Both the position numbers and the translations under genes were made by a program. A stretch of 64,000 nt of DNA, taken from positions 2,624,001 through 2,688,000 of the forward strand of contig CM000151.3 in NCBI GenBank assembly GCA_000004695.1. Reading direction: 5' to 3'. The notes under the pieces are model-generated. The model was given only the letters and a program-made list of their open reading frames with translations. It ran no database searches and had not been told where the DNA came from. Numbering within the stretch: the stretch's first letter is position 1; every line of letters begins with the position of its first letter. This stretch comes from Dictyostelium discoideum. Lineage: Eukaryota. Shown here piece after piece: positions 1 to 64,000 of this stretch.

Positions 1-496
1 CGAGACCATATTGTGTACGCAGTTCGTCACCGTCAGGATTTTCAGTACCGTCGATGAAGTCGGTCAAATCTCTTTCTTCAACTCTACGAAATCCGTGAAT
101 CTCTTGCTTGATATCTAATTGATCTTCACCGAAATTTCTCATTGTATCTTGTGCTAGTTTAAAGCACGTATCCATTCTATCAGAGATAATATGAATGAGG
201 ATGTCTCTTTGAGATGTGCCTGGCATGTATGAACTTAAAGTGTTTACGGATTTCAATTCTTTTGGTTTTGATATTTTCTTTGTTACAGTGTCCCAAATAT
301 CAGAACTAAAACAAATTGCACCTCCAATTCTAGATTGTGGTGATATCTTATCGATTTCATCCAATTCTAATGTAAATTTCTTTATATTATCTTTAAATTT
401 CTTTAATCCCTCTTGGTCATTTTTTTGAATTTTTAAATTTCCTTCTAAAAATATGCCATATAAACAATGCATTGGTAACACTGTTGACTGTGCCAT
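1..496 (-). CDS. DyP-type (dye-decolorizing) peroxidase, YfeX-like. Only the N-terminal ~165 aa is in the window; the start codon is at 496-494 and the CDS runs off the left edge.
   Basis: The minus-strand ORF MAQSTVLPMHCLYGIFLEGNLK...RDLTDFIDGTENPDGDELRTQYGL contains the DyP hallmark G/FxDGTENP (GXXDG) motif. GC is higher than the flanks. The +strand ORF 216..428 is its antisense. Confidence 0.6.
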   Translation of the reverse strand, partial: MAQSTVLPMHCLYGIFLEGNLKIQKNDQEGLKKFKDNIKKFTLELDEIDKISPQSRIGGAICFSSDIWDTVTKKISKPKELKSVNTLSSYMPGTSQRDILIHIISDRMDTCFKLAQDTMRNFGEDQLDIKQEIHGFRRVEERDLTDFIDGTENPDGDELRTQYGL

Positions 497-604
497 TTTA
501 AAATTTAAAAATTTACTGTTATTAATATTAACAGTACCAGTGAAAGATCTTTTAATTAATCTATTAATTTTTAAAAAATAATTATAAAATTATAATAATA
601 TTAA

Positions 605-644
<40 letters not shown>

Positions 645-742
645 TGTTTGAAAAATAATAAAAATAAAAATAAAAAAAACTAAAAATAATAGTTTTGTGT
701 TTTCTGTTGGGTGGTGGAATAAAAAAAATAAAAAAATTAAAT

Positions 743-779
<37 letters not shown>

Positions 780-830
780 AAAATATAAAAATAAATAATA
801 TTGGGTTAGAAATAATATAAGATTAATATT

Positions 831-881
<51 letters not shown>

Positions 882-1066
882 CGTATTTACATGTGTTAAT
901 TTAATTAAATTAACACATGTTAAATTATCTTTATATATTTTTTTTATTTTTTATTTTTTAAACACTTTTTTATAAATAAAAATTTAATATTAAATTTTAA
1001 AAAAAAAAAAAAAAAAAAAGAATATATAATTACTATTAAATTTAAAATCCAAAAAATTTTAAAAAA

Positions 1067-2656
1067 ATGATAGAAACAAACCATAAAGATAATTTTTTAA
1101 TTGATGGTGAAAATAAAAATTTAGAAATTAATGATATTATTAGTATTAGTAAAGGTGAAAAAAATATTATTTTCACTAATGAATTATTAGAATTTTTACA
1201 AAAAGGAAGAGATCAATTAGAAAATAAATTAAAAGAAAATGTTGCAATTTATGGTATAAACACTGGTTTTGGTGGTAATGGTGATTTAATAATTCCATTT
1301 GATAAATTAGATTATCATCAAAGTAATTTATTGGATTTTTTAACTTGTGGCACTGGTGATTTTTTTAATGATCAATATGTTAGAGGTATACAATTTATTA
1401 TTATAATTGCACTTTCAAGAGGTTGGTCAGGTGTTAGACCAATGGTAATTCAAACATTGGCTAAACATTTAAATAAAGGTATAATTCCACAAGTACCAAT
1501 GCATGGATCAGTAGGGGCAAGTGGTGATTTAGTACCTTTGAGTTATATTGCTAATGTGCTATGTGGAAAAGGTATGGTGAAGTATAATGAAAAATTAATG
1601 AATGCTTCAGATGCCTTAAAAATTACATCTATTGAACCACTAGTTTTAAAATCAAAAGAAGGTTTGGCATTAGTAAATGGTACAAGAGTAATGAGTTCAG
1701 TTAGTTGTATTTCAATTAATAAATTTGAAACTATTTTTAAAGCTGCAATTGGTAGTATCGCATTGGCAGTTGAAGGTTTATTAGCTTCAAAAGATCATTA
1801 CGATATGAGAATTCATAATTTAAAAAATCATCCAGGTCAAATTTTAATTGCACAAATTTTAAATAAATATTTTAATACTAGCGATAATAATACCAAAAGC
1901 AGTAATATTACATTCAATCAATCTGAAAATGTTCAGAAATTGGATAAATCAGTACAAGAAGTTTATTCATTACGTTGTGCTCCACAAATTTTGGGTATAA
2001 TATCTGAAAATATAAGTAATGCAAAAATTGTAATAAAAAGAGAAATTTTATCAGTTAATGATAATCCATTAATTGATCCTTATTATGGTGATGTATTAAG
2101 TGGTGGTAATTTTATGGGTAATCATATTGCTAGAATAATGGATGGTATTAAATTGGATATATCTTTGGTTGCCAATCATTTACATTCATTAGTTGCTTTA
2201 ATGATGCATAGTGAATTCTCTAAAGGTTTACCAAATTCCCTAAGTCCAAATCCTGGAATTTATCAAGGTTATAAAGGAATGCAAATTTCTCAAACTTCAT
2301 TAGTAGTTTGGTTAAGACAAGAAGCCGCACCTGCTTGTATACATAGTTTAACAACTGAACAGTTTAATCAAGATATTGTTAGTTTAGGATTACACTCTGC
2401 AAATGGTGCTGCATCAATGTTAATTAAACTATGTGATATTGTTTCAATGACTTTAATCATAGCTTTTCAAGCCATTAGTCTTAGAATGAAATCTATTGAA
2501 AATTTTAAATTACCAAATAAAGTCCAAAAACTTTATTCTTCAATTATAAAAATTATTCCAATACTTGAAAATGATAGAAGAACTGATATTGATGTTAGAG
2601 AAATTACAAATGCAATACTTCAAGATAAACTTGATTTTATTAATTTAAATTTATAA
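1067..2656 (+). CDS. Histidine ammonia-lyase (aromatic amino acid ammonia-lyase family, MIO cofactor)
   Basis: A 529-aa single ORF. It has the Ala-Ser-Gly MIO-forming motif inside GSVGASGDLVPLSYIA. It also has an N-terminal INTGFGG and HAL-family colinearity. Confidence 0.85.
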   Translation: MIETNHKDNFLIDGENKNLEINDIISISKGEKNIIFTNELLEFLQKGRDQLENKLKENVAIYGINTGFGGNGDLIIPFDKLDYHQSNLLDFLTCGTGDFFNDQYVRGIQFIIIIALSRGWSGVRPMVIQTLAKHLNKGIIPQVPMHGSVGASGDLVPLSYIANVLCGKGMVKYNEKLMNASDALKITSIEPLVLKSKEGLALVNGTRVMSSVSCISINKFETIFKAAIGSIALAVEGLLASKDHYDMRIHNLKNHPGQILIAQILNKYFNTSDNNTKSSNITFNQSENVQKLDKSVQEVYSLRCAPQILGIISENISNAKIVIKREILSVNDNPLIDPYYGDVLSGGNFMGNHIARIMDGIKLDISLVANHLHSLVALMMHSEFSKGLPNSLSPNPGIYQGYKGMQISQTSLVVWLRQEAAPACIHSLTTEQFNQDIVSLGLHSANGAASMLIKLCDIVSMTLIIAFQAISLRMKSIENFKLPNKVQKLYSSIIKIIPILENDRRTDIDVREITNAILQDKLDFINLNL

Positions 2657-2942
2657 AATAATAATTAATAGTACAACAAAAAATATAATAAAATATAATT
2701 TTAATAGAAACAGTTAATAACTTTTATTTTATTTTATTTTATTATAAAAGGAGGTGATTTTGTATAGTTTAGAGGGATACTGTGGTTGATTGAGATTTAT
2801 TGAGTGTTTCAATTTTATTTTCAACAATTGAAATTTTTCTTAATAACATTTCTTTCTTAAATTTTAATTTTTCAAGTTTTTGTGAACTAGCTTGACTATG
2901 ATCAGATTCATTTTGGAGTTTTGGTTTGACATTGGTTTCAAC

Positions 2943-3719
2943 TTAAGAAATTAAATTTGTATTACAATCATTTAAACGATTTCTACGATAATGATGACAG
3001 TATGGTTTTTTAGTATTTTGTCCAACTTGAACATTTTCACTTTTGGTGTTTTTAAACTCATTATAATTTAATGTTTGTGATTTTTCTTGATTTTGAATTG
3101 AACGAATTTCTTTTTTTGATTTTGGGGTTTCAGATGACTTTTTTAATTTTCTAATTAATTCTCTTAATTCTTTAATTGATTTTTTAACATCATCACCATT
3201 ATTTGTTGAAGTAGTTGTAGTAGTGGTGGAGGCAACTGAAGGAGCTTGGATTTGAGTTTGACTTGAGTTTGTGGTATTTGTAGTTGTGACACATTGCTCG
3301 TCACTGTCATTTGTTGAAGTGGTTGTAGTAGTGGAGGTAACTGAAGGAACTTGGTTTTGGGTTTGATTTGAATTTGTAGTATTTGTAGTTGTAACACTTT
3401 GTTCATCACTATCATTTGTTGAGGTGGTTGTAGTAACTGAAGGAACTTGGATTGGATTTATATTTGTAGCACTTTGTTCAGTGGTTTTGGAACTACCAGA
3501 TTGACTTTTATTTTCAAGTCTTAATTTTCTTTTATCTCCACGATATTGTTTCTTAATTAATGAAATATATTCCTTAATTTCTTCTCTGGTTTTTGGAACA
3601 CCATCAGATGAGTTTTTAAATTGATCAATAAGTTCACCAATTTCTTTTCTATTCTTTGGACAAACAAAATTTGAATTAAATTGAATTGAACCAGTATTAG
3701 TATTGTCAACAGCTGTCAT
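2943..3719 (-). CDS. Ser/Thr-rich hypothetical protein with internal imperfect tandem repeats (VTTTNTTNS.QTQ.Q.PSV.STTTTTSTNDSDEQ, about 3 copies)
   Basis: 258-aa ORF. The N-terminal 70 aa are of normal complexity (MTAVDNTNTGSIQFNSNFVCPKNRKEIGELIDQFK...). The nested ORF 3164..3415 is in another frame of the same repeat. Confidence 0.45.
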   Translation of the reverse strand: MTAVDNTNTGSIQFNSNFVCPKNRKEIGELIDQFKNSSDGVPKTREEIKEYISLIKKQYRGDKRKLRLENKSQSGSSKTTEQSATNINPIQVPSVTTTTSTNDSDEQSVTTTNTTNSNQTQNQVPSVTSTTTTTSTNDSDEQCVTTTNTTNSSQTQIQAPSVASTTTTTTSTNNGDDVKKSIKELRELIRKLKKSSETPKSKKEIRSIQNQEKSQTLNYNEFKNTKSENVQVGQNTKKPYCHHYRRNRLNDCNTNLIS

Positions 3720-3879
3720 TTTTTTTTTTTTTTTTTTTTTTTAAGAATTTGTTTTAAAATTTATTGTTTTTAGTTTATTTGTTTTTGAAATGATTTTTTT
3801 TTTTTTCAATACATAATTGGTATTTATATTGTTTTTTTTTTTTTTTAAGAATTTGTTAAAATAAAACTTGAAAAAATAA

Positions 3880-4110
3880 GAGAAAAAATCCCAACGTTAC
3901 CACCCAAACTTTTAAAAAATGAGTAACGTTTAATTATTTGAAAATGAGAAAAAATTAAGAAAGTTAAAAATAAATGAAATTTTTGAAAAAATGAGAGAAA
4001 AAATCCCATGGTTACCTCACAATTTTTTAAAAAATGAGTAACGTTCAATTATTTGAAAATGTTAAAAAATTTAAAAAGTTAAAAATAGATGAAATTTTTG
4101 AAAAAATGAG
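3880..4110. repeat. Two tandem copies of a ~118-bp direct repeat in the intergenic region, followed by an (AAT)n microsatellite at 4141-4190
   Basis: Unit ...gagaaaaaatcccaacgttaccacccaaacttttaaaaaatgagtaacgtttaattatttgaaaatg...gttaaaaataaatgaaatttttgaaaaaatgag is repeated with about 90% identity. The small ORF 3845..4048 lies inside it. Confidence 0.6.
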
Positions 4111-4138
4111 TATCGTTTAAGAATTAGTTTAAAATAAA

Positions 4139-4190
<52 letters not shown>

Positions 4191-4314
4191 TTATAATAAT
4201 TTATTGTAATAATAACATTTAAATATTTGTTTTTTAAATTAATTAAAATTTAAAAAAACTTTTCTTTTTTTTTATTTTATTATTACTTTTTTTTTAATAT
4301 TACTTTTTTTTTTT

Positions 4315-5355
4315 TTATAATTTACTTATTAATTTATTAAAATGTAATAATTTTGGTAAACCTTGATCAACTAATTTAATTGCTTCAATAGCACAACCCC
4401 AACTTACAGTGAAACCACTACCACCATGACCATAGTTATGAACTACTAATTTTGAACCACCTTCAAAGAATTCATTTTCTAAACGAATTTCATGTCTAGC
4501 AGGACGTAGACCAACTTTAACACCTTGAATTTCAATTCTATTTTTAGCAAAACGTGGTGAAATCATGGCTACACGTTTTAAGATTTCTTCAGTATCTTTT
4601 TTAGTTGGATTTGTATTGTAATCGTGTTCTTGATTTGTACCACCTAAAACTGTATTTGTTAAACGTGGAATTACATATGCGATATGATCTTCTTCATCCA
4701 TGATTGAACGATCGGTTGAGTTTTTAATAACGATAATTTGACCACGACCTGGATAAATTGTACGATCATTGAATAATTCACGTGATCCTAAACCGGTGCA
4801 ATTTACAACTACATCATGGTCAACAAAAGCTTCACGAATATCAACGAGGTGTCTTTGTTCAATGATTCCACCTAAACTTTTGAATTGGTCGACTAAATAA
4901 TCCATATACATATCAGTGTCCATAACGAAACCGTCATCAATTGCATAACCATCTACATATCCATCTGGTAGTTCATCTTTTCTAGCTCTTCTAAATGATT
5001 TAATGTATGGTTTCCATTCTGGATCTTCTGGATGTGGACGTCTGAAAATTTCATTTACTTTCTTTGTGATTGTACCTGATTTTGGGTCATTAATAATATG
5101 ATCTTTATAATATTGCATGGTTTCTGCTGACCATTTACCAACTAAATCTAGTGGATTACATAAAAATGGATACCATAATGCTGCTGCTTTATTTGAGGTT
5201 GTATTTGGTGGTAAATCTTTGGCCCAAATTGATACACTCTTATAATTACCACTCTTTAATGCAATAATACCTGTTGATAAACCAATACAACCACATCCAA
5301 TAATTAATAAATTAATTTTTGGATTTTTATTATTATTATTTTTATTTTGATTCAT
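4315..5355 (-). CDS. D-amino-acid / D-aspartate oxidase (FAD-dependent DAO family), peroxisomal with PTS1
   Basis: 346-aa ORF. It has an N-terminal Rossmann GxGxxG (LLIIGCGCIGLSTG), DAO-family colinearity (HNYGHGGSGFTVSWGCA near the C-terminus) and a C-terminal tripeptide -SKL. Confidence 0.85.
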   Translation of the reverse strand: MNQNKNNNNKNPKINLLIIGCGCIGLSTGIIALKSGNYKSVSIWAKDLPPNTTSNKAAALWYPFLCNPLDLVGKWSAETMQYYKDHIINDPKSGTITKKVNEIFRRPHPEDPEWKPYIKSFRRARKDELPDGYVDGYAIDDGFVMDTDMYMDYLVDQFKSLGGIIEQRHLVDIREAFVDHDVVVNCTGLGSRELFNDRTIYPGRGQIIVIKNSTDRSIMDEEDHIAYVIPRLTNTVLGGTNQEHDYNTNPTKKDTEEILKRVAMISPRFAKNRIEIQGVKVGLRPARHEIRLENEFFEGGSKLVVHNYGHGGSGFTVSWGCAIEAIKLVDQGLPKLLHFNKLISKL

Positions 5356-5751
5356 TCTTAAAATTTATATATTTTTTATTTTTAAAAATGTTAATGTGTT
5401 TTTGCCGAATTATTTTTTAAAAAAAACCTCGTTTCCTTTAGAGGTTTTTTTTTTTTTTTTTTTTATTTTATTTTTAATTTTTTTTTTTGATTTTTTATTA
5501 TTTTTTTCATTAAAAAAAAATGATAAAAAATCAAAAAAAAAATGAAAATAAGAAATTTCGGCAAATTTATTTTCACTGGTTTTGAGTGATGATATCTAAT
5601 TGGGATTGTTGGGATACCAAAAAAAAAATAAAAAAAAATAAAAAAATAAAAAAAATAAAAAACCAATAAAATAATAATAAAAATATAAAATTTAATAAAA
5701 AAAAAAAAAAAAAAAAAAAAAAACAATGTTTTTATTTTTAAATCTAAGATT

Positions 5752-5789
<38 letters not shown>

Positions 5790-6263
5790 GTATTTAAAAA
5801 AAAAAAGAAAAAAAAAGATAATCTGATTAAAGTTATATAAATATTAAAAATAATATCAAACATTGCTCATTTGAGATCGAATTAATAAATGATACTCCAA
5901 GCCATTATTTTTTTTTGTAATTTTGAATTAAATAATTAATTTTTTAACTTTGTATTTTATTAAAAAAACATAAAAAAGTGTTTTAGAAAAGAAAAAAAAA
6001 GTGTAAATTAGCAAGTTGCAACATCAATGATTTAATTTTATCAAGATTGGTTATACCATTAAAAAGTCTTTTCAATTAATATTATTTTATTTTATTAAAA
6101 GAAATTTTTTTTTTTCTTTTCTTTTTTTTTTTTTTTTTTTTTTAGAATATTTAATATTTATTTAATTAATTTAATTTTTATTATTTATTATTTATTTATT
6201 ATTTATTATTATTTATTATTTATTATTATTTATTATTTTTATTATTATTTTTATTATTATTAT

Positions 6264-9200
6264 TTAACGTCTTGGTTTTTGAGTGAGATAAACAAAGAAT
6301 AATACTGCTAAAATTGAACTACCCCAATAAGCAACAATAATTCCAAAATTTCTCCAACGATGACCATAATCCCAACCTAAACTTGTTTCGAAATAATCAG
6401 AACCTGAACTGTAAATACAATAACCACATTCGTTTGTAGTATTACTTAATGGAACAACATAACCAGTAGCTTGTTGGAGGAATGGTGCAGAATAGGTTTG
6501 ACAATCGGTACCACTTGGAGCAGTGAATTTAATTAAATCTACATCAGTACATAAAACTTCAATTGGTTTTAATACAGTAGTGATTAAACCTTCCAAGAAA
6601 TATTTAGCAGGGTTTAAATGGTATAACCAATCTTGATAGAATGAACTCATTGCTGGTGGTGGAATTTGAACTCCACAAAGTAAAAAGAGATAAAAGAGAA
6701 CAATTGGTAAAGCAGCGATTGAAATGGCGATATTAACACATGCAGCACCTAAAGCTTGAGCAAATGAAACAATATAAACACTAAACATTGTATGCATTAA
6801 CCAATAGTAAAAGTTTGCACTAGCGGTTGAATCAATACCAGAGGTCCAATAGGTTGCAATGAAAAACAAAGTACTTGATAAAACTACATATGGAATTTCA
6901 ACGGCAATCATAGACAAGGAGAATGCATGCCATGAATAATATTTACTAGCAGTATCACGTTTGAAATATTCTTTTTGAATGAAAAACATTGGTAAAACCA
7001 AATAAATCAATAATACACCAAGAATCATTGCTTCCCAACTCATAAAGATTCTTTGTTGTTGATCGGATGAACTATTTTTTAAATCATAAAAAGTGAAACC
7101 AATTACTAAACCAGATACAGCACTTTGAGCAAAACTACCCATTGTATAGAAAACGTCACGATAATAAATGATATTTAAACGTTTGTAAACCTCAATGAAT
7201 TGAGTTAGGAAACCATTTGCAAATTCTCTTGGTGGTGCTTGCTTACCATCGACTTGCAAATCACTATCTAAAATATATTTTCCCAATTCTTCTTTTGTTC
7301 TTAAAAGATCCAATTCATTGACAACATTTTGATACTCTGATGATTGTTTCCAAGCTTCTGGCCAATTAACATCGGTCTTACCATGAATACCTGCACCAGT
7401 TGCTTCTAAAATATATTCTGCTGGATTTTCACTTTCAGTACATGGACGAACACCATGACGTTCAAAGTATGATGTTAAAGTTTTTGATTTATCACCAATA
7501 TCACCGAAATAAACAGTTTTACCACCTCTAGCCAATAAAAGAATACGATCGAAATGTTCAAATAATACTGATGATGGTTGATGAATTGTACAAACCAATG
7601 GCATACCCGCATCGGCTAATTTACGAATGAATTTAATAATATTATATGATGATTGAGCATCCAAACCTGATGTAGGTTCATCAAGGAAGAGAATTTGTGG
7701 TTTTGCAACTAATTCAACACCAATTGTTAATCTTTTTCTTTCTTCAACTGAAATACCAACACCAGTTTCCAAAGTACCAATTAAAGCATCACCTAAATGT
7801 TTCATTTCCATCATTTCTAAAACATGTTCAACATATTGATATTTATCTTTTAATGGTACCCATGGTTCTTGACGAAGTTTTGCAGAGAATCTTAATGCCT
7901 CTCTAACTGTTAAACCTGGATTATGAACATCCATTTGTTCAACATAACCAGTGATACGTTCAAAATCAATTTCCAATTGCTTACCATTTAATAATGATTC
8001 ACCAGTTACAGTACCCATGGTTTTTCTTTTTGCCAATACATCGAGTAGGGTTGTTTTACCAGCACCTGATGAACCCATCAAAGCAGTCATTTGACCAGGT
8101 TTAATCCAACCCATAATATCATCCAATAGTAATTTATTTGTTCCAGCTACTGGTACAGTATAAGAAATTGATTTCCAAGAGAAAAGACCACCTCTCATCT
8201 TTAAAGTATCTTTCATATTATCAGTTGCTTTCTTTACGATTTGATTTTGATTTCTTTCTTCTTCAACATCATTTAATTTTGGAGCTTTACCTCTTTTATA
8301 TACTTTATGAGTATAACCACCACTTGTCCAATCGAAATATTCAACGGCGAATAAATTCAATCCAATATAAAATAACCAAAATAAGAAAATTACTACAACA
8401 TTTAATGCTCTATGATCACTATTAATTTGTAATGCATCCCATAAATAATTTTCACCTTTAACAGACAAAGAACCTTCAATTGAACCTGGTACTGCACAAA
8501 TTCTATGTGACATATCAGAATATGTTGAATTATTAAAATGATCAAATGGAATAGCACTATCTAAACATGAAAAATCTAAACCTTTAAATTCATTAATCAT
8601 TAAACTTTTAAATGCATATGCTAATGGATTAACTATTATTAAAAAAAAAAAAAAAAAAAAAGTTAAAATATATTTTAAATAAAGTGAAGTTAAAAAAAAA
8701 AACTTACTATAATAAGTCCATTTAAACCAAGAATGCATTTTATCTGGAGTTTGAGAATAACCAAAATAATTTACTTCAAAAATGAAAACAAAATTCATTA
8801 AATTTTGTGCAGTAAATAAAGATGGAGTAAAATTTGCAAAACCTCTAAATAATGAAGCACTTGATAATGATACACCAACCAATGTGAAACAAAATATAAA
8901 GAATTTATCAGCACGATATTCAAAGCCATACATGAAATAAACTATGAATGAATGTAAAAATACTTGAACCAATATAAATGGAATATCAATTAGAATTTGT
9001 GAAACAAAATAAGCTGAAGGACGATATAGAGCATAGCTTTTATGTTTTTGTAAGATCCTTCGACCTGATAGAGCACCGTGGAGCTCCCCTTGAGTTAAAA
9101 TACAATTGAAAATGATAGAAGTGAAAATAGCACCACCTCTTGTAAATAAACCATCCGTTGTTAATGGTTGTTGGAAATAAATACCACCAAAAATAAATGA

Positions 9201-10307
9201 TAATACAAGAATAGTTAGAAAACGTGAAGTTAATGTAAATTTATCACCCCAAGTTAAACTTAATTGTCTTTGAGTTAAAGCAATTGTTTGAGCATAAAAA
9301 CTAGAACTATATTCAGAGTTTTTAGAAGTTGTTCTACTTTTTTCATTCAATACTTGTTCTTTAAAATCAACAGATGGTTTTTGTTGTTCAACTTGTTTTT
9401 CATATTCTAATTGAGCATGTTTCATTGATTGGAATAATTGTGATTTCTTCCAAGCATCTTCTAAATCGACAGAAGTCTCTGGTACTCTACCTTCAAACCC
9501 AACTTTAACAATACGTTCTTGTGGATTTGTAATACCAGTTAAAAAATCTGGAGTTGATTTACGTGGTTCACAATCGAATCCTAAATCTAAAAAGTATTGT
9601 TTTGCCAAACCAATTGGACCAAAATAAATACAACGACCTTTATCTAAAACAATAACTTTATCGAATAAATTATAAATTGAATCTGATGCTTGATAAAATG
9701 ATGCAATTGTAGTTTTATCTAATGTATCAGACATGATTCTTAAGGATTTTGCATAATCATAGGCTGATGCTGCATCCAAACCTCTGGTTGAACAATCCCA
9801 ACATGTAATGGATGAACCTGAAACCATAGCCTCTGTAATTGTTATTCTTTTTCTTTCACCACCTGATAAACCTCTAACAAATTCATTACCAACCATTGTA
9901 TCACCTTGATTCACTAAACCATACATACTAACTAATAATTCATAGATTTTAGTTCTAAAATTTCTTTTACTTTCTTCTGGTAAACGATTACCTGGTGTCT
10001 TTAATTTTAATGTAAAATCCAATGTTTCACGAACTGTTAGAGTTGGATGATGAATATCTTCCTCACCTGTATAAAGAGTTTCACCTCTATATTTTGACCA
10101 ATCACTTGCTGCAATATTACCATATGTTACATCACCATCAACTGAAATATATGATTCACGTTGATTTGCAATTACTCTTAATAAAGTTGAACAACCTGCA
10201 CCTGGTCTACCTAATACTAATAACATTTTACCATCTTCAATAAATGCATTAATATCATTTAATATATTAAATGTATTAATTTTATTTTTATCTTTTTTAA
10301 AACTTTT

Positions 10308-10345
<38 letters not shown>

Positions 10346-10782
10346 TAAATAAATATTAATACTTGAATTCAATTTATTTTAAAAAAAAAAAAAAAATTTA
10401 AAAATTTTACTTACTAATTAAAAGGATTTAATAATTTTCCTAAAGCTTTAAATGGTGTTGAATTATCAACAATTACAGAATTATCAGCACCTTGACCAAC
10501 AACAGTTAAATTTTTAATTGAAACACCCATTTTCTTTGGTTTATGATTAATTAACATTTTTTGTCTTTGAGAATCCTCAAAATATTGTCTTAATTTAAAA
10601 TCTTCTTCATTTTCTGGTTTTCTTTCACCCAACTCAATATCATGGTTATTATTATTTTTACCACCATCAATTTCTCTAAATTTGATTGATTGTCCTTCTA
10701 ATTCTTTTGAAACATTTTCAAATTTTTCTTCAATATTATTTATTGAATCATAATCATAATCATTATCATTATTATTATTTAA

Positions 10783-10839
<57 letters not shown>

Positions 10840-10877
10840 TTCGGAAATTCTAATTGATTGAAAAGTTTTATCCTCTT

Positions 10878-10881
<4 letters not shown>
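6264..10881 (-). CDS. ABC transporter, G family, PDR-type full transporter (NBD-TMD-NBD-TMD), about 1476 aa after splicing
   Basis: Exon 1 is 10415..10881 (MEEDKTF...[20 protein letters not shown]...LLNPFN). The GTAAGT..AG intron is 10303-10414. Exon 2 starts at 10302 and carries Walker [12 protein letters not shown]. It has two ABC signatures, LSGGERKR and VSVEERKR, and a second Walker [11 protein letters not shown]. There is a probable in-frame 75-nt intron at 8633-8707 (GTAAGT...AATAATAG) that the ORF track reads through. Confidence 0.9.
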
Positions 10882-10921
<40 letters not shown>

Positions 10922-12070
10922 TTTATTTTTAGCTTTATGATTTGTTTTTTAGTTCGGGTTTTTTTTTTTTTAAAAAATTTAATTTAATTTAATTTAATTT
11001 AATAATATAAATTAAAATTTTATTTATTTAAATATTATTTATATTTTATTTAGTCAAAATAAAATTTATAATTTTAAATTATTGTTTTTTTTTGAAATGA
11101 TTAGAAAAATAATTTTTCAATCAATTTATATTTTTTTTTTTTTTTTTTGGTAAATTATCCTTAAACTCAAAAAATAATTAAAAAAATATTATTTTATTAT
11201 TTTTAAAATAAAAAAAAAACCTGGAGGCTTCATTAAAAAATAAGAAGCAAATAATCAATATCTAATTTTTTATTTTTAAAAAAAGAAGGGGTGTAGAATA
11301 ATGATGAATACTAATCAATTTAAAAAAGGAAATTAAAAAATATCTAATGTTTTTGTTAAATAAAATGGTTGTAGAATATAATATGTAACAATTTGCTACG
11401 CCAATTTATTATTATAATTTTTTTTTAATTTTTTTTTATTTTTTTTTATTTTTTTTTTTAAAAACCTATTTTTAACTTAAAATCGCCCAACAAATCTAAA
11501 AAGGTTCGCGAACCTTGAAGTCTTTTGTTCTTATTTTAATTATTTTTAATTTATTTTTTTTATTTTTATTTTTTATTTTTATTTTTTAATTTATTTTTTT
11601 TAAATTTTTTGCTTTTTATTTTATTTTTATTTTTTGCTTTTTTTTGCTTTTTTTTGCTTTTTTTTAATTTTTTTTTTTTTTTCTAGACGTTTCATACCAA
11701 AACCAAACGACAACATATCAATCGTGTCATAAGAATGACATTCTAATTTTTTGTATTTATAATCAGTATGTGTTTGTTTATATGTGTGTATGTTTTTTTT
11801 TTTTTTTTTTTTTAACATCATGATTAAACTTGAGAAAAAAAAAAGAAAAAAATAAAAAAGTTTCCAATTGTATAAGTTTTTTTTCTTTTTTTTTTTTATT
11901 TTTTTTTTTTTTCGTTTCATTGGTCATATTTATTTAATTGTTATTTTCGAGCAAAAAATTAGAAAAAAAAAAGTATATATATTTTTTGTAAAAAAAAAAA
12001 AAAAAATTTTAAATATTATTTTAGTTTATTAATAAAATTAATGATGATGCGCTATTATCATTTTTTTTTA

Positions 12071-12114
12071 TTAATTTGAATTTTTACTACTACAACTATT
12101 ATTATCAAATTGAA

Positions 12115-12166
<52 letters not shown>

Positions 12167-13483
12167 TTCGTTTTCATTTAATTTATTTTCATTTAATTTA
12201 TTTGAAGTTGGAGAAGGTAATGGTGAAAGGAATGAAGGTGGTGATGAAGTTGTACTAATTGGTGTATCAATTTTTACGACGATCCAAATTGCAGTTGATT
12301 CGGCTCTAATAACACCATTTTGATCTTTAATAGTTGAGGATATAAAAATCTTTTTACCATCTCTTTTTTGAATTCTTGTTTCAACCGAACTAAAACTTTC
12401 CAATACAACAAACTTTTTATAATTTACTGATAAATTTGCTGTTACAACATAAGTTTTTGAATTTGTAATTGGTGGTATAACTATACCATTCCTATTTCCT
12501 TGTGGTTGTTCTTGTTCTTGTTGTTGTTGTTTTTGTTTTTGTTTTTGTTTTTGTAAATTTAAATCATCAAAATTATTATTATAAAAATATCTTATGCAGC
12601 ATGCCATACTATCATCAAACATGCTCGCCAAGGCACCACCATGAACACAACCAGGTGGACCTTCGCTTGTGTTTTTCCAATAAACAATACCCAATAACAT
12701 TCTATCGTCATCTTCATTTACTATACCATTATAACTTGTTCTTATATTTAATTGTTTGATACCACCACTAGTTGGACTGGCTGTTATGTCAAAATTATTA
12801 TTATTGTCAGGGTCAACTTCAATATCACCAAATATTGGGCTATTACCCTTCCAATATAATTTTGAAACAAATTTTGTATTTTGATAGACAAAATTCTCAC
12901 CTTTGAATCCTGAATTTAATCTATTGCTTGTATCATCTAATCCATTCCTTGATATTGGTCTAAGATCATACCGATTTTCATAATCTTTGCACCACGTTGG
13001 CCATTCTATATTATTATCATTTATTTGTGGTGTTTGAATTTGAATCATAGGTATTTTAAATTCTTCATGTTGTTCTTGTTGTTGTTCTTGTTGTTGTTCT
13101 TGTTGTTGTTGCTGTTGTTGTTGTTGTTCATTATTGTCACCACAACCAACTGTAGTGGTACTACTATTATCATCATTTGTATCATCAATGATTAACATTG
13201 ATTTTAATGTATCGCTTTCAATATAATCTCCACCTTTAGTTGGAGGTATTGTTAATGATGTTGCAGTTATTAATGTCATATCGTCAATCCCTCCTTCTGT
13301 TGGTTTTATATCATTATCACTAGGATTATTATTTTTTATATTATTATTATTATTATTTTTTATACTGTTATTATTATTATTATTTTTTATATTGTCATTA
13401 TTATTTAAATTAATACTTTTATCTTTACCATTTATTGTTGAAAAAATGGATTTAAAAAACGAACTAATTTTAATTGTTGACAT
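12071..13483 (-). CDS. Asn/Gln-rich protein with a C-terminal hotdog-fold thioesterase-like domain (PaaI/THEM-like HGG motif)
   Basis: 470-aa ORF with the segment GPPGCVHGGALASMFDDSMACCIRYFYN. HGG plus a downstream acidic residue is typical of 4HBT/PaaI thioesterases. The rest is low complexity. Confidence 0.5.
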
Positions 13484-14383
13484 TTTTAAAAAGGAAGATC
13501 TTTAGGGTGGGGTAAAGCTCGCACAAAAAAAAAAAAAAAATAATAAAAATTTTTAAATTTTTTTTTTTTTTTTTTTTTTACTTTTTATTTATATTTTTAT
13601 TATTATTATAATTATTTGTTTTGGGGGGTTTGTTAATTTAATGTGTTTATAAAAATGGGTAGTTTTTTTTTTTTTTTTTTTGAAAAAAAAAAAAAAATTA
13701 AATTAATAAAAAATGGGAATTTTGTATTTTAATAAAGAATATAATTAAAAAAGACACCCTCGTTTTTTTTTTTTTTTTTTTTTTGTTTTTAATACTTATA
13801 ATTCAATTATTAAAAAATAAAAAAAAAAAAAAAATTTAAATAGTTAATTAAAAAAAAAAATAAAAAATAAAAAAAAATAAAAAAAAAAATAAAAAAAATA
13901 AAATAAAAAATAAAATAAAAAAAATAAATTAAAAAAAAGAAATTTCCTAAGTCCGCCTGGTGTTGTCCTATGAAATTATAAATGTTGTAAATTTCTGTAA
14001 TAGGAACTATTAATATTTTTATTTTTATTATTATTATTTTTTATCTCTCGATAACCCCTTCAATATTATTAATATCGGTATTATACATATAAAAAAAAAT
14101 AAACTTTACCAAAAATTTTTTTTTTTTTTTTTTTTTAATATATACAATTTAGTTTAGGTTAATATTTTAAATACTTCTCCTTTTTTCCCCCTTAAATGAA
14201 TTGAAAAAAATAAAAATAAAAAATAAAGAAAAAAAAAAAAAAAACAATAAAAAAAAAAAAAAAAAATAATAATATACTTGAAATGGGAATAATCTCTTCA
14301 ATAATAGTAATCACTACTAATAAAAGTTTATAAATATATTTATTGTTAATCTACTCTTTAAAAAACAAAATAAGAAAATAAAA

Positions 14384-14419
<36 letters not shown>

Positions 14420-14597
14420 AAAACCCATTAAAATTTTAAAAGATAATAATTATTGTATTATTTAATAATAATAATTTATTTTTTTATTTTTTTATTTTTT
14501 GTTTTTTTATTTTATTTTATTTTTGTTTTTTTGTATGCATTTGCGTATATATATATTTTATTTTATTTAAATTTTAATTTTTTAATTTTTTTTTTTT

Positions 14598-15784
<1,187 letters not shown>

Positions 15785-16074
15785 TTTTATTTTTCATTGA
15801 AATAATTAGGAATTGGGAATCGCGAAATCAATAAGAATTTAAAAATCTTTTTTTTTTTTTCCTTTTTTTTTTATTTTTTTTTTTATTTTAATTTTATTTT
15901 TTATTTTAATTTTTTTTTTTTGCATTTCATATTTTTTCATTTAAAAAAAAAAGTTGTTTTTTTTTATTTTTTTTTTATTTTTCATAAAAACTCACTTAAA
16001 AACACACATATTATTATTTAGTTAGTAATAGTTATAAAACAAATTGTATATTAATTTAAAATCAAATAAAAGAA

Positions 16075-16294
16075 ATGGACGTTCAAACTAAATGTAACAT
16101 ATCAAATTATAAAATTTATTAATTTTTTTTAAAAAAATTAATTTAAAATTGGCCACCAATACTGATATATTTTTTTTTATTTTTTTTATTTCCTTTCTTT
16201 TTAATTAGACGGAGCTGGTCAAAATAAAGTATTAGGTGGTGCCAATCAAAAAAAGATTGTTGAATCTGAAGAAGATATTGCTCGTATGTACATC

Positions 16295-16328
<34 letters not shown>

Positions 16329-16942
16329 GAAAAAAATTATAATAATTCATTCTAATATTTTTTTTATTTTTATTTTAATTTTTATATTACAGTCCCAGAA
16401 TTAAATCCATCAGTACCACAAGCAATTCAAAGAGCCAGAAATGCTTTGAAAATGACACAAAAAGAATTAGCATTTGTAAGTTTTTTTTTTTATTTTAATT
16501 TAATTTTATTTCAATTTCTAACTTTATCACCATTATATTATTACTATTTAAATAGAAAATTAATGAAAGACCAGGTGTAATCAATGAATATGAAAGTGGT
16601 TCTGCCATCCCAAGTCAAGCTGTTCTTTCAAAATTAGAGAAGGCTTTGAATGTTAAATTAGTATGTTGTTTTTTTTTTTTTTTTTATGTGTAAATTTTTT
16701 AATTGATTTTTTATGTTGATTTTATTTTATGTGGTATATTTTTTTTTTTTTTCTATCTTTTTCTTCTCAATCTCTCTTTTTTTTTTTTCCATTGTTCACC
16801 CCCTTAATCACCAAAAATCCCCACAAAATTTTTTTTTTTATTTTTTATTTTTTTTTTTCAAATTATTAGAATTAAATTATTAACATAATACTTTTATTTA
16901 AAAATTACAGAGAGGAAAAGAAATTGGCAAACCACTCAAATA
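16075..16942 (+). CDS. mbf1: Multiprotein-bridging factor 1 (MBF1/EDF1), 5 exons, about 97 aa
   Basis: The exons are 16075..16093, 16209..16283, 16393..16475, 16577..16660 and 16910..16942. The first is putative. All have GTA(A/T)GT donors and AG acceptors. The product is ...[97 protein letters not shown]. It is colinear with the MBF1 HTH region (TQKDLA.KINEKPQVI.DYESGRAIPNNQVL.K.ER.LG.KLRGKDIG). Confidence 0.75.
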
Positions 16943-17088
16943 AATAGCCAATGTTCAATTAAGAGCCCACTTTAATTATTGAAAGGATTAATCAAATATA
17001 GAAATATACAATGTACTCCCCTTGACCCCATTAACCACACTCCCCTGACCCCTTACCCCACACAAAAAAAAAAAAAAAAAAAAAAATG

Positions 17089-17123
<35 letters not shown>

Positions 17124-17933
17124 TAACCAATAAATCACTTGGTTAAAAGTGAATGTAAATTTATTATCTCACACAACATATTTTCTTTTTTTAGATTTGT
17201 GTGTATTTTTTTTTTTTTTTCAAAAAATTTTTGCGTTTGTTGAACAAAATTAATGTTCCTATCAATGGAATTATTTATTTTTTTTTTTTTTTCTATTTTT
17301 AAAACACTTTTTTTATTTTTTATTTTTTTTTTTTTTTTTATTAATTTTTTTTTCTTATGATATGTTTGAAAATGATAAAAATGCCCAATTCAAGATAGTG
17401 AATGATAATTGTAGAGATTGAGAAAAAAAAAAACACTTTTATTTAAATTTATTTTTTATTTTATTTTATTTTTTTTTTTTTTTTTTTAATTATTTATTTT
17501 TTTATTTTTTAATTTTTTTTTTTTTTTTATTAATTTTTAATATTCATTTAATTTTTTTTTTTTTTCTAATATTAATATTATTTTTTGAATTAGGATTTGA
17601 TAGTAAGAAAGGTAAATTCATTTAAAATCCCTAATTCTAAATAAATATTATTTTTTTTTTTTTTCTATCATTACCTTTTTAGTATAATTTTCTTTTTTTT
17701 ATTTTAATTTTTTTTTTTTTAGAATTTAATTTCTTTTTTATTTAAATTTATTTTTTTAATTTTTAAAAGTTTTCTTTTCTTTTTTTTTATTTTTTTTTTT
17801 TTTTTATTTTAAAAATAATTACTAATATTAAAAATAAAAATAAAGATAAATTAAATTAAATAAATAAATAGATTAAATTAAATTAATAAATTATAAATAA
17901 AGAAAACCAAAAAAACAAAAAAAAAAAAAAAAA

Positions 17934-18410
17934 ATGGAATCAAAACAAATGGAAATTCCAAAAGAAGACCCATGGGGATTATGGAAAGCTGAATGGAAAA
18001 CTTGGTGGGGTGATGTTTTAGGAAATGACATGTTAAAGAAACAAGGTTTGGAAGAAAGAACTAAACTTAGAGGTCACCTTAAAGGTACTCCATTGAACAA
18101 ATCACCAAGTTTCAAAGACGAAAATATAGCCGCTTCAATTAATATTGGTGTTCATGGTAGTAAATTTGAATCAAATGCAACAAATACATCCCAGTCCACT
18201 TTCTTCCCAGAATGGAAAGCTCCTTCATTTGAACGTAATTCTGCTGATGATTTACTTTTGTATGTAGATTATTTTAAATTTTTTTTTTTTTTTTTTCAAA
18301 ATTATTATTATTATTATTTACTAATAGTTATTATTATTATTTTTATTACTAATAAATTCAGGAAAAAAGAGAGAGAAAGAAAAGAAGCAATAGGTTCAGG
18401 TAGCCTTTAA
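17934..18410 (+). CDS. Small Trp-rich hypothetical protein (MESKQMEIPKEDPWGLWKAEWKTWWGDVLGND...). It probably has one in-frame intron at 18259-18372.
   Basis: The first ~108 codons have coding-like composition. They are followed by GTATGT...AG with an AT-rich interior, then KKERERKEAIGSGSL*. There is no recognisable domain. Confidence 0.35.
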   Translation: MESKQMEIPKEDPWGLWKAEWKTWWGDVLGNDMLKKQGLEERTKLRGHLKGTPLNKSPSFKDENIAASINIGVHGSKFESNATNTSQSTFFPEWKAPSFERNSADDLLLYVDYFKFFFFFFQNYYYYYLLIVIIIIFITNKFRKKERERKEAIGSGSL

Positions 18411-18762
18411 AAAAAAAAAAAAAAAAAAAACAGAACTACCATTAAAGTTAATTTAAATGTATATAAAAAAAAAAAAAATTTTAAAAAAAAAACTGTAAAT
18501 AAAAAAAAAAAAAAAAAAACAAAAAAAAACATAAACTTAACCTAAAAACAAACAAAAATAAAAATATTTTCATATATATACACACACCAAATCTATTTTA
18601 AAATTTTAATTCTTTTTTTAGAAAAACCATATTTTTGATAACCACTGTTATTCAATTTTAAAAATTGTAAATTGAATAATCAATTTTAAAAAGTAATTTA
18701 TTGTTTTCGTATGTTTTATTTATTTATTTATTTATTTATTTATTTCTGTATATATATTTTAT

Positions 18763-18899
18763 TTAATTTTTAGGTTGATCCAATGGAATATAAGATTTTG
18801 GGTGAAGATTTGATACAGTATTTTTACTATGATCTACTAATACTTTGAAACTAAATGGTTCTGAAACTGCTAATTCTGATAAAATCTAAATTATTTTAA

Positions 18900-18939
<40 letters not shown>

Positions 18940-19257
18940 TATAATATTAGTATTAATATTAATTTTCTGTTTGTGAAAAAAAAAAAAACCACCAATTGAA
19001 AATAATAGTACCTTTCTATTAATTTCAACACCACTAGCAATTAAACCTCTTTGAAAATCACTATAGGTCATTTCATGTTGACGAGCACCTGCATTTATAC
19101 GTTCAATCCACATTTTACGGAAATCTCTTTTCTTTAATTTACGTGAAACATAATTATATTCTAAACCTTTTTCAACTCTTTCTCTTGCTAAACTTTTACA
19201 ATTCTTTGATCTACCAAAAAAACCTTTTGCTAATTTAAAAACTTTATCAATATTCAT
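18763..19257 (-). CDS. mrpl20: Mitochondrial ribosomal protein L20 (bL20m), 2 exons
   Basis: Exon 1 (about 18993..19257) is MNIDKVFKLAKGFFGRSKNCKSLARERVEKGLEYNYVSRKLKKRDFRKMWIERINAGARQHEMTYSDFQRGLIASGVEINRKVL.... It is colinear with bacterial L20 (AKGYYG.R...YAYRDRR.RKR.FR.LWI.RINAAAR). Exon 2 (18763..18875) is (E)LAVSEPFSFKVLVDHSKNTV..., matching L20 LADLAI.EPK.FK.L. The exact donor is uncertain (GTGGTT). Confidence 0.7.
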
Positions 19258-19307
19258 TTTTCTGGTTGCACAAAAATGAAATTTATTATTATCACTCCAA
19301 TAAAACG

Positions 19308-19338
<31 letters not shown>

Positions 19339-19898
19339 AAAAAAAAAAAAAAAAAAAAAAAAAATTGGAAAAAAAAAAAAAATTTAAAAAATAAAAAAAC
19401 AAATCATTTTTTTTATTTTTTTGGCACAGAGCCAATAATATAAACTAAACAATTCCAAACTAATTTTTAACTAATTCTTAAAATAAAAAAAAAAATAAAA
19501 AAAAAAAATAAAATAAAATCTGAAATAAAATAATTTTGAATACCAAATAAATCAAAAAAAAAAAAAAATAAAATAAAATCAGAAAAAAATAATCCAATTG
19601 AATCAAAAAAAAAAAAAAAAAAAAATAAAATAAAATAAAATAAAATGAAATAAAATAAAATAAATTTGAATACCAAAAAAAAAAAAATAAAATGTCACAA
19701 AAACAAAAATTTAATAAAAAAAAAAATCAAAATGGGTTTTTCTTTTTTTTTTTTTCATAATTAAATTTTATTTTTTTTTAATTTTTTTTTTTTTTTTTTG
19801 TTTTAAATTTAATTTGTTAAAAAAAAAAAACAAATTAAACATACAAAAAAATTAAACGTACAAAAATAATTTATCAAAATTTTTAAATAAAGATGCAT

Positions 19899-20512
19899 AT
19901 GAATAATTTAATACCTGTTTCAAATTCATTTGATAGTATGAGAGCTTTATTTTTTATTAATATATATTTTATAATTTATAAATAATAATTTTAATAAATT
20001 AAAATTTTTTTTATTTTTTTATTTTTTTTACTATTTTTTTTTAATAATTTTAGGTAATGGACAAACATATTATACAATTGGTAATTATGTTGATATTTAT
20101 GAAATTACATCAATAGCATTTGGACCAAATACAATTGATATTAAAACATTTTCAATACCTTCAAATATTAAAAATGTCATTTTATTGGATGGTTTCAATC
20201 AAGAGATACCTCAAAACTATTTTCCAAACACTGTCACAACCATTATCATTCATAATATAAGTAAACCATTATCAATTGGATCATTATCAAATATTAAGAA
20301 TGTTTATTTAAAAGATGGTTTTAACCACCCACTTGAATCTGGTATCATTCCAACAAGTATTCAAAAATTATATTTATCCCCAAATTTTAATCAAAAATTA
20401 TTTTCATCTTCATCAATACCTAATTCAATTGTGCTTGAAATCTTTTATAGTGATCCTTTTGATTATACAATTTTTACTAATTTAAATATTAATAATATTA
20501 AATTATTAAAAC

Positions 20513-20517
<5 letters not shown>
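19899..20517 (+). CDS. FNIP-repeat protein (Dictyostelium FNIP repeat family), 2 exons
   Basis: Exon 1 is 19899..19935 (MNNLIPVSNSFD, donor GTATGA). Exon 2 is 20054..20517. It contains the repeats ...LLDGFNQEIPQNYFPNTVTTIIIHNISKPLSIGSLSNIKNVYLKDGFNHPLESGIIPTSIQKLYLSPNFNQKL..., which fit FNIP periodicity (FNQ.I..G.IP.S...L). Confidence 0.55.
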
Positions 20518-20606
<89 letters not shown>

Positions 20607-20607
20607 T
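20518..20607. repeat. (AAT)n microsatellite
   Basis: About 30 AAT units lie directly after the FNIP gene stop. Similar long (AAT)n tracts are at 21803-21965 and 60001-60150. Confidence 0.9.
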
Positions 20608-21812
20608 TAAATTATTTAAAACTAAATAAATAACATAAATAAATAAAAAATAAATAAAAAAATAAATAAAGATGTATTTTTAAAAAAAAAACAATAATAA
20701 AAACAAAATAATTATTTTAGTATATATCACATTATTTGATAAAAATAATAAAAAAATAAAAAAAATAATAAAAAAAATAAAAAAAAAAAAAAATAAAAAA
20801 AATAAAAAAAATAAATATTATTAAAATAAAAATTTAAAAACGATTGGTTTCTCGTTCTTATGAATAATTTACTTCTTTCAAAAAAAAAAAAAAAAAAATT
20901 AATTAAATTAAATTATATAGGTTACAATTTTTTAAAAGGAAGAAACCACCAATTTTTTTTTTTTATTTTGTTTTTTTTTTTTTTTTTTATTAAACAAAAA
21001 ATTAATTCAAAAAAAAAAAATTAAAAAAAAGAAAAAAAAAGAGATAAATATTTTTCAACTGTTATCTATTAATTTTTATTTAAATTTAACACCCATTTAG
21101 CTCTATAGGTAATTAATATGCATTATTTTTTTAAATTTTTTTTTATTTTTTAATTTTTTTAATTTTTTAATTTTTTATTTTTTTTAATACCAGGTGGTTA
21201 ATTATGATTATTGTTAATATTGTTATGTGCGGTAATTTATTTATTTGGTAAATTTGGAATTTCTCATATTTAAACAAACATTCGATCTTAGGAACCCCAC
21301 ATTTACCATAATAATTATTTTTTAATACTGGTATAGTGTTTGTGGTTTAATTAACTTTCATTTCATAAACACACCAAATAAACCCACCCCCAAAAACGAA
21401 AATAATTAGATTTTTTAAAAAATTTCTCAATACACCCCAAATTCAAACATTGATTTTTATAACTTTCTACTCTTTTTATTTTTTTTATTTTTATTTTTTT
21501 TTTTTTAATTTTTTATTTTTATTTCATTTTTTTAACTATTCCAATAGTAATAAACACATATTTTTATTTTATTTTATTTTTATTTTTTTTATTATTATTA
21601 TATTTCACTTTAAAAAATATTCACTTTAAATTTTTCTAACAATAATTTACCTTTTTAAAATAATTTAGTAAAAAAAAATTAAAAAAAAAAATAAAAAACA
21701 CATTAAACAATTTTTTTTTTTTTAAGGATTTCCATATTTTTCACATTTAATTTTTTTTATTATTTATTGGAAATCCTTCCTCGTTATTAAAACCTTATTA
21801 AAAATTAAATTA

Positions 21813-21969
<157 letters not shown>

Positions 21970-22002
21970 TAAAATAAAATAAAATAATAAAAATAATATT
22001 AG

Positions 22003-22032
<30 letters not shown>

Positions 22033-22035
<3 letters not shown>

Positions 22036-23664
22036 TTAATTGAATGTAGATTTTGTTTAGAAGAAATTGAAGTTGAAGATCCAATTTATGATAAAAAAGA
22101 ATTTAATTTAAATGAAAATTCAATAAAATCAAAAGATATAGAAATAGAAGAATTAGAATTTAAAGAGAAATTAAATCGAAATAGTAATGGCGGATATGTA
22201 GAATTAACACCAATTTCACAATCAAAGAGACAACGTAAGAATATTGGTAATAGATTAGTTAGACCATGTGATTGTAAAGGTACTCAAAGACATGTACATG
22301 TTAAATGTCTTTGTGAATGGATTGGTAAATGCAATAAATGGTATTGTTCAATCTGTCATAGAGTTTATAATTTATCACCACATCATTTACATTATTGTGT
22401 AATGAAATTACAAAGAAAAGGAGTTTTAAAGAATTTACCACCAATCTATTCAAATACTGAATTCTCTCGTTCAAGTTATTTTGCATTATTAATTTTTATG
22501 GGTACACTAAGTATGTTAATGTTACCTTCAACTCTACCACAACAAAATTCAAAAATTTATTATGGTGTCGACACAATTTTAAATAACCATATAAATAATA
22601 ATAACAATAATAATGGTGTTGGTAGTGGTAGTGGTGGTAGTGGAACAGGTGGTGCAACAGTAAATTCATTATTATTTAATAATTTTAATGGTGGTATAAT
22701 ATCATTTTCAAATGAGGTTAGTGGAGGTGGCATGTTTATGAATTATAATCCACTAGTTGGTATTAATGGAGATACAACCACTGCTGGTTATAATCCAGGA
22801 TTTCTAAATTCGCCATCAGTTTCTTATTATAGTTTTTATCCATCTTCTTCTTCACCATCAATTTATATATCTTCAACGGGAGGTAGCTCTTCAGCAGCAC
22901 AACTTAACTTTCATCAACATTATAATGTAAATTCAATTCAAAGTAATAATAATAAAAATAAAAATAATAATAAAAATGATAATAATGATAATAACAATAT
23001 TAATATCAAAAATAAAGGAAAAGATTTGAATGAAAAATTATTTGAAAGTGATTTTGATCAATATTTTAATAGTGATTCAGCATCAATATTTTCATCATGT
23101 AAATTAAAAAATCAAGATGAAAAGTTTAGTTCTTTTGTTTGTCATTCATCACTTTATAGTCCAAATGTATTAAATTCAAATAATAATCCAAATAATCAAC
23201 AACAAGTTAATTTTCATTTTCCAACAATAGTTCGTAGTAGTTCAACAAGTGGTGGTGGTAGTAGTAACAATAATGATGAAAGTACAGATAGTATAACAAG
23301 TGAACAGTTAAAACAACAACACAAAGTTTTATTAAAGAATTATAATTTTATTCATAATATTGAAAATTATCAACCAACCACCCCAACAACAACTACTTCT
23401 ACAATTTTACAAAATGGTGAAAATCGTTGTATTGATGAGAACGAACAACTACAACAACAAGAAACTGAACAACAACAACAATCAAAAAAATATAAATCAA
23501 CATCAAAATCACCAATTTTAAATAACTTAGGATCAGAATACCATGATGATATTCATTTACAAAATATTTACATTGCACATCAAAAATATCATCGTGTAAC
23601 AATTGCTGATTCATTTAAAAATATATTCTGTACCTTGATCCCAGTTAAAAGGTTCTGTTATTAA
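22033..23664 (+). CDS. RING-CH (RINGv / MARCH-type) zinc-finger protein with predicted TM segment(s); putative membrane E3 ubiquitin ligase
   Basis: C-x2-C ... RPCDCKGTQRHVHVKCLCEWI...CSICH gives the C4HC3 RING-variant spacing. It is followed by a hydrophobic stretch YFALLIFMGTLSMLMLP, then an Asn/Ser-rich tail. Confidence 0.7.
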
Positions 23665-23847
23665 AAATTAAAAAATATTACAATTATTTAAAAAAAAAAA
23701 AAAAAATAAAAGAAATAATTAAAAACAAATAATTTATATTTATTTTATTAATTTTATTAATTTTATTATTGTTATTATTATTAATTTTATTATTATTATT
23801 GTTTATTATTTATTATTATTTATTATTTATTATTTATTATTTATTAT

Positions 23848-27990
<4,143 letters not shown>

Positions 27991-28477
27991 TTGAAATTTT
28001 TTTTTTTTTTTTTTTTAATTAAATTGTTTTTGAAAAAATTTTATAATTTTTTTTTTTTTTTATTTTTTTTTTTTTTTGTCTAAAATTTATTTTTTTTAAA
28101 AAATGAAAAAAATAAAAAAAAATGAAAAAAAATAAAAAAATATCTTTTTTTTTTTTTATTTTAAAAATATTATTTTTATTTTTGATAAAGCCTATAATTT
28201 TCATATGACTAAAATAAAATAAAAAAAAAAGATATTTTTTTGATGATTGAAAATTTTGTGGTTTTTATTTAAAACACTTTGTTTTTTGATTGTGCCGTGA
28301 AACTATTCGTTGCAATCTCATCAATCAACCTATATTTTATTTTCTTTTATTTAAAATTAATTTTTTTTTATTTTTTTATTTTTTACACTCAAAACGGTTT
28401 AACCATGTGCACAATTTTTTTTATTTTGTTTATTATTTTTAAAATTTGATTTTTTATTTTAATAATTTTTTTTTTTT

Positions 28478-28509
<32 letters not shown>

Positions 28510-28627
28510 AATCAATCATATAAAATAAAAATAGAAATTATCTTGTACAAAAATAATTAAAAAAAAAAAAAATAAAAAAAAAAAAAAAAAAAAATTGTTT
28601 AAAAAAAAAAAAAAATAATTTCTAAAA

Positions 28628-30045
28628 ATGGAATCAACAGAATATTTTACAGGTTCAGATTCATTTGATAAATTAACATATTCATTTATGGGTTTAAGAT
28701 TAATAGCATATACATATTTTTTTATTATATGTTTTTATCAAGCATTTTTAGAAATTCTTAAAATGATTAAAAAACAATCAAAAACTACAACAAGATTTTT
28801 TGTATTTTTTTTTCAATCTTTATTTTGTATTTTAAGAACAATTCAAACAGCATTTTTCTATGATAACCACCAATTAGGTAAATTTTTTATTTTTATTTTT
28901 ATTTTTTTATTTTAAAAATTCAATCAATAATAATTCTAAACAAATTATTTTTAGGTATTGGAACACCAAATTTTTTTTTCTTTTCATTAGGTACTGCAGC
29001 AATTTTCCTTGCTTGGGTTTTTATTCAACATTATTGTAAGTAGAATCATATAGTTTTTAATTTTTTTCTTTATGTTTTAATATAATTATTAATTTTTTAT
29101 TTTTATTTTTATTTTTTAAAAAAAGGGTTACTTATTATGTATAAATTTTTTATTTCAGAAGAAGTTAGACTAAATCGAGCAAAACCAATTAATTATTCAA
29201 CATTTATTTTTGCCCTTGTTATTATAATTTATCAATTTACAGTTTCAAGTATAACCTTGCGTAAAAATATTGAAACAGCAGAGTCTGTTGGATTTTTAAT
29301 TTTACTTTTAATTTATGCATCAATAGTTTCGGTAATTAATTTTATTATTATTATTATTATTTTAGTTATTATTATTATTTTTTTAATGGTATTAATTTTA
29401 ATTATTTAATATTTTTTTTTTAAAAAGTTTAATGGTTATTATTTATTAAGACATTTAAAAAAACATAAAAAGTCAACACCATTTAGTCATTTTGATATTA
29501 TGATTTTAAAAACCAAGATTTTATTATCAACAGTTATTTTTGTAGCAGTAACAATTATCATACAAGAACTTATTTTCAATATGTATTATACAGACACTTA
29601 TGAAACACCAAGACAATATTTAAAATTATTTATTGTTGGTGTAATAGAATTTTTTCAATTGGTAAATATTTTTAATATTTTAAAAAATAAAATTAATTAC
29701 ACCAATTATAAAAAAATATTATTAATTATTAATAAAATTATTTTTTTATATTATTATTATTAGTTAGTTGTAATGTTAGTATTATCAGATGGTAAATGGA
29801 AAGTTTATGTATTATTTAAATCAATTAAAACTCATAATGATAGTTCTAGTGAAATGGAAAATTCAAATAGTAATTCTAAAGGTAAAAAGAGTTCAACATT
29901 TGATTTAGGATATAGTGGTAATACAAATTCAAATTTTAATACTTTGGAAATTTCAATTGAAATTGAAAATTCAAATAAATCTTCAACAAGTTTTAGTAAT
30001 AGCAAAAGTGATCTAATTAATTCTTCTTTAAAAGATCCAAGTTAA
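28628..30045 (+). CDS. 7-transmembrane protein of the THH1/TOM1/TOM3 family (TOM1-like), 5 exons, 350 aa
   Basis: Exons are 28628..28877, 28955..29035, 29126..29331, 29428..29661 and 29764..30045 (GTAAAT/GTAAGT/GTAATT donors, AG acceptors, phases consistent). There are seven hydrophobic segments. Blocks QAFLEILKMIKKQSKTTTRFFVFFFQSLFCILRTIQTAFFY and PNFFFFSLGTAAIFLAWVFIQHY parallel plant TOM1 ([37 protein letters not shown] and PGLLFFSAYTLLVLFWAEIYHQ). Confidence 0.6.
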
Positions 30046-30669
30046 AATATTAAAAATAAAAAAAAAAAATTATTTATTAAATTGTAAAAATTAATTTAGA
30101 AATATAATTGTTTTCTTTTTATTTTTTTAAAGTACAACAAAAATAAAAATGTATCAGTTCTCAAATTATTTGCTATTAAAATAAAAATTTCATCGAAAGC
30201 AAATAAAAAAATAAAATTTATAAAAAAAAAATTAAATAATTTCTAAAAAAAAAAGAAAAAATTGCTTTAACTTGTTAAAAATAATAACTTTGTAATAAAG
30301 TTACTCTATAAAATTAATAGATATTAAATATGCATATTACATTACTAATTATAGTTGACACACATTTAAATAATATAATAATAATAATAATAATACTGTC
30401 AACTCATTATAAATAATATAAATACTAAAGAATAATTTTATAAACAATATTGAATATTATAAATATAAACTAATATTAAATAAAGATAACAAAGTATTAT
30501 TCAATTATATAATTATTAATTATATATTTATAAATTTTTTTTTTGAATTGGATAACGCAATTATTATTTGCTTCTCCTTGAGATGCTAGATCTCATTTTA
30601 TTTTATTTTTTTTTTTTTTTTTTACAGGGTCTCTAAAAGAGGGGTTAGTTTACTTTTTTTTTTTTTTTT

Positions 30670-30960
30670 TTTTGTTTCGAATTTTGAATTGTATTATTAC
30701 TTTTGATTAAAACATCTTTTTTGTTCCAACTTTTTTCTAAATCTTTTTTTATTTTATCGTCTGGTTCGTGATTGATGTTTATGACGTATTTGAATTGTTT
30801 TTTTTTTAATTGAGTTTTATCCACAATTTCGCTTATTTTTTGTAGGCATTTGTGTTGCTTAATATTTGTGGTGTTGTTTGTGATTTTCATTTTATTTTCT
30901 TTCTATTTTTTATATTTTTCTTTAAAAAGTTAAAAATCTGGAAATTTTCTGATTAACTTG
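30670..30960 (-). repeat. 3' copy of the ~290-bp B-like module, near-identical to 35590..35875. It is flanked by oligo(A) tracts (plus-strand T runs at 30651-30672 and 30966-31020). The short C-like module plus terminal oligo(A) is at about 30535-30650.
   Basis: The shared block ...gtattattacttttgattaaaacatcttttttgt(t)ccaa...gtaggcatttgtgttgcttaatatttgtggtgttgtttgtgattttcattttattttctttcta...cttgggttcccagg appears at both locations. Confidence 0.8.
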
Positions 30961-30966
30961 GGTTCC

Positions 30967-31024
<58 letters not shown>

Positions 31025-34000
31025 TTATTTATAGAAAGTACTGAGTGAATTATTGTATTTTTTGAGATGTTTAGGAAGTTCTATTGCGTGAAGAGGTGAG
31101 TTCCATTGTCTGCTAAATTGTAATAGCTTTAGCGAGATTAGTGAGTCTAATTTATTTTGTTCTTCTGGCCGTTGCTTTGATTTGATTCTTAATGTTTTGT
31201 TTATAACCGCTTGTGTCCTGTCCCATGCAGCTCTTTGTGTTTTAATTAGTTCACGTATGACTTGTTGTCTGTGAATTATTATTTCTTTTTCATCGTGAAT
31301 GAGTTTATTTCTTTTGTGCCAGATTTTATCGAATATAATAGCTATTAAATTGGCTACTAGTGCAATTTGTAGATGGTTTAAAATCTTCACATTCCAGGTG
31401 TGAGTGGTGTGTCCACACTTAGTTAGGGTGTAGTTGAAGATTTCTTGTGTGTTTTTGATGTGGGCTTTGCAGTTGAAGAATATATGTTCTGAGGTCTCAT
31501 CTTCCCCACACTGTTGGCATGGCATGTTGTATATTTTTGGTAGTGCTTTCAGTGTGTATCTCCATAATAGATCTCTACCTTTCATGTTTATTATTTTTTT
31601 GATTTCTTTAAATGGAAGGTGTTTGCTATTAATTTTGGTCATTATTTCTTTTTGGCCAGGAGTTGGTATGAATTTGTTGTGTTCAGGAGATTGAGTTGTC
31701 ATCATATCTTCGTATATTTTTTTTAATTTTGGGAGGTGTTCGTAGTGTGTTTGTTTATTTTGTGGAGTTTTTAATTGGGTCCATGCTTGCTTGCATTGCC
31801 AGTGTAGTTGTAGTTGATTTTGTTTTGTTGTTGTTTTGTTGTTGTTGTTGTTTTTGAGTTCCTCTTCCCACAGTTTTATATATGAACTAGGAGTGTTACT
31901 TACTCTTTGGTGGAGGTATCTTTCGAATAACCATGCTTTCTGTGCTAGTTCTCTTGTCTTCAGGTTCCATAAGTTTAGGCCACCATTGATATAGTTGTTT
32001 TGTCTTCTTTGTAGTGAAAGAGAGTTTTTAGATTTTGTGTTGAAAACGAATTTTACGATGTTATTTTCAATACTATTGTGTTGTGGTGTGGTGTTGATGT
32101 AAGTGTGGAACGTTAACTGAGATAGTGCATATGTTTTTGCCATTATGAGTCTGCCCATATAGGTTGATGAAGTTGAGTTCCATGTTACTAGTTTAGCTCT
32201 GATGTTGTCTGAGATTGTATTGATTTTGGATTTGATACCCTTATTGTTGAAGTCAAAGCCGAGGTACCTTTCGTTTGATTTTATGACGGTGTATAGCGTT
32301 CTGGTGTTCCATTTGAAAGTGATACACGAGCATTTGGTTTGGTTTATTTTTGCGCTGGTTGCTTGGCAAAACTTCTTGATCCATTCATTCATGAGGAAAT
32401 GGTCCATAAAGTTGTATGCTATTGTTGCTGTATCATCGGCGAACTGTAGTATTTTAATGGTTTCTTTGGTTACACCATTGATGCAGCGGTCATTTATTAT
32501 AGTAGTTGCCATGCATTCAACCACTAATGCGAAGATAGTGGGAGAGATAGGATCACCTTGTTTGGTTCCTCTTTTTGATGTAAAGCTTTTAGATAATGAG
32601 TTATTGATGTACACTGATGTTTCTGATTCATTGAGTAAGTTCATTATTGTGAGGACCATTTTGAGTGGTAGTTTTAGATGTGCAAGAGTACGTAGAATGG
32701 CGTTATGTGAGATTGAATCGAATGCTTTTTCAAAATCATAAAATGTTATGATTGGTTCCATATCCTCTTTTGTGTTAATCTCTCGTTTTATTATTTCTAT
32801 TGTTGAGTTTAAGGTGATGATGTTATCGTGCAGTAGTCTTCTTGGTACGAATCCAGTTTGGAATGGTGAGATTATTTTGTTTAAGAACTTCAGGATCCTA
32901 TTGTTGATTATTTTCGAATAGATTTTGTAATCGACATTTAGAAGTGTTATTGGTCTATAATTATCCAGGTTGTTTGGGTCTCCTTTGTTTTTATATATAG
33001 TAATCAATATCCCTTGTTTGAAGTCCTTTGGGATTGTTGTGTTCCAGAAGTGATTGTATAGTTTTGATATTATTGGTAGAATTTCATTAATGTGGTTTTT
33101 GTAAAATGTTGGAAGGAGTCCATCTTTACCAGGTGCTTTTCCTTCTTGTATTTTTTCAATGCCTAGTCTGATTTCATATCCTTCTATTGGTTGATTAATT
33201 TCGTCCAATATCTTTTGATCAATCCTTTTATTGAATGTTTTTAGGAGTTCGTGGTGAGTGTCTTCGTTGCATTCTCTCTTCTGGTACAGGTTCTCGTAAT
33301 ATCTTCTTGCTACTTCGAGGATATCCTCGTGTTTTGTTACCAAACAATTGTTGCTTGGATCTAGAATTTGAGGGATTTCATTTGTCTTTCTTTGGACTTT
33401 TAACCTTCTGGTTAAGTATTTTGATGGTGTTTCTTTGTTGTTGATGTGGGTGTTGGTTTGGTTTGCTTGTTTTATTCTTACTTGTTCCTTTAGAATATTG
33501 TTGATCTCTTCTTTAAGGAAGATTGCTCTTGAATCTTTGGCTGTTTCGAGTTTTTCTGCGAGTTCTTTTAGTTTGTTTTTGGTTTTATTGCTTTCTCTAA
33601 TTTCTATATTAATTGACAGTTTCTTTATTTCATCTTTTAGTTTCAACCATTGTTCGCAAATGTTTAATTTGTACCATTTGCTGGTGTTCTCTTCGAATTT
33701 TTTATTGTAGTATTTAATTGTTTTATTAATTTTGAGGCTGGTTGAATTCATTTTGAGAGTTTCTAGGTTTTGTCTCCATAGTCTTTCTCCTTTCTTTTGT
33801 TGCTCGTATTCTGGTATTTTTAATTCAATGATTACCATGTTGTGATCAGATTTTAATTTGATTTCCTTAGTAGTAACTATTGGGTTTAGATGGAGTATCT
33901 TCTTTGAGACAAAGACCCTATCGATGGTTGATTTGTTTCTTGGAAATGTGATTCCATTCTTAATTTCTGTAAATTCGAATTCGTCGAAGATTGTTTTAAT

Positions 34001-34246
34001 ATATTTGTTAAGGTTATTATCCACTGAACAGTCTACATTGAAGTCTCCAGTTATAATATCGCTGTGTAGTATTTCTTCTGTGAGATTTTCCTTATACCAT
34101 TCATGTCTTTCGTTTGACTTTGCTGGGGCATAAATGGTTGTGCATTTGATCTGTGTTTTTGCAATCATCCATTCGGAAGATATAATTCTTTCGTTTATTG
34201 TTTTTGTTGTTGTTTTTATTTGGGTGTTGATGATGATTTGTGACAC
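31025..34246 (-). CDS. Retrotransposon ORF2 (APE endonuclease + reverse transcriptase + Cys-rich C-terminal domain), 1073 aa, no internal stops
   Basis: Motifs as above: ITGDFNVDCS (EN), SDHNMVIIELKI (EN), FADD (RT), CQQCG..H..C knuckle. Confidence 0.85.
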   Translation of the reverse strand: MSQIIINTQIKTTTKTINERIISSEWMIAKTQIKCTTIYAPAKSNERHEWYKENLTEEILHSDIITGDFNVDCSVDNNLNKYIKTIFDEFEFTEIKNGITFPRNKSTIDRVFVSKKILHLNPIVTTKEIKLKSDHNMVIIELKIPEYEQQKKGERLWRQNLETLKMNSTSLKINKTIKYYNKKFEENTSKWYKLNICEQWLKLKDEIKKLSINIEIRESNKTKNKLKELAEKLETAKDSRAIFLKEEINNILKEQVRIKQANQTNTHINNKETPSKYLTRRLKVQRKTNEIPQILDPSNNCLVTKHEDILEVARRYYENLYQKRECNEDTHHELLKTFNKRIDQKILDEINQPIEGYEIRLGIEKIQEGKAPGKDGLLPTFYKNHINEILPIISKLYNHFWNTTIPKDFKQGILITIYKNKGDPNNLDNYRPITLLNVDYKIYSKIINNRILKFLNKIISPFQTGFVPRRLLHDNIITLNSTIEIIKREINTKEDMEPIITFYDFEKAFDSISHNAILRTLAHLKLPLKMVLTIMNLLNESETSVYINNSLSKSFTSKRGTKQGDPISPTIFALVVECMATTIINDRCINGVTKETIKILQFADDTATIAYNFMDHFLMNEWIKKFCQATSAKINQTKCSCITFKWNTRTLYTVIKSNERYLGFDFNNKGIKSKINTISDNIRAKLVTWNSTSSTYMGRLIMAKTYALSQLTFHTYINTTPQHNSIENNIVKFVFNTKSKNSLSLQRRQNNYINGGLNLWNLKTRELAQKAWLFERYLHQRVSNTPSSYIKLWEEELKNNNNNKTTTKQNQLQLHWQCKQAWTQLKTPQNKQTHYEHLPKLKKIYEDMMTTQSPEHNKFIPTPGQKEIMTKINSKHLPFKEIKKIINMKGRDLLWRYTLKALPKIYNMPCQQCGEDETSEHIFFNCKAHIKNTQEIFNYTLTKCGHTTHTWNVKILNHLQIALVANLIAIIFDKIWHKRNKLIHDEKEIIIHRQQVIRELIKTQRAAWDRTQAVINKTLRIKSKQRPEEQNKLDSLISLKLLQFSRQWNSPLHAIELPKHLKKYNNSLSTFYK

Positions 34247-34458
34247 CCCTTGTCCTGTTTTATCAATTGGTGCGTGGTGTGTTATTTTGTTTTTATATTG
34301 TTGATTTATTGAGTAAATTTTATTTGTTTTTATATTTGTTTCAGTTAGAAGTGCTGCGTCCAGCTTGTTGTTGTCTAATACGGTGTTTATTATGCTGGCA
34401 GATTGGATGGTGTTGGATCCTTGGACGTTCCAAACACCTATTCTTATTGTGTTTTTCT

Positions 34459-35793
34459 TTATAGTTTTATTTGGGGTAGATTTTTATCTACCTTTTGAAG
34501 TTTCTGGTTTATTTTGTCTTCTAACTGATCTTTACTTTGTTCGTTGTGTTGTTGGTCTTGTGTGTTTGTGGGGTTTTTTGATTTACTGATTTGTTTTAGA
34601 ATTTCCTTGTTGAAGTTGTCTATATCTTCATCCATTTTTGTTTTTATGCTTTTTTGTCCATATTCACCCAATTTTGGTTTGACTGGTGTTTTGTTGGTCC
34701 TGTTTGTTTTGTCTTGTTGTTTGTTTTTTGGTGTGTTTAACAATTTACTTGGTGAATCGATAATTTTCGATGGTGTACCATAGGTTGGGCTGAAACTCAT
34801 GATATGTTTTATTGGAGAGGAGAAGAACCATTGATTTGAAGGGATTGAAAGTGGGAATTCTATTTTTCTTATTGCATCAGTGTTTGGGCTGGTGAAGTCG
34901 AAGATATCATTTACCTCTCTAAGTTTTTCTTCCGTTGTTAGTCTCTTTGTTTCGCCGTGTTGTTTTATTGGTGTATTGTATGGAGATGGTGGTTCAATAG
35001 GTTTTTCTGATTTTGTTTTAATTTCTTGATTGTTTATCGATTGGGTATTGATCTCATTCTCTATTCTTGTTAGTTCATCTACGTTTTCTAGTGATGCATC
35101 TATTACCTTTTGAGCTGTATCATCTAGGGCCATAAATGTTTTATCATTAGATGAGGAGGTGATTGGTGGGATAATGATTGTTCTTTTTCCTTGTTTTGGT
35201 ATTTGTTCTGATGTAGATTGTGGTTGTTGTTCATCTGATTGTTTTTTATTTTTGTTTTCTTCTTGATTTTCTGGTAATGAGGTTTGATCTCTCCATCCTT
35301 TGTTGGAGTGACCAATTAATGTTAGATTGTCTAGTTCAATGATAGTGTCATATTCTTCTACGACTCTTTTCACTGTTTTGATAATTAGAGTTTCGCCTTT
35401 AATTTCAGATTTAATTAGTTTACATCCTTCATTTTCTATTACCCATTCTATTTCTGTGAGTGATTTATACCAATCGAAATCCGTATACATATTTTTTGGT
35501 CTTAGAGTGGTTATAAATTGTCCTTTTAATTCTGCATCGAACATATTTACAAAATAGATTACTGTACTAATACTGTCTGTGAGAATTTTGAATGTATTAT
35601 TACTTTTGATTAAAACATCTTTTTTGTCCAAACTTTTTTCTAAATCTTTTTTTATTTTATCGTCTGGTTCGTGATTGATGTTTATGACGTATTTGAATTG
35701 TTTTTTTTTTAATTGAGTTTTATCCACAATTTCGCTTATTTTTTGTAGGCATTTGTGTTGCTTAATATTTGTGGTGTTGTTTGTGATTTTCAT
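34459..35793 (-). CDS. Retrotransposon ORF1, 444 aa, intact
   Basis: It starts MKITNNTTNIKQHKCLQKISEIVDKTQLKKKQFKYVININHEPDDKIKK.... The first 57 codons are duplicated in the 3' B-like module (ORF 30645..30890). Confidence 0.75.
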   Translation of the reverse strand: MKITNNTTNIKQHKCLQKISEIVDKTQLKKKQFKYVININHEPDDKIKKDLEKSLDKKDVLIKSNNTFKILTDSISTVIYFVNMFDAELKGQFITTLRPKNMYTDFDWYKSLTEIEWVIENEGCKLIKSEIKGETLIIKTVKRVVEEYDTIIELDNLTLIGHSNKGWRDQTSLPENQEENKNKKQSDEQQPQSTSEQIPKQGKRTIIIPPITSSSNDKTFMALDDTAQKVIDASLENVDELTRIENEINTQSINNQEIKTKSEKPIEPPSPYNTPIKQHGETKRLTTEEKLREVNDIFDFTSPNTDAIRKIEFPLSIPSNQWFFSSPIKHIMSFSPTYGTPSKIIDSPSKLLNTPKNKQQDKTNRTNKTPVKPKLGEYGQKSIKTKMDEDIDNFNKEILKQISKSKNPTNTQDQQHNEQSKDQLEDKINQKLQKVDKNLPQIKL

Positions 35794-35869
35794 TTTATTT
35801 TCTTTCTATCTTTTATATTTTTCTTTAAAAAGTTAAAAATCTGGAAATTTTCTGATTAACTTGGGTTCC

Positions 35870-35912
<43 letters not shown>

Positions 35913-35915
<3 letters not shown>

Positions 35916-37535
35916 TCTTTTTTATATGAAAAATGAAATAATCAAAAAAAGAGATTGTTGTTGTTGTTTGTTTTTTTTCGATCTGATTATTTTTTGCTTT
36001 TTTTTGAAAATTTTGCTACGCAAAATTCTCAAAACGAAACAAATAATAAATTACAATAAAGTAAAAAGATGGCTTTTTAAGATAGTTTATTTATTTATTT
36101 ATTTGTTTTTTAAGTCTTTTTTATATGAAAAATGAAATAATCAAAAAAAGAGATTGTTGTTGTTGTTTGTTTTTTTTCGATCTGATTATTTTTTGCTTTT
36201 TTTTGAAAATTTTGCTACGCAAAATTCTCAAAACGAAACAAATAATAAATTACAATAAAGCAAAAAGATGGCTTTTTAAGATATTTTATTTATTTATTTA
36301 TTTGTTTTTTAAGTCTTTCTTATTTGAAAAATGAAATAATCAAAAAAAGAGATTGTTGTTGTTGTTTGTTTTTTTTCGATCTGATTATTTTTTGCTTTTT
36401 TTTGAAAATTTTGCTACGCAAAATTCTCAAAACGAAACAAATAATAAATTACAATAAAGTAAAAAGATGGCTTTTTAAGATAGTTTATTTATTTATTTAT
36501 TTGTTTTTTAAGTCTTTTTTATATGAAAAATGAAATAATCAAAAAAAGAGATTGTTGTTGTTGTTTGTTTTTTTTCGATCTGATTATTTTTTGCTTTTTT
36601 TTGAAAATTTTGCTACGCAAAATTCTCAAAACGAAACAAATAATAAATTACAATAAAGTAAAAAGATGGCTTTTTAAGATAGTTTATTTATTTATTTATT
36701 TGTTTTTTAAGTCTTTTTTATATGAAAAATGAAATAATCAAAAAAAGAGATTGTTGTTGTTGTTTGTTTTTTTTCGATCTGATTATTTTTTGCTTTTTTT
36801 TGAAAATTTTGCTACGCAAAATTCTCAAAACGAAACAAATAATAAATTACAATAAAGTAAAAAGATGGCTTTTTAAGATAGTTTATTTATTTATTTATTT
36901 GTTTTTTAAGTCTTTTTTATATGAAAAATGAAATAATCAAAAAAAGAGATTGTTGTTGTTGTTTGTTTTTTTTCGATCTGATTATTTTTTGCTTTTTTTT
37001 GAAAATTTTGCTACGCAAAATTCTCAAAACGAAACAAATAATAAATTACAATAAAGTAAAAAGATGGCTTTTTAAGATAGTTTATTTATTTATTTATTTG
37101 TTTTTTAAGTCTTTTTTATATGAAAAATGAAATAATCAAAAAAAGAGATTGTTGTTGTTGTTTGTTTTTTTTCGATCTGATTATTTTTTGCTTTTTTTTG
37201 AAAATTTTGCTACGCAAAATTCTCAAAACGAAACAAATAATAAATTACAATAAAGTAAAAAGATGGCTTTTTAAGATAGTTTATTTATTTATTTATTTGT
37301 TTTTTAAGTCTTTTTTATATGAAAAATGAAATAATCAAAAAAAGAGATTGTTGTTGTTGTTTGTTTTTTTTCGATCTGATTATTTTTTGCTTTTTTTTGA
37401 AAATTTTGCTACGCAAAATTCTCAAAACGAAACAAATAATAAATTACAATAAAGTAAAAAGATGGCTTTTTAAGATAGTTTATTTATTTATTTATTTGTT
37501 TTTTAAGTCTTTTTTATATGAAAAATGAAATAATC
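35913..37535. repeat. Tandem array of about 8.16 near-identical copies of a 199-bp unit, forming the 5' end of the retroelement. It is consistent with the TRE5-A A-module, which is reported to occur in variable copy number.
   Basis: Period is exactly 199 bp (the ORF-track ORFs at 35926, 36125, ... 37319 are identical 69-aa artefacts). The unit is aagtcttttttatatgaaaaatgaaataatcaaaaaaagagattgttgttgttg...ttgctacgcaaaattctcaaaacgaaac...ttatttatttatttatttgtttttt. The copy at 36113-36311 carries three point differences. Confidence 0.9.
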
Positions 37536-37583
37536 CATATATATTTATAAAGCTAACAAGCTTTATTACAACTTACATACAAA

Positions 37584-37666
37584 GCAAGGGTAGGAAAGTC
37601 TGGTTAAATCCGTGTGACTTAAGATCTCATCCATTCGGTTCGCGAGTTCGAATCTCGCCTCTTGCA
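37584..37666 (+). tRNA. tRNA-Leu (anticodon UAA), class II with a long variable arm, 83 nt
   Basis: Acceptor GCAAGGG/CTCTTGC (one G-U pair) with discriminator A. D-arm GGA..AGTCTGGTTAAA..TCC. Anticodon loop CT-TAA-GA. T-arm GCGAG-TTCGAAT-CTCGC. A T5 run starts at 37670 (Pol III terminator). Confidence 0.85.
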
Positions 37667-37919
37667 ATGATTTTTCAACTTCATTAATAGGATCATATGT
37701 TCGACTCCTTTTTAATCCTTTAAACATTTATTAAATAAAAACTTAATCTAGATAAAATTGATGGACATTATTTAAAAAAATTAAAAAAAAACTGGAGATT
37801 GTTCGTCACCAAATACACAATCCAATAATAAATAAAAAACGGTGGCTTAGATATGTTGGATTTTGGCCATTCTAGCAAAACACATAATAAGAAATAATAG
37901 TAAAAAATTTTCTAAAAGG

Positions 37920-38660
37920 AAAAATCAAATTTTTTATTATCTAAGTTTTGGTTTAAATGAAAAACCAAAAATTGGAGTACCATCAATTTTAGTATTTTCA
38001 AATGGTGGTAAAATATGGAAATTTAAGACCAAATTGGTTAATAAGAGATATAATTCATCTTGGGAGAAACCCATACCAACACAATTTCTAACACCAATAC
38101 TATATGGAAACCAATTATTTGATTAATTATTTTGATAAATGAATCTTTCTGGAATAAATTCATTTGGTGATGACCAGTATTTTTCGTCTCTAAATATTGA
38201 ATAAAGTGATTGAATGATTTGAGCACCTTTTAGAAATGTATATTTACCATTATCAATTGTAAATTCTTCAATTACTAAACGTGATACACCAATGCTACTG
38301 GTGGGTATAATCTTAATACTTCTTTTAATGAAGCATTAAATAAAGGTGTCAATGGCCGGTGAGATAAATTAATTAATTTATTTTCACTTGGTAATTGTTT
38401 TAATTGAAATTCTTTGCGATTACATTACTCTAGAGTAAACCATTTCATTGTAGCACTATTATTTTCAACTGCAGCTAAAATTCATTTGTAATTGAAATAA
38501 CTGAACACTCTTCTTTTCCATTTACTTTTCTATATTCTGAAATAATTGAATCTAAAACATCTCTTGGATTATCAATATAAATTGTTTCACAATGTTCTTA
38601 ATAATATTTATTAATTATCTTTTTCAAGGGGTCTGAAGGATGACCAAAAATTTTTGAATA
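37920..38660 (-). pseudogene. Cytochrome P450 pseudogene fragment. It covers only the C-terminal ~230 aa equivalent, with multiple in-frame stops and frameshifts.
   Basis: The minus-strand conceptual translation gives ...NPRDVLDSIISEYRKVNGKEE.., LKEVLRLYPPVALV (K-helix ExxR / PPV region), FRDEKYWSSPNEFIPERF (PERF motif) and FPYSIGVRNCVGMGFSQDELYLLLTNLVLNF (heme-binding FxxGxRxCxG). There is a TAA between PERF and the heme loop and at least three other stops or shifts. The +ORF 37863..38126 and -ORF 38038..38226 are pieces of it or its antisense. Confidence 0.75.
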
Positions 38661-38752
38661 AATAAAATAAAATGGATAACAATTATTATTGAGAAAAATT
38701 AATTCTGATTAATCTGTGAAATATTGCTATTTGAAATTTTTTTTTCAAAAAT

Positions 38753-38823
38753 GGCTCCTTAGCATAGTGGTATTGCGCTTCCCTAGTAAGGAAGAGGTCA
38801 TGAGTTCGATCCTCATAGGAGCC
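38753..38823 (+). tRNA. tRNA-Thr (anticodon AGU), 71 nt
   Basis: Perfect 7-bp acceptor GGCTCCT/AGGAGCC with discriminator T. Anticodon stem CTTCC/GGAAG with loop CT-AGT-AA. T-arm ATGAG-TTCGATC-CTCAT. TTTT lies immediately 3' (38824-38827). Confidence 0.9.
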
Positions 38824-38849
38824 TTTTAAAAAATTCTGTTAAATAGATC

Positions 38850-39060
38850 AAGGGATCGATTCTCCAAACAAAAAAACAAACAAACAAAAAAACAAACAAA
38901 CAAACAAAAAAACAAACAAACAAACAAAAAAACAAACAAACAAACAAAAAAACAAACAAACAAAAAAACAAACAAAAAAACTAACAAAAAAACAATCAAA
39001 AAAACAATCAAACAATCAAACAATCAAACAATCAAACAAACCAACCAACAAACAAACAAA
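38850..39060. repeat. (CAAA)n / (CAAACAAACAAAAAAA)n microsatellite, about 200 bp
   Basis: Directly visible downstream of tRNA-Thr. The ORF 38826..39023 is an artefact of it. Confidence 0.9.
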
Positions 39061-39112
39061 TTTTAATTAACAAACAAAAAATACTTTGTTTTAATTAGGG
39101 AGAAGCTAAATT

Positions 39113-39219
39113 TTATTTTTTCAAAAATTTATTTAATAGTCTCTCTCTTCTAAAATACATCATTTCAATTTTTTCTTTGGGAATGATACCATTATTTTGG
39201 TTATTATTTTGGTTATTAC

Positions 39220-39283
<64 letters not shown>

Positions 39284-39894
39284 TATAAAATTGATTGGTA
39301 TTATATTTTGGGTAAAATGCATTTGACCAATTAATATAAAATATCTTTTTGTAAGAATATTTTTAGCTTGTGTTGAAATTAGGTATTTTGAGATTTTTTG
39401 AGAGGTTTTAAAAAATAATTGTCTTCCAAAATTACCAAAATCATAAAGAGTTATTAAAAATTTAAATATTGACTCTAATAATTCTTTTGAATCCCTATTA
39501 TCTATAATTGTTTGTTCATTTGGATATCTTTCAAAGTCAATGATATTATTATTATTATTATTAGTATTTCTTTGAAAGAAATAAGTTTTTAATTTAATTA
39601 AACTATTTCTTATACTTGTATTATGAGATTCCTTTAAATTTTGTTGTACTTGATTTATTGGATCATTATAAATTATTTGAATTATAATTTTAATGAAATG
39701 TTTGATTAATTTCATTATAATTAAATTTATATTATCATTTTGATTTTCATCACTATTATTATTATTACTATTTTCATTTTCATTTGTTAATGATAATAAA
39801 TCCAATCTTGAAGAATAACAATAAAGGAAAGAATTAAATAATTTAAAAATTTCAATTTTACTTGATATTGACTTTTGGTTGAAATTTATAAAAC

Positions 39895-39977
<83 letters not shown>

Positions 39978-40436
39978 ATAAAAATTGATTTAAAAATTAA
40001 AATAAAATTATGTTGAATTATATTATGTAAATCAATTTCTTGATATTTTATATTATTTTTAAATAAATATTTTGTAAATTTAATTAAAACCAATTGTGTA
40101 TGAATACAAGCACTACCATTACCACTAAAATAAAAACCAAATAAATCATTCAATATAAAAGATTTTAACTTTTCAAATTTTAATAAATGAATTGATAAAT
40201 TTTTAAAAGATTTCTTTTTCCTTTGATTCATTTGTTGATCAAATGATTTTAATATGTGAATGAAAATCTTTGAAAACCAATAATTATAATTTGGAAATAC
40301 TTTATCAAATGAATAAATCAATTGATTTAAATCTTTTACATTCTTATATTCTAAATCTTTTAAAAATAAATCTATAAATTTTGATCCAATACTATTATTA
40401 CTAATAATATTATTATTATTATTTAAATTCTTTTGA

Positions 40437-40498
<62 letters not shown>

Positions 40499-42049
40499 TG
40501 TTATAGTTTTTATTGTATTATTACTATTTATATTATTATTTATATTATTATTATTATTATTATTAATATTATTAATTTTATTACTCTCTTTTAAATCAAT
40601 AATAAAATGTGGACAAATTACAACTACCATATTTACATAGGCCATTAAAACTGACATTTTAGAAATACTGTTTGATATATGTTTATTCTCTAAATCATAA
40701 ACTTTTGATCTTTCTTCAAATGAATTTAAAAATCTAATTTGATAATCGAACCAATCGAATTCTGGTATTTTTGAAGGTTGTTGTTGTTGTTGTTTTTGTT
40801 GTTGTGGTAAAGTTTTTTGGGGTGAAGTTGTTGTTGTTGTAATTGTTAAATTAATTTTTGAAGTTGGTAATGGTTTATCAATTTGATATTGATTTTCAAT
40901 TCTTTTTAAAAATTGTAAAATTAATTTTCTTTTTTCAGAAGTTTTTGAAAGATTTGTTGATAACATGAATTGATTATCCTTGAAAAGGTAATGATTTTTA
41001 AATACTAAACAAGTTGAAGTCGGTATTGATAGTAAAAGGAATTGATCGATATACTTTTGATGTAATTCAATTTCAAATAATAAAATTGGATCAATTAGTA
41101 CCAACATAAATATATTTATAAATTGATTTTGATATCTCTTTAAAAAATGTTCATTAAATTCTTCATCTTTTAATATCTTTGTAAAACAATAAATTGATAT
41201 TAAAAATATATTATAATCATTTGAAATTTGAAAATTATTATTATTTTTAAATGTTGGTGGTATATTAATATTTAAAAAGTATTGATTAATATCAATTGTA
41301 GTTGTTGTCGTTGTTGTTGTTGTTGGTGGTAAAGTTGTTAATTTAAATTTCCCAATTAAACAATCACCAATACTCTTTATAAAATTAATTGATTGTTTTG
41401 TATAAATTGAATAAAGTTGAACTGTTATTGGATTAAAAAATGATTGATTATTTGATACTATCTTATATCTATTATTATTTTGATTATTATTATTATTTTG
41501 ATTATTTAATAATGATAAATTATTAATTGGATTATTTACAAAAGTTGATACTAATAAATGAATATATTCGATATATTTCTCTTGAACTGATTTTTCAAAT
41601 GATTTAAAATGTCTTTCTAAATTGAATGAGAAATTATTAAAATATTTTGAATCTTTTTTTATAAACCTAATATATTGATGTAAAATAAATTTTGACCATA
41701 ATTCTCTATTAAAATTATTTTTATTATTATTATTATTATTATTATTAATATTTGAAAATAATGATTTCAAATTTTGATTTGGATACATTTTATCAAAAAT
41801 ATTTGTTACAATGATTGTTGTAATATCTTTAATTAATGAAATTAAAATATCTTCAAAAGAAAATAGATATTGAATCATTAAATTCATTACACTGAAAATA
41901 CCATTTAATATTAAATAACCAGCTTGTAAAAGTATAGTTTCTGATCTTGAAAAATCAATTAATAATGTCATTGATTTTATAATTCTTTTTAATTGATCAC
42001 ATGTAGTTGTTGTTGTTGTTGTTGTAGTTGTTGTTGTTGTTACTATTGA

Positions 42050-42127
<78 letters not shown>

Positions 42128-42360
42128 ACCAATACTATCAATACATAAAACTGCAATTGAAATTAAATTTGAAAACCAACATTTAAATGTTGAAATTGGT
42201 GTATCCAATTCTTTAATGACTTGAACAGAAGATGAATTCAATTTACTCTTTTTAAATTGTTGATATAATTCTTCATATGGATTTTTAATTTGTTCAAATG
42301 AAAAACTGTTAAATGCTCTTTTAAATGTTATAATTCTATATACGATTGGTGTTATTTGAC

Positions 42361-42436
<76 letters not shown>

Positions 42437-44140
42437 TAATAATGTTGATACTATACTTGGTGATTCATTATTATATATATTTATCAATTTCTGAATTATA
42501 TTATTGTTATTGTTATTATTGTTATTATTGTTATTTGATTTTGGTGGTGTGGTAGAAGGAGAAGGAGAATTTAATTTTCTTTTATAGTAATTTATTAAAC
42601 ATAAAAATAAACTCGTATTAATTAAATCTAATGATGCTGGTTCAATATTTGATTTTAAATAGAGATCTGAAAAAGAAGAGGAAGATAAAGATGATGGTGA
42701 TGAATAATCTGGTTTAAATAATTCTATAATTTTATTATAAGATGGTGCAGTATCATTAATAGAAGGATTTGATGCTGATTCTTGTAAAAATGATAACAAA
42801 ACTATAAATTTATAAATCTCTTCGAATAGTGTATCTAAACTAATTAATGGTGATGTTATCTCTATATACCTAAATAAAATTACCATTATTTTTGAAAATT
42901 GATTTATTATTGATTCCAAATTATTATTATAATTTTTATTACTATTATTACTATTATTATTATTATTTGTAGTAGTTGTAGTTGTAGTAGTAGTGGCGGT
43001 GGTGAGATTTATTAATATTTGAGTATTTTTTTTAATGAAATTTAAAACTAATTTTGAAATTAAACTCCAATTTTCAAATTTATTTTCAAATTGATAATTT
43101 AAAAGTTTAGAAATTGGTGATATTAAATAATTATTATTATTATTGTTTTGATGATCTTTATTTTTTTGAAATTTTAATAAAGCTTTAGTTATCTCTAAAG
43201 TAATATTCAAGTAATGTATTATTGATTGATTGTATAATTCAAACTTTTTATTCCTATTTTTATTATTTATATATAAATTAAAGTAATCCCAAAATGTTGA
43301 TGTTATTGGTGCTAAATTATCTTGATTATCTTTTTTAAATAATTTTAAAAAGTTGAATATAAATTTTTGAAGATTATATTCATCATCTTCGTTATCTTCT
43401 TCTTCTTCTTCTTCTTCTACTTCTTCATAATCATCATCATTATCATATTTATTTTTATTTCTACTATTTCTACTTTTATAACTAACATTATTATTATTAA
43501 TTGTACCTCCTCTAAAATATTAATTTATTTAAGATTAGTATAGTAAATTAAAATATTATAAAATACACGATAAAAAATCTGATAATGATTTTTTTTTTTT
43601 TTTTTTTTTTTTACCTTTTAAGTGAATCTAATTTTGAAATTGATATTAAGATAATTGATAAAAATGAATCAATTATTGAATCTAATATATTTGAATTATC
43701 ATCATCTAAAATAAAAGTAGTATTATCATAAACTGATATTTTAAATAATTGGGCTAAAATTGAATTAATTAAAAAACTATGATTCAATTGTTTAATTTGG
43801 TCATTTAATAATGTTGATTTTTGACTAATTAAAAATTCTAAAGAATAAACATTCTCTTTTTTTTGTTTTTTTTTTTTTTTTACTATGTTAATAAAATATT
43901 ATTTGATTAAATGAATTTTATTTTATTAAAATTATACATACGTCTTAAATAATGTTTAATTCTATAAATTAAGCAATTAATGAATGTATTATTATAAACA
44001 TTAAGGTATTGATTATTATTATTATTATTATTTGTAAAATAAGTAATTAAATCTTTAAAAAATTTAATAAATTCTTTGGTGGTACCCCCTTTACTATTAA
44101 AATCAAGTACCGTTTCTTCAATTTCATTAAATATATTCAA
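39113..44140 (-). CDS. Very large low-complexity hypothetical protein (~1621 aa, 3 exons), with poly-Asn and poly-Thr tracts
   Basis: Exons are 43942..44140 (MNIFNEIEETVLDFNSKGGTTKEFIKFFKDLITYF..., donor GTATGT), 43615..43882 (donor GTAAAA) and 39113..43511. The acceptor AGs and phases 1/2 are consistent. The ORF-track 1365-aa ORF is the 3' part; it begins at a TTG, not a true start. No recognisable domain. Confidence 0.55.
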
Positions 44141-44191
44141 AAAAAAATTATTTATTTCCTTTGTTTAATAGTTTTGTGAGTGTGAGTAAAA

Positions 44192-44233
<42 letters not shown>

Positions 44234-44312
44234 AGTATTTACATCTTTGGAAATAATTGGGCAAAATCTTAATTTTCTATTTTTATATTGAAAAAGGAAA
44301 ATTATTTTATTG

Positions 44313-44386
<74 letters not shown>

Positions 44387-44725
44387 ATTATTATTATTAT
44401 TATTATTATTTCTATTTAGAAAGTTGTATTCATTATCAATCATTTTCAAAATGAATGAATGAATTTTTTTTTTTTTCTTTTTTTTTTATTATTTTGGCGC
44501 CAAAATTTTTTTTTTTCCAAAATTAAAAAATAATAAAAAACTAATAAAACAACAACAAATTTTAGTTAGTATACAAATCTGCCAATCAAGCCATTAATGG
44601 TACAACTACGTTATGATTGGTACCACTTATGGTTAAAATAAAATTTCGGTGTAATAAAACCAAAAATATTTATTATTTAATTTAATTTTTTTTTATTTAA
44701 TTTAATTTTTAATTGGTGTTTCATC

Positions 44726-47271
44726 TCATCTGTCTTTAAAAGATTTTAAACCACAAATTAATTTATGATCACTTTGCCAATCAACAGTTTGACAATCACG
44801 ATCACAATAGTTTGTTGTACATTTTGAAGTGCAAATTTTACCACAATTTGCGCATAGCGATGGAGTTGTGGGGCCTTGAATGATCCAATCACAATCGTGA
44901 ATTTTTTGATTATCAAATTTAGAACGACATGTTGAAAAGGCAATAAACGAGTATTTACCACCAACTTTCAAGCTTGAAGGATCGATACATTGACCACCTT
45001 CGACAGCGAATCTACATGGGAAACCTTGGACGTCCCATAAGAGTAATTCGATATCATCACCTCTGACCAACGGTTGAGCGGCGAGTGTACTTGGAAAAAA
45101 CATTTTTCAAAGACAGTTCTAATGTCTGGCATTAGATCAGCCAATGGGTTTGTACCACCTTGATCAAATGAAGACTGAGCAACAAGTTTATAATCCTTCA
45201 TTGTGATTCTTGGATTCTCTGGAAACCCCTTTGAGTAGCCACCATACTCTTTATGTCTAATGAGTTTATCATTTTCATGGTCTTTTAATAATTGACGAAA
45301 CTCTTTAATCACTTGAATTTCTCTAGCAGACTTTTTAACCTTTGCTTCTTGAGCGTTTGCAAATACAAATGGTACTTTTTGATCGAGATCAACCTTTACC
45401 TTTCTTCCCATTTAGATGTGGCTTTCTTTGAGAGATTAGCCAAGATTTGACTTGCTTTACTTGAGCCTTTGATTGAAGCAACCTCTAAATATGTTAAACC
45501 TAATTTACCATTTTTAGTGACATTGATACCTTTGCCATGACCATCAATTTGTAAATACAATTTACCCAATTCAAATGTAGCTTGAACTATATTATTTTCA
45601 CCATCATTATATTCCAAAGATTTTTGAAAATTCTCCAATGCTTTTGAAATGGCAGATGATTCAGATGATTTCAATAATAATAATCTACCTAAATTTAAAT
45701 TTGCTTCACCAATACCAGTATTCATTTTATAACCAGTTGACATTGCAATTGATAAGTTTGTAGCTTTTGTATACATTTGCTTTGCCTTTTATAAATTACC
45801 TTGACTACGATAATAATCACCCATGGGTGCAACGAATACATCAGCAAACACCGTTTCATTTAAACCTTTACTTTTGATTAACATTTTCTCAGCATTTTTT
45901 AAATCTTGATAAAAGAATTTACTTGTCTGTGCAGCTGGTTCATATTCCAATGATGGATTCTTATCGAAGTATTCCCTTCTTTGCTTTACATTTACTTTAA
46001 TCAATGCATCACTAACCAAAATCAATTTCAGGCTCTGATATCTCTGCAGCAAGTTTAACAGTATCCATTTCTGGTAAAGTACCCGCCCTTGTCATATTGG
46101 TAAAACGTTATCAGAATCTATCGGCTCGGTAAATGCTGATTTCTGTTTTGTACCCATTACTGACCTGACGCTATCCTTATACTTTTTATTATTTGGCTCA
46201 AGATCCAAAGCTAATTTATAAAAGTAGGCTGCCTTCTTTGATTTTTCCAATAGTGTAAAACACTTTGCAATCACAGCATACCCCTCTGCCCTGCATGGAC
46301 GAATGTAAAGTAATCTTTCAATATCAGATTTCGCAATATTTAAATGCTGTTGCATTCTAGTCTTCACCTTTTCACACCACTGTAACCAACATTTTCCTCT
46401 TGAAAGGTATAGATCAGAAATGAAATTCTCTGTCAAACCTCTATAATCCAATGCTAATGAATTGAATTGCTGCTTGCCCATTACCTGCTTTAATCATTTC
46501 ATCAGCTTGATACTTATATACCATCGCCTCTGCCATTTCATCTAAATGTGGATAAAGTGGTTTCAACTCCAAATCATCTGAATTATCAGTCCATGAATTA
46601 AGTTGTTTAGTCCAATCTGCAACACTCATAGTTTTATCCAATACAAATATACTCTCAACAACTTTAAGTGTAACTAATTTTAAATGATTCCATGAATTGA
46701 ATTGTTCACTATGTTCACAACCTTCATTACATTTTCTTGATTTTTCAGTTGGTTCTTTATCATTATTTGTATCATAAAATCCCTTTATATATATATATAT
46801 ATATGTTAATACTTGTAATTTTATTATTATTATTAATATTATTATTATTATTTTATATTATATTGTATATATGAATATATACCTCATAAAAATGACTACC
46901 ACATGCTAAAATAATTTCATTTTCATTTTCTAATTGACTTGATGGTATATTTTTCCATGGATGACTAACCTAAACATCAACAAATAGATTGAAATCAAAA
47001 TCAGAAGTACGACCAACTGCTAATTTTTTCATCATTAATTCACTTTTAAGATATCTTAATTTTGTATTTTTAATTAAGAATTCACCTCCAACTGGACCCT
47101 CTTTATATTCTGCATAAGTTTTTTCCCATCTTTCATAAAAAATCTTTCTAAAATTTCTGAATGCTCTATCAGATGAGCCAAACCCTTTAAAAAAAAAAAA
47201 GAAAAAAAAAAAAAAAGAAAAAAAATATTTACTCTGTATTTGAATTTATATTTTTCATCAAGACTAACCAT
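44726..47271 (-). pseudogene. Disrupted gene encoding a TPR/Sel1-like repeat protein with a C-terminal MYND zinc finger. It has 2 normal AT-rich introns at the 5' end, then one in-frame TAG and at least five frameshifts.
   Basis: Six successive minus-strand ORFs in different frames overlap each other by 15-40 nt. There is no AT-rich intron between them (44726..45103, 44968..45411, 45396..45776, 45789..46052, 46092..46481, 46441..46641). Sel1/TPR-like segments include YFYKLALDLEPNN and ATFELGKLYLQIDGHGKGINVTKNGKLGLTYLEVASIKG. MYND is CANCGKICTSKCTTNYCDRDCQTVDWQSDHKLIC. The 5' exons are MVSLDEKYKFKYR|GTAAAT.. and GFGSSDRAFRNFRKIFYERWEKTYAEYKEGPVGG...FNLFVDV-TAG-VSHPWKNIPSS.. GC is about 40% compared with about 28-33% in neighbouring exons. 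Pseudogene versus assembly error cannot be decided from the sequence alone. Confidence 0.5.
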
Positions 47272-47645
47272 TTTCTTACTGTTGTTGTAGAATTATATGA
47301 ACAATGAAATTTACAAAAAAAAAAAAAAATTTGTGCTAACTAAAAAAAAAAAATAAAAAAAAATAAAAATAAAATAAAATAAAATTAAAAAAAAACAAAA
47401 ATGGCTAAAATATATAAAATAAACAATTAAATTATATTTTGAACTTCTATTTATAATGGCGAGATTTAAGAAAGATTTTTTTTTTTTTTTTTTATAATTT
47501 TTTTTTTTTTTATTTTTATTTTCATTTTTTTAATTTTTTTTTTTTTTTATTTTTTTATTTTTTATTTGATGGTTTAAACAAATATTCAATCTGAAATTTC
47601 AATAATTAATTTGTTTTGAAAACAAAAAAAAAAAAAAAAAAAAAA

Positions 47646-49138
47646 ATGAACCCAGAAATTTTAGAACATAAAAATGAAGATTGGGAATTCATTAAAATTT
47701 TAGGTTCAGATAAAGAAGTACATAAAAAGAAAAATGGTCCCTTAAATGAGTAAATGTATCACTTTGTGTAATTAAAAAAATTGAAAAAGTATGTAATAAT
47801 AATAACGATAATAATAATAATAGTTTTATGTATTAATTTTTTTATTTTTATTTTATTTTATATTTAGGAATTTTTTTTTTCAATTATTGATATTTTAAAT
47901 AAATTAAAAAATTGTGAATATTCAACAAAATATTATGGATTTGCATATGATAAAAATAATAAATTATATATTTATATGGAATATATTGATGGTGCAATTA
48001 CTATAGAAGAGAAATTAAAACAAATTGAAATTGTTCCACAAGATATTATTATTTTATTAACAATCAAAATAGCAGAAGCATTAAGTAAAATTCATGAAAT
48101 GGGTATTATTCATCGTGATATTGGGGTAGTAATATACTTTTACTTGAAAAAGAGAATAATCAAATTCAAATTAAATTTATTGGTTTTGAAAATGCAATAC
48201 AAATTGAAAACAATTCAAAATATAATTCAAGAGTTGGTACAGCTACACATATGGCACCAGAAGTGAAACTACAAGATGGTAATGCAGGTCGTAAATCTGA
48301 TGTATTCAGTCTAGGTTGTACAATAATTGAAATGGCTGGTGGTGATTTAAATAGTACCATTGGTAGAGACGCCAATGGAATACCACCAATACCAGTACAT
48401 TTATCATCAGAATTAAAAATCATCACCCAAAATTGTTTACATTTTAACCCAAAAACAAGATTTAGTATAGATGATTTAATTTCTCATATTAATAAAGAAA
48501 AAGTTAATAAAGACCATTTCTATTCTCCATTTGGGTATATAATACCATCAAATGTAAAAAGGCTTGAAAAAAGAGATGGTGGTGACCAAACACTTACAAT
48601 TGGATTAATTGGTAATGATATAAACTACCTTTCATTTCCATTTTATAATCAAATGATTCCAGTTGGATCAATTCCATCATCAGTAAAATATCTTTTATTT
48701 AAAAAACTTAATCAAAGGATTGAAGATGGATCAGTGCCAGATTCTGTTGAATATTTAGATTTAGGTGATGAATTTGATATTGTAAACAATGGTATCGATC
48801 TTCCAAATGATAGTATTTCAGTGTTAAGATGTGGTTTTAATTTTCAAACACCAATTCATTTAAGAAATTTACCAAATTCAATAACAGATTTACAATTGTA
48901 TAATTATAATATAAATATATTAAAAAATAGTTTCTCATCAAATGTATCATCACTAACACTTGGTTCCAATTTTAATTCCTTTGGATCCCTTAAAAATCTT
49001 TCAAATTTTAAAAATTTAAAAAGTTTAACATTTAGTTTTGAAGGTGTTGAAAGTCAACAACTTATAACTCAAATAATCAATGATTATATACCAAATAATA
49101 TTATTTCTGTAATTATAAATGGAAAACAAAGAAGATAA
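47646..49138 (+). pseudogene. FNIP-repeat-containing protein kinase (fnk-like) with a frameshift in the catalytic loop; likely a pseudogene
   Basis: Exon 1 is 47646..47749 (MNPEILEHKNEDWEFIKILGSDKEVHKKKNGPLNE, donor GTAAAT). Exon 2 starts at 47869. ...KIHEMGIIHRDI is in frame 0. Then gg occupies 48123-48124. Then GSNILLLEKENNQIQIKFIGFENAIQ...THMAPEVKLQDGNAGRKSDVFSLGCTIIEMAGG is in frame +2. Where HRDIKGSNILL is expected the sequence reads HRDI-GG-GSNILL. The C-terminal half has FNIP-type repeats (IPSSVKYLLF..., DSVEYLDLGDEFD..., LPNSITDLQL...). Confidence 0.55.
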
Positions 49139-49520
49139 TTAATTAAAAAAAATAAAAATTAAAAAAAATAAAAAAAAAATAAAAAATTTGATATTTAAAA
49201 TTTAAACAAACTGTTTTTTTTTTTTTTTTTTTTCTGATAACCCCCATAATTAATAATTCAATTTTTAAAAAAAAATATTTAGATATTTTCCAATATCCTA
49301 AAAAAACAAATTTTATTTTCCAAAAAATCTTTTTTTTTCTCTAAAAATATCTGATTTTATTTTTTTTTTATTTTTTTTTTTGTTTTTTTTTTTTCAAAAT
49401 AATTCGCTGACAAACCATCACCTCTATCATTTTTTTTTTCATTTTAATTTTTTAATTTTTTTTCAATTTTATTTTTTTATATTATATTTAGTATTTAAAC
49501 ATTTAAAAAAAAAAAAAAAA

Positions 49521-49983
49521 ATGCCAAATAAAAAAAGAAATAAAGATTTAAACAACAGTGAAACTGTTCCAGAGGAGACAGGTAAAAGAAAAAGAAAATC
49601 AATTTATGATTTGGAAACAATTATAAAACCAAACCAAAAATCAACATCTGTTCCAATTGTTGAAAGAGAAACACCATTTATATCACAACCACCACCAACT
49701 ACCAATAATGAAATTTCTCAAGCATTTAAAGAAATTTCGAATAATGATGTTACATTCAAAAATGAAGATTTAATAAATATTGAATATTTAAATAATTGTA
49801 ATAAAGCAAGATTGGAATATATTTCAAATACAATTGGAATTCCAGAAAATATAATTAAAAAATGTGATTTTCGTGGTCTAATTAAAAAAATCATTGAAAT
49901 TGGTATTAGTCGTTATCAATTTATAAATCAACAAGAACAAATTAATAATAATAATTATAAAAATAATAATAATAATAATAATA

Positions 49984-50074
<91 letters not shown>

Positions 50075-50654
50075 TAATAAAAATGAAATTTTATTTTGGA
50101 GTGTATGGAGAAATTTAGTATTGAAAAATACAATATTATCAAACTTTTCACCACATCTATCAATTAAATATGATTCTATTGTTATGGTTGATAAAATGAT
50201 AAATAATGATCAATTATCAATGATAAAAGATAAAGTTAATAGAAATCAATTTTTAATATTTAGTAGTGGCTCATTAAAAAAGTTATATTCAGTATTTGGT
50301 AAAGAAGATGAGGAAGGAAATAATGAAAATACTCGATTCTTTTTTAATTTATTTAATAATTATGGTGATAGATATATAATTGATTGGAAATCAAAAGGAA
50401 AATCAAATTTAATTAAATCATTAATAGAGAATAATTCAGTTACAGGAATTTCAACATTAGTCAATAAATTTCAATTTGAAATTAATATAAATGAATCCAT
50501 CACACTTGCAATTTCAACTGGTTGTTCTTTAAAATTATTTAAATATCTTTTTGAATTATTTTTATTTAAAACTACCAATAATTATAATAATAACAATAAT
50601 AATAATATTGAAAATAATAATAGTAATATTGAAAATAATAATAGTAATATTGAA

Positions 50655-50743
<89 letters not shown>

Positions 50744-53171
50744 AAATAAATCTATGGATTTCATTTTATCAATATTTTTATCATCTCCTAATAAAAGTAA
50801 AAAAGAATTAATTAAAACATTTAAAATGATTTTATACTTGATGGAAAGAGAAATAATAAATTTAAGACAATATAAGGATGAAATTTTAAAAAAGATAACA
50901 ACATTATGTCCATTAGTATCATTATTTAGATTAAAAGATTTAATTAAAGTTATTAAAATAATTAATTGGTTTAATAATAATAATGATAATGATAATTCAA
51001 ATTTAATTAATAATGAATATTCAATTTGTCAATTAAATGCAAAACTTGTTGATCCAACAAATTTTAATAAAAAAATAAATAAATTAAATATTAAAGAATT
51101 ATTAAATATTTATTATAGTAATAGAAAACAACTAGATTTTACTTCAAAACAATTCTTTAATTATTATTATGGTGATGATAATGATAATGATGAAAGTAAT
51201 AAGGAATCTCAAAATTATACTCTTTTTGGAAACTTTTTAAATCAAGTTGATAGACAAGAAAGTGATATAGAATTTAAGCTTACTCAACCTTTACAAAATG
51301 GTGATTTACATTTATTTAGTGATTGGTTATATAATTTTAATAATAAATATGATCATGAATTTTTTAAAACATTATTAGATAAAAATCAACTACTTAAAAA
51401 TGAAAATTCAATATTATTTTCAAATTTTAAAAAACAAGAAGATCAAATTAATTTTTTAATTTCTTGTACTTTAGTAATAAAAGAAATTATTAAAACAAAT
51501 GAAAACTCAAATTTCATTACAAATTTTATTGAATCAAATATTTTGTTTTTATTTTTAGTAAAACATGATTCAGTGGAATTATTTAAACATTTCTCAAATC
51601 AATTCTCTCAAAATGAAAAAGAAGTTGTTTTTTGTTTTCATGATGAATCTCAAGATGAAATACTTGATTTCAATATTTGCAAATATATAAATTCTATTGA
51701 AATGTTAGATTTCATTTATCAAGAATTTCATCATCTTTTTATTTATTCAAAGTATCCAAATTTTTTAAATTTTAAAAATTTAAATTTATTAAAACACTTT
51801 GAAAAATTAATAAATTCATCAAAGAAAAATAAACAACTACAACAACAACTACAACAACAACGACAAATTAAAACTCATTATAAAGAAAAACTTTATTTAA
51901 TTAATTTTAAAGGTAGTTTTAAATTAAATTTTGAAACTTTTAAACATATTGTAGAAAATCCTACAATATATAACTATGGTTCAAAAATTTTAACACCAAT
52001 TATTACTGATTTATACCAAGGTAATAATTGTAATGAAGTTGTATGTTTATTTAAACATATATTCAATACAAATATTTTCGATAGTGAAATGAAATCAAGA
52101 ATGCTACAAGTTTCAAACTACTTTTTAGATTCTGACGAAAAACCAATTTTATTATCAAAGTTTTTTGAATGGTTATATGAAAATAAACATTTTACCCCAC
52201 CAAAAGATGTACCATTCATTAAAAAATCAAGTTTTGGTCCAGGTTTCGCTTCATCATCATCGTCACCATTTGGAGGATCTGGTACTAGTAGTACAGTTGG
52301 ATCAAGGTTTGCTAGTTCAACTTCATCATCATCACCATTTGGAGAATCAGGTACTAACAGTACAGTTGGATCAAGATTTGGCAGTTCAACTTCATCACCA
52401 TTAGAAGGATCAGGTACGAGCAGTACAGTTGGATCAAGATTTGGTAGTTCAACTTCATCATCACCATTAGGGGGATCAGGTACCAGCAGTACAGTTGGAT
52501 CAAGATTTGGTAGTTCAACCTCATCATCACCATCAGGAGGATCAGGTTTTAGTAGTAATACAAATGGACCAATATTTGCTAGTTCAAATGTAATTCCAAA
52601 TCCAACAACCATTTTAAATAGTCTTCCAGATATTATTTGCTTTTATTACTTATCAGGTAAACTTGATGAAATCGATGATGAAATCTTTAATTTTAAAAAC
52701 ACCTATTCTGGAGGTAGGGATATGTTTACTTCATTTTTATATAAACTTGCATATTTTATTGGTAAAAGAGGTGATTTGAAAGCATTATCAACTGTTATTA
52801 GCAGAGCAACAGATAATTTAAAACCATTCCCAAATTCAAATGTTCCTGAATATAATGCTGAGTTTAATTGTATCAGAAATTTCATTTATTCAATTTTGGA
52901 AACAGCTGCTTATAATGGTCAAATCCAAATATTCCAATATTTTCAATATCATCATTGTCATGTTTTGCAAGAAAATGCCATCGAATGGTTTAGAGAAGAT
53001 AAACTTTTAAATTTAATTAGAACCTCTTTAAAAAATGATCATATTGAGATTACTCAAATATTATTATCACATCTCTATCTTTCAAAACACAAGTTTTTAA
53101 ATATTTACTTTAATGATAACATTTTTAAAACCAAGATTTCTTATAATTATTTTTGTGAACTATTTAAATAG
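49521..53171 (+). CDS. Large low-complexity hypothetical protein of 1216 aa (M at 49521), with poly-Asn tracts and five C-terminal Ser/Gly-rich repeats (SSPFGGSGTSSTVGSRFGSSTS)
   Basis: Single long ORF. The ORF-track ORF begins earlier without a plausible start. The N-terminal region (...EILFWSVWRNLVLKNTILSNF...) and the C-terminal region (...SLKNDHIEITQILLSHLY...) resemble those of 23848..27990. The -ORF 52118..52612 is the antisense of the SG repeats. Confidence 0.55.
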
Positions 53172-53893
53172 TTTGACAGAAAATATGAAATAAAATAATA
53201 TAAAATAAAATAATATAAAATAAAATAAATAAAATAAATAAAATAAAATAAAATAAAATAAAATAAAATCAAATAAAATCAAATAAATAAAAAAAATAAA
53301 ATTTTAAAATAAAATGATCAATTAATTGAAAGCAATGGGGTTAAATTTTTTTTTTCATTTGTTTATTGTTTATTTTTAGTTACTAGCAAAATGGTTTGCG
53401 TGTTGTGGTATTTCTGAAGTGTGGTCCATGAATGTTCATTTGGGAAAATGGTAATAATATTATAATATTATTATTTTTATTATTATTTTAATTCAAAGTT
53501 TCTCGGAAAAATAAAAATAAAAATTAAATAATGTGTGGCGTTTGTGGGAGTTGAATTTAAAAACAGGAGTAGATTTTATTTTAATTTTAACTTTGCCTAT
53601 CATACACAAACACATTCATACATTGCCTTAACTTATATTGGTTAATTTTACAATTGTAATTGTTTTTTTTTTTTTTATGGGTTTTATTATATTTTTTTTT
53701 TTTTTTATTATTAATAATAAAAAGGTTATTATTTTTTTTTTTTATTTTCTTATTAATAATAAAAAGGAATATTACTTATAATTTAAAAAAGGTAGAAAAA
53801 TAAAACAAGTATACCAGAAAATTTTTAAAAAAAATATATATATTAATAGTTTTTTTAAAAATAAAAGATAAAAAATAAAAAATAATAATAATC

Positions 53894-54085
53894 ATGCTAA
53901 AAGTTTTAATAGCTATTTTAGTGGTAATCTCATTACTTTCAAATTTAAATGCTGTTAATGGACAAAAATTTTATTGTTTTTTAGATTGCATTAAAAAAGA
54001 TAGAAATTGTCGTATGGGAAGATCAGAAGATGCAAATTGTCTTGAATATTTTAAAAAATGTAAAGATGAATGCCATAATAATTAA
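53894..54085 (+). CDS. Putative small secreted cysteine-rich peptide of 63 aa (signal peptide plus 6 Cys)
   Basis: MLKVLIAILVVISLLSNLNAVNG | QKFYCFLDCIKKDRNCRMGRSEDANCLEYFKKCKDECHNN. It has a hydrophobic N-terminus with an AxxG-type cleavage context and coding-like composition in an AT-rich desert. Confidence 0.4.
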   Translation: MLKVLIAILVVISLLSNLNAVNGQKFYCFLDCIKKDRNCRMGRSEDANCLEYFKKCKDECHNN

Positions 54086-54521
54086 TAAACCTGAATTCAA
54101 TTTTATATTTAATATTTTTTTTTTACTTTTAAAATATTTTTATTTTGATTATTTGGAATTTATCTCTCTTCTGCCAATTGTTTTCATTATTATTATTATT
54201 TAATTAATTATTTAAAAAATTATCTAAAATGATACAATAATCTTTTTTTTTTCCACATATATTGGTATTTTTTTATGTATTTTTTTTTTCTTAATTATAA
54301 TTTTATTTTTTTTTCTCCATATAAATCATTTGTTTTTTTGTTTTTGGTTGGCAAAAACTAAATATAAAAAATTTTTACATTTGGTTTGTCCAATTAATTT
54401 TTTAAAAAAATTAAAATAAAAAAAAAAAACGAATAGAAATTTAATAAATGTGGTGGGTGTGAATGTATTTTTTAGTAAAACTTAATTTCATTTACTAGTT
54501 ATATATATTTTTAATTTTTAA

Positions 54522-54552
<31 letters not shown>

Positions 54553-55134
54553 TTTTTTTTTCATGGCTTTGTTGGTGATGTAGTATTATTCAAAAGCATC
54601 AGATCTGTAGTTTATCTAAAATTTTATTGGTTGTAAGGAAATTTATTTAAATTTTTATTTTATTTTATTTATTTATTATTTTAAACCACCCATAACATAA
54701 TTATTAATTTTTTTTTTTAAAAAATTTTTGATTTTATAAACACTACTTTGATAATTTAATAATTAAAATCCCTTTGACCAATATCTTATTTTTTTAAAAG
54801 CAATTTTTTATTTTTTATTTTTATTTTTTATGATCTCTTTTTTGATTTCTTTTATGATTTTATTATTTTAAGATTGCCTAGACAAGATATTTTTTTTTTT
54901 TTTTTTTTTTTTTAATAACAATAATTTAATTTTATTAATTTTAATATGAGCCAAGTATATGAAAATAAATCCAAAAATCCAATTTAAATTCCAGATAAAA
55001 AAGTAAAAAAGGTTTTTTAAAAAATTAAAAAAAAAAAAAAAAAAAAAAATGAAATTTTTTATGAACAAAATGAAATTTTAAATTAAAAAAAAATAATAAT
55101 TAATAATAAAAAAAAAAAAAAAAAAAAAAAAAAA

Positions 55135-57639
55135 ATGAAATTATTATCTCAATTTATTTCTATAATAATTATATTTTTAATAATATTTATAAGTGTAAAT
55201 AATTCTCAACAGCAGCAACAAGAAGAAGATATCATTGCAGAGGAAGAACCAAATGGTATACCAATTAATTTGAATATTATATTAATCGGATTCGATGGTA
55301 ATGGTGCATTCGAATATAATTTACCACCAGAAACCTTAAATGATCTTTTAGTTGAAACCTATCCAATTCATTATGTACATTCAATATTCGATTCAAATTA
55401 TTTAAAACCATATAATAAAGATGATGACAACAACAATGGTAATGCCAATAATAATGATGATATAGAAAAAGATAATATTGGTAAAAGATTAATTTCACAC
55501 TACGATTTAAAATACAATGTAATATCATCAAATAGAATCTCATTAGATTTATATGAACAATTATTGCAAATCAATATGAAACCAATTGAAAGCGCAACTC
55601 CATCACATGATGGTGAAACTCATTTAGTTGAAATTGAAGTTTTAGAATCTTATTTTGATAATGAAATTACAAAGATTAAATCATCATCAACTAACTCAAA
55701 TAAAGATTATAGTATAATATTTATAAATCCATCAAAAGAGAGAATATTAACAGGTAGAGCATTAAATAATAATGATAAAACAGGATTGGGAGAATTTAAA
55801 TATCAGTATAGTAAAAATGGTCAAATCACATCACCATGTTGGATAGGATCATCAAGATTCATTGTTATAGATTTAAGTGCAGGTCCATTGAAATATGGTA
55901 CAACATTACATAAATCATCTGATGAATACTATTCAGAGGGTTCAATTGGCCATGACTCAATACCAAGACTAATTGAATACTTTGTGAAGGATGGCTACAG
56001 CGGCACTTCCATTCAGGGTGCATCACCAATCGAAATCATCTCTCATATGTCTTCTTTGGTGATTACCAGTATTCAAAATGTGTTTTTACAAGATTGCAAA
56101 TTCAATTATGTACCATTATTTCAAAAGATTTTAATACCAATTCTAATTTTCAAAGATTCATCCTCTGTCAATGTCCAAAAGGATTTACTAGATTTAGAAT
56201 TAATTAAAAGACAATCCAAAAAGGTATTCCCATTCTCCACGGTTGAATTTGTATTTGCAGAACATTCAATACATGAACATAAACATATTTCAATGGCATT
56301 TTCAAAATCAATTAAATCTCATTCCTCCTTTGAAATGAATCCAACCAATGGTAAATTCTATTCAGTTAGAAAGAATTATTTAGATAGTAAAGAATTACTA
56401 TTATCACTAAAACAAGAAGATGACATTTTAGCAAGTGGTTTAATTGGTAATGATGTTTCACAAATTCCATTAAGTTTAAAAGTTTCAAATAATAATAATA
56501 ATAATAAAAATAGAAACTCACCAACACAAAAATCAAAAATTTTACCAGTTTATATTTTTGCTTTAACATCATCATCAACAAATAATGATACAAATAATTA
56601 TAATAATTTATTACTTGATAAATATCATTCCTATGCAAGTAATCAAGATGCAATTGTTGTTTTAATGTCAAATCATACATATAATAGTACATTTTATAAA
56701 GGTAATTTACCGGTACAAGTGAATTCACTTTATTCAGGTACAAGAAATATTATTGCTGGTTTAGGTTCATCTCAAGGTTTACTCGGACCAACTTTACATT
56801 ACTCTGAATCTCATAATAGGTTGGTAAATAATTTCTTATGGAGTTTTGGTTCATCACCTTGGAATTTATTCAATGGTCGTTCAAATGATGCTAGTAATGC
56901 CTTCACTGGTGGTAGTGGTGATATCTCTCAAATCTTTATCGATGCAATCATTCGTAATACCATTATAACTTCAATTCAATCATCTGAACATAATTTAAAT
57001 TTAGCATTGAATGAAATCACTAAATTCTCTTCAAAATATTTAATTGATTCATTAGGTTTTGAAATTGAAGATATCTCTTTGAATAAAGGTAATTTCATAA
57101 TTGATAGACTTTATCATACTCCACCTTCGAAATTACCAATTTTAAAATCAATTGTACAAAGATTACATAATGATTTAGAACAAATTACAAATGAAATTAC
57201 AAATCAAATTAAATCAATACCTTCTTATTTAAATTCAAAAGAATTAACATCGTATGTTATTTATTTATTTATTTATTTAATTAATTAAATAATAATAAAA
57301 TTACTAATTATATATTATTATTTTTATAGTTCACAAAAAGATAAAATTTCACAAGATTTGATAATGGTGGCAACTCAAGTTGTTGGATTTTTAGATTATG
57401 TTCATAAAGAGATATCAAATGTTGAAACACAATTACTTTGTTGTGCAATCACTCATGGTAATTCAAATAAATCTGGTGGTTTCTTTGGTAATAATCTAAA
57501 TATAATAGTTGTTGTCGTTGCAATCATTATCTCTGCAATAGTTATTAAAATTGCAAATGAACAAATATCAAATGATAAAAAGCCATTACTTATTAATAGG
57601 AATAGAAATAGAATTAGATCAAAAATAAATACAAATTAA
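55135..57639 (+). CDS. Type I membrane glycoprotein of ~808 aa (signal peptide, large ectodomain, single C-terminal TM, short basic tail), 2 exons
   Basis: Exon 1 is 55135..57251 (donor GTATGT, phase 2). Exon 2 is 57330..57639 (acceptor tttttatAG). The signal peptide is MKLLSQFISIIIIFLIIFISVNNS. The TM is IIVVVVAIIISAIVIKIA, followed by NEQISNDKKPLLINRNRNRIRSK. There are many NxS/T sites. No family assignment is possible by eye. Confidence 0.6.
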
Positions 57640-57848
57640 TAATAAAAATAAAAATACAATAATTATTTAAACACCTTTTTTAAAAATAAATTGGGAAAAA
57701 CAAAACAAATAAATAAATAAATAAATTAAAATAGATTTTTTTTTTTTTTTTTATAAGGAGGAGAAAATATTTATTTTATTTTTAAAAAAAAAGTTAAATA
57801 TTTCTTCAAAAATTTATTATTTTAATTATAAATTGTATATTAATAAAT

Positions 57849-58571
57849 TTAAGCAACGGTTGGGACGTTTTGAGTGTTGTAACCCTTCTTTTTACCGAAA
57901 CCAGCGACGGCGGCGACGTTACGTCTGTTGAAGATCATTCTCTTTTTAGCACGACCAACCTTTGGTTTTCTTTTTTCTTCCTTATCTTTCTTTGGAGTAG
58001 CGTTTCTGACTTTACCAGCACGATTCAAACCACCATGTACTTTACCTATAATTTTTCAATCAAAAAAAAAAAAAAAAGAATGAAAATATATTTTTTAAAA
58101 AAAAAAAGTTAATATAAAATTCTGCTTTATTATTGAAAGGACGAGGAAAAAAAAAAAACGGAATCCAATAAAAATAATAAAAAAATTGTATCTTTTTTTT
58201 CGATCCCTAAGTTTGTACAATTTTTCAAGGTAAATTTTGATGATAATGATTGGTTTTCTTTTTTTTATTCCCCTAAATTTTATTTTTCTCTTTTCTCTTT
58301 TTTTTTTTTTTCTTCTTTTTTTTTTTTTTGTTTTTATTATTATCATTTTCTCAGTTTTTTCCTATTTTTTTTTTAAAAAAAAACCTGCATGGTGTGTATC
58401 ATTTCATCTGTGAACTAAATGCTAAAATAGACCCCAATTTTTTTTTTTTTTTTTTCGGTTTTTTCCATTATTTATTTCTATTTTATTTTTTATTGCCAAT
58501 ATCATTATCATCAAAATTTAATTTATTACTGTAGTCAATCAAACACCGCTCCAATTTTTTTTATTATTTAT

Positions 58572-58602
<31 letters not shown>

Positions 58603-58650
58603 CTCTTTGTTTTTTTTTATATGGGTAAAATAAAAGAGAGACATACCCAT
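57849..58650 (-). CDS. rps30: 40S ribosomal protein eS30 (RPS30), 2 exons with a 4-nt first coding exon
   Basis: Exon 1 is 58647..58650 (ATGG, then GTATGT). The intron is 58046-58646. Exon 2 is 57849..58045 (acceptor ttatAG). The product is [66 protein letters not shown]. It is colinear with eS30 (KVHGSLARAGKVRGQTPKV...GRAKRR.QYNRRFVNVV..FGKKKGPN). The exon has high GC. The ORF 58095..58346 (poly-Lys) is intronic noise. Confidence 0.85.
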
Positions 58651-58727
58651 TCTGTGTTTTTTTTTTTAAGGTTGCGTAAATAAAATAAACAAAAAGAACT
58701 AAAAAAATGAAAAAAATTATTTTTGTG

Positions 58728-58764
<37 letters not shown>

Positions 58765-59189
58765 ACTCATAACCAATGTAAAAAATTTGAAAACTTTGTA
58801 ACGGCTTACATAATTTTTACATTATTTTTCTCAAACCTATAAAAAAAAAAAAAAAAAAACGAAAATTTTCGCAGAAACTTTATATCATTGTTATAATTAA
58901 TTATACAAATATTTTAATATAACAACTTTTTTTTTTTTTTTTTTTTTTTTGAATCTATTTTTTCATTATTAAATATTTGATTATTAATTTTAATTTTTTT
59001 TTTTTTTTTTTGTGTCTATTTTTCTTTTTTTTTTTTTTTTTTCTTTAACACACAAATGTCTCTGATTAATTTTTTTTTTTAAACATTTGACCCAATCTGC
59101 TTTATTTTTATTTTATTTTTTTTTATTTTTTTTTAATTTTAATTTTTTTAATTTTTTAATTTTTTTTCAAAAAAAAAAAAAAAAAAAAA

Positions 59190-60488
<1,299 letters not shown>

Positions 60489-60640
60489 ATAAGTAATAAA
60501 TAATAATTTTAATACAAAATAATAATGTATTTAAATAAATAAAATAAAATAAAAAAAAAGAAAGAAAACAAAGAAAAGAAAGAAAGAATAATATATTATT
60601 ATATTTTATATTTATATATATATTTATTTTTTATTTTTTA

Positions 60641-60691
<51 letters not shown>

Positions 60692-60716
60692 TATTTTCTT
60701 TATATGTTTATATATT

Positions 60717-62674
60717 TTATAAAGTTGGTTGAGGAATTGGAGGTGGATTTTTGTGACCTTTTGGATGAGGTAATGGGAAATCATCCATATTTGGTAAAAC
60801 CATCATTTCGAAAACTTCAGCTTTTAATTTATTGACAATGATTTTTGCTAATTTTGGCATATTTGTGAAATAACCAGTTTTAGATTGACCAATTGAAGTA
60901 TCGATTGATAATTCACATTCAGGTTCTTCATAGAAACCAATCCAAAGTCTTTTAGTTGGTGTTGGTAAACATTGTACATTTAATCTACCTTGTAATGATT
61001 TAATTAATACTGAAATTACAAATGGAATTGTAACTGAATGATTACGGAAACTAATCATAACTTCAATTTTAATTGTTAAAGTGAATCCACCATGATATGT
61101 AATTGCTATATCTGCACTCTATAATTATTATTATTTTTATTATTAAATAAAATAAAAATGAATTAATAATTACATATTTAAAATATATATATATATATAT
61201 ATATATTTTTAAAACTTACAAATTCACCTTGTGGTGTTAAATATAAAAGTTTAGCATCATTTAAAACTGGAATATTTGGACCGAAATCTAAATTTTGTAA
61301 AGTAATTGATTTAAGGATTGATGGTTTCTTTAATTTATTAATTTTTTTAGTGATTTTTTCAGCGGCAAAACCCAATAAAGTTTCAGATGCATAGAAATTA
61401 AAGAATACACGAGCCAATGCAACATTGAACCAATCGTATCTAGATTGTACTGGTTGAATTTGACTTGGTATTGATGAATTGGTATTTTGCATGAATTGAT
61501 TAGACGATAAATGAATACTACCATTTTTAGCAAATCCACTATTACCACCACTACTACTACTGCTACTACTATTGTCATTAATATCATCAATTAATGTATT
61601 AATTTGACTATCGATCATTTCATTTGAGAATGCAGAATTTGTTGAAGATGATTTCGATGCTGATCTATCTCTCAATATTGATTGTTCTTCTGTTGGTTGT
61701 GATGTTTTTGATTTAAATTTATTAATTGCAAAACTTGATAATGATGATGCTGTTGAATTTATCGATGATGATGATGATGATGATGCCGATGATGGTGTAT
61801 CAAAACTACCACCACTACCACCACCACTAGTACTACTACTATTCGTTATATTATTACTATTATTACTATTGTTATTATTATTATTATTTACATTATTTGT
61901 TACAGATGGTTGAGTTTGTTCTGGTATTGTACCAACCCTACAACTTTGTGGTATATTTAAACGTGCTGGTAACTCTTCGAAAAACTTTTTACAAATTTTC
62001 TCTTCTTGATCCTCTAATTGTGTTTTCTTTACAGTCATTGATGATGCTTCCTTTACAAACCAATACCATGTTTTTAAATCTTTTCCACAATCAAAATAAA
62101 AGTGTAAAATCTTTGAATGATATAATAAATCTCTTTCTGGTTGCATAACTGATATACAATTCTTTTTATTATATTTACTTGATCCAATTTTATTTCTAAC
62201 AATCGATACTGAACAACCATCAAAACAAATCACATTAACTGCTGATACATCCTTTGTTTTTTTTAAAAAAAAAATAATAAAAAGTAAAAAATAAAAAATA
62301 AATAATTAGCTTTAATTTTATTTATTTATTTATTTATTTATTTATTGTTTTTACCTATGTATTTATATATATATACATACATTTGGATTATTAAATAAAA
62401 ATAACATATTGTTTTTTAAGACACAATAATGCTTTTCTGGTATATTTGTTGTTGAATCTGGTAGTTTTATATAAACTTTACCTCTTTTTTCAGAGTTGTA
62501 TCTTGAAGTATCTAATTTCATTAACTTTTTCTCTGCTTCGGTCTCTTTTAACATTTCAAGATATTCTTTTTCGGTTTTTGTATCTAATGTCTCCAACAAT
62601 CGAATAAATAAATAAATTGCGCATACTATTGTGGAGAAAACTCCAAATAAAAATGAAAATATATTTATAAACAT
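60717..62674 (-). CDS. TEX2/Nvj2-like lipid-transfer protein with an N-terminal TM, a PH domain and an SMP domain, 3 exons, ~575 aa
   Basis: Exons are 62381..62674 (MFINIFSFLFGVFSTIVCAIYLFI... to ..FNNPN, then GTATGT), 61220..62251 (DVSAVNVICFDGCSVSIV...DLLYHSKILHFYFDCGKDLKTWYWFVKEAS is the PH part; ...YDWFNVALARVFFNFYASETLLGFAAEKITKKINKLKKPSILKSITLQNLDFGPNIPVLNDAKLLYLTPQGEF is the SMP start, then GTAAGT) and 60717..61118 (SADIAITYHGGFTLTIKIEV...). All are phase 0. Confidence 0.7.
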
Positions 62675-63966
62675 ATTTTCTTTTTTTATTATTTTATTAT
62701 TTAATTAATATTATTTTATAATTTATTTTTTATTATTTATTATTTTTTTTTTTTTTGAACAACATTAAAATTATTTTTTATTTTTTATTTTTTTTTTTTT
62801 ATTTTTTATTTTTTTTTTATCAATCCTTTTTATCGTACTTTTTGTTTTTATTATTATTATTTTTTATTTTTTTTTTATTGAAATAAATAAAATAAAATAG
62901 ACAAAACAAACAATAAACAAAATAAAATGCAGTGACAATATTTTCACCACATGTGCAATATTGAATTTTTTTTTTTTATTATTTTTTTTTTTTTTTATTT
63001 TTTATTTTATTTTTTTTTTATTTTTTTTTTTGTTTTTTACAAACTTAATTAAATGAGGAAAAAAAAAAAAAAATGAAAAAAAATTTGAAAAAAACAGAAA
63101 TTCGCCAGTCAAATATCTGACATTGTCATCAAAAAAAAAAAATCCTGAGAATTAAAAAAAATTATTTGGGTATCATTTTAATGATTAAAGGATAAATACA
63201 TTGTAATATAATAAAATAAAATAAAATAAAATAAAATAAAATAAAATAAATAAAAACAAACAAAACAAAAATAAAATAAATGATAAAAAATAAATAAATT
63301 ATAAAAAAATAATAAAAAGAATTTCAAGATCAAAAAATTAATTCAGTGGGTGTTGTTTTGACCATTATAACTTTCAATTTTTTTTAAAAAAAAAAAGAAT
63401 AAATAAATAAAAATAATAAATTTTTTTTTTTTTTTTTTTTTTATTACCATTTATTACATGTAATTTTTAAATTTTTTTTTTTATTTGTATTAATTTATCC
63501 TTATATTCAATTTTAAGAATATATAGTAATAAATAACAAAACAATAGTAATATGACACAAAGAATTTTATTATATAATTTAAAATAAATTATTATCTTTT
63601 TTTAAATTTTTTAATTTTTTAATTTTTTTTTTTTAATTTTTTATTTTTTCTTTTGTGTTTAAAAACAAAGCAGGAAAAAGAAAAATTAAATAAAAAAAAG
63701 TGGAGTGAGAAAATCTAAAATTTTGCATATAATCTAAAAAAAAACATCATTTTATTAATATCTGGAAAAAAAAAAAAAAACAAAAAAAAAAAAAAAAAAA
63801 AAAAAAACCATTTGAATAAAAAAAAATATTTTAATTTAATTTAAAATTAAAAACAGGTTAACACTTAAAAAGGAAGGGATATTAACTTTTTATATAATTT
63901 TTTTATATAAACAAAAAAATTGGGAAAAAAAAATAAAAATAATTTTTATAATAATAATTTTAATAA

Positions 63967-64000
<34 letters not shown>

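Follow-up and report, generated by a model that had tools for sequence, protein, structure and literature searches.

A TRE5-A.1 retrotransposon at a tRNA-Leu(UAA) gene of Dictyostelium discoideum, absent from the same site in a near-isogenic assembly

Background

TRE5-A.1, formerly DRE, is a retrotransposon family of Dictyostelium discoideum built on the plan AB-ORF1/ORF2-BC, in which the A-module measures about 200 bp and the B-module, about 290 bp, is duplicated and holds the start of ORF1 (PMC3159450). TRE5-A elements integrate 47+/-3 bp upstream of tRNA (Pol III) genes (PMC5391098), in an orientation relative to the tRNA gene for which a rule has been given for TRE5-A.1 (PMC3159450), with target-site duplications of 10-16 bp (PMC9012585) and, on record, extra nucleotides at their 5' junctions (PMC5391098). 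The ORF1 of TRE5-A has no similarity to L1 ORF1 (PMC5391098), while its ORF2 lies in the -1 frame and is assumed in the literature to be reached by a -1 frameshift (PMC5911963). At the other end, the 3'-terminal 54 nt of the C-module form stem-loops needed for retrotransposition, and Siol 2011 mutated C38, A35, C26 and T15, counted from the 3' end of that module (PMC3159450). The element described here agrees with this family in the position and orientation at its target, in its A, B and C modules, in the sequences and -1 overlap of its two ORFs, in its C-module nucleotides and in the length of its duplication.

Members of the family are transcribed in sense from the A-module and in antisense from the C-module, and every A-module acts as an internal promoter unit for Pol II. 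In this TRE5-A resembles mouse LINE-1, whose 5' UTR monomers (A, TF, GF) are likewise tandem promoter units of about 200 bp, variable in number and often with a truncated first unit, standing upstream of a non-repeated leader and ORF1. The two are unrelated in sequence and in host, and TRE5-A arrays, unlike those of mouse LINE-1, close in a fixed 31-nt stub and a long oligo(A) before the B-module. In its coding part, TRE5-A is like human LINE-1, with whose ORF2p its ORF2 shares the APE-RT-Cys architecture and the fold. In SART1, stop and start codons are coupled as UAAUG.

Structure of the element and its insertion site

The window, a 64,000-nt stretch of D. discoideum DNA (contig CM000151.3, positions 2,624,001 to 2,688,000), carries on its minus strand, at 30535..37537, what is almost certainly one complete TRE5-A.1 non-LTR (LINE-like) retrotransposon, put in upstream of tRNA-Leu(UAA) by target-primed reverse transcription and recent on the scale of strain divergence (Table 1). 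A preliminary description had called it TRE5-A-like, and its ORFs, modules, position and target-site duplication all agree with TRE5-A.1; every defining feature of that family that could be tested was present, and no evidence contradicting the assignment was found. The copy follows the plan A(n)B-ORF1/ORF2-BC with a terminal oligo(A), and the finer layout proposed earlier, module/oligo(A)/B/ORF1/ORF2/oligo(A)/B/oligo(A)/C/oligo(A), is borne out on the element strand, its first module being A. The single 5' "module" of that proposal is actually a tandem array of 8 x 199 bp, followed by a 31-nt partial unit and A39. Both the kind of element and its place are already known, and the copy adds little that is new.

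Table 1. Features of the TRE5-A.1 copy and its target, in window coordinates
Feature	Position	Strand	Basis or remark
Target-site duplication, distal copy, 14 bp, TTTATAAATATATA	30521..30534	-	sequence comparison with empty site
Terminal oligo(A)10	30535..30544	-	sequence; empty-site comparison
C-module	30545..30653	-	100% identical to C-modules of L001, L003, L005, L006
Segment between 3' B-module and C-module, oligo(A) in the layout	30654..30673	-	sequence
3' B-module	30679..30970	-	98.6% identical to 5' copy; blastn
Internal oligo(A)52 after ORF2 stop	30971..31022	-	sequence
ORF2 open frame, 1152 sense codons + stop	31025..34483 (sense 34483..31028)	-	-1 frame
ORF1, 444 aa	34459..35793	-	protein comparison; identical to AX4 proteins EAL67844/EAL68868/EAL70570/EAL70891
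5' B-module, ~291 bp, holds ORF1 start codon at 35793	35583..35873	-	blastn against 3' copy and other loci
Internal oligo(A)39 between A array and B-module	35874..35912	-	sequence
Partial ninth A unit, 31 nt, GATTATTTC...GACTT	35913..35943	-	unit comparison
Eight tandem 199-bp A-modules (promoter units)	35944..37535	-	TRF period 199, 8.3 copies, 99% matches; unit-by-unit comparison
Two untemplated nt at 5' junction, TG on element strand	37536..37537	-	not at empty site; not contiguous with A-module sequence
Target-site duplication, tRNA-proximal copy, 14 bp, TTTATAAATATATA on element strand	37538..37551	-	-33..-46 from tRNA 5' end
tRNA-Leu(UAA) gene, anticodon taa, Pol III target directing insertion	37584..37666	+	ARAGORN; same gene at empty site L010

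The element is 7.0 kb long rather than 5.6 kb (1.35 kb above the 5.65-kb reference) because its 5' end consists of eight A-modules and the stub, whereas TRE5-A.1 schematics draw one A unit. Seven of the units are identical; unit 7 has 4 substitutions and matched none of the A variants of other sub-lineages. An array of eight is normal, since the nine other full-length copies that form the comparison set (L001-L009) carry 1-19 A-modules, and the partial unit closes every array whose A/B junction was printed (L001, L002, L003, L005, L008). Relative to the commonest 5' terminus among these copies, AGATCG..., the first unit lacks 41 nt. A search of the open-access literature found no text stating that A-modules occur in multiple copies. 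Marschalek et al. in 1992, however, reportedly described a proximal end of TRE5-A (DRE) in which either one A module or several precede a single B module.

Element and tRNA gene stand head-to-head, with the A array adjoining the tRNA gene. The element had been placed "exactly 48 bp" upstream of that gene, and the gap is indeed 48 bp long (37536..37583), but native DNA makes up 46 bp of it (37538..37583); the other two bases are counted as untemplated because the empty site described below is without them. This distance of 46-48 bp lies within the TRE5-A.1 window, and in the comparison set 9/9 copies stand 45-54 bp from a divergent tRNA gene. A target-site duplication, which the preliminary description had proposed to look for at the element ends, is present, and its 14 bp, verified against the empty site, fall within the TRE5-A range. 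At the 3' end, positions 38/35/26/15 from the end of the C-module read C/A/C/T, as at the sites mutated by Siol 2011, and the predicted fold of the module has a free energy of -13.5 kcal/mol (z=-2.75). The 3' B-module carries a dead-end 81-codon ORF with an ORF1-like start.

ORF1 and ORF2

Both frames are uninterrupted, as had been reported, ORF1 over its 444 aa and ORF2 down to its end at 31025. Alignment for hidden frameshifts revealed no indel: ORF1 and ORF2 are gap-free against the nine other copies at 99.7-99.9% identity, and modules and ORFs taken together are gap-free at 98-100% identity. Over the 5.3-kb B-to-C stretch, comparison with four mutually identical copies gave 12 substitutions, the difference from the dominant TRE5-A.1 lineage of the comparison strain, and 11-13 gap columns, 0 of the latter in either ORF. 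Genomic loci were sought through protein P0080 and through one flanking gene; exact-product searches with the window ORF1, P0001 and P0083, and likewise with the second flanking ORF, returned no genomic positions.

The ORF1 product is identical to P0069, a member of a D. discoideum AX4 protein cluster, and 97-99.5% identical to other AX4 copies, while outside the AX4 group its sole match, 65% identical, is from D. cf. discoideum. A Pfam search of ORF1 found no domain, and the protein agrees with the family-specific ORF1 protein of TRE5-A.1, which is about 51 kDa and unrelated to other ORF1 proteins.

ORF2 overlaps ORF1 by 25 nt, one base back. Its earlier reading as an open frame with an APE endonuclease, a reverse transcriptase with FADD and a Cys knuckle stands, but the length of 1073 aa, counted from a GTG, gives way to 1152 codons, and the APE motifs WNVQG and LLTETN fall before the 1073-aa start. 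The frame opens without an ATG and reaches its first Met at codon 106 (34168), from which point the sequence is identical to protein P0083. The endonuclease spans about aa 11-240 and the L1-type reverse transcriptase aa 502-743 (FADD; Pfam RVT_1, E=3.3e-33; human L1 ORF2p, E=1.7e-46), and near the C terminus CX2CX7HX4C was read from the sequence, with a weak zf-RVT match (E=0.035). Pfam did not report the endonuclease when run on the whole of ORF2 and gave it 20.5 bits on the N-terminal 248 aa, below the 24.5-bit cut-off, and a PDB sequence search with the domain returned noise only. An AF2 model of codons 1-248 (pLDDT 90.9), in contrast, had LINE-1 endonucleases as its best matches in a fold search (E=2.4e-15, TM 0.71-0.77). 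Structure prediction and fold search thus settle the question of an APE-type endonuclease. In addition, a comparison of 19 relatives showed no variation in the catalytic residues GDFN, D188 and DH213-214.

An empty site in a near-isogenic assembly

At the orthologous locus L010 the tRNA-Leu gene is present, the element is absent and the 14-mer of the duplication occurs once (L010 7457..7470); therefore, the insertion at tRNA-Leu(UAA) is real and recent. One flank of L010 shows 0 substitutions in 7.5 kb, and the other, of 16.7 kb, two isolated substitutions and 11 further mismatches clustered in a single patch (window 20845..20949). The assembly carrying this empty site is probably AX2-214. Near-isogenic laboratory strains are polymorphic for this insertion, in agreement with the published view of TRE5-A as a family that has stayed active in the laboratory. 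If the window derives from a Sanger-era assembly, the interior of the element and its number of A-modules may reflect a mosaic of reads from more than one copy.

Alternative readings and competence

One may argue that the 7-kb block results from several independent insertions at one tRNA gene, either a TRE-TRE tandem or truncated remnants that now pass for A repeats. Tandems at a single tRNA gene are common in the TRE5-A family (PMC5391098) and are seen at L001, L005 and L007, and the excess over the reference length points the same way. Nevertheless, the eight A units follow one another without any shift in their 199-bp register, which is shared by other single elements with 1-19 units, and no oligo(A), duplication or flank was found between units anywhere in the block 35944..37535. 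We reject this extremely improbable pile-up, since the entire block lies between the two copies of a single 14-bp duplication, and at the empty site its flanks meet exactly. It is also very unlikely that the difference between the two assemblies reflects an assembly artefact or a precise deletion rather than a recent insertion. Repeats are hard to assemble in this AT-rich genome, and the assemblies were made with different technologies (PMC12745789), but a misassembly would not yield a perfect 14-bp duplication and 2 extra bases at the canonical tRNA distance, and the empty site is a clean single 14-mer with near-identical sequence around it over 24 kb. A LINE could be lost precisely through a 14-bp repeat, although such loss is much rarer than insertion by a known active element.

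The view of the preliminary description that the copy is a candidate for retrotransposition competence is plausible, reasonable but unproven. A point against it is the 5' truncation of the first A unit. The copy may be genuine but dead or crippled, perhaps carried along passively or serving to supply ORF1 protein and RNA, which we regard as possible but rather unlikely. Such a fate would be in keeping with the 12 lineage-specific substitutions over 5.3 kb and with two derived residues in the endonuclease-RT linker of ORF2, H385 and G435 (open-frame numbering), in place of the N and E found both in the dominant lineage and in a divergent subfamily; moreover, ORF2 is without an AUG, so that its expression hangs on a putative recoding or reinitiation step. 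However, the missing AUG is common to all copies of a family whose activity has been demonstrated by experiment (PMC3159450, PMC5391098); in this copy the catalytic motifs, C-module and A units are intact, and the insertion is very young. In addition, the same ORF1 and ORF2 proteins occur at several AX4 loci, which suggests that the sub-lineage itself has been copied.

Proposed course of insertion

Beside the boundaries, duplication, empty site, ORFs, folds and family identity observed here, a course of events may be set that draws on established knowledge of the family. The ORF1 protein of the element would bind TFIIIB on the tRNA gene, and some 33 bp upstream of that gene the ORF2 endonuclease would nick the bottom strand. 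Copying of the RNA would start at its C-module/oligo(A) end. Another nick, 14 bp more distant from the gene, would give rise to the target-site duplication, and 2 extra bases would be added where the 5' end is joined. The template RNA would have begun within the most upstream unit of a source array of at least 8 A-modules; alternatively, the 41 nt may have been lost during integration. The significance of the locus is small, that of a textbook position-specific retrotransposon recognised from sequence.

Translation of ORF2

No canonical slippery X_XXY_YYZ was found in the ORF1/ORF2 overlap, where the nearest slippery-like site, judged from the sequence, is U_AAA_AAU (34486..34480). In the relatives L011 and L012 the ORF2 ATG overlaps the ORF1 stop as ATGA, which is the classic termination-reinitiation arrangement and resembles the UAAUG coupling of SART1. 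TRE5-A.1 itself, unlike these relatives, has AAA in the place of the ATG, and its ORF1 stop lies two codons further upstream. Because the relatives have ATGA, the ATG has been lost, the element is active and a slippery heptamer is missing, it is conceivable, if doubtful, that TRE5-A.1 makes ORF2 without frameshifting, through reinitiation at a non-AUG codon as human L1 does. As a separate matter, and just as tentatively, the array of 1-19 A-modules could be a copy-number-tunable promoter like mouse L1 monomers. The comparison with L011 and L012 raises a testable question on ORF2 translation. The endonuclease fold needs the first 105 ORF2 codons, and public gene models in which ORF2 begins with the first Met (1047 aa) drop these 105 residues of the endonuclease domain.

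The insertion and its empty site

The orthologous locus in a second D. discoideum assembly, GCA_054883475.1, was reached via a flanking gene of the window and lacks the element. In the alignment, positions 1..7470 of this empty site (L010) correspond to window 45016..37538 and positions 7457..24143 to window 30534..13809, and the 14-mer TTTATAAATATATA, single copy in L010, is found on both sides of the element in the window. The target-site duplication that the preliminary description proposed to look for is thus present and is 14 bp long. The 5' junction additionally contains the dinucleotide TG, which comes from neither the target nor the A-module. No substitutions separate L010 from the window along the 7.5-kb flank, and the 16.7-kb flank shows two isolated substitutions and one patch of 11 clustered mismatches; the other flank differences are indels in simple repeats. 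Together, the empty site, the single 14-mer and the near-identical flanks establish a genuine single insertion that has exact boundaries and is very young. Judging from this near-identity and from assembly statistics, GCA_054883475.1 probably corresponds to the AX2-214 genome published by Holland et al. 2025 (PMC12745789). The mismatch patch, at window 20845..20949, sits amid otherwise near-identical flank and is probably explained by misassembly, by misalignment at this spot or by a localized indel.

Counting native DNA only, 46 bp separate the tRNA gene from the insertion. The element does lie upstream of tRNA-Leu as first described, but its spacing of "exactly 48 bp" counted in the two untemplated bases. 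Both 46 and 48 bp fall inside the published insertion window of 47+/-3 bp (PMC5391098), which bears out position-specific integration. Between tRNA-Leu(UAA) and tRNA-Thr(AGU, 38753..38824), we also observed a cytochrome P450-like pseudogene fragment (window ~37940..38330, minus strand, possibly extending to ~38600) with the heme-binding motif FPYSIGVRNCVG, in-frame stops and frameshifts.

The sequence of the insertion fits target-primed reverse transcription, the steps of which are taken from the literature rather than from the window (PMC3159450, PMC5391098, PMC5911963). The bottom strand would first be nicked ~33 bp upstream of the tRNA, where the 14-mer has its tRNA-proximal edge; cDNA synthesis starting at the C-module/oligo(A) end would follow, then another nick 14 bp farther from the tRNA, and finally joining of the 5' end with addition of two bases. 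ORF1-TFIIIB contacts have a role in target choice and the A-module acts as a promoter (PMC3159450, PMC5391098, PMC5911963).

Element structure and family identity

The element reads, in order, A array, oligo(A)39, 5' B-module carrying the ORF1 start, ORF1, ORF2, oligo(A)52, second B-module, oligo(A)20, C-module and terminal oligo(A)10. This is the layout already described, with the uninterrupted 444-aa ORF1, except that the supposed single 5' module is actually an array of eight units and a partial one.

Features of the element and the adjacent tRNA gene (window coordinates)
Feature	Position	Strand	Source
tRNA-Leu(UAA)	37584..37666	+	ARAGORN
ORF1, 444 aa, ATG start	35793..34459	-	ORF reading
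A array, 8 x 199 bp perfect tandem, then 31-nt partial unit	37535..35944 (eight units)	-	sequence reading

Unit 7 differs by four substitutions from the other seven A units, which are identical. It is this array that brings the element to 7.0 kb; cut down to a single A unit and given the most frequent 5' end, the window copy would measure 5639 nt, near the 5647 nt that the reference numbering of Siol et al. (PMC3159450) reaches at the end of the C-module. The four substitutions of unit 7 (window 36143..36341) are absent from the other window A units, from ten loci and from the variant A units of L001, L005 and L007. For the window copy, the exact ORF products are recorded for AX4 only; if the window derives from that Sanger-era assembly, repeat assembly could have altered both the A-unit count and the interior of the element.

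The ORF1 product is identical to the AX4 protein P0069, a sequence encoded at several loci, and from Met106 onwards ORF2 matches P0083 exactly. Since databases label both only as 'hypothetical protein', the family was tied to its published name via structure. Matching traits of TRE5-A.1 are an A unit of ~200 bp, a duplicated ~290-bp B-module carrying the ORF1 start, a head-to-head position ~47 bp from a tRNA gene, a -1 ORF2 and a 10-16 bp target-site duplication (PMC3159450, PMC5391098, PMC5911963, PMC9012585). Moreover, C38, A35, C26 and T15 from the 3' end of the C-module are all identical to the nucleotides mutated by Siol et al. (PMC3159450). The TRE5-A.1 interpretation originally proposed is therefore supported, and elements of this kind are known and annotated, this one occupying the textbook position.

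Extent and translation of ORF2

The ORF2 frame is uninterrupted, as claimed, but the length of 1073 aa corresponds to a GTG start: the stop-to-stop frame is open from 34483 and ends, stop codon included, at 31025 (minus strand), giving 1152 sense codons, and its first Met is codon 106 (34168). The product contains a reverse transcriptase (Pfam RVT_1, E=3.3e-33) and resembles human LINE-1 ORF2p (E=1.7e-46). Its endonuclease stays below the Pfam cut-off (20.5 vs 24.5 bits) and is too divergent to be identified by a PDB sequence search. An AlphaFold model of codons 1-248 is confident (pLDDT 90.9), residues 11-105 included, and a fold search with it ranks LINE-1 endonuclease domains first (E=2.4e-15, TM 0.71-0.77). 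The catalytic GDFN, D188 and D213-H214 are unchanged across 19 relatives. Given this confident fold, the endonuclease requires the 105 codons that precede the first Met, and the model indicates that it is cut short both in the 1073-aa ORF and in the public gene models of 1047 aa. The latter, AX4 models starting at the first Met, leave out these codons (window 34168..34483), which are integral to the modelled fold.

On sequence, the translation of ORF2 allows two readings. ORF2 expression is said to need a -1 frameshift (PMC5911963), and ORF2 overlaps ORF1 by 25 nt, one base back, in the -1 frame. Within this overlap there is no canonical slippery heptamer, the sole near-match being U_AAA_AAU at 34486..34480. 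In two related elements, L011 (4480..4570) and L012 (3962..4030), the ORF2 ATG overlaps the ORF1 stop as ATGA, whereas TRE5-A.1 (window 34440..34490) has AAA in place of this ATG, an ORF1 TAA stop two codons earlier, and an ORF2 without AUG for 105 codons. An AUA overlaps this UAA stop. The missing slippery site and this difference from the relatives thus make non-AUG reinitiation, instead of a -1 frameshift, a live alternative for how ORF2 may be made.

Comparison with other full-length copies

Nine loci with full-length copies in GCA_054883475.1 (L001-L009) were compared with the window copy. Their ORF1 and ORF2 align with it gaplessly at 99.7-99.9% identity, so the hidden frameshifts that would have undermined the initial reading are absent. 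Over the 5.3-kb B-to-C stretch, four copies are mutually identical and share the same 12 substitutions relative to the window copy, whose ORF2 has two derived residues, H385 and G435, compared with the dominant lineage (N and E). With these residues as a caveat, the window copy is a plausible candidate for retrotransposition competence. Every comparison copy has a divergently oriented tRNA gene 45-54 bp away.

A-module copy numbers in the comparison loci are 1, 2, 2, 3, 3, 10, 10 and 19, and a multi-unit array is thus normal for TRE5-A.1. The 5' start is AGATCG or CAGATCG in six of the nine loci, equivalent to five distinct sites; L008 and L009 overlap one site, which starts elsewhere. This common start lies 41-42 nt upstream of the beginning of the window copy, which is therefore slightly 5'-truncated or initiated at a minor site. 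The A units of the L001-L009 arrays (upstream of position 8296 per locus) are identical to the main unit of the window, and a 31-nt stub with a long oligo(A) ends every array with a printed A/B junction.

Several of these loci are rearranged. ORF1-ORF2-B-ORF1-ORF2 tandems, in which the 3' B-module runs into a full second ORF1, occupy 8296..18494 of both L007 and L008 and 3411..13609 of L009, and look like products of recombination between B-modules. L001 5217..7746 holds a TRE5-A.2-like copy, lacking ORF2 nucleotides 262-3396, which is arranged in tandem with a full-length one. L005 13677..14370 and L007 18493..19256 have ends of the 'BC.ABC' type, whose A unit differs slightly.

Follow-up and report, generated by a model that had tools for sequence, protein, structure and literature searches.

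A 199-bp tandem array at the 5' end of a TRE5-A-type retrotransposon next to a tRNA-Leu(UAA) gene of Dictyostelium discoideum

Full-length copies of the non-LTR retrotransposon TRE5-A (formerly DRE), designated TRE5-A.1, follow the plan AB-ORF1/ORF2-BC, in which an A-module of about 200 bp with promoter activity is followed by a B-module of about 290 bp that defines the start of ORF1 (PMC3159450). ORF2 is reached by a -1 frameshift (PMC5911963). The A-module is the promoter from which RNA polymerase II transcribes the plus-strand RNA (PMC3159450, PMC5633606); the module can be swapped for a heterologous promoter, and an upstream tRNA gene boosts activity (PMC3159450, PMC5633606, PMC5911963). 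TRE5-B, for its part, has been reported without a C-module (PMC4559204). The non-autonomous TRE5-A.2, which has no ORF2, possesses the same 5' region of A-array, B-module and ORF1 as the element described here. The tRNA-proximal end of TRE5-A was reportedly characterized by Marschalek et al. in 1992 as a lone B-module preceded by one A-module or several, and the variable number of A-modules is an old and already known observation. In the literature searched here, A-module multiplicity is not stated.

The closest parallel outside of Dictyostelium is offered by the L1Md elements of the mouse (A, Gf and Tf). [quoted passage not shown] The unit number varies between copies in both systems, reaching about 50 in mouse L1Md and extending from 1 to 36 in the 25 TRE5-A copies surveyed below, to which the present copy adds an array of 8. 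L1Md arrays are eroded by 5' truncation, and their regrowth has been modelled by second-strand priming or by unequal crossing-over (PMC6454616, PMC9022269). The two systems also differ: L1 monomers are followed by a tether before ORF1, and one array can combine different subtypes of them, in contrast to the perfect uniformity of TRE5-A arrays; moreover, TRE5-A targets tRNA genes in a haploid and gene-dense genome. The likeness is one of function and does not make the two members of one family, and kinship in sequence is not to be expected.

In the following we describe a TRE5-A-type copy with a long A-module array in a window of 64,000 nucleotides of the D. discoideum genome (contig CM000151.3, positions 2,624,001 to 2,688,000), a stretch that is strongly AT-rich, and we compare it with its orthologous locus and with other members of the family in an independent assembly.

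The element and its A-module array

The array forms the 5' end of a non-LTR retrotransposon of 7003 bp on the minus strand (30535-37537), whose layout in sense order is A-array, oligo(A), B, ORF1, ORF2, oligo(A), B, C and A10 (Table 1). The first-pass annotation of this DNA had placed the array at the element's 5' end directly beside the tRNA gene, and rightly so, as the array stops 48 bp and the element 46 bp away from that gene. The B-modules form a direct repeat of 331 nt with four mismatches (5' copy 35912-35583, 3' copy 31009-30679), and the C-module matches at 95.8% the C region that ends a 36-unit tandem element of the independent assembly GCA_054883475.1. The product of ORF1 is 100% identical to the AX4 proteins EAL70570.1, EAL70891.1 and others, and no Pfam domain was found in it. 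ORF2, with an intact frame, is 100% identical to EAL70571.1 and EAL70890.1; its annotated product, counted from the ATG at 34168, comprises 1047 aa. The reverse transcriptase domain of ORF2 (Pfam RVT_1, 3.3e-33) and the -1 frameshift are firm. Sub-threshold Pfam matches to Exo_endo_phos (E = 0.021) and zf-RVT (E = 0.039), which give the order APE-RT-ZF, weakly suggest that APE and ZF domains are present as well, and the motifs IRIGVWNVQG, GDFN and SDH can be read from the N-terminal sequence.

Table 1. Positions of the element, its modules and its target site in the window
Feature	Position	Strand	Basis or remark
tRNA-Leu(UAA) gene, integration target, head to head with the element	37584..37666	+	ARAGORN; Rfam tRNA, 49.1 bits
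Target-site duplication, tRNA-side copy TATATATTTATAAA	37538..37551	.	single at the empty site
Extra 5'-junction nucleotides (sense 5'-TG)	37536..37537	-	periodicity break at 37536 and empty-site comparison; neither target nor repeat
A-module array, 1623 bp	35913..37535	-	TRF, periodicity, motif count, unit comparison
First A unit, 5'-truncated, 158 nt	37535-37378	-	canonical register (unit starting AGATCG)
Seven full A units, 199 nt each	37377-35985	-	canonical register
Variant unit (canonical unit 6)	36184..36382	-	sense changes 59T>A, 64A>G, 99C>A, 122A>G
Terminal partial A unit, 72 nt	35984-35913	-	canonical register
Oligo(A)39 at the A/B junction, start of the B-module	35874..35912	-	counterpart is A54 before the 3' B copy
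5' B-module, holds the ORF1 start codon at 35793	35583..35873	-	direct repeat with 3' B
ORF1, 444 aa	34459..35793	-	ORF list; protein identity
ORF2 frame, 1152 codons	31025..34483	-	overlaps ORF1 by 25 nt, -1 frame
Oligo(A)54 and 3' B-module copy	30679..31022	-	repeat comparison
C-module (3' UTR end), 134 bp	30545..30678	-	position after 3' B; sequence match
3' oligo(A)10 tail	30535..30544	-	empty-site comparison
Target-site duplication, distal copy TATATATTTATAAA	30521..30534	.	flanks the element's other end

The structural features of a full-length TRE5-A.1 are all shared by this element. TRE5-A inserts upstream of tRNA genes at a distance of about 50 bp, its 5' end facing the gene, and here the distance is 46 bp, with element and gene on opposite strands. 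The AB-ORF1/ORF2-BC arrangement is complete, including the duplicated B-module and the 3' C-module; the A-modules of about 200 bp occupy the extreme 5' end, with the array abutting the 5' junction; ORF2 follows by a -1 frameshift and combines RT with APE and ZF, the latter two at sub-threshold level; and a 14-bp duplication and the A10 tail are hallmarks of target-primed reverse transcription. It is this diagnostic architecture, together with AX4 proteins of 100% identity whose annotation reads only "hypothetical protein", that points to TRE5-A, and we have hardly any doubt that the array is the A-module array of this family. The first-pass annotation had likened the unit to the A-module of TRE5-A, and both the length of 199 bp, against about 200 bp published, and the architecture agree with this (PMC3159450). 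The 3' end of the tRNA-Leu(UAA) gene matches the primer Leu(UAA)rev, which was used to capture TRE5-A integrations (PMC3159450); a TRE5-A-specific primer sequence that would link the name to a sequence was not found in the literature searched. From the present unit, the A units of TRE5-A.2 are distinguished by 7delA, 103C>T and 178insA, and ORF2, absent there, is intact here.

The array itself was called by Tandem Repeats Finder at 35887-37535, with a period of 199, 8.3 copies, 99% matches and 0 indels, and exact 199-bp periodicity spans 35913-37535, i.e. 1623 bp or 8.16 units, the very figure that had been given for it before. Likewise, the motif GCTACGCAAAATTCTCAAAACGAAAC, said to be contained in each unit, has eight occurrences, all of them within the array (0 expected from 100 shuffles). 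Since the A-module is known from the literature as an RNA polymerase II promoter, the array amounts to a tandem stack of promoter units. A poly-T/AT tail had also been ascribed to each unit; this describes the forward strand correctly, but the element lies on the minus strand, and in its sense the tail is an A-rich stretch. A coding role for the array was rejected, because the period of 199 is not divisible by 3 and the array contains no ORF that reaches 80 aa. At a permissive threshold, two tRNAs were the only Rfam matches, and the 199-bp unit matches no RNA family.

Seven identical copies and one with three substitutions had been reported, but the actual total is four substitutions (36261, 36284, 36319 and 36324), which span 63-64 bp. 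In the register of the first-pass annotation they are divided, two and two, between the units 36112-36310 and 36311-36509, which leaves six full copies identical; in the element's own registers, for example in the canonical unit 36382-36184 on the minus strand, all four fall into a single unit. Clustering of four random changes within 63 of the 1623 bp has a probability of P = 2.2e-4, which argues that the four changes represent one event or one bad read. Two of them, 59T>A and 64A>G, hit the TATA-like CATATAAAAAAG. The unit with four substitutions, sought as a donor in conversion or in a mix-up of reads, was absent from all other A units checked (about 25 elements), and the idea that it derived from another copy by either route was not borne out, there being no carrier among these elements.

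Empty site and A arrays in a second assembly

The orthologous locus in GCA_054883475.1 was found via two flanking genes. This independent assembly is probably the one of the laboratory strain AX2-214, which combines Nanopore and Illumina data and has an N50 of 5.3 Mb (PMC12745789). In the alignment to it, identity is 99.80% over window positions 20000-30534 and 99.88% over 37538-45016, while the 7003 bp of 30535-37537 are missing from it and the two flanking alignments overlap by 14 bp. The 14-mer TATATATTTATAAA is found once at the empty site and twice around the element, which identifies it as the target-site duplication. The right flank shows 0 substitutions in 7.5 kb, and all 11 substitutions and 2 indels of the left flank are confined to one patch of 105 bp (20845-20949). 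With flanks almost devoid of differences the two genomes are nearly isogenic, and as the site is empty in one of them, the insertion is young. It is very recent and belongs to the AX4 lineage of D. discoideum, in accordance with the continuing activity of TRE5-A in laboratory strains (PMC4559204).

Compared with the canonical TRE5-A.1, the present copy starts 41 nt inside the first unit, carries 2 extra nucleotides and has one unit with 4 private substitutions. Its 5' end bears a signature of the type documented for TRE5-A 5' junctions, at which both non-templated nucleotides and short 5' deletions occur (PMC5391098). The neighbouring gene of 543 aa is DDB_G0273077/DDB_G0273767; the proteins of the flanks and of the element are entries of AX4 chromosome 2, and the locus is situated within the segment of this chromosome that is duplicated in AX4 (PMC12745789), the gene pairs of which have identical products.

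With ORF1 variants as handles, 25 distinct TRE5-A 5' ends were retrieved from GCA_054883475.1. The number of full A units per element in this sample is 1 (in 11 copies), 2 (in five), 3 (in two), 7, 8, 8, 10, 21 and 36, with TRE5-A.2 copies at 1, 2, 8, 8 and 21 units; the variation in A-module copy number that had been claimed for the family is thus real and covers 1 to 36 units among the 25 elements. All of these arrays are internally identical save for the length of one run, A8 or A9, a difference that may be due to Nanopore homopolymer errors. To probe for inheritance, the long arrays were compared for the positions of these A8/A9 variants, and no shared pattern was seen. The A units of TRE5-A.1 in GCA_054883475.1 are 100% identical to the main unit of the present array, and the latter is the least uniform of all arrays compared. 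The first-pass annotation had suggested that an array this long and this uniform reflects a special recent expansion or conversion, and in this it is not supported: arrays of 7-36 units exist elsewhere and are more uniform. Measured against other TRE5-A copies, an array of 8 units is unexceptional, and with units 100% identical across all TRE5-A.1 copies its uniformity is a trait of a young family and not the result of a local event.

In most copies the first letters are (G)AGATCGAAAAAAA, at a distance of 39-51 bp from a tRNA gene, which sets the canonical start of the unit, and 20 other copies display the head-to-head geometry at the same 39-51 bp. As in arrays of the L1Md type, each unit might itself be a promoter or start site, a point on which this clustering of 5' ends at one position offers indirect evidence. 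The A region of every copy ends in a partial unit of 72 nt before the oligo(A) of the B-module, so that the minimum is 1.36 units. This terminal partial unit is also present in a wild-strain variant with 92%-identical A units, and two wild-strain copies, a small sample, have the minimal 1.36 units; the one sister-species copy examined has no array. The 36-unit element mentioned above has the structure A36-(B-ORF1-ORF2)x3-B-C, in which the core is triplicated.

Origin and count of the A units

We lean towards the explanation that a full-length TRE5-A.1 inserted 46 bp upstream of the tRNA-Leu(UAA) gene in the AX4 lineage and that the array arrived with the insertion. Target-primed reverse transcription would have placed the element upstream of the gene. 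The A-module would serve as the internal RNA polymerase II promoter of a plus-strand RNA that is both mRNA and template for transposition, and the array would already have been contained in the cDNA at landing, its template being the RNA of a master element that had 8 or more units. During this process the canonical 5' end (AGATCG...) of the cDNA may have been shortened by 41 nt and two untemplated nucleotides added, and the array would not have grown at the locus afterwards. Its uniformity could follow from the youth of the insertion and from the near-identity of A units throughout the active family, and the 72-nt terminal redundancy in every copy is a likely seed for changes in unit number. 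Arrival with the insertion is favoured by the empty, near-isogenic site, by a 5' end of the kind left by a truncated cDNA and by the existence of masters with 10-36 identical units. Against this reading, a perfect 199-bp array can change its length by unequal exchange on the time scales of laboratory culture, and rearrangement between internal repeats, at the level of DNA or of reverse transcription, is observed in the same family in A36-(B-ORF1-ORF2)x3-B-C. Furthermore, the mosaic interior of the present element, or the lack of its ORF1 in GCA_054883475.1, could stem from recombination or from a chimeric or consensus assembly.

Alternatively, the element might have had a single A unit, or few of them, on insertion, and the number might have risen to 8 later, through slippage in replication or unequal exchange of sister chromatids between the perfect 199-bp repeats, seeded by the 72-nt redundancy; this resembles the expansion idea of the first-pass annotation. 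The direct redundancy is indeed able to misalign in every copy, otherwise near-identical copies range from 1 to 36 units, the tripled B-ORF1-ORF2 core of the 36-unit element would result from exchange between internal repeats, and of the two models put forward for monomer arrays in mouse L1, one invokes unequal crossing-over (PMC6454616). However, with the site empty in a near-isogenic genome, several expansions would each have to be fixed within a short laboratory history, and the single variant unit was not propagated, so that growth at the locus appears unlikely. The same repeats could have been exploited by the reverse transcriptase in the present event, if the nascent cDNA, having arrived at the 5' end of the RNA, re-annealed via 72-199 nt of repeat to a unit further downstream, be it in that template or in another, and this unit was then copied once more. 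Such multiplication would suit the terminal redundancy found in all copies, including the 92%-identical wild-strain variant, and template switching between the two B-modules of the RNA would also be expected to produce (B-ORF1-ORF2)x3. The perfect homogeneity of the array is what recopying of one template unit predicts, but inheritance from a homogeneous master accounts for it equally, and what has been published on insertions of tagged elements, from constructs without A-modules, is confined to nucleotide additions or short deletions at the 5' end (PMC5391098). We consider this route very unlikely for the array at hand. As a general proposition, that TRE5-A gains A units in retrotransposition through re-priming of the reverse transcriptase on the 72-nt redundancy and thereby offsets 5' erosion, we hold it to be quite unlikely. 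If true, such re-priming would have generated the uniform arrays with their 8, 10, 21 and 36 units, and Dictyostelium, haploid and tractable and with an assay for marked TRE5-A at hand, would become a model for the regrowth of monomer-array LINE promoters such as those of mouse L1.

A different question is how far the count of 8 can be relied upon. This count, and possibly the variant unit too, may be a product of the assembly, in which reads from near-identical TRE5-A copies were merged; such an artefact would touch the count only and is compatible with any of the other explanations. The earlier caution about collapse or expansion of the array in assembly was justified, as the sequence is that of the Sanger-era AX4 chromosome 2. 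TRE5-A has about 70 genomic copies, and the complex repeats of the AX4 reference assembly are not known to have all been resolved individually. The array, 1.6 kb of identical units, is longer than one Sanger read of a whole-genome shotgun, and the duplicated chromosome 2 segment in which it lies, with gene pairs of identical products, adds to the difficulty (PMC12745789). Internally, the element looks like a mosaic when set against two haplogroups of AX2-like copies, and 6 of its substitutions are private; an ORF1 of exactly this sequence is present at several loci of AX4 and nowhere in GCA_054883475.1. Moreover, the 11 substitutions and 2 indels at 20845-20949 resemble a low-quality patch in one of the two assemblies. 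On the other hand, the junctions are sound and specific for the locus, showing a regular target-site duplication together with a 5' end that is out of the ordinary, which indicates that the insertion and at least the first units are real, and since family members in a Nanopore-based assembly have arrays of 7-36 units, a count of 8 is biologically unremarkable. On balance, an origin of the count in the assembly seems somewhat doubtful to us.

Significance for TRE5-A and the AX4 reference

The array is real and ordinary, a known trait of TRE5-A, and there is little new biology at the locus itself. What the analysis adds is modest and consists of the empty-site evidence for a lineage-specific insertion, the spectrum of 1-36 units and a warning about repeat interiors in AX4: in this Sanger-era reference, the interiors of repeats and the repeat counts need confirmation by long reads before they are trusted. 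The insertion separates AX4 from a near-isogenic, probably AX2, genome and can be used to mark the lineage and to illustrate that TRE5-A is still active. Finally, arrays of 1-36 identical units with an invariant 72-nt end pose a testable question, namely how the promoter arrays of non-LTR retrotransposons are kept up.

Ends of the A array and joined copies

In every TRE5-A copy, both that of the window and those at loci L001-L028 (drawn from comparison assemblies, among them GCA_054883475.1), the A region is closed by the same 72-nt partial unit (AGATCG...GACTT), which precedes the oligo(A) of the B module. This terminal piece is present even where the A units themselves are only 92% identical, as in the wild strain assembly GCA_054859385.1 (L028, 7994-8292), and in one subgroup of loci (L022-L027) a 3-nt deletion is confined to it. 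The oligo(A) opening the B module differs in length within the window element, with 39 nt in the 5' copy (35874-35912) versus 54 nt in the 3' copy (30969-31022).

In one TRE5-A copy of GCA_054883475.1, located at tRNA-Pro(UGG), the A array is 36 units long (7.3 kb). Behind it the B-ORF1-ORF2 core is repeated three times in tandem, at intervals of about 4890 bp, and a final B-C closes the element. The coding part of this copy is concatenated via exchange or template switching between the two B modules. At several tRNA genes (L012, 6842-9910; L013; L020; L027) two TRE5-A copies are arranged in tandem, as in literature reports of TRE-TRE tandems; the second copy sits between the first copy and the tRNA gene, and the two members differ in unit number as well as in unit variants. 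No TRE element was found upstream of tRNA-Thr(AGU), the second tRNA gene of the window.

Coordinates of the tRNA-Thr gene, its neighbouring repeat and the TRE5-A features
Feature	Position	Remarks
tRNA-Thr(AGU)	window 38753-38824	1.1 kb from tRNA-Leu
(CAAACAAA)n repeat, 196 bp	window 38865-39060	begins 40 bp downstream of tRNA-Thr(AGU)
36-unit TRE5-A copy	CM142511.1, about 3.015-3.047 Mb; L019 2639-9907 and downstream	loci L017-L019
Terminal partial A unit	window 35984-35913	equivalent position in all loci L001-L028

Interior and flank compared with other copies

Several AX4 loci, spread over three chromosomes, have an annotated protein that matches the ORF1 product of the window element (34459-35793) exactly; for the near-isogenic assembly GCA_054883475.1 no such protein is recorded. 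The interior of the element (31025-35870) has six private substitutions and switches between two haplogroups of TRE5-A copies found in that assembly. Possible explanations for this ORF1 distribution and the mosaic interior are a burst specific to the lineage, recombination, or an assembly that is chimeric or a consensus.

In the 10.5-kb left flank, all differences from the other assembly (11 of 11 substitutions and two single-base indels) are confined to a 105-bp intergenic patch (20845-20949), which looks like a low-quality stretch in either assembly or a small converted tract. Homopolymer lengths are also unequal between the two at 22003, 43589 and 44197.

The variant A unit

Four private substitutions distinguish the variant A unit, two of which (window 36319 and 36324, corresponding to positions 64 and 59 in the sense direction of the canonical unit) convert its TATA-like CATATAAAAAAG into CAAATAAGAAAG. 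If these substitutions are real, the variant unit may be a dead promoter within the array.

Follow-up and report, generated by a model that had tools for sequence, protein, structure and literature searches.

The minus-strand gene at positions 47271 to 44702 of a 64,000-nucleotide stretch of Dictyostelium discoideum AX4 chromosome 2 (here called the window) is broken. With a probability of roughly 93%, we regard it as a non-processed pseudogene of a three-exon, dictyostelid-restricted gene for a protein of about 819 amino acids with TPR, Sel1-like and MYND elements, and no intact paralog of it came to light. Relative to an open 819-codon ortholog, it is interrupted by six frameshifts and three nonsense codons. 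The locus is syntenic with that ortholog and both introns are kept at conserved positions, so it is no retrocopy. The lesions are real, as they are reproduced without a single difference in an independent assembly.

The window lies within the segment that is duplicated in Ax3/4. Its open reading frames match exactly the AX4 proteins DDB_G0273081/0273787, DDB_G0273077/0273767 and D-aspartate oxidase, and the chromosome 2 duplication in Ax3/4 fits these paired protein identifiers (PMC2643946). Other genes nearby in the window are intact, and their products are identical to deposited AX4 proteins. No repeats or transposase adjoin the TPR–MYND gene.

Structure and lesions of the AX4 copy

Lesions were scored by nucleotide alignment to the intact syntenic 819-codon ortholog ACTFIW_011930. 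This yielded 14 indel and nonsense lesions: six frameshifting deletions (-1, -5, -1, -8, -7, and -1), three nonsense substitutions (TAG, TAA, and TGA), and five in-frame indels, one of which, 9 nt long, removes three residues of the MYND finger, including one zinc-ligand Cys of its second C-x2-C pair. The features are listed in Table 1. Both introns are short, AT-rich and typical of Dictyostelium, and the long third exon encodes, in order, the TPR module, the Sel1-like repeats, a beta-rich region, and the MYND finger. Each frame piece aligned to one 819-amino-acid protein (tblastn E-values of 4e-5 to 0), and the arrangement is therefore not a chance pattern. No full-length product is possible, since normal splicing puts translation out of frame at codon 16.

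Table 1. Features of the broken TPR–MYND gene in the window, in order of transcription
Feature	Position	Strand	Description
Exon 1	47233..47271	-	ATG at 47271; codons 1-13, MVSLDEKYKFKYR; intact, identical to exon 1 of the ACTFIW ortholog locus (L001)
Intron 1	47185..47232	-	GT...AG; 48 nt vs 116 nt in ortholog; position as in ACTFIW gene model
Exon 2	46883..47184	-	most of the N-terminal, putatively HEPN-like helical domain; holds -1 frameshift, -3 in-frame deletion and TAG
Frameshift 1	47176..47177	-	1-nt deletion, codon 16, eight bases past intron 1 acceptor; L001 GGTTTAGCATCATCT vs window GGTTTGGC-TCATCT
Nonsense 1	46970..46972	-	TTG (Leu86) to TAG
Intron 2	46783..46882	-	GT...AG; 100 nt; position conserved in ortholog
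Exon 3	44702..46782	-	codons 116-819 and ancestral TAA at 44704-44702; GC 33.9%
Three-repeat TPR module, remains	46159..46531 (approximate)	-	about codons 200-325
Frameshift 2	46461..46462	-	5-nt deletion, codon 223; TTCAT-TTCAT tandem with one unit gone
Frameshift 3	46094..46095	-	1-nt deletion, codon 348
Frameshift 4	46029..46030	-	8-nt deletion, codon 370
Sel1-like repeats, remains	45464..45866 (approximate)	-	about codons 426-560
Nonsense 2	45789..45791	-	GAA (Glu451) to TAA
Frameshift 5	45403..45404	-	7-nt deletion, codon 580, within AAAG-rich repeat
Frameshift 6	45090..45091	-	1-nt deletion, GG to G, codon 688 (CAAGGTAC to CAAGTAC); 5-6 nt downstream of unchanged T6 run
Damaged MYND zinc finger	44753..44854	-	9-nt in-frame deletion at 44829/44828 (codon 775)
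Nonsense 3	44726..44728	-	TGG (Trp812) to TGA, 8 codons ahead of ancestral stop

An earlier note, made from the letters of the window, had proposed a decaying gene, and this reading was borne out by deletions of 1 to 8 nt at each frame change and three substitution-type stops. As it had supposed, the overlaps between successive open reading frames reflect small indels and not introns, and the in-frame TAG that it had placed near 46970 is indeed present. It had counted at least five frame changes; five were recovered in the long exon, all of them small deletions, and a sixth at codon 16 had been overlooked. The statement that the gene begins normally holds for the ATG and the two GT-AG introns but not for the frame that follows, and the in-frame reading GFGSSD after intron 1 would require a non-AG acceptor. 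The frame change that it had placed in a T6 run near 45105 stems from a single lost G further downstream; the run itself is equally long in both sequences. The TGA at 44726, taken as the end of the gene, is premature, and the feature extends to the ancestral stop at 44702.

Along the AX4 lineage, maintenance of the gene would have ceased, probably under relaxed constraint, and lesions would have built up in place. Several of the small deletions lie at short direct repeats, as replication slippage would give. The change probably ran from the intact frame to the AX4 state, AX4 being the likely derived form.

Intact ortholog and degradation in sister lineages

The intact ortholog, ACTFIW_011930 (P0001), is an 819-amino-acid hypothetical protein encoded in GCA_054859355.1, a diverged assembly labelled D. 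discoideum. It shares 89% amino acid identity with the AX4 conceptual protein over 100% of the latter, and the coding sequences are 94.6% identical at the nucleotide level. Its locus is colinear with window positions 57286..29217 (28 kb, 84 to 92% nucleotide identity), and its exon-intron structure, with GT-AG introns at matching places, translates exactly to the deposited protein. The two genes are alike in being orthologous, syntenic and composed of three exons. They differ in that ACTFIW_011930 has an open 819-codon frame and a complete C4-C2HC MYND finger, whereas the AX4 copy carries the 14 lesions.

The gene was degraded separately in three sister lineages. ACTFIR, a second diverged assembly, carries a clean 1.66-kb 5' deletion in it; ACTFIZ (D. 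cf. discoideum) retains only two gene fragments of 73 to 82% identity at the syntenic site; and in ACTFIY, another D. cf. discoideum, the gene is gone. A search with the flanking kinase returned no ortholog from D. citrinum, D. dimigraforme or D. purpureum, and we make no claim that the gene is absent from these species. Assemblies labelled D. discoideum diverge by about 10% at the TPR–MYND locus, which matters for users who treat them as "strains."

A search for intact paralogs had been suggested. No AX4 protein was matched in the protein searches and no second copy was found in the window; the intact ortholog in ACTFIW was recovered instead. These word-index searches were lossy, one of them having missed several sequences from its own query profile.

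Protein family and base composition

Full-length homologs were found only in dictyostelids by protein searches. Heterostelium album has PPL_08368 (E-value of 3e-122, 34% identity, residues 2 to 814) and PPL_08366 (E-value of 3e-255). Both are colinear with the D. discoideum gene over the full length, at 34 to 37% identity, and share its domain order. Their MYND finger equals that of ACTFIW_011930 in length. These full-length homologs suggest that the coding state is ancestral. The H. album genes differ from the AX4 gene in that there are two of them, arranged as an inverted local duplication beside B-box and H-type-lectin genes, without synteny to the D. discoideum locus and with more intron sequence.

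The similarity to TPR/Sel1 repeats and a MYND finger, which the earlier note had recognized, is real, although the MYND copy in the window is damaged and scores below the cutoff. The Pfam zf-MYND profile (PF01753, cutoff of 22.7 bits) gave 26.1 bits for ACTFIW_011930, which has the full pattern CANC..CSKC..CDRDC..HKLIC, versus 18.7 bits for the AX4 copy, which also departs from the C-x2-C...C-x2-C...C-x3-C...H-x3-C ligand pattern. At E-values between 1e-8 and 1e-45, a family profile matched PDB structures of Sel1 repeats and of the TPR domains of Hop, PP5, SGTA and RPAP3; the best of these, 6ok3 at 1e-45, owes its score largely to distant family members in the profile. Single-sequence Pfam matches of ACTFIW_011930 and the AX4 copy were slightly below the cutoff, as with TPR_1 on the AX4 conceptual protein (27.7 versus 27.8 bits).

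The N-terminal 165 to 185 residues of P0001, P0020 and P0054 gave no Pfam match to HEPN_DZIP3 (PF18738), even at an E-value of 10, and the distant relative P0025 alone scored on this profile (25.9 bits versus a cutoff of 27). With an hhalign probability of 95.4%, the N-terminal domain of the family aligned to two distant relatives at their N-termini. P0033 (RNLCSH) and P0025 (RNKATQH) carry the Rx4-6H motif, which P0001, P0020 and P0054 lack where they align with it. Through this transitive link via distant relatives, the domain appears HEPN-like, and should it be a HEPN domain, it would be a non-catalytic one. The ancestral protein would then have begun with a HEPN-like helical domain lacking the catalytic motif, followed by three TPRs, Sel1-like repeats, a beta-rich region and, last, a MYND finger, and it probably acted as a protein-protein interaction scaffold. 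An AlphaFold2 model of ACTFIW_011930 built from a two-sequence alignment was unusable (pLDDT of 35, pTM of 0.27).

The composition of the gene had been called unusual for this genome. It is indeed higher in GC than its surroundings, chiefly at third codon positions. The figure of about 40% GC given for the long exon is reached only locally: overall GC is 33.9% versus 21.6% in the whole window, and 200-nt windows have a median of 35% and a maximum of 43.5%. GC3 of the AX4 gene is 0.23 compared to 0.09 to 0.145 in 12 resident open reading frames; in AX4 and ACTFIW together the values are 0.23 to 0.25 for the gene and 0.09 to 0.16 for resident genes. Only retrotransposon open reading frames in the window are equally GC3-rich. 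The H. album copies likewise exceed their own neighbours (GC3 of 0.44 to 0.47 versus 0.23 to 0.34). The odd composition is therefore an old family trait, and given this shared offset we reject recent horizontal transfer as its cause. No GC has been lost since inactivation, as the intact copy has 33.8%.

Alternative readings, selection and comparison with known systems

Errors in the AX4 reference could have faked the frameshifts in a gene that is truly intact, since the chromosome 2 assembly is old and built from Sanger shotgun reads, the two copies of the duplicated segment could be collapsed in it, and one frameshift lies near a T6 run. However, the independent D. discoideum assembly GCA_054883475.1 is 100% identical over the 2546 bp of the finding and differs from the window elsewhere in 23.6 kb, in homopolymer lengths and at about 11 SNPs. 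This excludes assembly error as the source of the lesions and refutes the error-rich assembly that the earlier note had offered as its alternative. Moreover, none of the six deletions lies inside a long homopolymer, four of them take out 5 to 8 nt or a base that is not repeated, another three lesions arose by substitution to a stop codon, and the flanking genes are free of errors relative to deposited proteins. We consider this the least probable of all the readings. That the locus still works in AX4, by means of extra small introns, programmed frameshifts, RNA editing or a shorter protein, is very unlikely. Exon 1 and the promoter-proximal sequence are well conserved with the ortholog, dN/dS is not raised, and a 641-amino-acid product was annotated automatically on the identical sequence in GCA_054883475.1, but this annotation is spurious, a gene model having been forced across the frameshifts. 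The frameshifts sit in sequence of 33 to 43% GC that is colinear with ortholog coding sequence and not AT-rich or intron-like, and bypassing the nine disabling sites would delete large conserved parts. Use of the conserved acceptor throws translation out of frame at codon 16, the MYND finger is short of one zinc ligand, and the gene is plainly deleted in three other lineages. No organism is known to recode a single gene six times with events of four different sizes. A residual role at the RNA level, or of a short N-terminal or internal peptide, is conceivable.

Less credible still is the idea that a foreign or mobile gene was taken up recently, by horizontal transfer or as transposon cargo, and is now being purged. 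It would explain the elevated GC3 and the patchy presence within the species complex, and it agrees with the missing synteny to the H. album copies. Against it, full-length homologs were found only in dictyostelids, the H. album copies share the high GC3 relative to their neighbours, and the ACTFIZ fragments at the syntenic site make the gene older than the species complex; its introns are also of the usual Dictyostelium kind, and neither repeats nor a transposase lie beside it. A doubtful but less remote idea is that the gene is of a presence/absence-polymorphic conflict or self/non-self type whose inactivation was favoured repeatedly in the species complex. It is prompted by the putative HEPN-like, TPR/Sel1 and MYND architecture, the dictyostelid-only distribution and the local duplication in H. 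album, where lectin and B-box genes lie alongside. If it were true, four independent knock-outs by four routes, with dN/dS of about 0.3 until recently, would be a footprint of selection.

For the pseudogene, dN/dS against the intact ortholog was 0.30 (dS of 0.126), inside the range of intact neighbours (0.115 to 0.376), and substitutions alone therefore show no signature of relaxed constraint. Polarised C-terminal counts on the AX4-plus-stem branch (17 synonymous, 25 nonsynonymous) were not clearly neutral. Taken together, these values indicate that inactivation was recent relative to the split or that the ancestral omega was low. A rough date follows from the three stops: with a stop produced by 6.06% of random changes, they would correspond to about 50 neutral substitutions among 130 differences.

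The AX4 locus should be annotated as a pseudogene, and the value of the result lies mainly in annotation. It also documents, cleanly dated, the parallel loss of a gene within the D. discoideum species complex, and the one intact lineage offers a natural knock-out/wild-type pair for the function of an uncharacterised dictyostelid-specific TPR–MYND protein. The literature searched held nothing relevant on a Dictyostelium MYND pseudogene or on the new Dictyostelium assemblies.

Animal TPR-plus-MYND proteins such as ZMYND12 combine the same two modules, which suggests a protein-interaction adaptor. Their domain order is different, and beyond the individual domains our searches gave no homology to them. 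DZIP3/hRUL138-like HEPN proteins (PF18738) have a possibly similar N-terminal domain followed by TPR/Sel1 repeats, but neither ACTFIW_011930 nor the H. album proteins match that family directly in Pfam, and they lack Rx4-6H. Unitary pseudogenes, such as primate GULOP, are non-processed pseudogenes without a working paralog. The AX4 gene resembles them in its ancestral syntenic locus, its retained introns, its frameshifts and nonsense codons, and the functional ortholog in a relative. It differs from them in that the intact ortholog, about 10% diverged, bears the same species name and that close relatives lost the gene by at least three other routes.

Lesions in the AX4 copy and the intact ortholog

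Minus-strand sequence between 47600 and 44400 was read and translated in all three frames. The AX4 copy opens with an ATG and a short first exon, followed by two very AT-rich introns and a long exon in which the coding sense switches frame repeatedly, with open segments overlapping one after another. This layout, including the in-frame TAG, had been described in an earlier note on this DNA and was seen again on re-reading. A search of 5.8 billion proteins with the AX4 conceptual protein returned a single match, P0001 (hypothetical protein ACTFIW_011930 [Dictyostelium discoideum], 819 aa), with 89% identity across the whole query. Its locus, L001 in GCA_054859355.1, runs colinear with window 57286..29217, with nucleotide identities of 84 to 92%; P0001 is thus an ortholog from a diverged lineage, and a paralog is ruled out. 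Three exons with GT-AG introns rebuild the ACTFIW coding sequence exactly, and the intron places are those of the AX4 copy.

Using this open ortholog as the reference, we scored six frameshifts, three nonsense codons, and five in-frame indels in AX4, as expected for the decaying gene that the earlier note had proposed. The five frame changes that it counted as a minimum are present in the long exon; a sixth, eight bases into exon 2, had escaped it. With the conserved acceptor, the frame is lost from codon 16, and the gene does not begin normally as supposed. The frame change assigned to a T6 run is instead the loss of a G a few bases downstream of the unchanged run, and the TGA taken for the gene's natural end is a premature codon; the ancestral stop, a TAA, lies at 44704-44702.

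Exons, introns, and lesions of the AX4 copy, with neighboring features of the window
Feature	Codon	Position	Strand	Remark
Exon 1		47271-47233	minus	
Intron 1		47232-47185	minus	GT-AG
Exon 2		47184-46883	minus	
Intron 2		46882-46783	minus	GT-AG
Exon 3		46782-44702	minus	
Frameshift -1	16	47177/6	minus	
In-frame -3	38		minus	
Nonsense	86	46972-46970	minus	TTG to TAG
Frameshift -5	223	46462/1	minus	one TTCAT tandem unit
In-frame -3	328		minus	
Frameshift -1	348	46095/4	minus	
Frameshift -8	370	46030/29	minus	
In-frame +3	439	45827-45825	minus	
Nonsense	451	45791-45789	minus	GAA to TAA
Frameshift -7	580	45404/3	minus	
In-frame -3	600		minus	
Frameshift -1	688	45091/0	minus	
In-frame -9	775	44829/8	minus	
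Nonsense	812	44728-44726	minus	TGG to TGA
P450 remnant		37940-38690	minus	
Insertion		30186-37570		7.4 kb
tRNA-Leu(UAA)		37584-37666		
tRNA-Thr(AGU)		38753-38824		
FVCLFV-rich ORFs		38813-39023	minus	

The 9-nt deletion costs the MYND finger three residues, one of them a Cys from the second C-x2-C pair. Since the finger in Heterostelium album homologs is as long as that of P0001, the deletion can be polarized as derived in AX4. With 27.7 bits for TPR_1 and 18.7 bits for zf-MYND, the stitched conceptual protein (803 aa) remained below the respective Pfam cutoffs of 27.8 and 22.7. These matches, together with those of the family profile to Hop/PP5/SGTA-type three-TPR modules and Sel1-repeat structures in the PDB, uphold the TPR/MYND similarity noticed earlier.

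Assembly error, which the earlier note offered as the other source of the lesions, is excluded. The region was reached in a second D. discoideum assembly, GCA_054883475.1, via an intact neighboring 1216-aa gene. Homopolymer lengths and about 11 SNPs set it apart from the window across 23.6 kb, and it is therefore independent sequence, yet all 2546 bases of 44726-47271 match. Recoding or extra introns might still be invoked to rescue the gene, but nine separate rescues would be required within sequence colinear with the ortholog's coding sequence, and the zinc finger would be damaged all the same. In the second assembly, the pseudogene sequence (5208-7753 of the fetched region) is automatically annotated as a 641-aa protein; this model can only be an artefact forced around the lesions, and it will spread into protein databases.

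Loss in close relatives and timing of decay

Relatives' loci were fetched via orthologs of the flanking FNIP-repeat kinase and compared by tblastn and blastn. In ACTFIR, also a diverged assembly under the name D. discoideum, a clean deletion has taken out the promoter together with codons 1-472, and codons 473-819 are still open, bar an 18-nt in-frame gap. Of the two D. cf. discoideum assemblies, ACTFIZ retains two fragments (73-82% identity), and ACTFIY has the conserved flanks with the whole gene missing between them. The gene is hence older than the species complex and has undergone at least four losses, by differing routes; among the complex's assemblies compared, only ACTFIW keeps it intact.

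Across the 28 kb of window 29217-57286, ACTFIW and ACTFIR show 84-92% nucleotide identity to AX4 (dS 0.07-0.15), and they are about 95% identical to each other. This divergence from AX4 is far above the within-species expectation, and by sequence the two resemble cryptic sister species. At each of the two D. cf. discoideum loci, a Ty3/gypsy-type LTR retroelement with RT, RNase H, and integrase lies beyond a 1700-aa gene (L003 1-2137 and L004 1-2618); other sequence occupies this site in AX4 and ACTFIW.

Between AX4 and ACTFIW, the gene has a dS of 0.126 and a dN/dS of 0.30. Intact neighbors span 0.115-0.376 for dN/dS, so that substitutions alone show no relaxed constraint. For the C-terminal third, parsimony with ACTFIR assigned 17 synonymous and 25 nonsynonymous changes and a single stop to the AX4-plus-stem branch. 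Because 6.06% of random single-base changes in the CDS create a stop, three stops suggest that some 50 of the 130 differences, a minority but not a small one, were neutral substitutions. The gene would have been under ordinary constraint during most of the AX4-ACTFIW divergence and would then have decayed neutrally, long enough for 14 indel or nonsense events.

Homologs, composition, and origin

An exhaustive HMMER search (1.84 billion representatives) found one more full-length relative, H. album PPL_08368 (857 aa; 34% identity across residues 2-814; E 3e-122), and a profile search added its neighbor PPL_08366 (890 aa). No synteny of the H. album copies with the D. discoideum locus was found; they lie in an inverted local duplication (GL290990.1, 1818508-1842452) whose unit, H-type lectin/TPR-MYND/B-box zinc-finger gene, occurs twice. 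Two weaker relatives, from Synstelium polycarpum and a Logan contig, have only the N-terminal domain and TPR/Sel1 part in common with the family. Their N-termini align with the family's first ~110 residues (hhalign probability, 95.4%), and for one of them the Pfam HEPN_DZIP3 score was 25.9 bits, with a cutoff of 27. Both carry an Rx4-6H motif. P0001 and the H. album proteins lack it, and their N-terminal domain had no direct Pfam match. With the link running via these relatives, "HEPN-like, non-catalytic" is a lead and not a membership. Structure prediction failed (pLDDT 35). From its domains, the ancestral product may have been a protein-interaction scaffold.

The long exon, earlier put at about 40% GC, has 33.9% overall and approaches that figure only locally (200-nt windows: median, 35%; maximum, 43.5%), in a window of 21.6%. 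GC3 of the intact CDS is 0.23, rising to 0.35 mid-CDS, versus 0.09-0.145 for 12 resident ORFs of the window and 0.09-0.16 for the ACTFIW neighbors. The AX4 wreck and the intact copy have the same GC, so decay did not produce the offset. Three results contradict a recent horizontal acquisition: both H. album homologs likewise exceed their own neighbors in GC3 (0.44-0.47 versus 0.23-0.34), which makes elevated GC a conserved family trait and no sign of recent foreign origin; homologs occurred in dictyostelids only in the databases searched; and the syntenic site in D. cf. discoideum still holds a decayed remnant.

Neighboring features and assessment

Several window ORFs equal deposited AX4 proteins letter for letter (DDB_G0273081/DDB_G0273787, DDB_G0273077/DDB_G0273767, and D-aspartate oxidase), and the paired identifiers fit the 750-kb chromosome 2 segment duplicated in Ax3/Ax4 (PMC2643946). 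About 6 kb from the target lies a second pseudogene, a cytochrome P450 remnant that has lost its 5' 755 nt and carries gaps of 3, 4, 30, 1, 6, and 21 nt plus point stop codons; the gene is intact at the ortholog locus (L001 19624-21182, 460 aa, PF00067). The 7.4-kb insertion, not in L001, has two minus-strand ORFs (444 aa without Pfam match; 1073 aa with RVT_1, E 3e-33), a GC3 of 0.26-0.36, and strong AT skew. Its end adjoins tRNA-Leu(UAA), and taken together these features suggest a TRE-type non-LTR retrotransposon that targets tRNA genes. Overlapping ORFs of simple-repeat sequence adjoin tRNA-Thr(AGU).

We found no published description of the AX4 TPR-MYND pseudogene. The locus is a genuine, ordinary non-processed pseudogene of a well-known kind, made modestly more interesting by the parallel losses within the species complex and by the one allele that has stayed intact.

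Follow-up and report, generated by a model that had tools for sequence, protein, structure and literature searches.

The closest described relatives of the locus analyzed here belong to the FNIPK subfamily of Dictyostelium protein kinases. FNIPK-A to FNIPK-E (fnkA-fnkE) share its layout, in which FNIP repeats come after a STE-like kinase domain, as well as the motifs W-E-x-I, LC-x-IK, HRD and HMAPEV; they are active or partly degenerate, are only about 28-39% identical to FNIPK-G, and are roughly 720-790 amino acids long compared to 471 for FNIPK-G. Goldberg et al. (2006, PLoS Genet 2:e38, PMC1420674) identified 15 kinase pseudogenes and generally treated this category as inactivated duplicates of a parental gene. 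The same kinome catalogue includes an FNIPK-subfamily pseudogene, FNIPK-F_ps (fnkF), which confirms the statement in the first-pass annotation of this DNA that fnk genes include pseudogenes; unlike FNIPK-G, FNIPK-F_ps is a dual-domain kinase with the motifs HFDIKCQN and HRDIKGDH and lies at another locus.

Table S2 of the catalogue also contains a sequence identical to the locus itself, listed as FNIPK-G_ps (DDB0229868p; STE / Dicty3 / FNIPK) with the flag 'pseudogene', and the agreement extends to the conceptual protein, both X positions and the motif calls (CVIK for VAIK, HRDIXGSN for HRD and GFE for DFG). An X stands at each of the two frameshifts (...GPLNXVNVSLCVIKK... and ...HRDIXGSNILL...), and a chromosome-2 duplicate, FNIPK-G_C2d_ps (DDB0217289p), is entered with the second site spelled HRDIGGSN (PMC1420674). 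The first-pass suggestion of a pseudogene in the fnk/FNIPK family was correct and already in print. The pseudogene and both of its frameshifts have been known since 2006, and the importance of the finding is accordingly small. To the FNIPK-G_ps entry the present analysis adds the codons that were there before the lesions (GGA for Gly, AGG or AGA for Arg), an intact conspecific allele, intact orthologues that are syntenic and subject to purifying selection, and a sister isolate in which the gene was lost independently. The practical value lies in annotation, as the predicted proteins UPI00004E2BA6 and ACTFIT_002873 are still circulating. In addition, other isolates keep the gene intact and the standard laboratory lineage is its natural null, so that the locus offers a clean case of very recent, polymorphic pseudogenization; the repair of two bases would be a simple route to the study of FNIP-repeat pseudokinases.

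Polymorphic unitary pseudogenes are known in other organisms; in human CASP12, for example, a null allele produced by small lesions exists beside an intact allele. FNIPK-G appears to be analogous, with null and intact alleles within one species and without a compensating intact paralogue.

The sequence examined in this study (the window) is the whole stretch of 64,000 nucleotides of Dictyostelium discoideum DNA, in which the surroundings of the gene are AT-rich, Dictyostelium-type sequence with introns. The locus is very probably FNIPK-G_ps with two independent 1-bp deletions, best described as a unitary pseudogene that is very recent and remains polymorphic. The first deletion (47747/47748) removes a G from the Gly codon at residue 35 and brings an immediate TAA into frame. 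The second (48122/48123) removes the A from the Arg codon of HRDIRGSN. According to this reading, the two deletions disable the gene in the lineage sequenced here, and only a 35-residue peptide could be made.

Gene layout and the two frameshifts

Relatives were collected by protein search, and eight loci (L001-L008) were compared to the window. The features of the locus are as follows:

47646-47753, + strand: ATG and opening segment of exon 1; the ATG frame reads MNPEILEHKNEDWEFIKILGSDKEVHKKKNGPLNE before a premature TAA (47751-47753)
47747-47748, + strand: frameshift 1; one G gone from an ancestral GGA (Gly), from DNA alignments
47750-47788, + strand: remainder of exon 1, displaced by one base; reads VNVSLCVIKKIEK
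47789-47867, + strand: genuine intron, GTATGT...TTTAG, 79 nt, 8.9% GC, phase 0
47868-48122, + strand: first part of exon 2; N-lobe, alpha-C to HRDI, aligned to MST3/STK24
48085-48152, + strand: bogus 'intron' of the predicted protein UPI00004E2BA6; 68 nt, 27.9% GC, coding-like; removes the whole catalytic loop
48123-48124, + strand: frameshift 2; GG left over from an Arg codon, which is AGG in the near-identical contigs of D. discoideum and AGA in sister lineages
48125-49138, + strand: second part of exon 2 in the shifted frame, GSNILL... to TAA 49136-49138
48182-48190, + strand: GFE replacing DFG, in the second part of exon 2
48254-48262, + strand: APE, in the second part of exon 2
about 48487, + strand: end of the kinase C-lobe, in the second part of exon 2
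48644-48769, + strand: best of four FNIP-repeat matches, in the second part of exon 2

The N-terminus MNPEILEHKNEDWEFIKILGSDKEVHKKKNGPLNE is common to the intact orthologues P0002 and P0123. At site 1 the window reads AAT-GA GTA, compared to AAT GGA GTA in L001, L002 and L004-L006, and L007 agrees with the latter by its intact product. The Gly codon affected is residue 35 and a TAA follows directly after codon 35; therefore, translation from the ATG can yield only a 35-residue peptide. This deletion was missed by the first-pass annotation, which assumed a single frameshift and reported that an obvious VAIK lysine was lacking. The equivalent motif, CVIK, is present at 47765-47776 (Lys codon 47774-47776), out of frame with the ATG because of the 1-bp deletion upstream. 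The intron that follows occupies the same position as in the intact orthologues, whose annotated proteins are recovered with one intron, and the spliced product is colinear with kinases, with EFFFSIIDILNKL... opening exon 2 at 47868.

At site 2, three-frame translation places HRDI (CAT CGT GAT ATT, 48111-48122) in frame with EALSKIHEMGIIHRDI and IAEALSKIHEMGIIHRDI upstream. The HRDI codons are followed directly by a stray GG, and from 48125 the codons GGT AGT AAT ATA CTT begin GSNILLLEKENNQIQIKFIGFENAIQ..., which continues through HMAPEV and the FNIP repeats to GKQRR and the terminal TAA. In the unshifted frame, the sequence past HRDI reads GVVIYFYLKK... and reaches a stop at 48264-48266. The frame change previously described at 48111-48130 (HRDI-GG-GSNILL) is present in the sequence and its translations at exactly those coordinates, and the 3' half of the kinase (APEV, FNIP repeats) lies in the shifted frame as claimed, open from 48125 to 49138. 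The resemblance to kinases is not due to chance, since the Pkinase and FNIP profile matches span the break once it is bridged.

The codon at the break had been taken for the catalytic-loop lysine, but the DNA alignments identify it as Arg. Where the window has ATT-GG GGT AGT, L004-L006 have ATT AGG GGA AGT and L001 and L002 have ATT AGA GGT AGT, so that the missing base is the A of an Arg codon, between 48122 and 48123. HRDIRGSN is found in all FNIPK-G orthologues, while the Lys of HRDxK occurs only in paralogues and outgroup kinases. Relative to its homologues, the window carries a deletion at site 2 in comparison with seven loci (L001, L002 and L004-L008) and at site 1 in comparison with six (the same loci without L008). 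The locus contains disabling lesions in conserved coding sequence whose intact ancestral state is known, as in a pseudogene, and from the reading frames we infer that a functional product is absent.

Intact alleles, orthologues and selection

Three of the loci compared, L004-L006, are Logan contigs (SRR26869267, SRR26869256 and SRR26869257) that are 99.2% identical to the window and are reported in seven samples in all (1, 2 and 4, respectively). They contain the intron, which indicates that they are genomic, and both of the missing bases, and they encode an uninterrupted 471-aa protein. This protein equals the bridged window protein at all other residues, and the three coding differences are all synonymous. 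The existence of a near-identical intact conspecific allele indicates that pseudogenization was very recent and is polymorphic within the species.

More divergent intact copies were found in L001 and L007 ('D. discoideum' ACTFIR and ACTFIW) and in L002 (D. cf. discoideum ACTFIZ), all of which encode intact proteins. L001 and L007 are syntenic with the window, with a zf-MYND gene upstream (- strand) and a protein of ~1200 aa downstream; L002 shares its other flanking genes with the window, while the zf-MYND gene was not seen there. The ACTFIR and ACTFIW isolates diverge from the window by about 8-10% over the region as a whole, with an identity of only ~90-93% along all 20 kb of synteny (window 37637-59157), a region-wide divergence that fits the description 'tropical isolates / possible cryptic species' (PMC12745789).

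Between intact copies, NG86 dN/dS was 0.27-0.51 (0.27-0.54 for the syntenic orthologues of sister isolates), a rough estimate in a genome of ~25% GC, with a significant synonymous excess (Fisher p 1.8e-6 to 2.5e-3). Constraint was stronger in the kinase domain (dN/dS 0.13-0.43) than in the FNIP part (0.51-0.68). Values below 1 in intact copies indicate a functional, fast-evolving gene as opposed to a dead duplicate, and the syntenic intact orthologues under constraint (L001, L007) are those that characterize a unitary pseudogene. The gene is also broken in L008:4500-6060 (GCA_054859205.1, D. cf. discoideum ACTFIY), which has lost 14 bp near 4933 and 2 bp near 5602. Because these frameshifts differ from those of the window, the gene was lost independently in the L008 lineage.

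Domain content and predicted biochemistry

Domains were assigned on a conceptual protein in which both breaks were bridged by inserting one placeholder residue per break. The Pfam Pkinase profile (PF00069) matched residues 46-255 of the bridged protein, across frameshift 2, with E=9.5e-34 and 117 bits (cut-off 31.7 bits), and FNIP (PF05725) matched in four stretches with E=4.6e-20. The best solved relatives are STE20-type kinases (e.g. MST3/STK24 at 2.9e-18). The top non-orthologous matches are Dictyostelium proteins combining Pkinase and FNIP, in agreement with the placement of the sequence under FNIPK in Table S2.

Several catalytic motifs are degenerate throughout the FNIPK-G clade. In place of the glycine loop (GxGxxG), all FNIPK-G orthologues have LGSDKEV or LGPNKEV, compared to LGTGSFG in paralogues, and in place of the DFG Asp all orthologues have KFIGFENA, compared to IDFG in paralogues. 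In the catalytic loop (HRDxKxxN), HRD and the Asn are kept and the Lys position is occupied by Arg in all intact orthologues. The beta-3 Lys is retained as CVIK in L004 and L002. The closer paralogues have HRDxK and DFG, although some, such as P0011 and P0013, are also degenerate at these positions, with HGNIKGEN and NFS. In kinases generally, loss of the DFG aspartate predicts that phosphotransfer does not occur. Since GFE replaces DFG and Arg replaces Lys in all of the orthologues, which also lack the glycine loop, even the intact FNIPK-G protein is probably a pseudokinase that works through its fold and FNIP repeats. The first-pass alternative of a 'pseudokinase remnant' contained some truth in this respect, as even the intact orthologues are without the DFG Asp and glycine loop.

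L001:9608-11152 and L007:3001-4512 share 6 extra nucleotides, inserted in frame into the beta-3 strand, that change CVIKKIEK to CVIIFLKIEK, a further erosion of a catalytic motif in an otherwise intact gene.

Alternative explanations

The alternative that survives best, although we consider it improbable, is that the locus retains a residual function, producing no kinase but a 295-aa protein of C-lobe and FNIP repeats from an internal ATG (48251), or acting through a regulatory transcript. The 295-aa reading frame (48251-49138) is open and holds all of the FNIP repeats, and residual transcription is reported for nine of the 15 kinase pseudogenes of the 2006 catalogue (PMC1420674). However, an open reading frame would be expected regardless, because the lesions are so recent (no non-synonymous and three synonymous differences); the ATG at 48251 also lies deep in the transcript with many ATGs upstream of it, and evidence for a separate promoter is absent.

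It is more doubtful still, and in our view highly improbable, that the gene is intact in the strain and that one base is missing at 48123-48125 through assembly or sequencing error, an outcome that the first-pass annotation had named as refuting its own reading. The site adjoins a short G run (GGGG), and the existence of a conspecific allele with the missing A makes an intact sequence plausible. However, two separate bases would need to be absent, and what site 2 has lost is an A beside the G run, hence not a change in run length. Moreover, a second, independently assembled genome with the locus tag ACTFIT (L003, GCA_054883475.1) shows 100% identity to the window between 47600 and 49200, both deletions included, and differs elsewhere mainly in long homopolymers; over 21.5 kb there are 16 differences, eight in homopolymer length and eight base substitutions, as expected when a nearly identical strain is assembled separately. 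This genome was assembled de novo from Nanopore plus Illumina data in a project that covered tropical isolates and possible cryptic species as well as an axenic laboratory strain, AX2-214 (PMC12745789). Curation in 2006 likewise filed the locus as a pseudogene and not as a 'c' (corrected DNA) model (PMC1420674). The reading frames specific to the deletion allele (295 aa, 48251-49138; 96 aa, 47976-48266) had no exact match among read-derived Logan contigs, so the independent support for the deletions consists of one other assembly and the 2006 curation. As judged from these sequences, the lesions appear to be real and not an assembly artefact.

The least credible alternative, which we regard as extremely improbable, is a functional gene expressed by programmed -1 frameshifting at both sites, by a micro-intron or by RNA editing: GGGG at 48123-48126 could in principle permit low-level slippage of tRNA-Gly and the duplicate entry of Goldberg et al. 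has HRDIGGSN (PMC1420674), but slippery heptamers of the form X XXY YYZ are absent from both sites, an in-frame TAA lies immediately past site 1, the intact alleles simply have an extra base (which marks a deletion rather than a recoding signal kept by conservation), all relatives examined keep one frame straight through both sites with no frameshift conserved among them, the sole GT...AG at site 2 is a 4-nt GTAG, and the 'introns' that would bridge the break are of implausible length (26-68 nt), have coding-like composition (23-28% GC compared to 8.9% in the real intron) and delete the catalytic loop.

The reading as a gene disabled by two real deletions also bears on the history of the laboratory strains, which originate from NC4. 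L003 is probably AX2-214, given its near-identity to the window and the fact that AX2-214 is the only laboratory strain in its project. If so, the lesions arose before the laboratory strains were derived from one another's common source, and they may be taken to have been inherited from the wild parent of these strains. On balance, we favor the broader view that NC4-derived strains are natural double-frameshift nulls for a gene that other wild D. discoideum and sister lineages keep intact under selection, with one or more sister isolates having lost it independently; FNIPK-G would then be a functional/null polymorphism, still segregating, of a fast-evolving FNIP-repeat protein, probably a non-catalytic pseudokinase, rather than an old dead duplicate.

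Gene models that mask the lesions

Goldberg et al. noted that automated predictions had concealed disabling mutations by adding introns (PMC1420674), and existing models of this locus do the same. The 424-aa UniParc sequence UPI00004E2BA6 maps exactly to the window with 'introns' at 47718-47867 and 48085-48152, the first being the genuine intron stretched so that it hides frameshift 1. The 2025 model from L003 (ACTFIT_002873, KAM9952181.1, 438 aa) uses a 26-nt 'intron' at 48129-48154. Both are prediction artefacts in which splicing has removed the CVIK strand together with some or all of the catalytic loop. As their bogus introns hide the lesions and the catalytic loop is missing, UPI00004E2BA6 and ACTFIT_002873 are unfit for use as real proteins.

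In L008, the annotation masks the lesions by splitting the gene into two calls (109 aa and 310 aa) and placing a 121-nt 'intron' in the FNIP region. The NCBI model of L001 (P0003, 383 aa) begins at an internal MEYIDG despite an open 469-aa reading frame with one intron.

Genomic neighborhood

The upstream neighbor is a zf-MYND/TPR-like gene on the - strand, with reading frame pieces at 44726-46641, for which no megablast counterpart was found in L002. When window 44353-47794 is compared to L002:8739-10280, the L002 interval is about 1.9 kb shorter, and a retrotransposon pol gene (RVT/integrase) is located about 8 kb upstream of the kinase in L002. The downstream neighbor (49380-53171, + strand) is a long single reading frame of about 1217 aa from the first ATG. 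It contains poly-Asn tracts, and Ser/Gly-rich units (GSGTSSTVGSRFGSSTSS...) are repeated in tandem near 52100-52600. All relatives have an orthologue of 1193-1230 aa, and these orthologues have no Pfam domain on record.
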